This document shows, piece after piece, positions 1 to 64,000 of a DNA stretch of 64,000 bases. Within the stretch, counting starts at the first letter, position 1, and each line of letters starts with the position of its first letter. A program made the position numbers and the translations under genes. Below the pieces are notes generated by a model. It searched no databases and had not been told where the DNA came from. It saw only the letters and a list, made by a program, of their open reading frames with translations. Source of the stretch: Sphagnum compactum (Eukaryota); assembly GCA_965153455.1 (NCBI GenBank), contig OZ234493.1:868001-932000 (forward strand), read 5' to 3'.

Positions 1-2975
1 AATTTCATTCCCAGTTACATGTTTGGTGCCCTATTATGTTGAAATTGGCCGTTCTCGTCCCCTAATTGGGAAACTATACAATAACTCTTATATTCCAATT
101 TGACTTTGGGCCTCTTGAGAGTAGTGAAATTTTAGGATCATTGTTTTTTGGGGTGGGGGGGGGGAGTGTTGTTGTCCCCCCATTGTAAAAGCCTTCAAGA
201 TTTTTCTTAGTGTAATTGGCTGCCACTTACTTCTGGAACTCCCTGCTCTGAAGGTGTTACACTACATGAATTACACTTGATTTTTTGTATAGGAGAATGG
301 CCTTTCTTGAGAACCTTTTGAGAATTTAGGTACTTTTCTTGAAGCAAGTAGGCCAGATGGAAGGTACGGAATATGTCGGAAGGTTTGGAATCTTGTTTCT
401 AATTGGCTGCCTCTACACATGCAAACCAATGAAAATCATTTCTCCAGCTTGCCTAATCTAAACATGAAAATTGTGGATCATCCTGCAAAATATGCTAAAG
501 CCAATAGTTGTAAGTGTGACTTAGACCTATATATTTCATTACATGTGTATTTATTTCATATTTCTTTTTGCATTTTATGACCTATGATTGAGTTTAAGAT
601 CACTCTTCACTACCATATGTTGCATGTGTACTTCTTTCACTTTCCATTTGATGAGAATGTGTATAATGTAACTTGTAGGATTAAACTGTGTTTCATTAGT
701 TTTTGGCTTGAAGTTTCAAGTAAGGAAAAAAGTTAAGAGTTGAGAATTAGTTATTTGTATTATTACCAAAAGAAGAACAATATTCTAACCCTAATCTTTT
801 CAAATTCCTTCACAAACCTCTCGAATATGTTTGAGAATTTGGAGAATTTTGATACTTACCGACATATACTTAGATGATAAACTTTGAAAAAAAAAACACA
901 TGTCCTTATCTTATCAAAAAGGTGAATGATGGTCTTTTACTCTTACTTGGGAATGAGAATTCTGAATAGCCTATATACCCTTTTCCTTACTTGAATTAGA
1001 TCTTTTGAAATCGGTTTCAGCAACAAACTGTCAAATAATTAATTATCTTTTAATTTTTAATGTTGGCACTTGGTTTTAATTTTGAAATTTTCGGCAGACA
1101 ATGGGCATATAAAATAATAAATAGTCGCTTTTCAAGGTTGTGGAAATCTAGGGTGTCGTTAAGATGGTACTTGAAGGTTTGTGATTAAAACCTGATAGTT
1201 GAACTTTTGATTTTATGTAAATTTCAGCACAGATACTAAATAATTTTTCAAAAATTTGAAAAAATGAAAAAGAATTTAATTTATGCCAAATCCATTCAGG
1301 TATTACAGTAACCTTACCTGGCCGATATATTAAAAATCAATATACTCACCCAACATGCGTACATACGATTATACTTGCTCCATAGTAATCAATAGTCCGT
1401 GTCTTGAAACCAATAGCTAGACCAGATGGGTATGAAAGTACCCAATACCAGTACCGGCTTGGAATGGGAAAGTGGAGAAGAGGGGCGGGGAAAACCCATA
1501 CCTTTTCCACCCTAAACAAGGACTAGCTAGTCTATTCAAAAGTCTATACCACACCAAGAAGACCTACTTATATTTCCAATATAAAATTCCATCACATTCT
1601 TAAACTGTTGTTCACCTGAGAAATTGGACCAGAGCCGCCTACTCCTTCCCTCACACAAGAATTCTTGGATTAATATTAAAACAGTTAGGTTAATCCATAG
1701 CTTCTTTCCCTGACCACAGGGATCTAGTCTAGAAACTCTGGCTTCTTCCTTTTTGGTGCTCTTATCTTCAAGAATTGACATAGACAAACCAAGGATTTCC
1801 AGTCTTTTCATATTTATCTTCATATAGTTCCAATTTCTAACTTACGGTACGCAAATTCACCCTCTAAAAAGTATTGTTTTGTTTTGAAACTTAGTAGTGT
1901 GCCATATATATGATGTTATAATTTCGTCAAAATTTGCCTCAAAATAACAAAATTGGTTCAAATTAAATTAGAAAGTAACATTGTCCAAAATATCCTGGAT
2001 TTTTTTACAAGAAAGGGATAATTCACTCCCCAAAAAAACATTGATTATGAGGTATATGGCCAAAAAAACAGTGTTTTATGAGGTATATGGGGGTTGATCA
2101 ATTTGGGGTTTGAAGGGTTCAGGGTTTAAGAGCCAAGTCGTTAGGGTCCAGAGTAAGTGTGTAGTTTGTACCAAATGTACATGCACCTCCATTGTCACCT
2201 CAACCTGACAAACTTCTGCCCACGGATAACACCTGATTCCAGTGTACTGGCTAGTCTTTTAAATAACCCTTTACAAAAATGACGACTACCTATTATGACA
2301 AAATCTGTATGGGGATGCGACAAAGAAAATACTGTTGCTTACATCAAGCATGCTTTCAAGCAATGTCACAGTAAAGTTGCTAGTTCAGAGGTACCACCAG
2401 GATTCAGGGATTGAGCATCTCAGAAGTAATCTAGATGCTTGTTGTCGATGTTCTCGTGAGCATCCGGTATATCTCAGAAGGCACAAAATATCCGGTATAG
2501 GAAATGTGGACACAAGGCTAATTCAGAATGTGGCTTTGGCTACAGAGTGTTCCAGTTGCAGTTTTTGAAAACTATGTGTCAATGGGCTTAGTCAATGAAC
2601 CCCTGACCTCTGATTGTGGTGGCATTTGATGGCAAGGATCAATGACTGGAAAGTCATTTCTACTCCTTGTTCTTTCCTTCCAGTTTTGTTTCTCTGCACA
2701 TTTTCTGCAGTTCCCCTCTCTCTACTAGAAGCTAATTGAGTGCTGCATATGACCTCCAACCAAACCTCCGTAAAAATGGAGAAAAACCAAACTCTATCTT
2801 TGACAGGGAACTAGCAGTTCAGAGGAGGGAAGTGTCAGCATTTTCAGGGCACAAAGTTCTACAACCTCAGTCTATCACCATGCATATATGTAGCATCGTT
2901 TCTTGAGATACATGGTCTAAGCCATCATAAATGGCCAAGTGACACTTAAATAAGTGATTTCTTGTTGTATTCTGG

Positions 2976-3570
<595 letters not shown>

Positions 3571-3643
3571 CTTAGGGTTTGCATGTTTGTAATATTGGGT
3601 TTGGAACCCTAGCAACTGGTCCCCGTTCACTAGGGGGTTAACA

Positions 3644-4073
3644 TGATGGTTCTTGCATTTTGTTTTCCTCCTTCCTTGTTTGCATTTTCTTGTGTTTTGA
3701 TTACTATAACATTGATTGAGTTAATTATTCTTTACGGGCTGTATGGCATTAAAGATTTTGATCATTGTTCATGATCAACATCTTTACGGGCCAATTGGCA
3801 TTAAAGAACTTGCAACTATCTTTGTTCTAAAAATTTGATGGTTCTTGCATTTTGTTTTCCTCCTTCCTTGTTTGCATTTTCTTGTGTTTTGATTACCATA
3901 GCATTGATTGAGTTAATTGTTCTTTACGGGCTTTATGGCATTAAAGATTTTGATCATTGTTCATGATCAACATCTTTACGGGCCAATTGGCATTAAAGAA
4001 CTTGCAACTATCTTTGCTCTAAAAATTTGATGGTTCTTGCATTTTGTTTTCCTCCTTGTTTGCATTTTCTTGT
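3644..4073. repeat. Direct tandem duplication, ~192-bp period, ~2.2 copies
   Basis: tgatggttcttgcattttgttttcctcc recurs at ~3644, ~3836 and ~4028; atctttacgggccaattggcattaaag recurs at ~3780 and ~3972. Confidence 0.9.
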
Positions 4074-5033
4074 GAAGTGTGTGGTTCTTAAATGCATGTG
4101 CAGAAATTGGCATTGTAGTCTGGTCTACTTGAAAATAACCATAATCTTTCAAAGCAGGTGGGACCATTGTGCCCATTTATGTTCCAATCTAATTTGAACT
4201 TCATCTCTCTCATTTACAGGAGATTTACAGGCATATGGAGGAATATATGGTCTCTTAGGGCTATTCACTGAGGTGGCTATACAAACAGGGTGTCAATGAT
4301 TTTACTGAAACTAATTACTGTGTTGTGCAGGCCTCTCTCCATGCTGCAAATAACAAGAGGGAGCTGCTATCTTCAATAGAACAAGACTGTGAAATACAAT
4401 TGAATCCAATGGCACCATACAGAAGACTGCCACTGTCCCAATCTTGGCTGGCATTTACTTTGGCCCAAGTCACAGCTTCCAATATATAGAGCTTCAGCAG
4501 GAGTTGATGAGGGCCTTGGATCAGATTGTAGTTCAATGGTTGTTGCAGCTACCATGGCAGCAACTGCGGTCCCCACAGGCTGTCAACTAGGCCTTCCAGA
4601 TTTTGGAAGTTCCTTTCTTAAAGAAAATATGAAACAAAAAATCAGGCATTTCTTTACATGTGGTCTAGCTTTAGATGCTTCGAGATTTCCAGCCCCTCCT
4701 CTAAGCCTACCGGCCTCATGACACGAGCCTCCAATCTGGAAGGGCCTAAAGCCAGACCCTTCTCCTAGTTTTGAGCATACATTTGCTTTTGTGTGGTTTT
4801 GATTGTTTCTTTTACTTTTTGACAATGGTAGTGACTTCAGCAATAACCCATATTCCCAACAGCTTTATCCAGCTTGGCTTAACTAGACAATGAAGCTGGA
4901 AACAATGTGAGTAGAACTGCCTTTGCTTCTTGAAAGCACTTGAACCAATGTTGATTGGTTAAATCCTCCAGCTCTTTCATCACATTGTATGTGTTGCTGC
5001 TGCTGCTGTTGATGGCAATGTTTTTTATGTGTA

Positions 5034-5106
5034 GAATAATGGAGAATTGCAACTTAGTTGGCCAACTTCCAGCAGATGTTCTAGGCTATCCAAACCTGGA
5101 GGTCTT
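5034..5106 (+). pseudogene. Single LRR exon from an LRR receptor-like kinase
   Basis: An AG..GT-bounded ~72-nt exon reads IMENCNLVGQLPADVLGYPNLEVL, matching the plant-specific LRR consensus and the one-LRR-per-exon structure. Confidence 0.6.
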
Positions 5107-5252
5107 GTAAGTATCAAGTACCCCCCCTGAGTTTCTCTTTCCCTGATGAGATCTGTCTCTGGTATTTGTTTTTTCCCGGAAAAAGCCATAAAAATCTCTA
5201 TCTCAGAAGTCGTATAACTGAAAGTTTGAGTGATCTGCCTGCTGCAGTGTCC

Positions 5253-6404
5253 TGATGATCACCAAAGGAGATGTTGTAGGACCTGCGCTAGAGTTTGAGC
5301 ATGGCATCAAGCAAGAGATGGACGTGAAGCCTACTATCAGACTGGAGGTGAAGCCAACCTTCCAAGTAGAATCCAAGGCAAGCAAAGGCAACCACAATTT
5401 CAGATCTGCTGGCCAGATTGTGCAGGAGCAGCGAGGAAAGTAAGAATTTCTTCATTGACCATTTTGTTTGGCTGATGCACTGTCTGTTAGAGTTCCAGTT
5501 GAGATATTCAGATGTCTCTTAGGAAGTACCTTTGCAATCTTGCAGCAGTGCTGATCTGTCATTGAACAATGGGTGGTGCTTTGATGTGAATTTTATTGGT
5601 GGTTGTAGTGCTGCACCTGCTTCGATGATGGGTATCTCAAGGAGAATATACCCACAACACTATCTCTTAATCCATATCAAGGAAACTGGACAATCAAAGT
5701 GCGGGTGACCAGTAAAGGACCTCCGCGCTCCTTCAAGAATGCACGAGGGGCAGGCAATGTGTTCAACGTGGAGCTCACTGATGAAGATGTATGCCCCTAC
5801 GTCATTCTTTCTCGTGTTTTTTGTCACTATGTGCAATCTCTATTGTCTCCCTGTAACTAAGGCCCAAGCTTTATGTTTTTGTCAAATGAAACTTTTCTTC
5901 AGGGAACACAGATTCTAGCAACCATGTTCAAAGAGGCAGCTGACAAGTTCTTTGACAAAGTGCAATTAGGAAAGGTGCAGCATACATACAACCATTTCTT
6001 TTAGTGGACATTATAGTGTGGTGCTTTCTACTTTTTGGAAATGGTTGTGACTGCGCTCATTCCTGTCGTGTTAGTTTTGGTTTCACTGCTGAACTTACAA
6101 AGTGGCGTGTTTGCAGACTACGATGACAGGGCTTCCTCATTCCCTTTGTAGACATGTGCTCAAGCTAACCTAGTTTGTGCAATCTGGCCTAAAGTGCAGG
6201 TGTACTTCATAACCAAGGGCAGCCTGCGAGTTGCAAACAAGCAGTTTTCAAATGTGAATAATGACTATGAGATGACATTGAATGCCAACTCTGAGGTTGA
6301 AGAAGTTCATGAGGATGCAGCCTCCATCCAGATGCTTGCCATGAAGTACAAATTTGTGAAGATCAATGCATTGGGACCATACGTCAATGGTAGGGAACTT
6401 GTAG
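5253..6404 (+). pseudogene. RPA1: Multi-exon fragment of replication protein A 70-kDa subunit (RPA1B/D-like, DBD-A region)
   Basis: Exons read RSAGQIVQEQRG|gt; LNPYQGNWTIKVRVTSKGPPRSFKNARGAGNVFNVELTDED|gt; GTQILATMFKEAADKFFDKVQLGK|gt; VYFITKGSLRVANKQFSNVNNDYEMTLNANSEVEE...LGPYVNGRELV|gt. There is a frameshift near 5655 and no downstream exons. Confidence 0.9.
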
Positions 6405-6681
6405 GTATGTCTTTTTATATTCACCTGCCTAGGTTTGCAAGTTGTTTTGTCCAAGTAAATCTGTGGCCTCAAGTCCAATTAGACTCGATGTATTCCTGTG
6501 CATGTAGCAACACTAGTTTTAGATCACCATCCCAGTTGACTTTGATATGCTGATATAAGCCTGCCTGCTCAGTAGGTGTAGAATGTGGGAACTTATCTCT
6601 ACTTCTGACTGTCTAGTGTTCCAAGTAGGACAAGTGAGCACAAACAAAGTAGTTGAACTGAGAGAGGGTCAATGTGATAGA

Positions 6682-7092
6682 GGGTTTCGCATTGAGTGCA
6701 TTGAACACATGGTTTGTGCCTTTTCTCTTCCATCCACGCATGTTAGACATAGACTCACAATTTTCTCTGATGCAATGTTGATGGATACCCATTCTTATAC
6801 AAACAAGTCTCGGTGAGTAGTACCATTGTGAAAAATTGACTACCAAATGTGCCATTCTTGGGAAATTTCTGTTGCAACTCAGGACCCAGTGTTCCTCACA
6901 ATGTTTTCCTGTGAACTGATATTATGCAGGGAGAATGTGATGGCATTTGGGTATGGAAGCGCGTCAATCAGCTATTTAACTGGCTGCCTCTTGCTGCTGT
7001 CGTAGAGAGAAAAATCAGTTGCATGCATGGTGGTATTGGAAGGTCCATCAACTATGTACAGCAGATTGAAGATCTGAAACGGCCCATTACTG
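6682..7092 (+). pseudogene. Fragment of a BSU1/BSL kelch Ser/Thr phosphatase catalytic domain
   Basis: GFRIECIEHM|gt, then ag|GECDGIWVWKRVNQLFNWLPLAAVVERKISCMHGGIGRSINYVQQIEDLKRPIT. This carries the PPP-family CMHGG motif in a BSL-like context. Confidence 0.85.
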
Positions 7093-10000
7093 TTGGCTGA
7101 ACTTCTTGGCTGTTTTTAAGTTGAGGAGGGTGGTATGGTGTGTACTGATAGGTAGGGGCCTTGCCCTCTGCCCTTGATGTTTTCTCCAGCCGAGAGAAAA
7201 CAAACCCAGAGAAGCAGAAGGCAGAGCCATTGCATCTAGTCAGAATATCTTACAAATTACAACATGTGCATTATACTATTTTAGCCTATTTTGGCTAACT
7301 AATGGTAATTTAAAAAATTGTGAATTTACAACTTGAACATTGTTTACTGTCCAACCATGTTTTTTCTTTTGACAAAGCGCCAATGCATATGCCAACTCCA
7401 ATTTACTTGCCAAGTATTGATTTGAACATTGAAGTGATTTTTTAACTATATTTTTTTGAACTAGACAAATCTGCACATTGGAGATCATACCTCCAATGCA
7501 CAACATCTACCTTGGACACTACCCCATGCACAACAAATGTTAGCATTATGTTTGAACATCATGAAATCATTGTTAGCCCTAAACTCACACATTTCATATA
7601 CTGATGAACTACAAACTGCTACAAACTGCATGAACTTTACCTAGACCAATTAGATGTGCAGACTGAAAAATCAGAAGTATCAGCCTAATGTGCAAAATAT
7701 GCTCCTTGTTAGGTTCCTATTCACACCCTTGTAAAGAAATAAAATTGGTTGCAACTATCTAAAAGGTACCCCAGAGTAAATGAGGGTTTGTACTATACAT
7801 GGGAATTGGCAGTTACTAAATGCTTGTGTGTGGGCTCAACATGTTCAAGTTCAAACTGCAAAGGTTGTTAGGCTTTCCCTAAAAACCAACTTTTCTAGAC
7901 TTGGAAGAGTAGAAGCATTGGGGAGGCTTGTGGCATAACATAACAATTAACATTTCTAAGGCAAGACCAACATAAGGCTAGTTGTTTGAGTAAGGTACAG
8001 ATGGAGCATGACGAAAATGCAATCATCAGTGATGTTGATGGTACAGTGGCTCACGATGAAGGACCAGTGGATGCTGATCCCGAAGAAACAACGCCAAACC
8101 CCTACATTTTAGCACGTAACATGCGCGTTGCTCAACTCAAACAACGACTTGCAGAAGTTGAAGGAAGCGCCCAAAAATTGTGAGTTCTTCTTAGACTTGT
8201 CTTCAGGTGCATAAATGGAGAGGCCCATATAAAATTAGTAATGGATCGTGCAATCTCCATTGCCTACACTGTATGAAAGAGTTTGGAAGTCCGACTATGT
8301 GCGTGAGATTTGTGTATACGCCTACCAAATAGTTTGAACACGCTTCAATAATCTTTGTTCTAGTGTTAGGTTGTAGCTACTCTCCGAATTCCAATCTATT
8401 CTAAAATTTTCATGGGGTTAGGGTTTAGGGACTGAAATCGATGTGTTCGGTGCTACCATGAAATAGGGTTTCTGGTGATCTTTTACTACATGCATAGCTT
8501 AAAATTAGGTTTGTATGCTAGTTAGTGGTCATGTGCTTATTGAGACAGTCTTAATCCAAACTAATTACTCCTTTGCTGTATTTTGGAAACACTCGGTCAC
8601 TTGGCAGTCGTCACTTCATGAACTCAGCAACCATGCAAGGGAGGAAGAAGACAAGTAAGAAGTCCACCCAAAAGGTGGTGGATGGGAGAACGCTTGGACA
8701 CCAAAGCAAGAGGAGGAGCACTAGGAATGTTGGAAAACCACATCGTCATGTGGTGGAAGAGGAAGGGTCGTCGACATCAGCAGCATCTAGTGAATGCGAC
8801 ACTTCATGTAGCAGCGACTACAACTCAAATGTAGAGGAGTCAGAAGGTTCTGAGCTACCAGTTGCATCTTCAATTATGAAGGAACAGAATAAGGCACCTA
8901 GCAAACGGACCCCCACACCAAATGTAATGTACCCCTCCCCCCCCCCCCCCCATCAAATATTGTTTTTGAGGTCCATTTTTATGTCAAAGATACTAGAAGT
9001 AACAACATTATTGAAGGCACAATATCTGTGAAATTTGTGACTGGTCCTATGAGCCTTGCTAGTCCGTATTGAGTTGAAGTTTATTCTAGCAAATGAAACT
9101 GAAGCAGAATAAAAACATGTAGGCAAGATCTACAACAAAACAGACAAACAAATTCTGGTAAAATGTTAACAAACATTAAAATGACTCCCCCCCACAGGCT
9201 TTGTGACTCAGCCTAACTCTGTGCCCCGAGCTCCCTCCCTCTGTGTCTGTTGTGTGTTTTCTTCTGCAATCTGGTACTATGTGATTTTGTGTCTTTTGTT
9301 GCAATTTTGGTGTCTGATTTTGGTAGCCTAGTATGTGATTTTTTGTTTCCTGGTGTGCAATTTTGTGTTTTCCTATAGTCTGGTGTGTGTGATTTTGTGT
9401 TGTTTGATGCAATCTCATGTGTGTCTAATTGTTTTTTCCAACAATCCAATCATCCAAATGTCATGTTTTTGCTGCAGTAGTGTATTGTTTCCTTACAAAT
9501 TCCTTAAAGATTTTCAGAGATCTTTTTTTTGTTTTATTTTTTACAGATGGATTGTTTTGCTAGTGATTTGAGGGGAAGGATCATGGAATTAATGAAGAGG
9601 GTGAGATGGGTGGCAATACCTCACTCTCTTTGTTTTTTTTGGGTCACCTAATTTACACATGGTCTCATCATATTTTGTGGGGTCTTTGGTAGCTCTTTTG
9701 CAGTGTCTGTCGTACATAGCATATATAGGTCATGAAAGGGTGAAAAGATATGATCATCAATCAGTTCAAGTCAGTTAGTCATATATGTAGTCGGCAGGCA
9801 AAACTTCGGTGTCATTCTTCTTCTGTCATGTTATGTATATGCTTTTTAGCCACACAGTGGAACATTGTCCCAAAGCTTATTTGATGACGACGATCTAGGA
9901 GCATGACGGACTAAACTTCCAACTCAGTTAAAATTCTCCAGAGTTGCACATGGATGGTCAAAGAGATAAGGTTCATCTTGGCTCTAAAAACTTACGTTAT

Positions 10001-11229
10001 TCGGTCAAAGAAAGAGCTCAACTCAAGCTCCACATAAGGTTATCAAAAAAGCTGCTAACAAGTTCAACTCAAACTCCACATAGCATTATCAAAGAGCTAA
10101 AAAACTCAAATCTGGATCACAAGCTTTGGGTGCTTGTGGGTTTTGATTTGCAGGGTTTATTTTGTTTTGGGTGCTTGGTGGGTTTTGATTTGCAGTTTTG
10201 TTTGATTTTGGGTGCTTGTTGTTATTCGTGTGCTGTGTTGTCTTTTTGTCATTATGATTGGCACTGGACAACAAACAATATGGTAATCTGTACAAAAATG
10301 TACAGTCAACTTCAGCTTGAATTTACTCAATTATCAGTCAGTGTATAAAGGTGAAAAGGAAGGAAGGAAGGAAGGAAGGAATAATAATGTAAATATTGTT
10401 AAGGGGTTTTCTTTTGGGGACAAGAGTGGTGATGATGGATGTCATCTTAAATCAAAGGGCATCAACATATCCAGGCCATGATGATGAAAGGTAGACAGAT
10501 TTGATTGATAGATTGACTGTTTGTTTGTTTGATTGATTGATTAATTCATGGATGTATGACTACTTTGTAAGACCATTTCTAGTACTTTCTAAGTACACCC
10601 ATCATGTTTTATTATGAAAAATGACTGTTGTATTTCCTGGGTTGAACATTGAGCTCCTTTGCATCGTTCCTTATCATATGTGGACTTGGTGCACACCTGT
10701 TTTGCATTCACCATCATATTTGATATAACACAAACAGAGACAAACAAAACTTTCTTCTCTTCTTTCTCTTCTGACATCATATCTGAACTGAATGTTGCAT
10801 TTTATCCCCTTCCAAGATTCCTCAAGAAGCAGTGACATTGCATCTGATTACTGTAGATGCATTATTGTGAAGATTGTAAAGAGATGTGATGCTATGTGGG
10901 CTTTTGTGCCTGAAGAATGTGAAGAAGTATAATTACCAAACTAGAATTGTCTCCCTAATGAGTTTGCAAATCAGTTTTTTCTTTAGGGATTGCGTGCTTG
11001 TCTTACTAGTCCAAATGCCCTGTTTGTTACAGGAGAACTGATATGTGCTTACTGGCCCTTAAACTGCACATTAGAGATGGCCACTTGTAGAATATCTAGT
11101 ATTGTTTTCTGGGTTTACATGTTACAGCACATAAGCTCCATAAATTTGGAAATGGAAACATAAAATGGGGCCCAGTTAAAAAGGTAATTGCCAATACTCA
11201 TTTTTCAGTCTTCAACATTAAGTCTCTCA

Positions 11230-12150
11230 ACTATGATAGAAGGCTTAGGCAAGAACACCTTAATTCTTCAACTAGCCTCTGTCCATTTTCAGATAAGGGG
11301 GTAATTTATGTTATTTACAGTGTCAATAATAGTAGAATGCTATATGTTGGTTCCACATGTAAGTCTACCTTTGAGAGATTCCAAGAGCATATAAGAGAAG
11401 CTAAAAGATTGTCTAAATTTGCTAGTTCGTCATTTGATTTTAAGCCACTATATGCTGCCATTGCTAAAGAGGGTTCCATTCCTTCAGAGTTTTTCATATT
11501 GAAAAAGTAGATGGGAATTTCTTTGATTCTGGAGGTCGTTTTGCTCTGAACTTGTTTAAGGTTGTTGCCTCTCAATTGGAAAGAAAATGGATGAGTATTT
11601 TACACACTTTCTTTCCAAAGGGTTACAACCTAGAAGGCAAGTCAAACAATAGACGTTCTCCTAGGGTACATAAAGCTTCTGCAATGTTGTGGAGAAAGGG
11701 CAGCAAGCCTTCATTTGCTCGTCCTTTTAACAATGTTTGGGTTCCTCTCAATGTTCTTCCTAATGTTGCTGTAAGTTTACCTCCTCCTTCTTCGCCAGTT
11801 TCTGAGGAGACTGGTTCTCCTTCTGATGATGTGAAACCAAATCATAGTGGGATCCCTCACCTTTCTCCTCACAGATTTTTTGGCTACAGAGATTACAATA
11901 GAAGGCTGGTTTTTCCTTTCTTCTCTTATGTCTCAAGGTAAGTTTTCTATTATTTTTCTCTCCAAGTATAAGACCAAGAACTTGGTTCGTATGCTTCTGT
12001 TACTGTCTGAGTTTTCTCCTTCTGTTCTCGGTCTTGATGTTGGCCATGTATTAAGTGAGTGGAAGGCCAAAGTTCTTTTGTTTGTACAGAAGAGGACTCG
12101 TGATTCCTTAGTGGTTCAAACCTCTTCTGATTCTTCTTTGTACAGAGGTT
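11230..12150 (+). pseudogene. GIY-YIG endonuclease module, copy 1 (frameshifted)
   Basis: KGVIYVIYSVNNSRMLYVGSTCKSTFERFQEHIREA..KPLYAAIAKEG [frameshift ~11475] HSFRVFHIEKV..QLERKWMSILHTFFPKGYNL. The conserved Tyr, Tyr, Arg, His, Glu and Asn positions are all present. It is followed by a low-complexity linker and RFFGYRDYNRRL. Confidence 0.82.
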
Positions 12151-12607
12151 GAGGTTGCTGGTATTAAACATGGTGTAGAAAGGGATGGAGAACTCACAAG
12201 CCAATGATGGATCCAGTAGGTGTGCATTGGACCACTTCCGTATTCCAGACACATGGGTCTGTGGTGTTGTAGGGGTCTTGGTAGTTCACTTTTTCTTGAT
12301 TTCCTTTATCAAGATTGGAGGTTTTTGCTTGAGCTGGTAAACATTTCTTTAAATTCAGAGCTTGCAAAGTCTATCACTATTCTTGGAAATTATTGCCTTT
12401 ATCCAGAGTGTCTTCAAGCTTTCAGTTAAGATCTAGAATTGTGCCCTTTTTGTTCATCAGAGTTTTTCTTTTGTATCAGGTTTTCTTTCATGTCCAGAAA
12501 TAATCTTATAAATCTCCATGATTTCAGTAATGCAAATATGAAGTGGTTTTCTTTCCGGAATTTGCTGATCATGCTGTGTTCTGTAAAGGGTTAATTAAAG
12601 TCTCTCA

Positions 12608-13330
12608 ACAGGCTTAGAAGGTTAAGGCAAAAGCACCTCAAACTTGTTGCCAAAATTTGTTCTGTTTCATATGGAGGTGTCATCTATGTAATCCGTAACA
12701 CTGGTTCTAGTTAAGTGCTATATGATGGTCAAACCTATAGCTCAGTTTTTGCAAGATCCTAAGAGCATGTAAGAGAAGCCCGAATATTGGAAAAGCTCAC
12801 CAATTCTGTTATTGATTTAAAACTCTTCGTATGTGCCTAAGTTAAAGAAGCTTTTTGTTCTTTTAGTATCTTTGCTAATGAAAAAATTATGGGAGATTTA
12901 TGGATTCAAATGGGAAAATTGAACGTCAAAGGTTCAATCTTGCTGCCACAACAGTAGGAAGAAATGGATGGCTGTCCTTCATTCTGTACTTTCCAAATCG
13001 TATGACTTAGAAAGAAGGTTGTGTAGCCAAGTTTGTAACAGTCCTATGTTATGTTTTAATGGGTACCTAAGAAGGTCCTAAACTTTCTGTTGTGCATCCC
13101 AAAAGGTTCGGAAGTCCAAAGTCAATCCCTTGCTGTTGGTTGTGCTCCATTATCTCTTCGTGTGCCCTTCTTCTGTAGAAAGATCCTATCTGTCATGATT
13201 CATCACTGGATTACCTTAGTGATCCGTATGTTCTTTCCATAGAACTTTTGGCTGGATACAAAAGAAAATTGGATTTCCTCTATAAAGTTATACCTCATGG
13301 GAAGGTGTTTTCTGAATTTCTTACCAAAAA
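12608..13330 (+). pseudogene. GIY-YIG endonuclease module, copy 2 (heavily decayed)
   Basis: RLRRLRQKHL..GGVIYVIRNTGSS*VLYDGQTYSSVFARS*EHVREA..RKWMAVLHS..SYDL, then HRTFG..KRKLDFL..GK. It is colinear with copy 1 at a ~1.38-kb offset. Confidence 0.72.
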
Positions 13331-16300
13331 CTTTGTTGGTTGTCTTCAATGTCATCAGTCTTTATGTGCATGCCTTTGATATATAGCCCTATTTGTGTGA
13401 TTAGGGTTGTTCATGATTGAAAAGTTTGCCATAGGAATCTCTGTTTTTTTTGGATTTACATGTCTCATGTTGACAATATATGACCAGACTGTATTTTTTG
13501 CTAGCTTCTACCCATTCCCTATGTATAACATGTTGTGTGTGTGCTTGAGAAAAGAAATTAACATGAAAGAAAGCTCAGGTTGAAACCGAACCAGAAATCA
13601 ATATGGTGAATGCCACTGGGCTACAAAAGAACACATCGGCAACAGTACAAAGTGGCAAGCATGGTGGTGACTTTGCAAGGTGCAATAATCAGGCATGTAA
13701 ACATGGTGTTGGAAGTTCAGAATGCACATGGAATGCTGGACAATGTGGGCAGACAAGACAGTGGAGTTGTTGCCAAGTGTCACAATGTCCTAATTGGAAG
13801 GTAAGATTGAGCCCTGGGCACAAGGGACTTACAAATTGTTGTGCCACTTGTGGAAGGGCTAGAAGCAACATGTGTGAATCAACATGGGGTGAAGGAGGGG
13901 GTGTATGTGATCAGGGGCTATGTCAAAGGGTGCAACCACATTCACCCATGGGCGGGCAAGCACCAGACATGGCCTTGGACAATGAAATAGAAGTAGATGC
14001 CCAGCTCAAGGTTTTCGCTGAAAGTCGTATGCAACAACGGGCTTCAAAGCAAGCTATAGAATTTGAAGCCCAAGAACGAAAGGAGAAAGGCTTGCCAGGC
14101 CATAAGGTGCAAGTGACAAGGCATGGCCAAATTGATGGTGCATGTGAAGGGAAGGATGCATGGGATGGTGCAATTAGGTCTCTAGCACCTCGGACTTTGA
14201 ACATGGCAGTGGTTAAGGTTACAGAACAGGACCCTATAGACATGGCTAGACTCCGCTTGCACTTGGATGGGAAATTTGAATATGTAGGTGGTGAATTAAG
14301 TGCTGCTGGCTTTAGGAATTGTGTAAGGCGATATATGAAAGGAGAAAGAGCACGCTTAAAAAGAAGGTATGCACAGAAAGGTGCGAAAGCCTGCCCACTT
14401 GGAGTGGACCGAGAACAATGGGACAAATTAGTGATATATTGGCAACAATGTGACACCAAGACTAAAAGTGAACACATGGTTGATGCAAGAGGGGCAATTG
14501 CAAAAGTAAGCCACCTTGGGCGTGGTGGTAAGGCAGCTATAGAAGCAAAATTGGCAAGTTAACCCTAAAACCCTAGTCCTTTGTGATGGCCAAATGGAAA
14601 TTACAATATGTTGAAGTTATTATGCACTCACATGTCACATACAATGCTGAACACTAAATGATATCTGAAATGGGTGAATGCAGAAATCTGAGCAACACCG
14701 AAGCCCATCAATATCTGAGATGGCTGTTGTGGGACTAGATTCTAGTGGCACACGTGGGTACCCAGTGAGTTTTCCTAGCTGTTTCATTTGTCTTTCCCTG
14801 TCCTTTCCCTTTCTGTCTTTCTTTGTTTCTTTATCTGGTCTTTGTTGTGGTGTCTGTTGCTAGCCAGTAGTATGGCTGATATTAGGTGTTTTTTCCTTCT
14901 GTGTGCAAACTCTAAGATGACTGAAAACTATAATATTATGAAATAGACATGGTCTTGGAAATGATATCATCAGGTACTGTGTCTACTGTGGCATAATGAC
15001 CCTGTGGATTCAAGCTCCATAAGTTGTTGTTTCATGCAATTGCTTCACACTTGAGCTTCCAATGGTGGATGAAGTATCATCTACTGCCTCATTGACAATT
15101 TTAAGTATTTCAACAGTGGTTTCCTTAGCAGTATCTCTTGAATCAAAATCATCGGCTCCAGTATTCCAGATCCTTCATTCTGTGTTGTCCAGATCTGTCA
15201 TTCTGTATTTCCTAATATCTCTTAATTCTCCTGTTGGTGCATATGTGGTCTCCAATCTTGCCCAATCTGATATTCTGAATTTTGTTTTTCTTTTGTTTCT
15301 TGTCTTCCCTTGTTTGGTTCTTTCTGTGGCTTCTTGAGGAAGTGTTAGCCTTGTTGTTTCTTCTTCATTGTGAGAACGGAGATTTCTCTATTCTCATGAA
15401 AGATATTCATTTTTTTTTCTGCCTTCATGAGTTTGATAGTAATTAGTAAGTGGAATACTTATGTTGGATTTATAAAAATCTTTTGATGGGTTTATTGGGC
15501 AGGCATCGGGATCTCCCAATTGGTTTTCTCGAATTACTGCCATTGAAAAGAAGCTGCCAGAGATGAGTGGCCAAGTTTCCCAAGTTCTTGAAGGGATGGA
15601 TAAATTAAATGCTAAGGTAGAAGATTTCATGCAACAATTGCTAGCATGTCGAGAAGATGGTGTGAATGTGAGAATCCCAAAAACTATTGCAGCCACTGTG
15701 AACATTGAAGAGGTAGATGTTCCTGCAAGGACTAAATCCCTTGAGATTCTTGTTGTTGCAAAAAGCCTGCATGAGGTTCTTCATTCAGATCTTGATGGAC
15801 GAGGGTCAGGCACAACAGTGGTTGACAGTGCCACACAATTGGCTCCAAAAGCCCATCGTATGTCTACAGGAACAGGGGTGGGCCAACAAGGGGATGGTGT
15901 TGTCCCTTCACATGTCCCCAACACTGTGCTAGTAGGAGAGGATATCCCCAACTATGTGCTAATAGGAGAGGATATGGGGCAGAATCCTAATATGTTAAGG
16001 AAGGACATTCAAGTTGGAGTAGCTTGCAAAGGCGGTGACTGTGTAGATGAGAGCAACCCTAAACGCCCACCCTCGAAGGTACGATCTAAGTGCCCAACAT
16101 GACCAACACATTAAAGTTAGAGTATACACAATGCTATGGATTGTTCAATTGTGGGAATACTCTTGCAGTGTATATCAAATGTGGCATATGTGTGGGATGT
16201 TGGGAATTCCACCAACTACATGGCTAAAATAGGACATAAGTTAGATTGTGGAAGCTAGATCTGTTGTTCTTTCTGTTACAATCTAAAGATTAAGAACATA

Positions 16301-17351
16301 CCCACATTGTTTGGGGTCTAGGTGCATACAAGCTTCAAGGGAAATCATTGACATGGTTTCACATTTGTATTCATTGATGGATTTGGTGTGGCAGAAAGTG
16401 CAAAAAAAGGCCGCAATTATGCCAGCACCTGAAAGAGGTGTGAGCAGTCGGCTACGCTCTAATATTGGTGCAAAGGTGGGGCAAGCAGGAGAGAAGGCAA
16501 GGCAACAGGTAAGTTAATACCAACATGCTCTTGAGTTTCTATGATTCATAACTAGGGAACACAAATGCCCTGTTTGACACAATGTTGTAACAAAAATTCC
16601 ATTTTCCTAAATTGGTTGCTCATGGTAAATTGAATGAAGGTTCTTTATTGGTTGATGTGCAGTTTAAAGTAGGGGAAGCAATTGCCTTATGTAACATTGA
16701 TGAGGAGGTTGTAGTAAAGGGGCTGATAACAAGTGTTGGAGGATAAGGATGTGTCCACCATGGGGTGCCAGTCAAAGAGTCATGGTTCCGAGTCCAATTA
16801 AGTGAAATTGTGGCAGGTAAAAGCAACACCCCGTTGTTGGTGCCAAATGAGAATGATGATCCCCCACAATGTGTGTTAAAGGATGTAATAGGTTCAAACA
16901 CTGTATGGGAAGGTCGTCTAATGCAAAAGCATGCTTAAGTTAGGGGCACTATAGGTCGGGAGCTAGTTGATTTTTGAATTCTAAAACCCTAATGAGTAGT
17001 TATGGCCTTTTTTGGATGTCAATGATATTTTAGACATTGTCAGGTTTAATAGACCTGATAGAGTGATGGATTCCTGGTTGCTGTAATTGGAACAATGGCC
17101 ATTAAACACCATTAGATGGAATTTTAATGTTATGACAAAGGGTAATTTGTTGGTTAAGTAATTGCAGATTTTTGACATGCAAAATTGCAAATCACAAATC
17201 TATGTGTGTAATATTTATTGGTTGATTTTTCAGCACTAGAGGAATATAATAAAGACCTGATATGTATAATGTACATTAGTTAAAGTAGGTGTAGGTGTGC
17301 TACTAATGCTAATGTGGCAATGGTTAATGCAACTAATCCTGATACATCATG

Positions 17352-18294
17352 ACCCTAAACCCTAACCCTTACCCTAAACCCTAACCCTAAAACATGTTTA
17401 ACATGTATCATGGAAAACCCTAACCCTAACCTTAAAACATGGGCTAGTAGTTGCATTTGCAACTAAATCTAACAGTTGTTGTGCTGCCATGTGGCACACT
17501 ATAAACGGTCTGATGAAAAACCCTAACCCTAACCCTAACCCTAAAACATGGGCCAGCAAATGCATTTGCAACTAAATCTAACAATTGTTGTGCTGCCATG
17601 TGGTGCACTATAAACGGTCTAATGAAAAACCCTGACCCTAATCGTAACCCTAAAACATGGGCAAGCAGTTGCATTTGCAACTAAATCTAACAGTTGTTGT
17701 GCTGCCATGTGGCGCACTATTAACGGTACGATGAAAACCCTAACCCTAACCCTAAGACATGGGCCAGCAGTTGCATTTGCAACTAAATCTAACAATTGTT
17801 GTGCTGCCATGTGGCGCACTATAAACAGTCTGATGAAAAACCCTAACCCTAACCGTAACCCTAAAACATGGGCCAGTAGTTGCATTTGCAACTAAATCTA
17901 ACAGTTGTTGTGCTGCCATGTGGCGCACTATAAACGATACGATGAAAAGCCCTAACCCTAACCCTAAAACATGGGCCAGCAGTTGCATTTGCAACTAAAT
18001 CTAACAGTTGTTATGCTGCCATGTGGCGCACTATAAACGGTACGATGAAAAGCCCTAACCCTAACCCTAACCCTAAAACATGGGCCAGCAGTTGCATTTG
18101 CAACTAAGTCTAACAGTTGTTGTGCTGCCATGTGGCGCACTATCAACGGTACGATGAAAAGCCCTAACCCTAACCCTAACCCTAAAACATGGGCCAGCAG
18201 TTGCATTTGCAACTAAATCTAATAGTTGTTGTGCTGCCATGTGGCGCACTATAAAAGGTACGATGAAAAACCCTAACCCTAACCCTAACCCTAA
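17352..18294. repeat. Subterminal tandem array: 8 units of 102-109 bp, each ending in 3-4 CCCTAA-type hexamers
   Basis: Unit starts (aaaacatggg) at 17434, 17543, 17652, 17754, 17863, 17966, 18075 and 18184. Each unit carries the hairpin AGTTGCA-TT-TGCAACT (one unit degenerate). Length differences come mainly from the hexamer count. Confidence 0.95.
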
Positions 18295-18680
18295 TCTTCC
18301 CCACGTGCACAATGACATAGCATGGTTGATCTAAGACATGTCCGCATCCCAACGGCTATGACTTGGACGGTCTAGATTAATTAAAGTATTATTAAAACTA
18401 AATATTTAATTACAAAATAAAAATACACGTGTTCGCATACAATTGGGCTAGCTAGTTCAATGGGAACGCAACCCCTGTAGTTGCATGCAGTCGCACTTAC
18501 AACTGTTAGTATAGAATATGGGTGGATGAGACCGTATAACCCAATCGTATATACTTGTCATATACGTACTGTCCCATTATATGGTTGGTCGCATGCAACT
18601 TGTCTTATGCAACTAGGCGAATTTGCAGTTGCATGTGTCGCATGCAACTGAAAACCAGTTGCATACGACAGTTGCAAAAT

Positions 18681-18698
18681 GGCAAATTTCTAGTAGTG
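18681..18698 (-). repeat. CACTA terminal inverted repeat (right end)
   Basis: Reverse complement is CACTACTAGAAATTTGCC; the following AAT is a candidate 3-bp TSD. Confidence 0.8.
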
Positions 18699-20099
18699 AA
18701 TGCTACAACACACATAGATTATGATTGGGAACAAAAGTTGACCATGCACATTCATGAATAGAATAAGAAGACCATGAACCCCAAAAAAAAAAAAAAAAAA
18801 ACAAAGGGGCGAAAAGTTCACCTAGAAAGAAAACTAATGGTTATTGAACCTACTAACAACTAGTACTTTAAATCTTTAATGCACATGCTATTTTTTAATA
18901 ATTTTTTTAATATTAAAAATTTACGCAAACCCTATATTAATTACAAATTTATTTTCAAAATATACATAAACATATTTTTGAACTAATTAACTTATAATTT
19001 TTACATGACAACCAATATATTGCACCTTATATTTTTACTCATGTATTTTTTATTTTTTTCGAGTAGTGTCACCCCACCTCCCCACCCCCTCCCACCTTTC
19101 ACGTACTAGATGGTGAAACAATACATAAACTTCTTTAGCTTTGAATAGGGACTTCAAGTGGGTTATTAGTATGGAATCCAATTTTTTCTAATTCTTTTTA
19201 GGTGGAATTTTTTCAAAAAATTTGGATGGATATAATAGGTAAGCTTGTGATGATGGATGAAATAATCAACTAGGTATAATCCTTCCTGTAATAAATTGAG
19301 GTAAGACTACACTCAATTTTAACTCCCCCTCCTTTGTTTCCTAGGTTGGGCATTAGATTTATAATTTATGATTTTATTCGCACTATTACTTTCAAATGCC
19401 AAACCAAACCTTTTGAGATGTGATGGCCAATTTAGGGCACAATTTTTTTGATAAGATCTTTGGAGATAATTATGGGTTCCAAAATATTGGCTAACATTAG
19501 ATACATCAGTTCAATATCCTCTTAGGAACTTGGGAACCTCCAAGAGCAAGCCCTTGCATCCATATGTAATTAAAAGTTGTTTCTCAAAGTTAACTCTCTT
19601 GAACTTTCAAGTTCAAAAGAATTAACAAACACATTGGTTTTATTTTGTGTCTTTCTTGTCTTTTATTTTGTTTTTGCAATTTTTGTTTATGAAATTGTGG
19701 TCTTGTCTTGTTTTATAAATCCTTTGGATATTGTAAAGATTCAAGATGTGGAAAAGGAAACCAAGGAGGCCATGTGTGTGTGTGGGGGGGGGGGGGGGGG
19801 GGGGGATGCTGGTGCCCAGCATTGCAAAGGCACAAATTGCCAAACTCACACAATTGTCAATGCAAAATTGATGAAGGAGAACAAGAAAGTTCTTGAAGAA
19901 TCCTAAAAGAATTGTGAAGGTGTAGACTTGTTGTTAATAGGATATAAAATCAATCAATCTTTATTCTAATGTCATGTTCATGTATACACCCTAGACCTTG
20001 TTTTTTTGTGGTTGGGTTTGGCATTGAATTTCTTAGTCCTAGGAAATACTTTCGTGGTAAATGTCACAAGGGCTAGGCACCATGTCAACATTGCCTATT

Positions 20100-21650
20100 T
20101 AAGAATAATCATCTAGCAATGAGTGTGAACATTTGATGTGTTCTAGCAATAATTTTTTAAGATGATAGTCAATGAAACGAGATGACATGTGATGAACTTG
20201 TTAGAATGGTCTAACAATGAATGTGAACTTATGATGTGCTAATAAGGTGAGGTTGACAATGGATGAATATAACCCAAGTGACACCTAAATGATTTTACCA
20301 TAGTGGTCTAATAATGGATTCAAAATTTGATGTGTCAATGTTAAAATCTTGAAAATGATGTTGAATGACACCTAAGTGATATGTATAAGTGATTTCATTA
20401 TAATGGTTTAATACTTTAAAGGATGCAAATTTCTAATGTGCTAGTGAGGCACATTTAAGAGTGATGGATGAGTGACATCCAAATGACATTTAAATGATTT
20501 ACCATATTGATTTAGTAGAGTTGTGAACATTTAATGTGCTAATGGTTAGAGTTTTGAATGTGATGGTGAAGTTGTGACACCCAATTAACACCTAAGTCAT
20601 ATGGAAATAATTTCACTAGAATTGTTGAATGGCCACAAGTATGGGTGACAAATGAATGGTTGTTAAAGATGTAAATGTCCTTGTGTTTAATTTGAAAGCT
20701 TGATTGTGATGGTTATGTTTTATAATGGAACTTACTTGCATGGGGGATTTTGATACCCTTTGGGCACCCCTAAATAGGGTGTGGTTAAAAATGTGGGGCT
20801 ACCATTCAATTTATTCATGTTGTAGCATGTGGCAAATTGGTGTGTGTGGTAGGAACATTCCTTGGGTTGACAAATGGATCAGAGGAAGATCAAGTTTATA
20901 CCATCATCTTCTACTAGGGATGTGCACATATGAAGTAATGACTTGAGTTTCAACACACCTTATAGGCTTTCTAACTTATTGATGTAGGCCTTAGTGATGT
21001 GAGAGGAATGAGATAACACTTTGTGCTTTGGTAGATTGTCACTTTAGTGAAGGCAATGTATCATGTATTCAAACCACCTAGCTATGTGAGTGACCACACT
21101 AGAATGAGCAAAATAAGTCACATGTGCCAAAATGACCAATCTTACTTGTGGGGATGTATATATTGGCATGTATGGGGCAATGAGTTGAGTTTTAACAAAG
21201 TTAAGCTTTAATTATGATTTATTGATACATAAGCCAAGTAGTGATAGGAAATCAATGACAATGTTTGGTGACTAGCTAAGATAGATTTTCAATTTAGTGA
21301 AGGTAGTGTATGGACCATCTTGCTATGTGAATGACCATGTTTGAGTGAAAAAAAATAAAGTGACATGTACCATAATGACCAATATTGCTTGTGAAGATGT
21401 GGCATATATGGAGTTGTGGACATGTGCATGTATGGGGCATTGATTTGAGTCTTAGGGAATAAACTTTATGACTTGATGACATGTAGGCTTTAATATGATA
21501 TGAGTGACATTATAGTATTTGGTGATTAGGGTAGATTGTCACACCTTTAACAAAGGTAACGTATGGACCTTCTAGCTATGTGAACGACCAAAATTGTTCA
21601 TGGGAAAAATAAAATGACATGTGCCAAAATGACACAACTCTTAAGGATTC
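20100..21650. repeat. Old degenerate tandem repeats (~100-bp period at 20100-20620; ~245-bp period at 20860-21650)
   Basis: A gtgaacatttgatgtg-like motif recurs at ~20125, 20223, 20321, 20426 and 20524. A catgtgccaaaatgac-like motif recurs at ~21121, 21364 and 21618. Confidence 0.55.
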
Positions 21651-22699
21651 AAGCTTTGTGAATTCCAATGTGATGTGTGATTATGATTACACACAAGAAA
21701 AATGGCAATTGGAAGATTTGGATTAAGGTGAACTTCTATATAAACAACCTCCAAGTGATTAATAGATTTAATGACATGGAGTACAATGATCAGTCCCACC
21801 ACCCAATAGTGAACCTAACCCCTACTATTGCACCCTACAATGATGAATGTTAATGGAAAATAATATTTAGAATTAAAGTGTGAAAGTAACATGTTAATCC
21901 ATCAAACTAAAAAATATATTAATAGAAGATGTGGTTACTCATGCATGTAATATGGTGTGCACACATTGAAACTTTTTGAAATCATTAATATAGCTAGTCA
22001 CAAGAAACACTATGGACCCATGACACAAAGATTGATGTGCAACCATTTTAATAATATCATTTTATGCAATCACCAAAAGATTGATATACACCCACTAGAA
22101 CAATAGGTCGAGTAGTCACAAGAAAATCACCATGTAATCACCAAAACATCAATATGTATTTAACTTAAGGATCACAAGGGATAATCCACTCACCATTGTC
22201 TTGGGTAGTTCATACCATTACAATAGACTAATCCACTAGGATTCCACTAGTCATTGCCATGTGACCCCGTTCACTTGTCAATTCCACTCGATTGGGCAAG
22301 ATGACACTATAATGTCATTGTAGTGGAATTGGTTCAATCCACTAGAAAATGAGTGGAATGCATAGTGGCTAGGACCGCATCTCGTAATAGTGCCCGTTCT
22401 TTAATCCACATGTTTTTTTATGCACCTCGGAAGTTGACCTTGCCACATTTTCCAATGTCGATTTATGGGCTTATTATTTTTCCTAATTAAGGCATGAATT
22501 TGTGAAGGTATTACATCATCTTTCCCTCCATCCTTCTTTAACACATCTTGGTTATGTTGGCCATCTTTGCTTGAGTGCACTCCTTTAAACATTCCTTGAC
22601 TTTTCCTTCTTATAACCACAATAAACCATCTTGATATGCTTGAAGGCACCTAACACTACACATCAATTCTTGAGGTACCTCACCACTCTTCATCCTACC

Positions 22700-23400
22700 T
22701 TTGTTCTATTTCTCTTGCATCACCTCCTTATTCAACTCCCCTTTCATGTCTTTCTTGTTGGTTTCATCTTTCCCATTATTTCTTCTCCCAAATGTCTTCC
22801 TTACTATGTTTCTTTTCGCACAAAAGGCCTGACATTCCCCCAAGAGATGTAAGAGGTTGTTATAGAAACGACATGTGATGGGGTATCTCTCAAAATCAAT
22901 CACCACTTCTGTTTCTTCTCCCCCAATCCCTAGAATGCCAATTGCCAAAACCCAACCAAGCTCTATATCCATTACCACATAGAACCTAAGGTCTCTTCTC
23001 TTATGGTTATTTGGATTTTTACCAAAAACCCTTTCAATTTGGATTGTAATCTTTTTATCTAATTACATGTATTCCAATGATAACATATTTAATGTGCACC
23101 AAATTGGGATCTTCAAGTTGTACAAGCATTCAAGGTTGGACATGGGAACCCACTCTTGATAAATTGTTGTTCCCCAAGGTGTCTTATGTGGGGTCATGAT
23201 CAACAATTTTTTAATGCCTTCCAACATTGTGGAACTTAGGTATATGAATCCTTGACCAACATCCGTTTAGAAGTTAATGATTCCAAAATTTGCTACAATA
23301 TTCATGAGCACCACTCAATCAACACTATACAATGTAGGAATCTTGGGGCCTACAAAACTAATGTTTTGCCGTATGTTGCATGTGATACTTGATCTTTTGT
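22700..23400 (-). mobile_element. Decayed L1 LINE ORF1 relic (DUF4283 plus zinc-knuckle region)
   Basis: WVPMSNLE..IPIWCTL..DLRFYVVMDIELGWV..EVVIDFERYPITCRFYNNLLHLLGEC matches the layout of plant L1 ORF1; it contains stops. Confidence 0.65.
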
Positions 23401-23672
23401 TGGAGGGTCTCAGTTAGCAATTGGTTTCCAAGTGAGTGCTTAATCAAAAGTTTTCACTCGCCTTGTACTTGACATCTGCATTCCATTAGTTAGATTTGTG
23501 TATCTCTACCACACAACAGGATCATTCATTAGTAAGCAATCACATGGTAAATTCCAACTTTTCTGAAGAATGTGATAGGTTGATGACATTGATATACATT
23601 CCTGTACACACATATATCACATATGCTAAATTTTAGATGGAGATGTATTTCTTATATGTGGTCTAGCACCTC

Positions 23673-24344
23673 TTAAAGGATTGGAACAAATTCAAAGCAA
23701 CAAGCGGTCTTAAACCCACCTCCATCCAATGTATTGTCACACAACAAGTCTTGTAATGTTGCAGATGATGTCGTTTCAACATTTCCAAACCTGTTTGATT
23801 CACAAACACAGAACTTTAGAATCCCCATGGAGTGGTCCAACCCATGCCTAAGTTCAGTATGTGATTGCATAGACCCACACCTTGTCCAACACAAATGATC
23901 ATATTTGTATCCTCTATAACCTAATTGACCTTACGATTTTGAAATATGGAAATTCAACCCATTTTCAGACCATGCATCACCTCTGTTTGGAAAGCACCTT
24001 GTTGTGTGTCATAAGGCAAATAGAGCCATCCAAAGGTGTGAAAAATCATCATTATCAGCACTACAACTTGGAGTGACCAAAGACAATTCTTTTCTAGCCA
24101 TAGAGTCCACACAGTGACACATCCCATTATTTATCTTCCTCTGGTTGCCACCTTCCCCAACTATGCAGATTTGGTCATAGAACATTGCTACATTTGCCAT
24201 TCCAAATCCATATTTCACCCCAGGTGGTAAGGAGCCTAAACATACTAGCCCAAGACCTGTTGCATAGGATAACTCAATCCATAAATACTTTGTGTGAAGA
24301 TGAATATATTTGAAAATCTTCGAACAACTTTTCAAGCAATCCAT
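23673..24344 (-). pseudogene. Intronless decayed coding frame, possibly an F-box/kelch-like C-terminal region
   Basis: ORFs 24009-24344 and 23673-23894 share a frame separated by stops, with protein-like composition. The family assignment is only a guess. Confidence 0.3.
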
Positions 24345-24740
24345 TACTAAAACATCCTGAATTTTTGCAACATTTCAATAATCAACTGGAAGATTCAATC
24401 ATGAATAAGTTTATTTCCTTTTAGCTCTTTCTTTCTACAAGTAATGTCTAAGCTGCAAAACAGAGGACTGTGAGGCGACTTTCCGTCCCTCTACTCCCGG
24501 TTCTACAAGGTGACTATGCTTAGAAGCACAAAAGCTACTGGTGGAGGAAAGATGCAAGTGTAATTCTAGATGTTAAATTGCGTTTGTAGTTGAAATTAAG
24601 TAGCCTGCCTCCTATTCATCATTCACGATTAGGACTAATAGATGTATTTTTTTCAAGCTCACACGCTTCACATTCTAGGACTTTATGTCAAATTGTCATT
24701 CATTTAAACCAATGTTTAAGGACTCAACACCATGTCCAAC

Positions 24741-25290
24741 ATAGCTGCAGACCACTAGTCACTTGAAATGTTGTTTCTAACACATAGGTTATTCAAATTT
24801 GGCTTGCCATAGCTCATTAGAAAACTAACAACAAGGCGCATCTTGATACCAAATCCTAAGCTCTGTAGCTAAACCAGCAAGAAATTATGCTGCAAAACCC
24901 GAGAGGGTTTTACAAAGGTGATAATTCAACTTGGCTGCAGACCATCAATCACTTAAAACATCATTTCTAAAACATACATTATTCAAATCCAGCTTGCCTT
25001 AGCTCGTTAAAAAGCTAACTACAAGGCGCAACTTATTACCAAATCTCAAGCTCTGTAGCTGAACCAACAAGAAGTTATGCTATGAAACCCGAGAGGGTTT
25101 TACAAAGGTGATAATTCAACTTGGCTGCAGACCATCAGTCACTTAAAACATCATTTCTAACACATACATTATTCAAATCTAGCTTTCTTTAGCTCGTCAG
25201 AAAGCTAACTACAAGGCGCAACTTAGTACCAAATCTCAAGCTCTGCAGCTGAACCAGTAAGAAGTTATGTTATGAAACCCGAGGGTGTTT
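24741..25290. repeat. Tandem repeat, 190-bp period, ~3 copies
   Basis: aaacccgag ends at 24903, 25093 and 25283; gctgcagacca and acaaggcgca recur at about the same spacing. Confidence 0.92.
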
Positions 25291-25552
25291 GTGAGATTTC
25301 TCTAAAGTTCCAATCTTCCAACACTATCATTACCTACCCCCATTCCTTCAAAATTATTACAAGATTTTCATTCTACTTCCCTTCTTTCTCCCTTCTACTA
25401 AGACTAATCATTCTTTTCCTCTTCATGAAGCTTGTGGAAACAAGTATCCAAGATTGAATGAAAATTATCTCCGAGGCAAAGAGAGAGACCACAATGATCC
25501 GAGTCTGCCTTTTAAAGAGAAGGAGAAAGGAGGTGAAGGTAGATTCAAAGTT

Positions 25553-25752
25553 TGGTGGCCAATGGAATGTTCCAAGCTTGATGGCCAATGGAAGGTTCCA
25601 TGCTTGGTGGCTAATGGAATGTTCCAAGCTTGGTGGCCAATGGAATGTTCCAAGCTTGATGGCCAATGGGATGTTCCAAGCTTGGTGGCCAATGGGATGT
25701 TCCAAGCTTGGTGGCCAATGGGATGTTCCAAGCTTGGTGGCTAATGGAATGT
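25553..25752. repeat. Minisatellite, 26-bp unit, ~7.5 copies
   Basis: Unit TGGCCAATGGAATGTTCCAAGCTTGG, containing the palindrome CCAAGCTTGG. It explains the overlapping repetitive ORFs at 25373-25899. Confidence 0.92.
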
Positions 25753-28700
25753 GAAGGAGAAACACCTTTTCACCTCTTCTATTTTCCCCCCAACAAACTT
25801 TACATAAACCTTCAATTTTTTCTTTTCACCTCACGGTTTTACTTTACCATGGTTCCAAGCCGTTACTCACGCCTTCCTTTCCTTTTCTTCGATCTATAAA
25901 TTACGCCTATGCACCTCAATGTAACAAGTCCTTCGCACCTTCATTGTTGATTTGATTTGGTTGAAGATCTGACCTTTTTCCTCTCCTTGAAATTATGGCG
26001 TCGCGCACGGTCACATCTTACGGGCCGCAAGCCGCACAAGCGAATGAAGAACCGCCTCTGGATTCATCTCTAGATCTTACCCTAACACAACATCCTCGTA
26101 ATGAAGAACCCGAACCTCAAGAGGTGTGTGCTCGTCTTGAAGTTGAACCCCCTCGAGCCTGGTATCATCGTATTTTTCCGAACTCTCGCACCTTGATGAT
26201 CTTGCTGCAAGTCGACCCCGCTTCTGGTGACGAACCCGAGACCGTTTATGAAGGTCTTCAGTTCCCGGAGTTGGACACTATCGTTGGTTGCGCGGTCCGA
26301 TTCGTCGACTGTCTCCTAATAGCAAGGCAGATTACATAGTTCGCGCTATCCGACGCATCCTAGATTTCCTGTAGTTGTGAACTATCACTATGGCATAGCC
26401 CAGAATTTTAAATGTACTTGCAGCTCCTTGTTGAGCTTAACCTTATCCTAAATAAATGTTTCAGTTATCATTAGATTCCTGTTGCCATTGGCACACTATC
26501 ATACTATCTATTTAATCGTTGGATTGCCTCGAATTAACCTTATGTTCAACGGCTTGAAGATTGTTCTATCTCTATTAGACCTTTCATTCACACCCCTTCA
26601 ATTGCTTCGAGAATTTCTAACATGCTTGCTACTCCCTAAATACCATAATAAGACTAATGTTGTGTTGAACACCACTAATTTTGGTGTCTACTTCTACCCC
26701 CAACCCTCTAGAGATTTCTCACCCCTAATTACGCAACAAAGTTTCTAAAACTATGGTTATAAGCCTTCGTTGAAGAAAAGAACTAATCCAACTCCTTATT
26801 CACCAATAACGCATTTCAGAAAAGAAAACAAACCCCCTATGCACCAAGCGCATTCATCATTCCCTATGAAGTTGCTAAAAACCCTTAATAACCTTACCCC
26901 ATTCAAATAACCCTGATGTAATTCTTAAAAATTGAGATTACCGCACATGGTTGCGTCGGTATGGCTCACAAGGACTACTGCATAAATAGGGAACTCTAAT
27001 AAAATTATTGGTCCATTAGTCCAGTACCAACCCAAATGCCACAAAGCATGCACCCAACTCCAGCAAGAAAATGCCTTTGCATGTTCCAAATACATGATGG
27101 AACATTAGGGGTTAGGGAAGGCAAAAATAGTACCTACCAAGCTACTTGTGCTCCCAGACACCCATTGTATGGTGGCCCCTTGGATACCTGGCACAACTAG
27201 GAAATAATTCAACTCCAAATCCATCCAATTTAGATGGTAAGGAAAGAAACACTCAACAAAACACATTGTGGTAGTCATGAACTTGTAATTCATGCTTATA
27301 TTTTACAAATGGTATGATTTGAAAAATAGCTAAATCTATGAAATTGCACATATAACATGATAATTAGTGCAGTCATAGCCTTACCAGAGCCAACCAGAAA
27401 GTGTCAAACCATCATCTCTTTCATCATCAATAACAATAAGAAATTGCAATGGCTAATTAGTATTGACTTCATTAGTTCCTGAAAGTAGGTGTAGATAAGT
27501 ATATACAATAATGCACCAAAAACTTCATGCAAGCTATTATGTAAAATATGAGTCCAAAGTTTTTATAACTCTGGTTGCAACAATAAGACTCAATCATTAT
27601 AGTAGGTTTACACCCAAGAAGCAATGATGAATCCCAAACTTGCTGTAAAAAATCAAAATACATAAAAGAATCTAGATTGCCATTGTATTCAGGTAATTGA
27701 AAAAAAAATCCCATAAGATCATGATCAGATCATCTCCTTTGTGTTTGTCCATTATCCGATTTCTATTGAAAGGTCCCCTCACTTTATCCACCTGCAACCT
27801 TGGCAACTTTGACAAAGGTGAAATCCTTTGTGTGTCATATGGATGGCAAGATCCTCAAAACATGAAAGTGAAAATGCTACCACTAATAAAAAGTTTACCT
27901 TGTTCATTAATCACAGGGTAATTAGTCTGCAACATATTGGTGATATCCACAATCACAATACAATCCATGTCAAACTATGTAATAATGCAAACATAATAAT
28001 GAGGTCACTTGAGGATGTCAAGTAGATCTACCATGGTCTAGAAAGTTTCAATTATAACATACCAACATAGTGACAACATCACCAGTTGAACCCAGCACTT
28101 TTACAATTGGTTAGTAAACTGCAAGTATTGATTACAAAAATCACCCAAAATAGTTCATAATCACCAAGTAAAAGACATGTGGCAATCTCAAAATCTACCA
28201 TTGTTCTTTCAGGGGGTAAGATCTTACACATAACCAATGTACCTGAAGTTGTTCATACATAACCGCCAGGAATGAGAACTACAATCGACACTCAAGAAAA
28301 CAAAGCATTTCTAGCCCAAACCAACAATCTAGATAGGAAAAACCCTTGGAATTACTTGTTTCTTGCATGTGCCAACAAACTACTAACTAGATGACCCACC
28401 TCATAGCATTTGGGTGTCATCCTCAGGCAACCTTTGAGTGTCATTTTCTGGACCCGCTTGGGTCCGGTTGTCCCACTGTGGAGATCCAATCTCCACTGCA
28501 AGTTGTTGTCCGTCAACCATAGCCACCACCAACTTTCGTCTTGCTTTCTTCAAAAACCCTTGTTTTACTAAAGTATTTGTAGGAATTTCCTGCAAGGGTG
28601 GACGCTTCAGAGGTCTTACCAAGACAAGCTCCGGAGAGGTAACCGCTGACTCTAAAGGAGGCTCAAGCTCTTGAATCATATTGTACTCAACCGGTCTTGG

Positions 28701-31700
28701 GGAAAAGTTAGCCCCCAACTGAATCTTTAGTATACTTGCACATGGGTCAATTTCTTTGATGGGGCCCGTTGAGCCATTAGAAGCTCATGCACTTCCTTTA
28801 GCTCCAAACAAAGGGCACTCACTTTGCCCTCGAGTCTAGACACCTGTGCCTCTAACCGACAGCGCCATTCACTCTGTTCCAAGCCCAACTAGTTAAAATA
28901 CAATCACGTCTGTTGCAAACCCTACTATTACAAAATCAGAAACCAGTTTTTTTGGAAAAATTGCTCCAAAGTGAGCGAGACCAAAGCACGCAAATAAGAA
29001 ACTAGTTCACGTTTGTTTATGTGGGAAAAGAAAAATAAGGAAAAGGAGAATAATCTTGCGTTTGTTGGTTCCATTGTTGCCTCTTCCTTGACCTTGCTGG
29101 TTCTGCCCGGACGTTTTGAACACATTGGAAACTCTCGCAGTATTTGTCACCACTCAACATTGAGCCATAATCTGGGCGCTGATGTCAGAAAAGAATCTCC
29201 AAAAAAAATCTTCGGTCGACTGCCTAGAAATTGAAAAACCCTCTCAGTGTTTGTAGGCGTTCAGTCTCGAATCCACTAATCGATTTTGGGCTCAAAGGGC
29301 CTGCCTTTTGAAAGTTACAGTATTTGAAAAATCAGAATCGCCATTCTATCAATAAGCTCCTTAAATGTCACTTAATGACAAAAGCAAATCAAGAAATTTA
29401 CAAAGGATGTTTTTGCGTGAATAGATTTGGAAATTTATTGGCTTAAAAGTCCTGTTCCTATAATCTCCATAATGCATGATTTTTGTTGCTACTATGCCTA
29501 GCATTATCCTAAAAGGGGTTGAAAATTAGTGCCTTGAGGCTTGTTCAAAAAAATTTGTGGCTTGAAAAATTCCATGTAAAGTTGTCAACTCACAAGAACC
29601 ACAAGAAACACCCTCCCTCTACTAATTCTAGTCATGAATTTTCTTAAATGGGTGATTTTAAAAACTTTATGGTATGTTCATCCCTAGATAGTTCTAGAGA
29701 CAATTCATACCTTATTCATTTTCAAGCCTCACTACCTCACTCCTTTCCTAATGACTACCATTAACTATTTCATTTCTTTTGCCTACCCACCAAGTTACCA
29801 ACACAGATGTGAAAATATGAACTAACATGTGCCTTTTCATTGTGCATGATATTTATATTAATTCAAAATTTTTTTTAGTCCAATTTATATAATATGAAAG
29901 ATTTTGCAAAATCTTTCATATGGTTTTTCTTGGACAATTCCAAAAACAATTACCTTTCTCATTTTTCCTCCCCCATCACGATGGATATGAAAAAGCAAAT
30001 TACCATGTGCCTTTTCATGTCCATGATATTTATATTAATTCAAATTAAATTTGACATTGGCATAAACAATGATGAACTATTGGAAACCATACATGGGAAC
30101 ACATGAAGAGAAAGGAATTAATAGTTGATTGTCACAGGTAGTGTGAAGCCCAAGTTTTAATATTATCATTCCAAAAGTGTACATAAATTGGCTGCTCATA
30201 TTAACCCAAGTGGAAACCTTTTGCATCCATATCAAAAATTTCAGCCATGTGTTCGACGGATGAGAGGAAAATTAGGAGAACATTTTTGTGATCATGGATT
30301 TTTTTTTCAAATTATTAAAATTGTTGGATAATTTTTTTCTACCCAAGGCTTAATGTTTAGAAAGTCAATTGGATTGCAGTAATTTAAATAAATATAAAGG
30401 TTATTTACACAAAGTAGGGAATGCCTTTAGAACAGTTTATCCATCAATTTGCTATGTCTCCTAGATGAGTTGGAGCTATATGAATATGGAGAAAGAAAAA
30501 TAAAATTTGCAACTCACATAGAAAGCCACTTTCTGGACTTAAAAAGCAATCTTTTTCTAAGATTCAAGGTGTATTAGCTGTGAATCGAATGGACCCCAAG
30601 CTCATTGGCAGGCACTATTGAGAATGAAATTAATCTTGATGTCAAATTGGAGGACATTGGTAAGTGGCTGGCCTTCTACTTGTCAAATTTGGTCAATGAT
30701 CCACTAGAAAAGCTTAGAAAATATGGAAATTATTAACGAGCCTTCAACCTCTAAAAGCCCAAGCACTTTTCAAAATCATTTTATTTTTATTTGAAACCTT
30801 TGATAGAAATTTGGACCAATCTACTCATTCACAAATGTGATTACAATTGGTAACAAATTCAGCCAAAATCAATCAAAGGATGATGATATAACAAATTTCA
30901 ATTGAACTCGAAGCAAATGTTATTTAAGGATGGATCTACAGATTCATTGACCAAATAAACATTTTAAACATGACATGCATCTCAATACAATATTTGCAAT
31001 GATCAAGTAAAGTATTATAAAACAAATTTCAAGCCTAAATTTGGTTTTTCAAGTAAAGAATGAACCGTTCCAAGTTTTGGAATGATAATGTGAGGATCCC
31101 TGGAAACACACAACAACTTTAAAAGGATGGCTTATGATTCCCACCGCCCTCATTGGTGCAAGTTAGCTAGGTACATTGGCTAACCAGCTAGAGGTGTGAT
31201 GCATGCACTTATTGGTTCGTATATTTTTAGAACAATCTTGTGCATTTTTGTTTTGTATTTGTGATGGAAAAACTTTAGGAGAGTCTTCAAATTGTGAAGG
31301 GCATATGAATACTAGAATATGAAGGTCAATTTAATGCCTGGTTTCCTGTAGTCCCACTCATGCTTAAAGGGAAATTGGGGTGCATTCTTGCTACCATTGT
31401 AAAGCCTGATGAGGGGGATATTTTGGAGGTGATTTCATAAATTTTAAACCTATCCCGCAATATGTATTGAAGTTTAAGAAGCATTTCGAATGAGAAATTA
31501 GTTGAGTAATGAGTTCACACTTAAGCAAAGGGCACATGTCACAATGGTTATAACCAAAAACACATTCTTCCAAAATAAGACAAGACATTACAATTGACCC
31601 TCATATCCTCGTATACCCTCACGCACAATTAGGAAGATCCTTGTATGTGACCAGTTCACTTTTCAAGCACTTTTATAGGCATTTTCCCAGGTGAGAGAGA

Positions 31701-32136
31701 CATGCATGTGATTAGTTCCACTTGGTCAGTTTCACTTACAATGTGACTACCTTTGAAGAATATGAATTAAGCTTTGGAAGAACCTGTCATCACCTAATGG
31801 AACAGTTGCTCGCCCTACAGGGTGCACCAAGTTCCTACATGGAACGGCCCCAACATAAGACTTTGAAGTGTTATAAAGTTCCCAATCAGAGACCCAAACC
31901 CTTAAAATGCTTGCATGAGGAGCAATGAATATGTGATCTTGATGATTTGCTTTTCAAATGTGCGGCTTCAGAGCTTGGTGTGAATGCTTGTTTCTCTTTG
32001 AGTTAGGATGTCTGCATTTCCCATTAGGATGTCTGCATTTCCCAACGATATTCCAAATTTGCTCTAGAAATGATGAATGTGGACTCAATGTCGAGAGCTT
32101 TGTCGGATTCTATATCTTGTGACCAAAGCCATCACT

Positions 32137-32591
32137 AGGCCTGTATAATTAGTGGGTAGTTCATTAGCATAGGCCTATCTATGCCGGTGTTTCTAGTAAA
32201 GAACAATCTAGAGGTTCACCTTTGGGTGGGCCAAAATGAACCAGCGCCCACCAGCACGCCATGCAGGATGAATGGTGCATGGACAGGAAACAATTTTTCG
32301 TTGTATTCATGTCCCTGTGGGTAGTTATGTATGACCTATCCACATGCAGCTACTTACCTCATAACCATAAGTGCCTTCGTACTTACCTTGGACAAACTAA
32401 CCTCTTGCCTTCTGTGAATAGCTACCCACCTACATAGGTAACCTGGGTAGTGTGGGCGGAAGTTGGAGAATTTCCAGGATAGGTTACCCAGGTGGAACGT
32501 TGGTAACTCACTTGTGGTTCATCCATTACTGAGTCAAAACAAGTTTCCAATAGACGATGCACTAGTGGGTGTTGGATCACATAATGGGTCT
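32137..32591. mobile_element. Possible PIF/Harbinger-type MITE
   Basis: A GC-richer ~455-bp block with imperfect inverted ends (aggcctgtataat ... ataatgggtct) followed by TAA. The TIRs are degenerate. Confidence 0.35.
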
Positions 32592-34628
32592 TAAGACATG
32601 ATTTAGAAAGTGAATTTTGGGTTTAGGGTTGTACCAGCAAATAGATAATCTGAAATAGTCTTAGGTAGAGTTAAAGCTCTTGCTCCTCAAGCTGTGTTAG
32701 AACAAATGTAATGACCAACGCGTTAAGCTTGGAGATAGTAAGGCATTGAGAATCCCTAGAAGGAATGTGGCAGATTTTGTGCAGTTGAAGTAAGCACTAG
32801 GAGAGCTTGGTTAAAGATTTATTGCCTATTTGGCCATCGTATGTTTGGTTGAGTTTGGAGTACATCAATATTGCTTTTCTTTTGTTTGTCACTAGGGGAA
32901 TAAGCACCATCACACTGTGGACAATTGATATGAATCAACACATGTAATACACATTGCAACACTTTCAAAGTCACTAACTAGAGTTTTTAGTCTTGGGGTT
33001 AATTAAATTTCAAGATTTGGATCTATGAAGGATTGTGCTTAGATCTTTTGACATTGACAAAGGTCGTGTTTGAAGCTCTTTGCACTCCTTGTAGACACAA
33101 ATTATTTTGAATCAATCTGAAGTAGCAAATGCATTCATAAGAGCATCATAGTAACAAATTCTCATCTGTAAAAAACAAGGGAGTTTTCAGCAAATTGTCC
33201 ACAGTCTTCTCATGAATTTGACCAATTAGTAACTCTCGTCAAGAATGTAATAACAATTCTCACATCTTGAGGCCTACACATATGCACTTATTTTAGTACA
33301 TGCTCCTTTTTCTGCAATCCTTGTCAGTGCAAGTAAACATAACGATTTTCTCTATGGCTTCTGGACATGTTTAAAAAATCTGGGATTGGAACTGAGGTTG
33401 GAATATGGTTCAACCATACCAACTTCTTGATATACTGCAGGTAGCTCACTCCCTGAACAACCACCTGTTAGCAAATAAGACCTAATTCTGTCATACTAGC
33501 AGCAAAAATGGGACCTGCTTCTCAACTTTGGAATCCAATGCATAGTGAAAAAGCAGGATTCCAACTGTTTCTCATAGGAACCAACATTCATAGTCAGTCT
33601 CCAATTGATACATTTGGTTGGACACCACAAAATCTTGAACAAGCTGCTCCAAATCTGCTGAAAAAACAAACAATATGCCAATGGTCAGCCCATACTCCCC
33701 AATAGTCAGATCTCGGAAAAAACTAGACTGGGGAGATTCTGAAAATCGCTCAGAATGTGTCCAGGTAGTCTGACATCCCCCTAAACCCTAAACCCAAAAA
33801 CATACATAAATAACTAGAATGCAAGATGACAATTGATCATACACACTTTGCTGCAAAGACCATTGAATACCTTGCAAGGAATAGTCTTCTCGTTTGGTCC
33901 GATTTCTCAGAAGGCCCCCTTGAGCTTCTGCATGAGCTACTGGGACATGAATCCTTTTCACCTACAGCAAGCTTCAACAAAATAAAGGACCCATCATGTC
34001 AGGACCATGCAGCACAATGCAGACAAGAAATTTTTTCATCACAACTCATTACTTCTGGTAGTCTAACAAACATCTCCATTCTTTTGGAGTAGATCTGGCA
34101 AACATATTACGACAAGGAAACCATTTTCTCATCCTGCTGGAGTTAATTTACTTCAAGTTGAGAAAATTAACTCACTGCAGCAATTTCTCCAATGTTCTTG
34201 ATGAAAGAAAGGTAGAACTTGCTCACAAAATCTCTATTCCAGAATTCCAGAGATTTTCAAATTCCAAAAGTTTGAATCTGGACTTAAAAGGATCTAAAGA
34301 GTGGATCTGTGGAGGATGGTAGAAGAGGGAGCTGAAAGTGAAGGTAACCAGTAAGAAATTTCAGTCTAGGCAGTCCATTTGTTTTTGGGGAAGGAGGTTC
34401 TTGAGGGGCAGATATGAGAAGACAAGGAGAGGATGTAACTTTTAACACTAGTAAGAGTGTGTACTCTCTGGTGTTGAGCAATTTTGAATTTAGAAAAAAT
34501 ATGTCACTATTTCACATGCTTATAAAATGTATAAAGACTAACTTCCCCCAGCATAATAAGGCCACAGTGAGGGGTTTGAACTCAAGGTATAGTTGGTCTC
34601 TATGTGCATCGAATGTTGTTGGACATAG

Positions 34629-34796
34629 GTGCTGATCAACATCTTCAGAGTCAATAATGACCCAAATGTATGGCCCAATCCTGAGAAGTGGGATCTTGAA
34701 CAAGTGTTGAACAATGAGAGCTTGGACATGGGCATCAAGAATTTGAGCATCATGCCTTCAAGTGCAGGCAAGAGAATGTGTGCCGGTATTACACAT
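34629..34796 (+). pseudogene. Orphan heme-binding exon of a CYP701 (ent-kaurene oxidase-like) P450
   Basis: ag|VLINIFRVNNDPNVWPNPEKWDLEQVLNNESLDMGIKNLSIMPSSAGKRMCAGITH|gt. The PERF region and FxxGxRxCxG motif are degenerate (FG replaced by SS). Confidence 0.8.
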
Positions 34797-36183
34797 GTAC
34801 TAAACTTGATGCTTCGATACTTATTACACCTAAGTCTAAAATGCAAAGACTTGCCATATAAGAGAGGATGTCTTGCATTGCAAGGGTCCAAAAACTTGAT
34901 GCCTCCCTGCACCAAAGGACAAAATCAAAGACATGCCATAGTAGAATACGAGCATTGCAAAGAGTTCAAACTTCAGACCATTTGGTCTCTGGTTAATGCT
35001 GCTGCGGAGGTGGAGTTCTACAAGAAGTCGAGAGACCAAAATTTTGTGATGTGTTTGGTTTCAAGGGCTGTTTAACTTATTTTGTACAACCTGCACCCGT
35101 GAAGCCATGTCCATTATCCATCTATCTGACCAGAAACAGACTAGGATTGTCATGCACCTCTATTGCAAATACCTCAATTTAGGGATTCCAACTCTATAAA
35201 GTGGCTACTTGGACCTCTTATACTATTCACAAGTGATCTTAAACTAGATCTACCATCAGAACATGCAACAAAAGGCGCTCCTTGGGATTGGGGTGGTTGT
35301 TAATTGACCTGCAATGGGCACTCTGCAGTGCTCTTCCCTTGAAACCAACATCCACACCCATCCTCTTACATGTTTAGAAGTTATTGTAGCTATCACGTGA
35401 CCCAGAGTAATCACAAGTGATAGTTTGTTTGACGACTTTTCCAAAATGTGCTTTCAAATCCTTTCAATAGTTTCTTCAGTCCAAGGAACTTATACCCTTT
35501 CTCACATCCTTAAAACCCATAATCCACACTGTAACTTGCAAATGTGAAGAAACTTTAAAATTGTCTCGTCTTAATGCCACCATATTCAAAGTATTTTGAG
35601 ACCATAGTCACCAACATAGCTTTCAAATCCATAATGGGATAAAGTCCTCAACCTTATGCAAGTTTGTGCAATCCCACTCTTGCACATGGATGTTGGGGAA
35701 ACAATATTGCCAAGCAGCCATGACAAACGACAATTCTTTTTGCACCATAAACGTGCCACATAGTTTAAATCATCATTCAAAGAGCTCCAACCCATATGAA
35801 TTTCAATTCAATTCTGCTTTAGGATTGTGCAAGTTCATTCATGATTTCTTGATCCTAGGTCATGAAACATTATGAGGATTGAGTTTACAACTTCAAAATG
35901 GAAATGACTACTTTAAAAATTCATTCACCATCCATGCTTGGTACATACATAGTACTTGATATTACATGCAACACAATGATGATGGAGGTTGCACCTACAT
36001 ATTTGTTTATGGAGCTTATATCTCCTTGAAGCCCTTTAAAGACCCTTGGGGCTTAAAGATTATGGCTAGAATGAAAGGTTTGTCATTGATCCATGTTGAA
36101 AATAAGTCAACAAAGGAAGAACTACAATTCCCATACGTCACATGCAAAGAATGTTAGCCAACCGAATTCCACAGCACTTGAAT

Positions 36184-39100
36184 TCACACAAGATATGAGG
36201 ACATGGGATGTGAGTTGACATGCCCTCTGCATTCTTGGTAGTTAAATCGCATTTCATAACATTTGTCACAAAGATCAAAACCTCCACAGATAGAGCAACT
36301 CCATCGTCGAATTAAGATCTCCTCATAACAATAGTCACAATAATAACTTAAGGATGATGCTATGACACTTGGTACCTAGTGTCCCATTTTTCAACCCCAC
36401 AAAACCCACCAATGTCAAGTCAAGGTATCTCATTTAGCCTTAGTAATTTTTTTATAAATTAATTAAGCATGGTACTCCCAAATGTAGGATGTTAAGATCC
36501 CATTTCGGTAGGCACTTTGGCCTAGATGAAATATCCAAATGGAGGTATTGGTCTTTAAACTTCCAACAAGTTTTATCAAATGTTAATAAAAATATTTATT
36601 GGGTACTATTGATAATGAAAATCATCACCAATTAGTGGATTGAAGCAAAATGTGGTTTAGTTCAGAATAGATTTAACATTTTGCATGGTTTTTCCAAACT
36701 TCAAATTGAACTAGAGATGAAGTTTGTTTAGGCATCCAATTAATATTCATGAGAAGTCATTAGAAGGTAGAGATCTGAATTTTTTTTTAAATAGGGTATA
36801 CGTACCACATGAAGATGATCATTATAGTTAGGGTTATTTTCTAAATTGAGTTTCAAAAACTCTTCTTGTAAGTTTTTTGACTTGTTTTTATCCAACACAT
36901 TGGAGTTGACAACAATAGTTTGATGACCATCTTTTCCATGCACCATTATGGTTGCCCCCTTTTCAATCACAATGCTTGCCCATCATGCATCACCAAATCG
37001 TGCATACACATGAATTTCATCCCCAAATTGCAATGATTCCACAAATTGATGATGTTTTCGCAAGGTGCAAAGATAAATTTGGTCTATGGGGTCATTGTGC
37101 CTTAAAACAAACAAGGGACACATATAGACCTTCTCTCCATCCCTCCAAATTTGAGCCTCCATGTGACAAAATATTTTTGCATATGAACCCCAAGATGAAA
37201 GGTGAGGAGATCGTTGCTCCAACTCATGGGCACAAAAGCAAAAGACAATTGTGGCACAATCTTCTTCACTTAAAACCATTACACTTAAACACAACTTGTT
37301 TTGCAATTGTTGTTTAAAGACATTTTGTTTTATACAATTTGGAAAAGGGTGTGGAAGCACATTGTCGTAATAGCTAACCACTTGTAACGTCGGTTCTTTC
37401 TATCACAACAAAACAAACATTTAGAGGTTTTACTTGAGTTTTAGTGTATAATATCTATTTTGATTTAAATATCTTTACATACATAGAGCTAAATATAAAT
37501 GGAAAAACATTGAACTAGTGGCAACATACATTTACATGCCAATTTCACATATGATCCTAACACATCATGAATATTTATGACGTTTAATGATAATGGAACA
37601 TATGTGATGACACTACCTTCCACCAATTGTTATCATAGGTCATGGAGATTTGACTTCCACTCAAACCGCACATTTGTAATGCCTTATCATGATTCAAGCC
37701 AAAGGCATTAGATAACATCTTGCAACCTGAAACGTTTATTTCCACCAATGTTTTCACAAAATCCAAGCCTTGCAAATGTGTCAATTTTTCGCAATTGTTT
37801 AGCATCAAGTACTTCAATGTTGTTAAAGTATCCAAAGATGGAATATTGGTGAGTTTTTGACAATTCCCCATGTTAAGGGTTTCCAAATTTGATGGCAATG
37901 CCTCAACAACCACCAAGTTTGGACATGTTCTCATGTCCAATTCAACCAAGGCACTTAAATCTTTGAAACTTTTAGGAATGGTGCTCATGAAGTTCTTTAT
38001 CAAAAACAATGATTTTAACTTTGTAAGATCTCCAAAATTTGAAGGCAACCCGATTTTTTTTCCAATTGAACATCCAAAAAAAGATAGATAATGAAGGGCC
38101 TTAAGTTGTCCAAAGCTTTCAGGGAGCATTTCAAGGTTATAATTGTTAGATAGTTGAAGGTCCTCAAGTTGTTCAAGGCATCCAAAGCTTTTAGGTAATT
38201 CTTTCAAATGTTTACAATCAAACAAGGATAATGTTTTTAGGCTCTGGAGTTGACCAAAATCCTTCGGAAGTTTTTTGACTTTAGTCCTTATCATATATAA
38301 TGTCCTCAACTTCACAAGTCCAGAAATAGATGGTGGCAAGTCGTGCAAGTCCATACAATCATACAAATATAACTCCTCCAAATTGAACAATTTTGAAAAA
38401 GAATCTGGCAAGTGAGAGAAAAGTGTTCCTCTGACCAACAAATATACCAAACTTTGAAGGTTCCCAAATGTCATTGGTAGTCCTTTTAAATTCTTGCAAT
38501 AGTATAGCCAAACTTTTTTGAGCTTAGATAGGTTGCCAATGCTATCTGGTAATGTTTCCAAGCTAACACAAAAGCTCAAATCCAACTCTTGGAGTGCTTG
38601 GAGTTGGCCAATAGAATAAGGGAATTTCTTTAATGTTGAACACCCATATAAATCCAAACATTTGAGTTTGGACAATTCCCCAATGTTCTGAGGTAGCCTT
38701 TCAAATGCAATGGAATCTCTCAATAACAATTGTTCCAATAGTTTGCAAGGGGGGTGCATTTTAAACCAAAAACACATTAGTGAAATCACAATGATTTTAA
38801 AATTATTAGACCTACCTAAGTAGTAAGGCCTATATGCACATTTCATGACCATTAATTGCATAGACTTTAAAATAAACCAAAGTTAATCAAATAGTTCAAA
38901 TTAATGAAACTTATTAATTTTTTGCCTTCATGAATGTAGGCCATGAATTCATTAAATTAACTAACATGTGATCACATCAAAATTTCCAATTTTACATCTT
39001 GCCTATAATTTGCACATATGTATATATTGTTTTAAGAAACTTGAAAAAGTCTACAAATATTTCAAAAGATGTATCTTTTGATGGTTTCGTACTTGGATGC

Positions 39101-39377
39101 CAATGTCTTGTGCCCAAAGGTAAGTCAAGTTCTTGCTTTGACGAAGATTCAACACCACTAAGTTGGGAAGATTTAAGGTTGTAGGTAGCTCCAAGATTGG
39201 TGAGCATGGCCAACTCAACATCCTCAATTTCTTTGGCCATGTTGAAAAATCACCCTCTACATTGCAATCATCCAAAAGTAACGAGTGCAATCCAATCATC
39301 CTTGCATATGTTTTTGCCACTATTGGGGTGCCAAGGTTTGATAATGACAATGAAAAACCTCGAATTTTACCACTCCC
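36184..39377 (-). pseudogene. 3' half of a TNL-type NLR: LRR exons, C-JID-like exon and a terminal ZZ zinc-finger exon
   Basis: Phase-0 exons: 39377-39093 (GSGKIRGFSL..KKLRMLSW..LPNLVVLNL); ~38759-37617 (many LxxLxLxxCxxLxxLP repeats; acceptor looks mutated); 37399-36806 (TGA at 36983-36985); 36375-36184 (CDYC..RRWSCSICGGFDLCDKCYE..H..HPM*). No NB-ARC or TIR exon is seen. Confidence 0.85.
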
Positions 39378-39659
39378 CTACAATAACCAATATGGATCAA
39401 AATAATATATTAAAAAATGAAGCATGATGATTCTAGGATTGTTGAATTTATTTTAATATGATCCATCCATTTAGATAGTTTTTACCCTCCCATGGTGGCA
39501 ATTCAAACAAAGTGAAAACAATCCATGCCTGTGTCTTACAAAAATGTCAATTATTTACAAAATAACTGAATCACGTGAACAATGAAATAAAGTCCTTCAA
39601 TTTTTCTTTTGTCTCACATGATTCTAAAAATTGATAGTTAGAACCAATGGCATAAGAAA

Positions 39660-41820
39660 TGTACCATATGTTGAGCTCTTGTAGTTTCCCAAAAAATGCT
39701 TTTCCTTCTTAATAAATTTTTAAATTTACTTTCCTAATGTTTAGCGGTGTGCGAATCGGGGTTGGCTTTCAACCAAAGCCTCAGCTCACGCTTCACTATA
39801 CGGCAATTAGCGTCAATCCAGGGTTTATGGCAATGTGTCTCTCTGCAATTTCCTCCCGAAGGCTTGCTGCCAAAAGTAGACTCTGCTGCAGCACCCACGC
39901 ACTGCCGCAATAGGTCAGCTAACATGTCTGCCCCCAAATGCCCAATTGAGTCAGCAACCCACAGGTTTCTAGGACTCGCTGTTAGGGCAAGCTGATACTC
40001 TTTAGTTTTTGATTTATCATATTTGAACCTAGGTAAGAATTTTTGTGTTACAACTGTATGTTGTGGCTCAACAAAGCTACAATCGATGTTCAACCGTAGG
40101 TGTAACAACCTGTGGTCAAAATCTCCCCCATCACGCAGTAGCGGGTGTCATTTGTTATCACTTCGAAGTGTGTAGTAACTTGCCAAATTACAAGTGAGCC
40201 AACAATATAATCAATAGTGCTATGCCCCCCATTTGCCAAGCAAGTGAACTCCCCCGATTTGTCACCAGGTGTCAAACCATTGAAGATGAGCAACCTAGCG
40301 TCACAACATAAGTCCAGGAGTTCACGGCCCCAGCCGCCAACACTGGTGTCACGGTTCTGTCGCTTAGCCACAATGCTTGGTTGTTGAGTTTCAGCAAGTT
40401 CAGGCGCCTGTAACAGTTCACAAAGGTCGCTAGTGTCAATGGTATCTGGTAACGTTGTAGTACGCGCATTAAAATCCCCTCCCAATAATATTATGCCCCC
40501 TAGAGTTTGAACTTCAGTAATATTTGCTGCCAGGTCTTGGAACAGGGATTTGTTCTCGTGTTTGGAGCCAACAGGGGCAGCATACGCCACGCAAACAAAC
40601 AAGTCAGGGGTAGCACCCTTGCTGACCCATAGCCATAGATAAGAATTATGGCTTCCTTCGTTCCACTGTGACAGGTTTGGGCTGAGGTGGCTACAAAAGT
40701 AAGCAACAACCCCCTCACTATGTTTTATCGTTTTTGTTCTTCCCAGCTGCACAATGCGCGCTACCACAAGTGAGTCAAACCCTTCATCGTGTGGCAAATG
40801 TTGGCCTAAGAAGTGCTAGGTTTCGGTTAATAAGACAAGGTCAACATCCTGAAATAGTTCTAGTATTTGCACCCCCGTTTCCAGTTTATTTACACCACCC
40901 TCGTGCATGTTCCATAATAGCATACATAGGTCTTTTTGGTCCTCGTGCCCCTAGATAGAAGAGGGCAGGCAAATCCAATTGCCGTTGATGAAGAGCTCGG
41001 CTGCACGCCAAAAGGCGCGCTTGCCTGTCGCCTTGGCCTCTTTGAATAACGGTCACAATTTTGACTTGAGCGCCTACTGCGCGGGCATGAGGTTCTCGTC
41101 TAGGCCTAGCTTGGTCCCCGCCAAACCTTTGCGCCCTCACAGCGCGGCCTGGTGATCTTCGCTCGTTGCGAATTTGAACAGCACCGCACCGAAGCGCGCT
41201 CCCGCCGCCAAGGTGGAGGCTCACACGGTCGCAGCCGTTGCCGTGTGGCAGCGACGACCTTGGTGCGCAGCCTCATTTGCCTTTGCAATAGCTCTGTGTT
41301 GAGCCGCTGCACCAACTCTTTCTCGATCTTGCCCTCCTTAACCTCGAAACCCATGAGGCGCAGGTTGAGCTTGCACTCCTCCTGTTTGGGCGCGTCGGCC
41401 AAGGTCTCCACAGCCCGACTGACCACCTAGCGCACGTTTTTGGCCATCACTGTGGTCCACTTGGGCTCCTCCACAGAAGCAGCTTTAGATGTGACAGCCG
41501 CGGCCGCCTCGCGCTCCATCAGCTGGTTAACTGAAAAGCTGCCAGCGACCGCGAGAGACGCAATGTTCTCGATGGCCGCCTCCATCTTGGACAGTCGCGT
41601 GACAACAAGTGAGCTGTCGGTCTTGAGGCCCATGACTAGCCAATGCCCGGCCAGGGCTACCTGGTAGACCGCCAAGGGTGCATTGTTTAGAACGTTGAGC
41701 CCGGCGTTATTGTAGTGCGTCTTGGCAATGTTCTTCTTCAACGTGAAAATGTTCGACGCTACAATGAAAGGGCACAACAGCGGTGCGACATCAAGTGCCA
41801 TCGCGGAATTCTTCAAATCT
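39660..41820 (-). mobile_element. LINE (RTEX/CR1-like) with ORF1 and the APE endonuclease part of ORF2; 3'-truncated before RT
   Basis: GC-rich ORF1 at ~41800-40950 (KLNLRLMGFE.., with a stop and a frameshift). ORF2 APE motifs: LWNMH.., DLVLLTET, VAYAAP, LGGDFNART, GRELLDLC, EFTC..GHSTIDYIV, then HKPWIDANC. Coding similarity stops near 39660. Confidence 0.85.
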
Positions 41821-42044
41821 TAAACCCTAAACCAGTGTCTATTTTTTAAATAGGACTTGAAAAGTCAAAAAACACATGGGTTTTAGCCATTAAAAAATTT
41901 AGAAATTTGGTATAGGAGAAAGGCTTATGGTCAGAAGATCCCAATAGAGCATGGTTGGTACATTGTTGAAAAACAGGTTTCTTCAAACAGGTAAGTGAGT
42001 TGAAAACACAAAGGGAAAAATCCAGGCGATGCTTTACGATTTAG

Positions 42045-42280
42045 AAAAGTGAAAGAGAAGAGATGAGAGCAGGTTTAGGTTTTTAAGAAAAGAAGAGGTC
42101 TAAGGTTTAAAGAAGAGAAGAATAAGAGAAGAGAAGAGCTTTGGAGAAGAGAAGAGATGAGGTTTAGGGTTCAAGGAAGAGAAGAGAAAGAGAATAGAAG
42201 AGAAGAGGTTTAGGGTTTAGAGAAGAGAAAAGGTTTAGGGTTTAGAGAACAGAAGAAAAGAGAAGAGAGAAAGAGACAAT
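42045..42280 (+). repeat. (GAAGA)n low-complexity tract interspersed with GGTTTAG telomere-like heptamers
   Basis: Visible directly: gaagagaagag runs broken by ggtttagggttt. Confidence 0.85.
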
Positions 42281-43255
42281 AATTACGTCCCTCCCCCACT
42301 TCCAAAAAAAGAAAAGGGCCTCAGAAGTCAAAAACCAAGAACCTAGAACTATCCTTGCTGGCGTTTGTGCTTGGCGCAGGGTGATTGCAGCGAGGACATG
42401 GCGATGGCGGGCCTGACCTCTTTCAACCTTGGGTGAATGAACTCGGGGTGGGGGTTGCTCAGCTACTGCCGCTCCTGTTGCTACAATGTAGCGTGGCTTA
42501 ACGTCTTGTGTCGTCGGTCGTCTTCGTCATCGCGCGAATCCCAAATTTCTTGCAGAGTTTTCTCACGCGTCGATTAGCTTGAAGACCACTTCAAACCTTT
42601 TTCTGATGCCTACCTCAATTCCTCATAAACAAACCCAAAATCTGCAGAATTTGCAGAACTATTGTGTGTGTGTGTGTGTGTGGGGTCTTGCTTACTTCTC
42701 CAGTGCTGCCGATTCTTCTTCTTCCTCTTCTTCTTGTCAAAGGCCTTGGTGAAGTTCAACTCCCTCGTTCCTTCCTTCCCCTTCCTTTTCTTTTCTTTTC
42801 TTTTCTTTTCTTCCCTTCTTTTACCTTCCTTCCAAGCTCCTAGGCTGTGGCAGCAGCAGCAGACACGATGCAGCAAGAAGCTTGAAGGGCGATGGCGCCC
42901 TGATTGGTCCATCTCTTGCTTCCTTCCCTTGCTTGCTTGCGGCCGGATCTGCCATTTTACGTATCAAGAATCAATTGGTCCTTGAGAGACGGCTGTTGGC
43001 AGAAAGATTGACGAAGGAAGGAGGGCAAGGGAAGCGGGAGGTTCGCTGTGGAAGAACTCCCATCGTCTTCACTCCACGACCTAAAACTCCTTGAAGCAGC
43101 AGCAAGAAATCAAAAACCTCTTTAAATTCTGAGGAAAAAGAAGAGCCAGAAACAAGTAATTTGCACCCATAAAATAGAACATTGATGTTACAGTTAATAG
43201 TAATATTAATCTGGACGTCATTGATCACTTGAGCCCATTCTATGGATTCCAGTTA

Positions 43256-43631
43256 GAGCATTTTCACCAAAATTCAGTACGGGACACTGCAAAAACATTT
43301 CTCAGATCCAAGTTTTTGTTAGGCTACTAACTTTTTTCCAACCCTACCCATAAAACTGAAACTGAGACTGCAAGTTGGTAGGAGACTACTAATAGCAACC
43401 CACTTGGACCAATCAAACTATCTAGCCAATCGGAAACAAGGAGCAGTGAATAAATACAATTTGACTGTGTTTATTAGACTCTTCAAGGGCTCCTTCAGGG
43501 CTCTCAAAGCTGTGCATTTTTTCACTGTCAGGGTCCTAGTAGTCTTCCGATGGGTTCACTGGATTTGACTGATGAACCTCATCCAAGGTTACCAGTGCAG
43601 GGTCACATACTGAGCGTTGGTGGAGATGCTC
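43256..43631. mobile_element. Tourist-type (PIF/Harbinger) MITE, 376 bp
   Basis: 15-bp TIRs GAGCATTTTCACCAA / TTGGTGGAGATGCTC (2 mismatches), with a TTA TSD at 43253-43255 and 43632-43634. Confidence 0.9.
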
Positions 43632-43661
43632 TTAGTATGCAATTAAGGTCATGATGATCAA

Positions 43662-44015
43662 GCTGGGGAGCAACCAGCATGAGTCACTCATGCTGTAGAG
43701 CTTGTGGATGACAGATTGCATAAGACTTTGAGACCAAAGTCTCTCAGCGCCTCCAGATCAAAACTTCCAATCTGGATACTACAGGAGATGGTGATGAAAG
43801 TGATATTTACCAGACTGCAGCCTTACTGGGAGATGGCTGGGGAGCAACCAGCATGAGTCACTCATGCTGGTGAGCTGATGTGGATGACAGATTGCTATAA
43901 GACTTTGAGACCAAAGTCTTTTAGGGCCTCCAGATTAAAACTTCCAATCTGGATACTACTGGAGATGGTGATGAAAGTGATATTCGCCAGATTGTAGCCT
44001 TACTGGGAGATGGCT
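43662..44015 (+). repeat. Tandem duplication (~174-180 bp x2) of the CYP701 5' region up to the start codon
   Basis: gctggggagcaaccagcatgagtcactcatgctg starts at 43662 and 43836; both copies end in ccttactgggagATGGCT. Confidence 0.9.
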
Positions 44016-47000
44016 TTGGAGCTGGTACTGGGGGAGAAGCTTAGTGGGGCTTCAATGGCGTTCATCATGCTTTTTGTGTCTTGGATCCTTGTCCATTTCG
44101 CCACCTCTCTTCTCTTCAAGAAGAAAAATCTCTTTCCTTGTGAGCCTTGCTTCTATCTAAGTTCTTCCAATATTATTGTTCAATACCTTGAACTTACTTC
44201 AGAGACCGTCCAATTGGTGCTTATGGAAACCACAAAGCCAATTATGTTAAAATCTTCTTTAGCAATTTTAGAAATTACAATTAGCAATAGCTAGAAGATG
44301 AAGGGATATTTGTTGACTAACACGATCTGATGCATAGAGCACATATGTCTAGATTCTACTCCAAGATTCTTCTTAGATTAAGTGTAATCAAGTCTTTTTT
44401 TGCAATGGGTTTGGATTTTGATTACAACCATTCCCGGACTACCATTTTTGGGCAATCTATTGCAATTGTTGAAGGAATGAAAACCGCACCAGAGGTTCAC
44501 TACTTGAGCTACAAAATATGGGCCCATATTTTCAATCCAAGTTGGTTCAATCAAACAAGTTGTCATCACATCACCTCAGATTGCGAAGGAGGTACAAACA
44601 AATTTTCAAGAATAATCTTGAGCTACTTGACAGATGAAATTTCCTTTTCGAAGCTCTATGTTTTTCACGAAAAAGGAAATGTTTGTCATCTATTTGTTAA
44701 GTGCTCTTAGGAATTCTTTTGTACAGGCCATGATCACAAAATATGAAATAATATCATCCAAAAAGTTACTTCTAGCATTGCAAATTATAACTAGGGTTAA
44801 AACAAATACTGCACTCTCAGATTACGACAATCAATATTGCATGTTGAAAAAGTTTCTAGTCGGTCATCTCCTCAACATCAATTTCAAGTAGCTACACTCC
44901 TATATTAAAGTTTCATCAATTGGTATATGTATTCAACTATCATGAAGTTTTGTTGTTTGTGTATATTTGGCTGACTTGCACAAAAGATTTTGCATGAATT
45001 CGTGTAATGTGTGGCAGAAACAAATCAACCCATTTGAAAAAATGTTTTGTTCTCCATGTTAAATTCCATGTTCTTGGACTTGAAAATCAATAGTCCTCGT
45101 TCCAGAGGTGTAGTGATTGATGTTCATGAATACCTCAAGAGTTTTTTTCCCCTTTTCCATGTTTCAGGTAACCTATTTGAACCACGTATTAGAAATTTGG
45201 TGATTTTTTTTTTAAATTGAGCAAATTTTGGGTATTAGAAATCTCAAAAAACACTTGATTTTAGCACTTTTTATTTTTAGTATATCATTTTGGCTATAAA
45301 TAGCTAACAAAAAAAGGTTTTTTGGTGGAACTAAGATGTGGTGCATGCATATCATAGCTAACCAAGCGATATCATGTGTTGGGTGTTTTTTATTTCATGT
45401 TATGAGATGGGAGTTTACGTATTTTTTACAGGTATGGGGTTATGTGCCAAAGGAAGTTGATTGTTTAGAGTTGGGAGTTGTAACAAAGTGGGAGATGTTT
45501 GACGCATTAATTGATGTTATATTCAAAATCATCATCAAAGTCGACTAGTAGGATTTCTTCCTTGCTTTTAAATGGGTACCTAACAAGAGTCTAAAGGACA
45601 AGATCAAAGCCATCAAAAAACGACAAACATTAATCATCAAAAACTTTATCAATGAACAGTGCAAATGTTTACAAAATAAATTAAATGTGAATAATTAATT
45701 AACTTCCAAAGAACATGTTCTAAAAATTGTGCAAAACATGTAGTTTCATGAGTAGCTAGACTTAATCGATTAATTTGATCATCATGCAATTGAGTTTCAA
45801 CAACTCTTAGATTCATTATTTAGTCAATTGAAATCTACATATTGTGGTCTATGGGGTGGTTAGACTATAGGGACCAAGGAAATGTTTCGCAAATATATTG
45901 TTAACAAAAGCAACACATTTGCATGAGTTGCAAATGGAGCTATTATTGTGGGAGTCAATACTTTTGAGCGCAAACACAACCATGGTAACAATTGAATGGA
46001 TCATGTTTGAGCCTGTAAGGAATCCTACAATACAAGAACATTTGTACAAGGAAGTAATTGATGTTATAGGTGGTCAAGATTAGACAATAATTCAGATGAT
46101 CAGAGAAGATGATATTCCAAACATGCCTTATGTTGCAACCCTAGCCTTGGGTTCACGACCAAGGCGAGGGCTTGCAAAGGTGCGAGCCAAGAGGAATCCC
46201 GGGAGTCACATCTAGTGCTTCCAGGAGTGTAAAAGAGTGTGAGGGAATGACCCCTCACACTCCCAAAGGAACTCCCACCTTGGGAGTTGGAGTCCTGATG
46301 GACTCTCGAATTTTCAGAGATCGATTACAGGGGTCAAAACCTAATGGATTGAAGAGTTCTTCATATCATTGGAAAGCTCTTGGAACTTAAATGTCTAAAA
46401 TGGGCTCGCATGACCCATTTGGACACTTCTAACACAAGTTTTGGTCAAAAGAAGGGCCGGGAGTCAAATTGGCAGTTTGATTCCCGACCACTAAAAGCTA
46501 GGAATCAACCCAATTTCCTTGCGTGCAGGTGGCGTGCGACATACTGTTAGAAAGCTCTTGACGAGAGCTATAACTTTGCTTTAGACCTCATATTAATCAG
46601 AGTCTGAACGCAAAGTTATGGGCTCCCAAAGTTTTGAGAGTCCCAATTGTGGGAATTTTGGGACTCCCACTTGGGAGTCCCGGGACAAAAAACCATTTGG
46701 GTGCTGGTCCCATGGCTAGGCATAGAGTATACTATATGAGGGAAGGTGGTGGCTTCCCGTGAGTCCGGGCCGTGATGAATCTTGTGAGTCCAAGTTGCCC
46801 GTTATCCATCCTAACACCAAAACCGTTCCAACTATGCACTAACCAACTTGTTGTTTGGTTTGTGCAGATCCGTGTGAGTGATTGATTGCTTGTCATTTCT
46901 TCCTAGTCTCATCCCAGAGCTCCAGCACGCCTCTCTATCCCCAAAGTGCTGCGAGCCAGGGAGCGTGCCCCAACTCCTTATTCTTTCGTTGTTTTCAAAC

Positions 47001-47162
47001 TAGACTCATATTGAAGTCTATCAAGGAGCTTGGGAAAGCGTCACCTTGAATGTTGTGATCAAAGAAAATTTCAGAAAATACCCACTCGTCCCATTATTGC
47101 CACCTCATTATGTCGACAAAGATACCACTTTTGGTGGCTATGACATTTTAAAGGGTTGGCAA
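44010..47162 (+). pseudogene. CYP701 (ent-kaurene oxidase, moss CYP701B-like) pseudogene, exons 1-6
   Basis: Exons: ~44010-44138 (membrane anchor); 44428-44591 (IPGLPFLGNLLQL..KPHQRFTT*ATKYGPIFSI); 44727-44887 (AMITKY..ALSDY); 45018-45167; 45432-~45680 (KVD**DFF..KWVPNKS); 45871-46130 plus 47044-47162 (LLWESILLSANTTMVTIEW..KENFRKYP..GGYDILKGWQ). It has multiple stops, damaged splice sites and an LTR insertion. Confidence 0.9.
46131..47043 (+). mobile_element. Solo LTR (913 bp), related to the chromovirus LTRs, inserted in CYP701 exon 6
   Basis: TG..CA ends (tgttgcaacc..gcgtca) with near-TSD CCTTA/CCTTG. It shares caaaagaagggccgggagtcaaattggcagtttga with the LTR at 61369. Confidence 0.9.
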
Positions 47163-48659
47163 ATAGATGGTATTTTGATATACTAATTGTTTACAAAATA
47201 ATTTTTTGGACTTGGACCTTCAGTTTTGGTATCTAAGCATAAACTAAAGCATGTTTAAAAAATAGTTAGATGCAATGATCAAGCATTCAAGAAATCAGTA
47301 GGTGAAATCCCCCTAAGGGTGTGGCAATTTGCAAAATAAGGCTTGGATAATGACAAAAAAATAATGTGCATAGCCTAGATTTGTGGGAATGTCCCCAAAG
47401 CCCAAGGTGAGGCCATGCCCCAAATAAAAGGTCTTGGATGAAACAATAGCATGCTAGTGTGGCCTCACATTTTGGGAATGTCCCCCACTTGTGGGTTTAG
47501 GCCCTTTCCAAAATAAGGCACCTAGGATGAGGCATAATCAAATGCGGCCATGTGTTTTGCAAGGAATGTCCCTTTCATCATAAGGCATGGAGCCCAAGTT
47601 CAGAACCTAAACATACATAGATCACAAGGCATATGAAAGGTATAGTTCTTACACCTACTCCTTAATTTAGGGGGAAGAATCTTGCAATTATAAAAAGTCA
47701 TATTATCTCCTCTCCTTTTCAAGGAGTAACAGCTGTAATATCCTTCCTATTTTATAGGATGGGTGCACCCATGGATATTTAATGTTTGAATTTATTTTGT
47801 AGCTTATAATATAAGAAACCAAACTTGAATATGTTAACATGTTTTAATATGATTTGAAATTGTGACAATTTTTCAAGACAAAACACAAAATTTGGCAAAA
47901 TTTATACATTTCAAAAATTTGTATTTATTCAAAATTGATTATAAAAACATAACATATTGGGGCAACTAAAGATGCAATAAACAAAAAGTTTCAAAATGTT
48001 ACATTTGAAAATCCCCTTTATGAAAACATTTTTTTTTGTAAAAGGACCCTAAGAAAGACAATAGTCCTAAATGCAAAGGAAACACATTGGTTTGTTAAAT
48101 GTCATTTGGACCCATCAACATACCCAATATGGTATAATGTCATGTATGTTGATGACATATTTTCAAATCCAAGCATGTAATTAACATATTTTACTATAAC
48201 AAAATGATTTAATTTTTGAATTTTAGGAATCCCATAGGTTACGTACCTAGATTATATGTGACGTATTTAGTATTGGAGCAACTTGTTATACCACCAATAT
48301 AGACACCACACATTGTTGGTAATCAATTCACTATAATGGTTCAACTAGTTGTTATCAAGGATAGAGGACCTATTCAACAACGAGTTATTACTTCAATGAC
48401 AACCATTATAGCAATCAATATTGAGATACATTGAATAGGTGATGGTTTCCCAGTTCATGTAGCAAGAAAAGTTCTACTCATCATCCACCAAATGGAGGAC
48501 AACTTGGAGATTCACTTGGAGGAAATTCACATAAAGGAAATCACTTGGAGGACCACCATTCAATCCACCTATTTGGATCACTTAAATGGTTGGCACCTAA
48601 TCCATGTATGTTCATGCCACCATGGTATCCATGAGTTGTTGCATAACTTGTATTAGAAC

Positions 48660-49150
48660 CATCAACCAAGTTACCATATAAGAAGTTGCAATACCCAATT
48701 TACATGAAAGACATTGACCTTGATGCTCACATTAAAATATTTTAAAAAGACCATTAAAGCTAAGGGTGAAATTGTGGAAGTTAACATTATCAACCTATTT
48801 GGGTTCATTCTCAAATATAATATCTCTAAATGGGGTGAAAATTTTGTTCAAGATCATCCAAATTTCACATTTGAAAAAGTAGAGCAAACATTTTGTAAAT
48901 GGTTCACAACTTTGAAGAATGATGAAGAGGTCTACATGCAATTACAAAACATTCAACAATAAACTATTGAACGTGTTGAGGTTTATTATGAACACTTGAT
49001 CAAATTAGTATATTTTTTATAGGTTAGAGCAACATATGTTTTCTTCACCACTATTTTCAACACATGTTTGTTACCTTATTTACAATTGGCAATAATGGGT
49101 GTGAAACAAAATACCTTGATTTTAAACATAATGAAGTTGTTGTAGTCTGT
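48660..49150 (+). mobile_element. Decayed Ty3/Gypsy gag relic
   Basis: KLQYPIYMKDIDLDAHIK..INLFGFILK..SKW..HPNFTFEKVEQTFCKWF..VYMQLQNIQQ*TIERVEVYYE follows the Retrotrans_gag pattern. Confidence 0.7.
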
Positions 49151-49829
49151 GAAAAACGTCAACCTATTAATATAAGCTACAATGTTATACTAACCATATT
49201 AAAGCAATAGAAAATTTGGTAATACATGTTGTTACAACTAAATCTAGACTTCTATTTACAATGTAGTTATTGCATGAGTCTATGAACATGAGTCGCGAGC
49301 TTGCGAGCATGAGCTACAAGCTTGTGAGCTTGACTTCATGAGTATGAAGGAATATTTTTAAAAATATTCTTGCCATATGGATAAAATATGCTTGCTAACC
49401 AATAAGATTCCTATTGCCACATGATAGGAATATTTTTCCATGTGTCAAGAATCTTCTTATGATGTGGTAGTGATAATTTGCCATGTCACCTATTTGGTTG
49501 TTAGTGGGCATATTGTGCTCTCGTTTCATCTTATTGTGTCCAATGATTATGGCTAAGGACCTTGCTTGGTTATTATTAACACAAAAATAAAATACAAAAA
49601 GTTTGACATTACTTTAAAAGATTTAAAGGCAAGATGATATATGAAATATTGAACATGTTTTCAAAATTAAAAAAGGTGATTTTGAAATCCCAAATCATGC
49701 CAACAAGACCACTAGAATGAAAATGAAGATCATTCATGTTGTTTCATATAATACATTTGAACACACATCTTTTTATAAACACTCAAATGTCATTTTTAAG
49801 CATGAATACTTCCTTAGGAGCTAAATTTC

Positions 49830-50880
49830 AATCCAACAAATGACAAACTGAATCATAACTCCAAGTGGGGAAACGAATAAAATTTTAAAACTTCCCACAA
49901 AACATCATGTGTTGTAATGCATAATACAAGTATTTGCAAGGCATCCACTTCCCTCATTGACCCAACAAATTAACAACAATGCCCAAAAAATCCAAGCAAA
50001 TACAATTTGGGAAATACCCAATTGTAACTTCATTTTACCTTCTATTCGTAAGAACATCGATCAAAATGTTGTACACTCGTCCATACCTAGGCGCATGAAA
50101 CTCCAATGGTGGGTTTACAATTGTCTCCAAAAGATGACCAACTTCCCGTTGATTGCAATGCTGTCTAAACATCTTAAATGGGATCGTCTGTTGAATAGTC
50201 TTACCATTGTGTGTTGTATGCCATGACATTACATCTAACGGTCGATGTATTGGAATAAATATTTTTGCACCAAATAGGTTACAAGGCTAGATGTAATGTC
50301 ATACATTGAGAACAAAACCTACTTCCTCAAAAGATATGACCTCATCTTCTGTTAGGTTGGTACCCATTTGCATAGGCCAAATTTTAGGTACAACTAATCT
50401 ATCCATCGCATATCTATGCTTGGTGCCCCCATGCAATGATTCAAATCATTGGCACAAAACTAGAACTTGTGTAGTTTGAAGGGTGCACTTGAGAACCGAT
50501 ACCACATACCAAAATAAGTTGGAACAAGAACTTCAATTATAGTTGTCTTGGAAATTATCTTCAAAGTGCAACATTGCTTAGTGGATTTTGCTAATGTGGA
50601 ATATTGAACATGCGAAGTCGACAAACATCATTCTATATGCCATACTCCATCCCCACATGGAGTTTCCATGACCTCAACATCGCCAACAATGAAAACCATG
50701 TGATCATGCTAATCAATGTTACTGGATGGTTGTTCATGTGATTTTTTAGTCTATGGGTTATTTGAGGATGAGAAAAACTCACCCAAGATCATGCCTATGC
50801 AAATCACTTTCTAATCTTGGAAGCAAGCTTGCCTTGCATTTGAAATTTATGGACCATGTGCGTGTTTTTTTTGTAGGAGG
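49830..50880 (-). pseudogene. Decayed SWIM zinc-finger-containing ORF, probably from a DNA transposon
   Basis: 50035-49830 reads NEVTIGYFPNCICLDF..GKWMPCKYLYYAL..PTWSYDSV, fitting the SWIM CxC..CxH pattern with H changed to Y; it contains stops. Confidence 0.6.
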
Positions 50881-53800
50881 TTGAAATCGAGGTGCACACA
50901 ACTATCCTCACCCTTTTTCCACGAACAATAGTAAAAGAAGTAATGGTAGAATACCAACCCCACACTCTTGTACTTTTTCAACACTACTTTCTAGTAGTTC
51001 TAGAAATGGAATTAGTTATTCCAACTGACTCCCCCCTATTTTAAAACTAGAACCAAAAGGCGGGTCAAATTGAATGGATATCAAATTCAATTTCCTATAC
51101 ATTCACACAACCAACGTACATAGCTGGTGGGGGAAGGTTTTCTAGCCATCACAAGATGGAGGATGGTAGGTAGTAGATAGCAAAAGGAACATTCACCTAT
51201 GCCCTTTTAACATTTAATGCACACTTAGTTATTGGTGGAAAATGATTTTTTGAAATTTCAAGACTACCTAGGCAAAATTACTAGGACATAGTATAGGGTA
51301 GAATAGGGATAATGTTAAGGGTAAAAATTCCACATATATTAATTAATCCTATGAGCATCTTAGTAACTACATCACAAACTTGAAATTATTTTATCCTACT
51401 TATACATGCATCATATGTGTTTTAGATGCATGACATCTATGTGCAAAAAATATGAATCGGTGTAATAATAGATTCTATGTGATTTTTGAATGAACCAATG
51501 AAGTTAGTAAGCTTGCAATGTAAATAGTTATTAGTGGTAGATTATTTATTGTCCTCTAGTTATCTTGAGGATAAAACCTTAGATTAGTTGGTTGATAGGA
51601 ATGGTGATTAATATTTGTTTACTAATCACTTGGAGGGATTTGTGAATGGATCAAAATAAAAGGGACTTATTTTGCTGGGAGTAATGTGTGCCTTGTGTGG
51701 TCTCATGAAATGGGGATTTGGAGATGGATTGTATGAAAAACTTTGGAGGAATACAAGAGAGGAATGTGATATGAAAGAAAATAATACAAATGTTGTGTAG
51801 AGGTTGTAGAACTTGTGTGTATCATGCAATATCCTAGTGTTTGTTTTTCTATTTTCACCTTACTTGTTAAAACGATGATAATCTCTTATAATTTGATGTA
51901 TGATATTGTAATTATGATATTAATTTATTATCTTGCTTGTGTTACACCTCAAACTGGCTCTTTAGAATATGGAAACTTGCTAGAAAATAACTATTGCAAA
52001 GCATTGAAGAAGTCTACATGTTGTTTCGTGGAAGGTAGTAGCTCACTACAAGCAGGGCAGCTAGGTGAAAGGCATTGGTTTGCTGGTTTATTGGACTAGA
52101 AGCTTGCAAATGTACCCAAGAAGTGGGGCTAGAAAGAAGGTACTCTCTGGCCCTTTTTCAAGGACAACTGAAAATTCCATTTTTTCTCTATTTTTGCTTT
52201 ATTTTCCTGATTATATGTTGGAAGGCAGAGCTGCCTGCCCATGACAATCATTGAAAACTGCCCTTCCCCTTGGAATTTTTGAGATTTTCACCCAATATCC
52301 CTTCTCCAAGTTCTACTTTTTGAGCCACGGGTCCATGGTCTTATAGGGCAAAACAATTCAAAAGAAGACACGAAATAGGTATGTATGTGAGATTAGGTGG
52401 GGGTGAAAGGAAAGAATTCAAAAGTGAAATCATCAGTGCACCATCCATCCGGATTGGTGGACTGATGGGCGCCAGTTCACTTCTGGCCCTCACATAAAAT
52501 CTTCTGACATTGTTAGCAAAGAGTTTGTTTTTTTCGCAAGTGCGCTTCCCATTCAAGGCTTGGACAAAATGTTGGATTTGACAAAATGTTGCCTTTCACA
52601 TGTGAAGAAGGGTCCCACAATCGTTTGCCCTTCTTTGGAAGGACTAGACGCCATTGAAGGGCATTGAAGGCATCAAATTTAAGGCTTGGGAGGACTCCCA
52701 GTCTCGCACTACACCAATCAGTGTTTTCTATAAGGATTCTGACAAGTAGCTTTAATGGCCACTGTGTGCCACATCTAATAACATACCAGGACACCTGTAC
52801 CTTTGTCTACTCGAAAACAATGCTGGATATAATAACAGTTTTGAAGTTGAGACGAGCTATCTAGCCCACCACCAGGGTCAACCAGCACCTACAGTGCTAC
52901 CTTCACCTTTGTGTGTGAGGCCTCATAGTGTATATAGGGTAAGGTCCTAAGAAGAGGGCATCACTGGAGTAAGGTCCTGCACAATTTTGTTTTGGAGCTA
53001 AACTCTGCTCTCTCCTTGAGGAGGCCCTTGCTCCAGTATTTCCCTCATCCTAGGGCCCTGCCCATTCTACAAAAGACGCGGATGAGCAGGAACAAACAAG
53101 ACACAAGTAGAATCAGTGGCTGAGACAAGCTTGTATGCAGTTTCAAACAGTGGGAGTTTCAAAACCTGGTTTCGGTCCCTTTGGGAGGACCATGATTGTG
53201 TCTATGGAATCTTCATTTATAATGCCTAGAGACAGCGTTTTACTGTGGTACCAGTGTAAGTGCTGGACCCTGGTTCACCCAAGGCATCTCTTACTTATCC
53301 AGCACTTTCAAAACCTTTGAAGTGAAGTATTTAATGCTCACCAGTCCCATTTCATGAGAGAAGTCTACTGATATTTTGCCACTAATAAATAGTCGGTGCT
53401 GGTTCAAGACCTTGATCTGAGAGTCGTAGGGGCATGGTCCAGACTCCAGAGTGAGATTATGAATGTGACCAGGAAATCATTGTCTGTAATGGCCCCACTG
53501 GCCGTGATTTAGCCAAACGATGTGCCTTAGAAATGCACGGGAAATAAGCAGCTCATCGCTTAATGACTCTGCCCTTTAAGGCAGGTCCAAACTTCAAAAT
53601 AAAACCTTCACTTACTCAATGTAGAACTTCTGATCTACATACATAAAACTTCTATGGAAGCGGCCCATCCATCATATGCTAACATATACTCTAAGTGTCA
53701 CTCCTACATCGGGTCAAGTTCCAGCAAAATTTCCATGCCCAAATCTTACACCAATGCCTAGTCTCTTCCCTGTCTCTTCCCTATGGACAGAGCTGATAAA

Positions 53801-54020
53801 CACGCAAGTTTTTCTACTGGCTAAAGAAATTTGATATGGCCAGAAATGAGGCCAGGGTAAACCAGCGCCTTCACCTTATGAGTGAGGCTTTGTAGTGGCT
53901 TCTCCATGGAGAAAAGCAGTCATGGACCAGACACAACCACAAAATTGGGAAACGGGGCTTCAAGGGGTAGTGGCGAAAGTCTTCGAAAGCCCTGTACTAG
54001 GAAACAGAAGGAAACACCTA

Positions 54021-54270
54021 TACTTACTTACTTACTTACAATTTAGCGTCATTAAGTGGGCCAAAAGCGCCCGGGCCAGAGAAACCCAATGGACGTTAAG
54101 TCTGACGAAGCAATTCAGATCTAACCGTCTGACAGTGCACTAAGAATCTAGCAAGGATGCCTTTCTGCTGACAGCTCAGCAATTCAGCCAAAGGTGTGAT
54201 GGCAGTTAGGGGCAATGAACCTCTAAACCTCTCTCGAACACTTTGATAGGCAGGGCAAACCAACGAGGCA
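54021..54270 (-). mobile_element. 5'-truncated LINE 3' end with a (TAAG)n tail (RTEX-like)
   Basis: LVCPAYQSVRERF..LARFLVHCQTVRSELL* resembles an ORF2 C-terminus. A short 3' UTR and tacttacttacttactta on the + strand follow. Confidence 0.65.
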
Positions 54271-55243
54271 TTTGCAGTATAGTGAGACAGGCTTACCATT
54301 AAGGTCATCAACTGGTACAGAAGGGTCAACCTTGGTATGAAGTACAGGTATGAGTTTGGGTATGAAAAACTTTAATACCTAGGTGATACTTATACTAGGG
54401 TTAGTATGTCTTCAGAGTTTAGGGTTCTGATACTAGACTGGCCTAGGTATGAAAGTGTGAACTATTGCACACATGTTTGTTACAATCAACATCCAACTAT
54501 AAAATTGAATCGTTATTTTCCAAGTTTCCTCTACTACTATGCAAGCTAAAATACCATTTGACTTGACATAGGAAATTCTTTGTGATGTCATGGATATTTG
54601 AACACCAATTGTGAAGCAATATGTTTTGAACTAGATTGGAGGGTATTGCCGAGTCTTGTATGATGCACACTACATGCCACCATTGGCATCAATATGTATC
54701 CCAAAGTTTTTTATGCACATATAGACAAAAATATCTTGTTGTTTTTTAATACATGATAAAAAGGCAATGATTCCTTTATTTGTCAAAGTTAATCAATTTT
54801 TGAACCATGTTGTTGCCAACAATGCACTACCAAGTTACATATTTTTTTACAATTTCCTTTTTTGATGATCCAACATTTGCTTTAACAGTTAGTGAATCTT
54901 TAATTGTGTCTAAGCTTGAAATGTTATGTGGGTTGTTGTTTTTGGAGTGGAGGTTATCAAACCCCTAACTTGGTGGAAGGACCATACAATGAAGTTCCAA
55001 ATGTGTGTTTCTAGGATTGGTTGATTTAGGACATATTATGGGGATCCCAAATTGAGATCAAATGATTTTTATTTGTTTTAAGCCTAGCCACAGGGTTGTG
55101 AGATGTGCTTCAAAATTACTAACATTGATGCGCTAGTCATGATTAATAAAAACTAAACAAATGATCCAAGAGAGGTTTGTTCTTTTGTAACTTCTAATCT
55201 GCAAAAATAAAGTATTAGATGAACACGAAGAGGACTTAGGAGA

Positions 55244-56064
55244 TGTCGCAACCCCACTTTGCCCAAGTGTGGGGGTGAAGCCCAACACTTGGAAAAGTTG
55301 GAGGTTTGGAGTCCTCCGGGACTCCCGAATGTTCAGAACTCGACAGCAAGGGGCAAAACACCTCGCATTGGGGTGTTCTTGGTGTCATTGAAAAGGTCTT
55401 GAAACTTAGATATCGAAAATGGCCTCGCATTGGCCATTTGGACATCTGCAGCCCAAGTTATGGGCAAAAGAAGGGCCGGGAGTCAAACTAGCAATTTGAC
55501 TCCCGACCACTAAAAGTCGGGAATCGACCTCTTTTCGATGTCCGATTCAGGAGTGCAACATGGCGTTGGAAAGATCTCGACGAGGGCTACAACTTTGGTT
55601 CAGACCTCGTTGTGATCGGACTCTGCAGTCGAGAGTTATGGCCGTTCAAAGTTCTGAGAGTCCCGCCGAGACAATTTCGGGACTCCATTTCGGGAGTCCG
55701 GGGAATTTGTGCCATTTGGATGTAGCCTCCATGGCGAGCTGCAGAGAATACTATAGGGAGTAAGGTGGTGGCTTACTCCCGAGTCCGGGCCGTGGTGAGT
55801 CTTGTGTGTCCAAGTGCCCGTGCCTTGTCCCAACATCCAAGGGTGTCCCGAATGCTAAACTAACCTCCTATGGTTAGTTTTTGGATGCAGATTCAAGCTT
55901 GATCATTTAGTCCCTCTTCTTAGTCTAATCCCGGGGCTTCCAACTCGACCCTCTACCCCTTTCTAGAGTTGGAAGTCGGGAGCGTGCCTTGTGGTCCCAA
56001 CTTTCCGCAACTTCACATTGGTGAACCCTCAAGTGGGTTCACCCCGGGACCAAGGAGCGCGTCA
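55244..56064 (+). repeat. 5' LTR
   Basis: tgtcgcaacc..gcgcgtca; about 26 mismatches to the 3' LTR counted by eye. Confidence 0.97.
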
Positions 56065-56066
56065 CG

Positions 56067-56078
56067 TGGTATCAGAGC
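56067..56078 (+). promoter_or_regulatory. Primer-binding site complementary to the 3' end of tRNA-iMet
   Basis: TGGTATCAGAGC, 2 nt after the 5' LTR. Confidence 0.95.
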
Positions 56079-56107
56079 TCAAGGTGAAGCTCAATGACAT
56101 TTTTGGG

Positions 56108-59100
56108 ATGGCACCCAAGAAGAACCGGAAGCTAGCCCCAGAGCCTAGGTCCGAGGAGCCCGTCGATGACCTAGTAGCCCCGCCCGAATCAATTGGGGAG
56201 GAACCAAACTTCCGGGAGGACCAAGATGAGCCCGAGGTTGAACCCGAAAGTGAAGAGGAACAACGGAGCTCGGTCCTATTCACCCCGGAGCAACTTGAAG
56301 TCCTCCTCAAGATGAATAGGCCCGACTTTGGTGAGTTGGTGGCGGCCCTCAAAACGGGGACCTCCAAAGGTGAAAGGTTTCAACCAGCGAAGCCCGGGAA
56401 TTTCGATGGTGCCCGAGACCGTAAGGTGGTGGATGCTTGGCTTGCGGAAATGGACGATTATATCCATGCCGCCAAGGTTGGACGGAATTCTGCCGTGGAG
56501 CTTGCCCAATCCTACTTGAAAGGCTACGCCGCCACATGGTGGCGGACGGTAAGACAAGAGGAGGGCAAGAACCATGGCTACACGTGGGAGTTCTTTAAGG
56601 AGCGCCTTGAGTCGGAGTTTGTTCCGAGGAACTCCGACTACATCTCGAGGTGCAAGCTCCGAGATCTTGTGAATGCCACAAATGAGAATTTGAGGCAATA
56701 TGTGAGGGCTTATTCCGAGCTCATGTTGGAGATCCGGCACATGCACGAGTTGGATCGTGTGTGCCAATTTGTGATGGGGCTTCCAACTTGGGCCAAGCGG
56801 AAGCTTAAGGAGAGTTGGCCCGCCTCATTATCCGAGGCTATCACGAAAGTGGAGAACTTCTCGGATGTGGGACGGAGCGACAAATCCGGGTTCAAGAAGG
56901 ACAACAAGTTTCTTCACAAAAAGCCAAAGCATGAGGGGGAATGGAACCGAGGGCAAGGTAGCCCAACCAAGGATAAGCCAAAACAATTCCAAGGCTCGGG
57001 GTTCAAGCCAAAAGGTAGCTTCGTGAAAAAAGGGGCTCCTTTCAAAGGGAGCCAAACCAAGGGAGACTTTGGAGCAAAGCCCAAGGGTGCATGTTTCAAT
57101 TGCAACGAGGTGGGGCATTACTCCAAAGATTGTCCCAAATCCAAAACGGGGGTTGGGAGCTCTAAGGTACTTGCTCTCAATGCCACTTTAGCCCAACCGG
57201 AATGCAATCAACTTATATTCTTGAAAGGGAAGATTGCTAAACGGGAAATCTTATGTCTTTTGGACACAGGGGCCTCCCACAACTTCATAACTCGGGAGAG
57301 CGCCGAAAGGATGGAGCCCCACTTGGAGGAGCTCAAGGCACCCATTGAGGTGCATTTCGCGGATGGGGTTCCCCATCCAACTACACTACAAGCAAAGGGA
57401 GTGCCTCTCCAATTGGGAAATTGGAGAGGAAAGGTGGACTTGTTGGTTTCCACCTTGGGTGGAATGGATTGCGTTCTCGGAATGGAGTTCATCACCCAAA
57501 ACAATGTGCTCATAGAAGAGCACAATAGGTTGGTTAGAATCCCATCTAAAAGTGGGATTGTGCGAGTTAAGGCACATGAGTTGCCTTGTATGGGTGGTTC
57601 AACCATCCACTTCATGTTAGGAAAAGCTTGGGAAAGAGAATGCGTAGGGGGTTTCGGCATGATGTGTGTCATGCGGGTGTTGGACGAATATGAGCCCAAG
57701 GAAGCCACCAAGTTGGTGACTTCCGCCAAGTGCATAAAGCAAGTCTTACAAGAGTTCCCGGATGTGATGCCCGAAGAGTTGCCCGAAGACTTGCCCCCGA
57801 GAAGACGAGTTGATCATGCGATTGAAGTGATACCGGGAGTGGAACCGCCCGCCAAGGCCCCATATAGAATGAGCCACGAGGAGTTGAAAGAACTCAAGGT
57901 TCAACTTGAGGACCTCCTTGCGAAAGGTTACATCAAACCAAGCAAGTCACCATATGGGGCACCCGTCCTTTTTGTTCACAAGAAGGATGGGACTTTGAGG
58001 ATGTGTGTGGATTATAGAGCACTCAATAAGGCAACGGTGAAAAACCGTTATCCTTTACCTCGCATCGATGATCTATTTGATCGTCTTTCGGGAGCCAAAG
58101 TTTTTAGTAGAATTGATCTACGTTTGGGGTATTACCAAATAAGGATCGCGGAAGGGGACGAAGAAAAGACCGCTTGTCGCACAAGGTATGGGTCATATGA
58201 GTTCTTGGTGATGCCCTTTGGGCTCACCAATGCACCCGCAACATTTTGCACCCTCATGAATGACATTTTCCGCGAATGGCTTGATGATTTTGTGGTCGTC
58301 TACATAGACGACATTTTGATTTATAGTAGCTCCATGGAGGAGCATGCGGAGCACCTTCGCAAGGTGTTCCAAAGGCTAAGGGAAAACAAGTTGTATGCCA
58401 AGCTCGAGAAGTGCGAATTTGGGGTGACGGAAGTGGATTTCCTTGGGCATAGGATAACTCAAGAAGGGTTGATGATGGATAATCACAAGGTCAAGGCGAT
58501 TTTGGATTGGGAGCCGCCTAACTCGGTTCCCGCCTTGAGATCCTTTTTAGGATTGGCTTCCTATTATCGCAAGTTCATAAAAAACTTTGCGAGAATAGCG
58601 GCTCCTTTGACAAACCTCTTGAAAAAGTCCGCCGTCACTTATGAGTGGGATGAAGCATGCGACGAAGCCTTTGGAACGTTGAAGGGCATTTTGGTGAAGG
58701 CGCCGGTGTTGAAGTTGCCCGACTTTGACAAGGAGTTTGAAATCCATTCCGACGCCTCCGACTTTGCAATTGGGGGTGTCATAGTGCAAGATGGAAGACC
58801 GGTGGCTTTTGAAAGCAAGAAGTTGAGTGAGACGGAGCGAAGGTGGCCAACTCACGAGAAGGAAATGTGGGCGGTCATACATTGTCTCAAGACTTGGGGC
58901 CATTACATAGGCTCCAAAGACGTGGTGGTGTGGACCGACAATGTAACCTTGAAGTACTTCGCAACTCAACCCAAGTTGTCATCAAAACAACAAAGGTGGC
59001 AAGACACATTGGCCTTGTTCAATGTGGACATCCGGCACAAGCCGGGAAAGGAGAACATAGTCCCCGATGCTTTGAGCCGTAAACACCAACTTACAGTGGT

Positions 59101-60589
59101 GTATGTTGGAGAGTCGGAACTTTAAAAGGAAGTTAGATTAGCAAACCGCCGGGATGCTTTTGCCAAGGAGGCAAGGCGAAGCATCCAAAATGGAGCTAAG
59201 TCCCATTTCCATTTGAAAAATGGATTGTTGTGGTACAAGCAAAACCGACTCTATGTGCCGGAAGGAAAAATTAGGGACACACTTTTGAAGGAATGTCATG
59301 ATGGGCCACTTGCGGGCCATGGTGGTGCAAAGCGCACCACAACATTCCTAAAGAAGTCCTACTATTGGCCCAACTTGAAGGATGATGCGGAGGAGTACGT
59401 GAAGACTTGTTTAACTTGTCAACAAAACCGGACCCTCAAGAAGAAGCAAGCGGGTTTGTTGCAACCTTTGCCAATTTCCGAAGGGCCGTGGGAAAGTGTG
59501 TCAATGGACTTTATGGTAAGTTTGCCCCCTTCAAAGGGGTTCGATGCCATCATGGTTGTGGTGGATCGATTTAGCAAAATGGCACATTTCATTCCCACAA
59601 AGGATGAAGCCACGGCTCAAGAGACGGGGAGGTTGTTCTTCTCCCACATTTTCAAGCATCATGGCCTCCCGAAGGACATAGTGTCGGATCGGGACCCAAA
59701 GTTCATGAGTAAGTTTTGGAAGGCATTATGGAAGCGAATGGGGTCGGAACTCAAGATGAGCACTTCATTCCGCCCCCAAACCGATGGACAAACCGAGAGG
59801 GTGAACTTGGTGATCCAACAATTCCTAAGGAATTATGTGGCGGCGGATCAACAAGATTGGGTGGATCATTTGGAGTTAGCCGAGTTTTGTTACAACAACT
59901 CGGTACACTCCGCAACGGGATCCACCCCATTCCAAATGGTGACGGGCAAGTCACCAATTGTGCCCATGACTTGGGCCGCACAAGGACAACCTTCGATTGA
60001 TGTAAGTGAGGAAGTGCCAATGGTCACACAACTTGATGAAGAAAGAAAGCGCTTGTGGGAGTTGGCAAAAGCCAACTTGGAAAAGGCGCACAAAAGGTAC
60101 AAGGATTTTGCGGACAAGTCCCGACGAGTGGTGAAGTTTCAAGAAGGAGACGAGGTGTGGTTGAACATCAAGAATTTCCGGTTGCCCGAAGGGTTAAGTC
60201 ATAAATTTATGGGCCCATATGCGGGTCCATTCAAAGTGTAGGAAAAGAAACTTTCCGACACTTATAAGTTAGAATTACCGGAAAATCTTAGAGTTCATCC
60301 CACATTTCATGTTTCCCTTTTGAAGCCGGTCTCCCGCGACACCTCAAGGCCTAATAGAGAGCATCATTCAAGGCCTCCACCGGATTTGGTTCATAATGAA
60401 CCAGAGTTTGAGGTAGAGGCCGTGCTCAAATCGAGGCAACTTAGAGGGCGAGAGCGGGAATACTTAATTAAGTGGAAAGGTTACCATGCAATAGAGGCTT
60501 CTTGGGTGAATGAATCCGACATGGAACATGCCCAAGAAGCCATAGAAGAATTCCACACTAGACCGGCAAAGAAGAGACGTAGAGCGTGA
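56108..60589 (+). pseudogene. gag-pol polyprotein (Gag-CCHC, protease, RT, RNase H, integrase, chromodomain) with two in-frame stops
   Basis: The three track ORFs share one frame. Motifs: [36 protein letters not shown] integrase, GPY-GPF, and chromodomain FEVEAVL..EYLIKWKGY..SW. Stops are TAA 59123-59125 and TAG 60239-60241. Confidence 0.95.
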
Positions 60590-61356
60590 TGAGGACATCA
60601 CCTTTCTTGTAGAGGGGGAGAGTTTCATAAAATGTACCACATCAAGTTGCAAGTGAAATAAAAAGGGCTTTAAAACTTCCAAGAGATTGTATCATGAAAA
60701 ATTTGTTAAGGCAAATAGGGTTGTGGCACGGACAAATGGAACTTTCTTGCGTAGGCCCAAATCAAAATCGGACTCCTACATTGGGGTTGAGGAAACTTGG
60801 CCCCAAAGGAAGAGGCAAGCAAGGTGAGCTTGCGGGGACATGCACATGCCTTAAGTGCATCCCGAAGGGTTGGTTGGTAGTGTGGCCAACGCGGGAAGTC
60901 ATGACCCCGCTCACATACTCTAAATGTAGTTTGGGACTTGGGTTTGGCAAACCTAAATGTTCTTTCTCGTACCTTGATAAGCAAATCTTTTAGTTAAGAC
61001 TTGGTTGTTGTGACCAAGGCGCGAGATAGGGAAAGGAGTCATGTCAAGTAGCTTAGGTCAAGAGTAGACTTGACTTAAGTCCTCATGAAGGGAAGGATGG
61101 AAAAAGGTTCTTCCCAAATGAGGGCTTCGTCAATTAGGCTAGTTTAGTCTTTTGACGAAGCAAAGAAAGAGGGTTCCCTACAAGACCCTCTTGGACTTGT
61201 CAAGAAAGTGTTGGAATCTTGGGGACGCCTAAGTTAGCTTGAGACAAGGTCCAAGCCGCAAAGAGTCGGCAAATGGCCAAGGATCCAAAAGAAAGCAATT
61301 GCAATTGTATGAAGGAAAATTCTAAGTGTCAATGATGACAGTGACCTCTTTCTTCT

Positions 61357-61368
61357 AGTGGGGGAGAG
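61357..61368 (+). promoter_or_regulatory. Polypurine tract
   Basis: AGTGGGGGAGAG immediately before the 3' LTR. Confidence 0.9.
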
Positions 61369-62189
61369 TGTCGCAACCCCACTTTGCCCAAGTGTGGGGG
61401 TGAAGCCCAACACTTGGAAAAGTTGGAGGTTTGGAGTCCTCCGGGACTCCCAAATGTTCAGAGCTTGACAGCAAGGGGCAAAACACCTCGCATTGGGGTG
61501 TTCTTAAAGTCATTGAAAAGGTCTTGAAACTTAGATATCGAAAATGGCCTCGCATTGGCCATTTGGACATCTGCAGCCCAAGTTATGGGCAAAAGAAGGG
61601 CCGGGAGTCAAATTGGCAGTTTGACTCCCGACCACTAAAAGTCGGGAATCGACCTCTTTCCGATGTCCGATTCGGGAGTGCGACATGGCGTTGGAAAGAT
61701 CTCGACGAGGGCTACAACTTTGGTTTAGACCTCGTTGTGATCGGACTTTGCAGTTGAGAGTTATGGCCGTTCAAAGTTCCGAGAGTCCCGCCAGGACAAT
61801 TTCGGGACTCCATTTCGGGAGTCTGGGGAATTTGTGCCATTTGGATGTAGCCTCCATGGCGAGCTGCAGAGAATACTATAGGGAGTAAGGTGGTGGCTTA
61901 CTCCCGAGTCCGGGCCGTTGTGAGTCTTGTGTGTCCAAGTGCCCGTGGCTTGTCCCAACACCCAAGGGTGTCCCGAATGCTAAACTAACCTCCTGTGGTT
62001 GGTTTTTGGATGCAGATTCAAGCTTGATCATTTAGTCCCTCTTCTTAGTCTAATCCCGGGGCTTCCAACTCGACCCTCTACCCCTTTCTAGAGTTGGAAG
62101 TCGGGAGCGTGCCTTGTGGTCCCAACTTTCCGCAATTTCACATTGGTGAACCCTCAAGTGGGTTCACCCCGGGACCGAGGAGCGCGTCA
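61369..62189 (+). repeat. 3' LTR
   Basis: Direct repeat of 55244-56064. Confidence 0.97.
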
Positions 62190-64000
62190 GGAGAGGTGAA
62201 CTATTTTCAAGAGGAGTAAGTTGATGCACTTGCATTCAAGACCTTAATGTCCATGTTGTTTTATGCATGAAAGTTGCAAATGAGAATTTTGGTTCAAACT
62301 TAAGACATTTGTCTTTCACTCTATCTTTTTCGTTGTAGGTTAATGTTTGTTTGTTTATAAGACCTTAAGATATTTGTCATGAAATGACTTGGTTATGTGC
62401 ATGAAGCTAGCAAACTAGAGTTTTGATTTAGATTTCAAACATTTGTTTTTCATTTTATATTTGTCATGGTGATTCAATTTTCTCAAACTTTAAACCTTGA
62501 GACACTTGTCATGGAGTTGATTATGTGCATGATACTAGTAAATTAAAGTTGTAATTCAGATTCTAGACTTTTGACATTTGACTGTCACTTTGTACTAGTG
62601 TAGCCTGTGCCATTGACCCAACTGTGAACTAGTTACTCAACTAATGTTTCCTTGCAAATCCATTTTTGGTAATTTAATTGAATTTCCAATGACAATACTT
62701 ACTCAGAATTCAATATCTCCCACACCTCATGGCTAAAAATTTCCAAATCACCTTCATGAAGTCCTTCTCATCAAGGGTTTTCCTAAAATACCAAAAGTTC
62801 ACTGAAACTCCCTAATATATTTTAGTTTGATTTAAATGAATTTTTAATGAAAATATTGCTCAATATTCAATAATTTCTCCAATGTAGGTTGAAACATTAT
62901 GAAACTAACTTGGTGCACCCAACTTAATCAAGGTTTTCCAACAATACCAAGATATGGCAAGAGGCACCATGAATAGATGCTTGATGTTATTTTTAAAAAA
63001 AAATCAAGTGAGAAGGAAAACCTAAGTAACTAACATCTAATTACTCTTTTAAATGTTTCTTAGAATTTTTTTATTAAGGCCTTATAGTCGCACTACAACC
63101 AATTCTTAGGGAGGTGATTGATGCAAATCAATTTGCTTTTCTCCATAAACCTAGCATCTTTTTTATCTCACTGCTTGGACACATCTTTCTAATTTAGCTA
63201 GAAATTTTGTGTGAGCATTGGACTCCATAATTTGGTTACATTCATTTTGAGAACTTCTTTCAACTTGAGTAATTCTTTCCCTAATTTAATGTTGTATCTT
63301 GCCATTTTTATTTGTCTTTTTCACCTCCAATACCTAGGGTCAAACATTCAAAATAGTTTTTTGCACAATCAAAAAGTTTTAGCCTACCTTGGGCGTTAAC
63401 CCCCAAAAGGGAGTTGAGATCCCAATTATGGTGGTGGGGTGAACAGGTAGCACTGTTGAAATACAACACTAAACGAGGGAGGCAAATATTGAACCAGAAA
63501 AAGCACTCATTTGGAACGCATCCAAAAAATGGCAAGAAGCCTTTGCCATTAACACATGGAAAGTTAAACTTGACCATAATATTCAAATTGAGTGTCTTTC
63601 CTAAGAGAAAACATGCCAAAAAAAAAGCCAAAAAAATATCCTTCAATATTACAATCTTTTATTTTTAAAACGACCTTAACAAAGTAAATTAAAAACTTTT
63701 TCAAATATCATTATGAAACCGTTAAGCATTTTATTAACTTTATAATAAGTTGCATATCAAGTTTCAAAAAATTTAATGTAAAAAATATGTAACAAATACA
63801 TTTTAAACTAGCCATGTAAAATGTGATAGAACATAGGGGCAGTTTACACTAGAGGGCTTGGGCTTGGGACCACACAAATTTAAAATCCCTCATTAGTCCA
63901 AACTATGAAGGGTGGTTAGTTTGGGTTTATACTAGGGTGAAGTAGGGCCCAAGCCCAAGCCAATGACTTTGGATGAAAAAACTTGTTGGAATATTACATT

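Follow-up and report, generated by a model that had tools for sequence, protein, structure and literature searches.

The window analysed here, a stretch of 64,000 nucleotides of Sphagnum compactum DNA, holds the TnpA-like gene and the 3' end of a putative CACTA transposon. Two diverged GIY-YIG endonuclease modules lie in tandem in an intron of this gene, and further pieces of the same element family lie downstream of them (Table 1).

Table 1. Coordinates of the features described in the window (PLE, Penelope-like element, the probable assignment argued below)
Feature	Position	Strand	Description
Intron of CACTA TnpA-like gene	8924..13554	+	GT..AG; encloses modules 1 and 2; RNA joint
TnpA-like exons	13555-13798; 13913 to ~14562	+	RNA depth and joints
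Module 1	11131-12141	+	Parts a and b; probable younger PLE copy
Module 1, part a	11131..12048	+	Element positions ~860-1776: end of 5' leader, GIY-YIG, linker block RFFGYRDY..GKF
Module 1, part b	12049..12141	+	Element positions ~2319-2411 (ILSEWKAKV...SSDSSL); abuts part a; 95-97% identity (blastn)
Spacer	12142..12292	.	Between the modules
Module 2	12293..13330	+	Probable older, decayed PLE copy; element positions ~722-1700
Stray PLE fragment	14787..14879	+	Element positions ~3917-4010; 93% identity (blastn)
PLE remnant	15221..15411	+	5'-truncated and internally deleted; element ~2543-2605 fused to ~4221-4340; tblastn 81-95%, blastn
CACTA 3' end	17352..18698	-	109 bp subterminal tandem array, TGCAACT clusters, terminal CACTACTAG

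The host gene and the fragments it carries

Six polyA-RNA reads with four start points join position 8923 to ~13555 across GT..AG ends, the reported joint being 8923->13560 with a poor match over five letters, and both modules are therefore intronic in the TnpA-like gene. The preliminary description, made from the sequence, had placed this intron at 8924-13578; its donor is exact, whereas its acceptor lies about 24 nt too far downstream. Neighbouring introns span 8180-8578/8609 and 13799-13912 (20 reads). The gene is spliced and transcribed, as seen in RNA reads of which 544 of 580 are 95-99% alike to the window and which come from paralogs, not provably from the window locus. Its exons resemble Pfam Transposase_24 below the cut-off (E 0.017, 15.7 bits; cut-off 28.7), and atlas matches to Transposase_24 clusters, scoring 0.81-0.84, are a lead only; further putative TnpA exons gave no match in the Pfam scan. 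At the 3' end of the transposon, the 109 bp array occupies 17416-18294 and the terminal CACTACTAG lies at 18681-18698 in minus-strand reading. A matching 5' terminus was looked for within the window and not found.

The endonuclease core of module 1 lies at ~11298-11629. Among six pieces scanned, the reading frame 11100-11507 was the sole match to Pfam GIY-YIG (PF01541; 25.2 bits, E 2.1e-5, cut-off 22.6), and direct reading recovers all core residues: VIY..YVG, the R and H of ERFQEH, the E of LERKW and the N of GYN. The catalytic residues match conserved columns of our protein alignment A1 and of I-TevI. Two frameshifts, at ~11473/4 and ~11910, are private to the window copy; other copies, read from DNA contigs, have one additional T behind 11473 and one base less at 11910. 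Part a is 83-90% identical to the family protein P0007 (tblastn) and 92% and 93% identical to the copies at loci L001 and L007 (blastn). Measured against full-length copies, it is truncated by ~750 bp at its 5' side, and in reads from other copies PLE sequence extends upstream of 11131. At the junction with part b, ~540 bp of the element, the CxC motif included, are deleted. The copy ends abruptly at 12141, and intact copies run on at the loose ends 12048, 12049 and 12141 (20 and 32 RNA reads).

Module 2 lies 1378 bp downstream, as measured by the spacing of the repeat, with an endonuclease remnant at ~12676-13006. It shares 42% identity with residues 1-144 of P0007 (tblastn E 7e-28 from the whole window, 9e-30 from the excised region), 68-76% with L001 and L007 (blastn) and 55% at the DNA level with module 1 (447/813). 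Its local alignment scores of 72 and 94 compare with shuffle maxima of 49 and 51, and the spacer between the modules has no detectable similarity to the element (score 19; shuffle mean 22). Decay is extensive, with at least four in-frame stops, frameshifts, YVG changed to YDG and GYN changed to SYD, so that the catalytic N is gone; RNA depth over 12354-12975 is zero. The preliminary description had thus been accurate in reading two diverged tandem modules, in finding the whole catalytic core in the frameshifted first one with a conserved RxFG..YxRxL.FL..GK block behind it, and in placing a more decayed homologue ~1.38 kb downstream.

Of the pieces further downstream, the stray fragment falls within 1.6 kb of sequence (14536-16173) missing from the sister CACTA copy L003, and the remnant ends exactly at the PLE 3' terminus. 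The bin that holds this remnant has a depth of 1182-1871 in the DNA runs X1 and X3, versus ~105-318 over the 5' region. We rejected a reading of 12141->15221 as a single PLE copy parted by a 3 kb insertion, because L003 lacks the whole of 14536-16173; as the two sides also lie ~130 bp apart in the element, the downstream pieces are a separate remnant. Sequence searches did not find the reverse transcriptase (RT) of the family within the window, in line with the earlier reading that none is visible there, and the window's own PLE copies are inert debris.

The near-intact element elsewhere

The full-length element measures ~4.2 kb (~4.23 kb). Its near-intact copy L001 has one frame of ~985 codons with two internal stops, and L001 positions 746-3664 align in a single frame to residues 2-935 of P0041, the nearest full-length relative (938 aa). 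The order in this frame is a GIY-YIG domain at the N-terminus, a CxC motif, GTKF and DKC motifs and then the reverse transcriptase. Neither L001 nor the window has an ATG ahead of the endonuclease, no copy among 80 loci has a fully open frame (the longest family ORF has 803 aa), and a search for family proteins above 1008 aa found none.

Other close copies are built in the same way, the endonuclease frame continuing into the CxC linker and then the RT. Past the endonuclease, the longer close proteins carry GCAC (the CxC motif), GTKF, DKC, KFHKNPIKPRFI, SFDFSTLYTKI, GIPMGTNCA and RRFVDD. The GCAC is followed by HHGHVIS in P0028, P0002 and L001, and RGTKFRSG and YMDKCCNNF lie upstream of the core RT in family proteins. 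In alignment A1, of whose 25 rows 23 reach through the RT motifs, C342 and C344 of the CxC motif are nearly invariant, as are G381, D470 and K471. The RxFGYRDYxRRL...GKF block downstream of the module 1 endonuclease is likewise conserved family-wide (A1 consensus RxxxxRDxxRR) and belongs to a linker between endonuclease (EN) and RT that is kept across the A1 proteins.

Searches gave 20 and 23 clusters of close proteins, whose identities of 46-100% fall mostly at 72-92%, and an exhaustive HMMER search gave 3822 relatives at E<=1e-3. Among 24 long relatives (~1000 aa), the longest of the 150 listed from this set, 11 have a GIY-YIG domain near the N-terminus, within residues 27-214, six of them above the Pfam cut-off, and four have weak RVT_1 matches. 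The AlphaFold model of P0041 (pLDDT 87.9) found telomerase RTs in all of its 16 best Foldseek matches in the PDB (E 8e-10 to 1e-6). P0041 is 36% identical to the window family, and the predicted RT identity of the family rests on its motifs together with the modelled fold of this relative. A family profile searched against the PDB matched the catalytic domain of I-TevI (1ln0/1mk0, E 5e-6, residues 5-91 of 97) and found the endonuclease domain but no RT; a single-sequence PDB search with P0028 gave nothing meaningful (best E 0.98). Pfam RVT_1 did not match P0028 or P0021, which are RT fragments of the family, and Pfam gave neither a GIY-YIG nor an RVT match for these two or for P0011, P0013 and P0007. 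P0007 thus misses the Pfam GIY-YIG profile although module 1 of the window passes it.

The family matches 225 stretches in metagenome contigs and is transcribed in the sense direction, as judged from RNA reads. Its 3' end is sharp and without poly(A), and the 30 listed ends have 26 distinct flanks, none of which begins with a microsatellite; no (CA)n or (C)n preference was seen. The family shows 5' truncation, and it has partial tandem copies that resemble pseudo-LTRs (pLTRs). Locus coverage is 5-7 over the first ~800 bp of the element versus 35-41 over the last ~500 bp, and 3'-end depth in X1 and X3 exceeds that of the 5' end 4-11-fold. L031 and L068 have a 3'-end fragment ahead of a near-full copy, at a distance of 73-290 bp; this tandem is absent in L007. 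Searches at E<=1 gave no hammerhead ribozyme in window positions 7000-19500 or in L007, L031 and L068, and no accessory domains (PHD, SAP or Josephin) were seen in the family. On this basis, the two modules very probably derive from a Chlamys-type Penelope-like retrotransposon with an N-terminal endonuclease, of which they are dead pieces.

How the arrangement may have arisen

In an intact element, the N-terminal GIY-YIG endonuclease would nick the chromosomal target, and the telomerase-related, CxC-linked RT would copy the element RNA into the nick by target-primed reverse transcription. An old copy, module 2, may in this way have entered the intron of the CACTA TnpA-like gene and then decayed, after which a younger copy, module 1, would have inserted ~150 bp upstream of it, oriented likewise. 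The CACTA element would then have yielded at least one further copy bearing both PLE insertions. Independent deletions would have followed: in the window, module 1 would have lost the CxC region and nearly all of the RT, and in the sister copy the front end of module 1 would have gone while the RT was kept. Today the PLE fragments would be carried along in the intron, spliced out and otherwise inactive.

We infer the later deletion from the fact that the modules are without their 3' parts, unlike products of target-primed reverse transcription, and the sister CACTA copy supports it. In the related CACTA copies L003-L005, the flanks seen in the window enclose PLE element positions 1260-3485; this insertion is colinear over ~2.2 kb, keeps the RT and is 95% identical to a free copy. 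The window state therefore appears to reflect later deletions of an ordinary insertion.

CACTA elements capture host gene fragments by transduplication or gap repair, and this element could have acquired the PLE pieces as DNA in the same manner, with no retrotransposition at the site. The fragments in the window, with their deletion junctions at 12048/12049 and 15283/15287, the pieces lying out of order in 14787-15411, the missing 3' ends of both modules and the presence of the cassette in at least two CACTA copies are all compatible with such a capture, and a contig joint in the DNA run X3, 11050->13332, would excise both modules as one block; with a depth of 5.25 and a side of 22, the joint is too weak to serve as evidence. 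Capture is nonetheless unlikely, given the long colinear PLE between shared flanks in the sister copy and the remnant at 15221-15411, which stops at the 3' terminus just as retrotransposed copies do. Tandem insertion in the same orientation is, moreover, a known habit of PLEs, as described in PMC8557442.

The preliminary description had offered two origins for the modules: they could be 5' remains of a moss PLE whose endonuclease is N-terminal, or endonuclease cargo of a CACTA family, either virus-derived or free-standing. The former is supported by family copies that read into the RT, by the telomerase-like fold, by the pLTR-like tandems and by sequencing runs labelled 'moss metagenome', in which the stretch occurs. 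Of the latter, passive carriage holds, since L003-L005 share the PLE insertion, and the viral or free-standing origin does not. That the modules were PBCV-like or Tlr8p-like GIY-YIG homing endonucleases, unrelated to any RT, would accord with the fit of the endonuclease profile to the I-TevI catalytic domain and with a window devoid of RT, but we consider it very improbable: family copies run from endonuclease to RT in one frame, of the 24 long relatives, 11 have N-terminal GIY-YIG domains and four have weak RVT_1 matches, RT motifs are present in nearly all A1 rows, and the RxxGxRDxxRR block belongs to the conserved EN-RT linker. GIY-YIG ORFs are also common in organellar group I introns, and such an ORF could have moved to the nucleus as mitochondrial or plastid DNA (NUMT or NUPT). 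This origin is scarcely credible here, as an Rfam scan of 7000-19500 gave no match at E<=1, whether to a group I intron, a tRNA or an rRNA, the modules are flanked by CACTA sequence common to L003-L005, and the relatives are EN-RT fusion proteins.

Significance and relation to known elements

The preferred reading, a Chlamys-type PLE with an N-terminal endonuclease, would add a host group to a retroelement clade. Our literature searches found no published bryophyte PLE of the Chlamys kind with an endonuclease (EN+), and the type seems so far to be unrecorded from mosses. The chances seem to us evenly balanced that the family, dispersed, multi-copy, sense-transcribed and near-open in L001, is the first endonuclease-bearing Chlamys-type lineage documented from a bryophyte, which would make it the first from any embryophyte. 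The only land-plant endonuclease-bearing PLEs listed in PMC9033089 are conifer Dryads, and the N-terminal-EN clade is described from algae, the EN-minus PLE-X type of spike-moss, Physarum and animals. A dispersed Chlamys-type family in a moss would fill the interval that separates streptophyte algae from vascular plants and would argue for vertical persistence of an ancient, telomerase-related retroelement clade into embryophytes, in a lineage that may still be mobile or may have been so until recently. CACTA transposons may in turn serve as vehicles that multiply embedded PLE copies. Because its proteins escape Pfam RVT_1 and are labelled 'hypothetical protein' in gene sets, the family has probably been overlooked by standard transposable-element annotation, and moss gene counts would be inflated by it.

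Among known systems, I-TevI-type homing endonucleases (1ln0, 1mk0) have the catalytic domain in common with the moss family, which differs in having it fused to an RT, without a DNA-binding tail, in a retroelement and not an intron. Canonical EN+ PLEs (Penelope/Poseidon, Neptune and Nematis), with their C-terminal GIY-YIG, CCHH motif and hammerhead ribozymes, were rejected as an identity: the endonuclease here is N-terminal, and neither CCHH nor a hammerhead ribozyme was found in the family. The land-plant PLEs treated in the 2022 review (PMC9033089) are PLE-X of Selaginella, which is EN-minus, targets 28S rDNA and has hammerhead ribozymes, and Dryad of conifers, which has a C-terminal EN and was acquired horizontally from arthropods. 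The moss family shares with both a PLE-type RT in a land plant and is unlike them in its N-terminal EN and its dispersal over 26 different 3' flanks.

Naiad elements, the animal N-terminal EN+ PLEs (PMC8557442), show the same domain order, CxC linker and GxKF motif and likewise lack hammerhead ribozymes. As described there, Naiad has CCHH in its GIY-YIG domain and a CX2-5CxxC linker upstream; the moss family has neither, its endonuclease containing a single Cys with none upstream, no CCHH and no CxxC linker. Its spacing from RT motif A to motif B, between which the telomerase-related RT of N-terminal EN+ PLEs has an insertion (IFD), is also longer (92 aa in P0028 and P0021 versus 63-77 in Naiad-type rows), and the family falls on the other side of a split with SH-aLRT 99, among 48 rows with zero Naiad-type members, where the tree labels 'Chlamys' and 'Naiad' were set by motif regexes and not by named reference elements.

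Chlamys elements are N-terminal EN+ PLEs found in green and streptophyte algae and in Physarum (Craig et al. 2021, PMC8557442). The moss family departs from them in its host, the curated Chlamys table of that paper listing no bryophytes and its few BlastP hits in mosses being of the EN-minus PLE-X type only. It also departs in that neither a preference for (CA)n or (C)n targets nor accessory domains were seen; the paper describes microsatellite insertion bias for many N-terminal EN+ families, not all. In the remaining features compared, the family resembles Chlamys as described in that paper: one ORF with GIY-YIG at its N-terminus, in which R, H, E and N are kept, neither CCHH nor a CX2-5CxxC linker, CxC and GxKF motifs, a DK motif with a variable third residue (DKC in the moss family), RT motifs A and B set apart by a long insertion, 5' truncation, pLTRs that arise from partial tandem copies, the lack of a canonical hammerhead ribozyme, and a length of ~4.2 kb that lies inside the Chlamys range of 3.3-8.2 kb.

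The endonuclease modules and their place on the element

The GIY-YIG domain proposed in the preliminary description, with its core motifs and frameshifts, holds up: direct translation reads GVIYVIY..LYVGST..ERFQEH..PLYAAIAKEG in frame at 11100-11507, and this piece, the only one of six scanned to match, reaches 25.2 bits against Pfam GIY-YIG (gathering cut-off, 22.6 bits). The domain of module 1 resumes in a second frame at 11468-11938 (IEKV...LERKWMSILHTFFPKGYN), and the ..GKFSIIFLSKYK.. block, previously described as RxFG..YxRxL and equivalent to the RxxGxRDxxRR block of our 25-row family alignment, sits in a third (11835-12149). Relative to module 1, contigs of other copies from two DNA runs have an additional T behind 11473 and lack one base at 11910, and the two frameshifts are thus private lesions. 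The more decayed homologue described about 1.38 kb downstream is equally real: module 2 is colinear with module 1 at a repeat spacing of 1378 bp, shares 447 of 813 aligned bases (55%) and matches residues 1-144 of the related protein P0007 at 42% identity (tblastn, E 7e-28 for the whole window and 9e-30 for the excised region), with at least four in-frame stops and with YVG changed to YDG and GYN to SYD.

Features of the window, with positions on the Penelope-like element (PLE), where element position is the coordinate in locus L007 minus 3200
Feature	Window	Element	Remarks
Module 1, first part	11131-12045/8	860-1776	93% identity
Module 1, second part	12049-12141	2319-2411	97% identity
Spacer	12142-12292		no similarity to element; score 19 vs shuffle mean 22
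Module 2	12293-12378	722-805	75% identity; score 72 vs shuffle maximum 49
Module 2	12595-12818	946-1169	69% identity
Module 2	12920-13328	~1279-1697	score 94 vs shuffle maximum 51
PLE fragment	14787-14879	3917-4010	93% identity
PLE fragment	15221-15283	2543-2605	94% identity
PLE fragment	15287-15406/11	4221-4340, 3' terminus	92% identity
3' subterminal array of host element	17352-18294		109 bp unit, 8.2 copies, 89% matches
Tandem repeat	3644-4074		192 bp unit, 2.3 copies, 96% matches
Leucine-rich-repeat ORF	37584-38882 (-)		432 aa; LRR_14, E 2e-33
Endonuclease/exonuclease/phosphatase remnant	40090-40815 (-)		weak; adjoins LRR ORF; probably LINE-derived
Ty3/Gypsy LTR retrotransposon	55956-62188		open frames of 1052 aa (gag, protease, RT, RNase H) and 371 aa (integrase)
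Probable Ty3/Gypsy LTRs	near 55956-56063, 62081-62188		both match chimeric tail of protein P0027

This map indicates that both modules are truncated at the 5' side, inside the leader, and that their 3' parts are gone. By tblastn mapping, module 1 runs through endonuclease and linker, an internal deletion of the CxC region and 36 further codons to a break at 12141. The window contains no reverse transcriptase (RT) of the family, as seen when the family proteins were mapped back to it.

Module 2 (12293) and locus L001 (~502-513), which are independent copies, start at nearly the same element position (~711-722), and this shared start could reflect a hotspot of truncation or mark a subfamily that lacks the first 600 bp and has a second 5' end. 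The sequence directly upstream of module 1 (10699-11131) recurs in locus L038 (3850-4426), with its two halves swapped, where it adjoins an unrelated PLE copy at the 3' end; it may represent a further repeat associated with this PLE.

An endonuclease-RT family and its elements

The modules had been read either as 5' pieces of a PLE with an N-terminal endonuclease or as viral or free-standing endonuclease cargo of a CACTA transposon, and it is the PLE reading that is borne out, the family proteins running from endonuclease through CxC to RT motifs. A 157 aa middle piece retrieved 20 protein clusters (72-88% identity, 286-575 aa), all unnamed or 'hypothetical', the longer of which extend past the window copy through ...GCAC..HHGHVIS... 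to GTKF, MDKCCNNFVFVCKK and KFHKNPIKPRFI; a further search (23 clusters) extended these to SFDFSTLYTKI, GIPMGTNCA and RRFVDD, that is, RT motifs A, B and C. An exhaustive HMMER search with the related protein P0028 gave 3822 relatives at E<=1e-3, including 893 that reach E<=1e-10 and 95 that reach E<=1e-30. Many relatives are 700-1190 aa long, with the match beginning 300-490 residues in. Among 24 long relatives, Pfam places GIY-YIG in 11, every time within residues 27-214 (six above cut-off), and RVT_1 weakly in four, all below cut-off. The 25-row alignment has GIY-YIG with R, H, E and N on its N-terminal side, a nearly invariant CxC and, beyond it, GHVxT, GxKFR, DKxxNNFxxxCKK, KxHKxPxxxRFI, DFxTLYT, GIPMGTNCA and RYIDD; its profile aligns with the I-TevI catalytic domain structures 1ln0 and 1mk0 over nearly the whole domain length (E 5e-6).

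Structural support comes from the nearest relative of full length, P0041 (938 aa), which shares 36% identity with P0028 across 535 residues and was modelled in place of the window's own family from a 79-row alignment (pLDDT 87.9, pTM 0.74). Its best 16 Foldseek matches in the PDB are all telomerase RTs (E 8e-10 to 1e-6), followed by DRT2, group II intron RTs and R2. The PLE RT is the sister group of TERT, so such matches are expected.

Scanning of metagenome contigs gave 225 stretches encoding relatives, of which 80 loci were retained. L001 also carries the RT beyond its endonuclease, aligning in one frame with residues 2-935 of P0041 and with just two stops in ~985 codons; none of the 80 loci has a fully open frame, and the longest family ORF has 803 aa (L002). 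Ahead of the GIY-YIG core, the frame stays open for ~60 codons and has no ATG (L001 599-760; window 11100-11300), and the initial M of P0041 coincides with the family's KSLNRLRRL position. An upstream exon of the ~840 bp leader may supply the start codon, an arrangement suggested for other PLEs in the Chlamys paper (PMC8557442).

The full-length element measures ~4.23 kb (L007 3313-7540 compared with L025, L026 and L075) and has a sharp 3' end (...TTCTTATGAAAGATAT); the 30 3' ends listed show 26 different flanks and neither poly(A) nor a microsatellite. In L031 and L068 a near-full copy is preceded, at a distance of 73-290 bp, by a 3'-end fragment, the partial-tandem 'pLTR' layout that had been sought. 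The hammerhead ribozymes also sought were not found by Rfam in the window region, L007, L031 or L068. The drop in locus coverage is much steeper on the 5' side than on the 3' side, and the bin holding the window's 3'-terminal fragment has a depth of 1182-1751 versus ~105-318 over the 5' region in DNA runs X1 and X3 (1871 versus 22-103 in the RNA-contig run X15), both of which fit frequent 5' truncation.

The host gene and the history of the insertion

Splice joints in polyA RNA reads of one run fall at 8179->8579/8610, at 8923->13560 (six reads, four start points) and at 13798->13913 (GT..AG ends, 20 reads). The second, whose five intervening letters match 13555-13559 at three of five positions, implies a GT..AG intron at 8924-13554. 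As this second joint spans both modules, they are intronic in a spliced gene on the plus strand; the intron predicted earlier (8924-13578) is right in its donor and in containing them, but not in its acceptor. The label 'CACTA TnpA intron' is plausible, with membership of CACTA only partly shown. The host element has a CACTA-like 3' end, formed by a 109 bp subterminal array, TGCAACT clusters and a terminal CACTACTAG at 18698; no 5' terminus was found in the window, and the gene's 331 aa exon matches Transposase_24 only below threshold (E 0.017), with Atlas matches to Transposase_24 clusters at 0.81-0.84. The array unit starts with telomere-like (AACCCT)3-4, then AAAACATGGGCC, and a short inverted match lies at 8402-8430 (GGGTTAGGGTTTAGGG). 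A run of ~20 C directly past the intron donor 8923/8924 (8926-8955) lies 2 kb from the PLE pieces; (C)n is a reported Chlamys target.

The cassette is also present in other CACTA copies. L003, L004 and L005 share CACTA flanks with the window at 82-97% identity (8606-9567, 10667-10878, 12416-14535 and 16174-16375) and between them hold PLE positions 1260-3485 unbroken, 95% identical to L007 and including the CxC region as well as the greater part of the RT, with module 2 directly after. The younger PLE and module 2 therefore predate the divergence of these CACTA copies; different deletions would later have struck each copy. The stretch 14536-16173, with the downstream PLE scraps, is absent from L003 and is a separate, later insertion. 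CACTA copies or species differ by an indel in the intron part 9555-10487, which has a depth of 0-5 in X3 (organism B) versus ~40 in X1 (organism A) and is lacking in L004 and L005.

Over 11732-12353, polyA reads of the sense strand reach a depth of 5-12, and module 2 has no RNA cover across 12354-12975. Most reads come from paralogues, as 544 of 580 are 95-99% alike. At the window's deletion junctions, 20 and 32 reads pass into intact PLE sequence, so some family members, possibly CACTA-embedded ones, are transcribed. The stretch occurs in part in 20 of the 24 runs listed; at least half of its words are present in 14, and of these six bear the label 'moss metagenome'.

Relation to Naiad and Chlamys

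Our full-text literature search found no description of bryophyte or Sphagnum Penelope or Chlamys elements; subscription journals and recent genome-paper supplements, outside its scope, may contain 'PLE' entries at RepeatMasker level. No moss, liverwort or hornwort is included in the curated Chlamys table supplementing PMC8557442, Selaginella PLE-X alone appearing, and a 2022 review (PMC9033089) gives only conifer Dryads and endonuclease-minus PLEs for land plants.

As defined by Craig et al. 2021 (PMC8557442), the N-terminal endonuclease clade combines N-terminal GIY-YIG, CxC, GxKF/Y, DK(G/A), IFD and pLTRs with no canonical hammerhead, and Chlamys is set apart by lacking CCHH and the CX2-5CxxC linker, by a variable third residue after DK and by a longer IFD. 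The window's family is Chlamys-like in having a single Cys in the endonuclease, none upstream of it, and C after DK (DKC); by rough regular expressions, motifs A and B lie 92 residues apart, compared with 63-77 in rows with both Cys motifs. In a quick IQ-TREE analysis of 76 rows, with Naiad-type labels set by motifs instead of named reference elements, an SH-aLRT 99 split separates 48 rows, including the window's family and no Naiad-type row, from 28 rows with all six Naiad-type ones, and the family is sister to P0041 (SH-aLRT 81). The window copies are inert debris. The family behind them is a new representative, from a bryophyte, of an already known kind.
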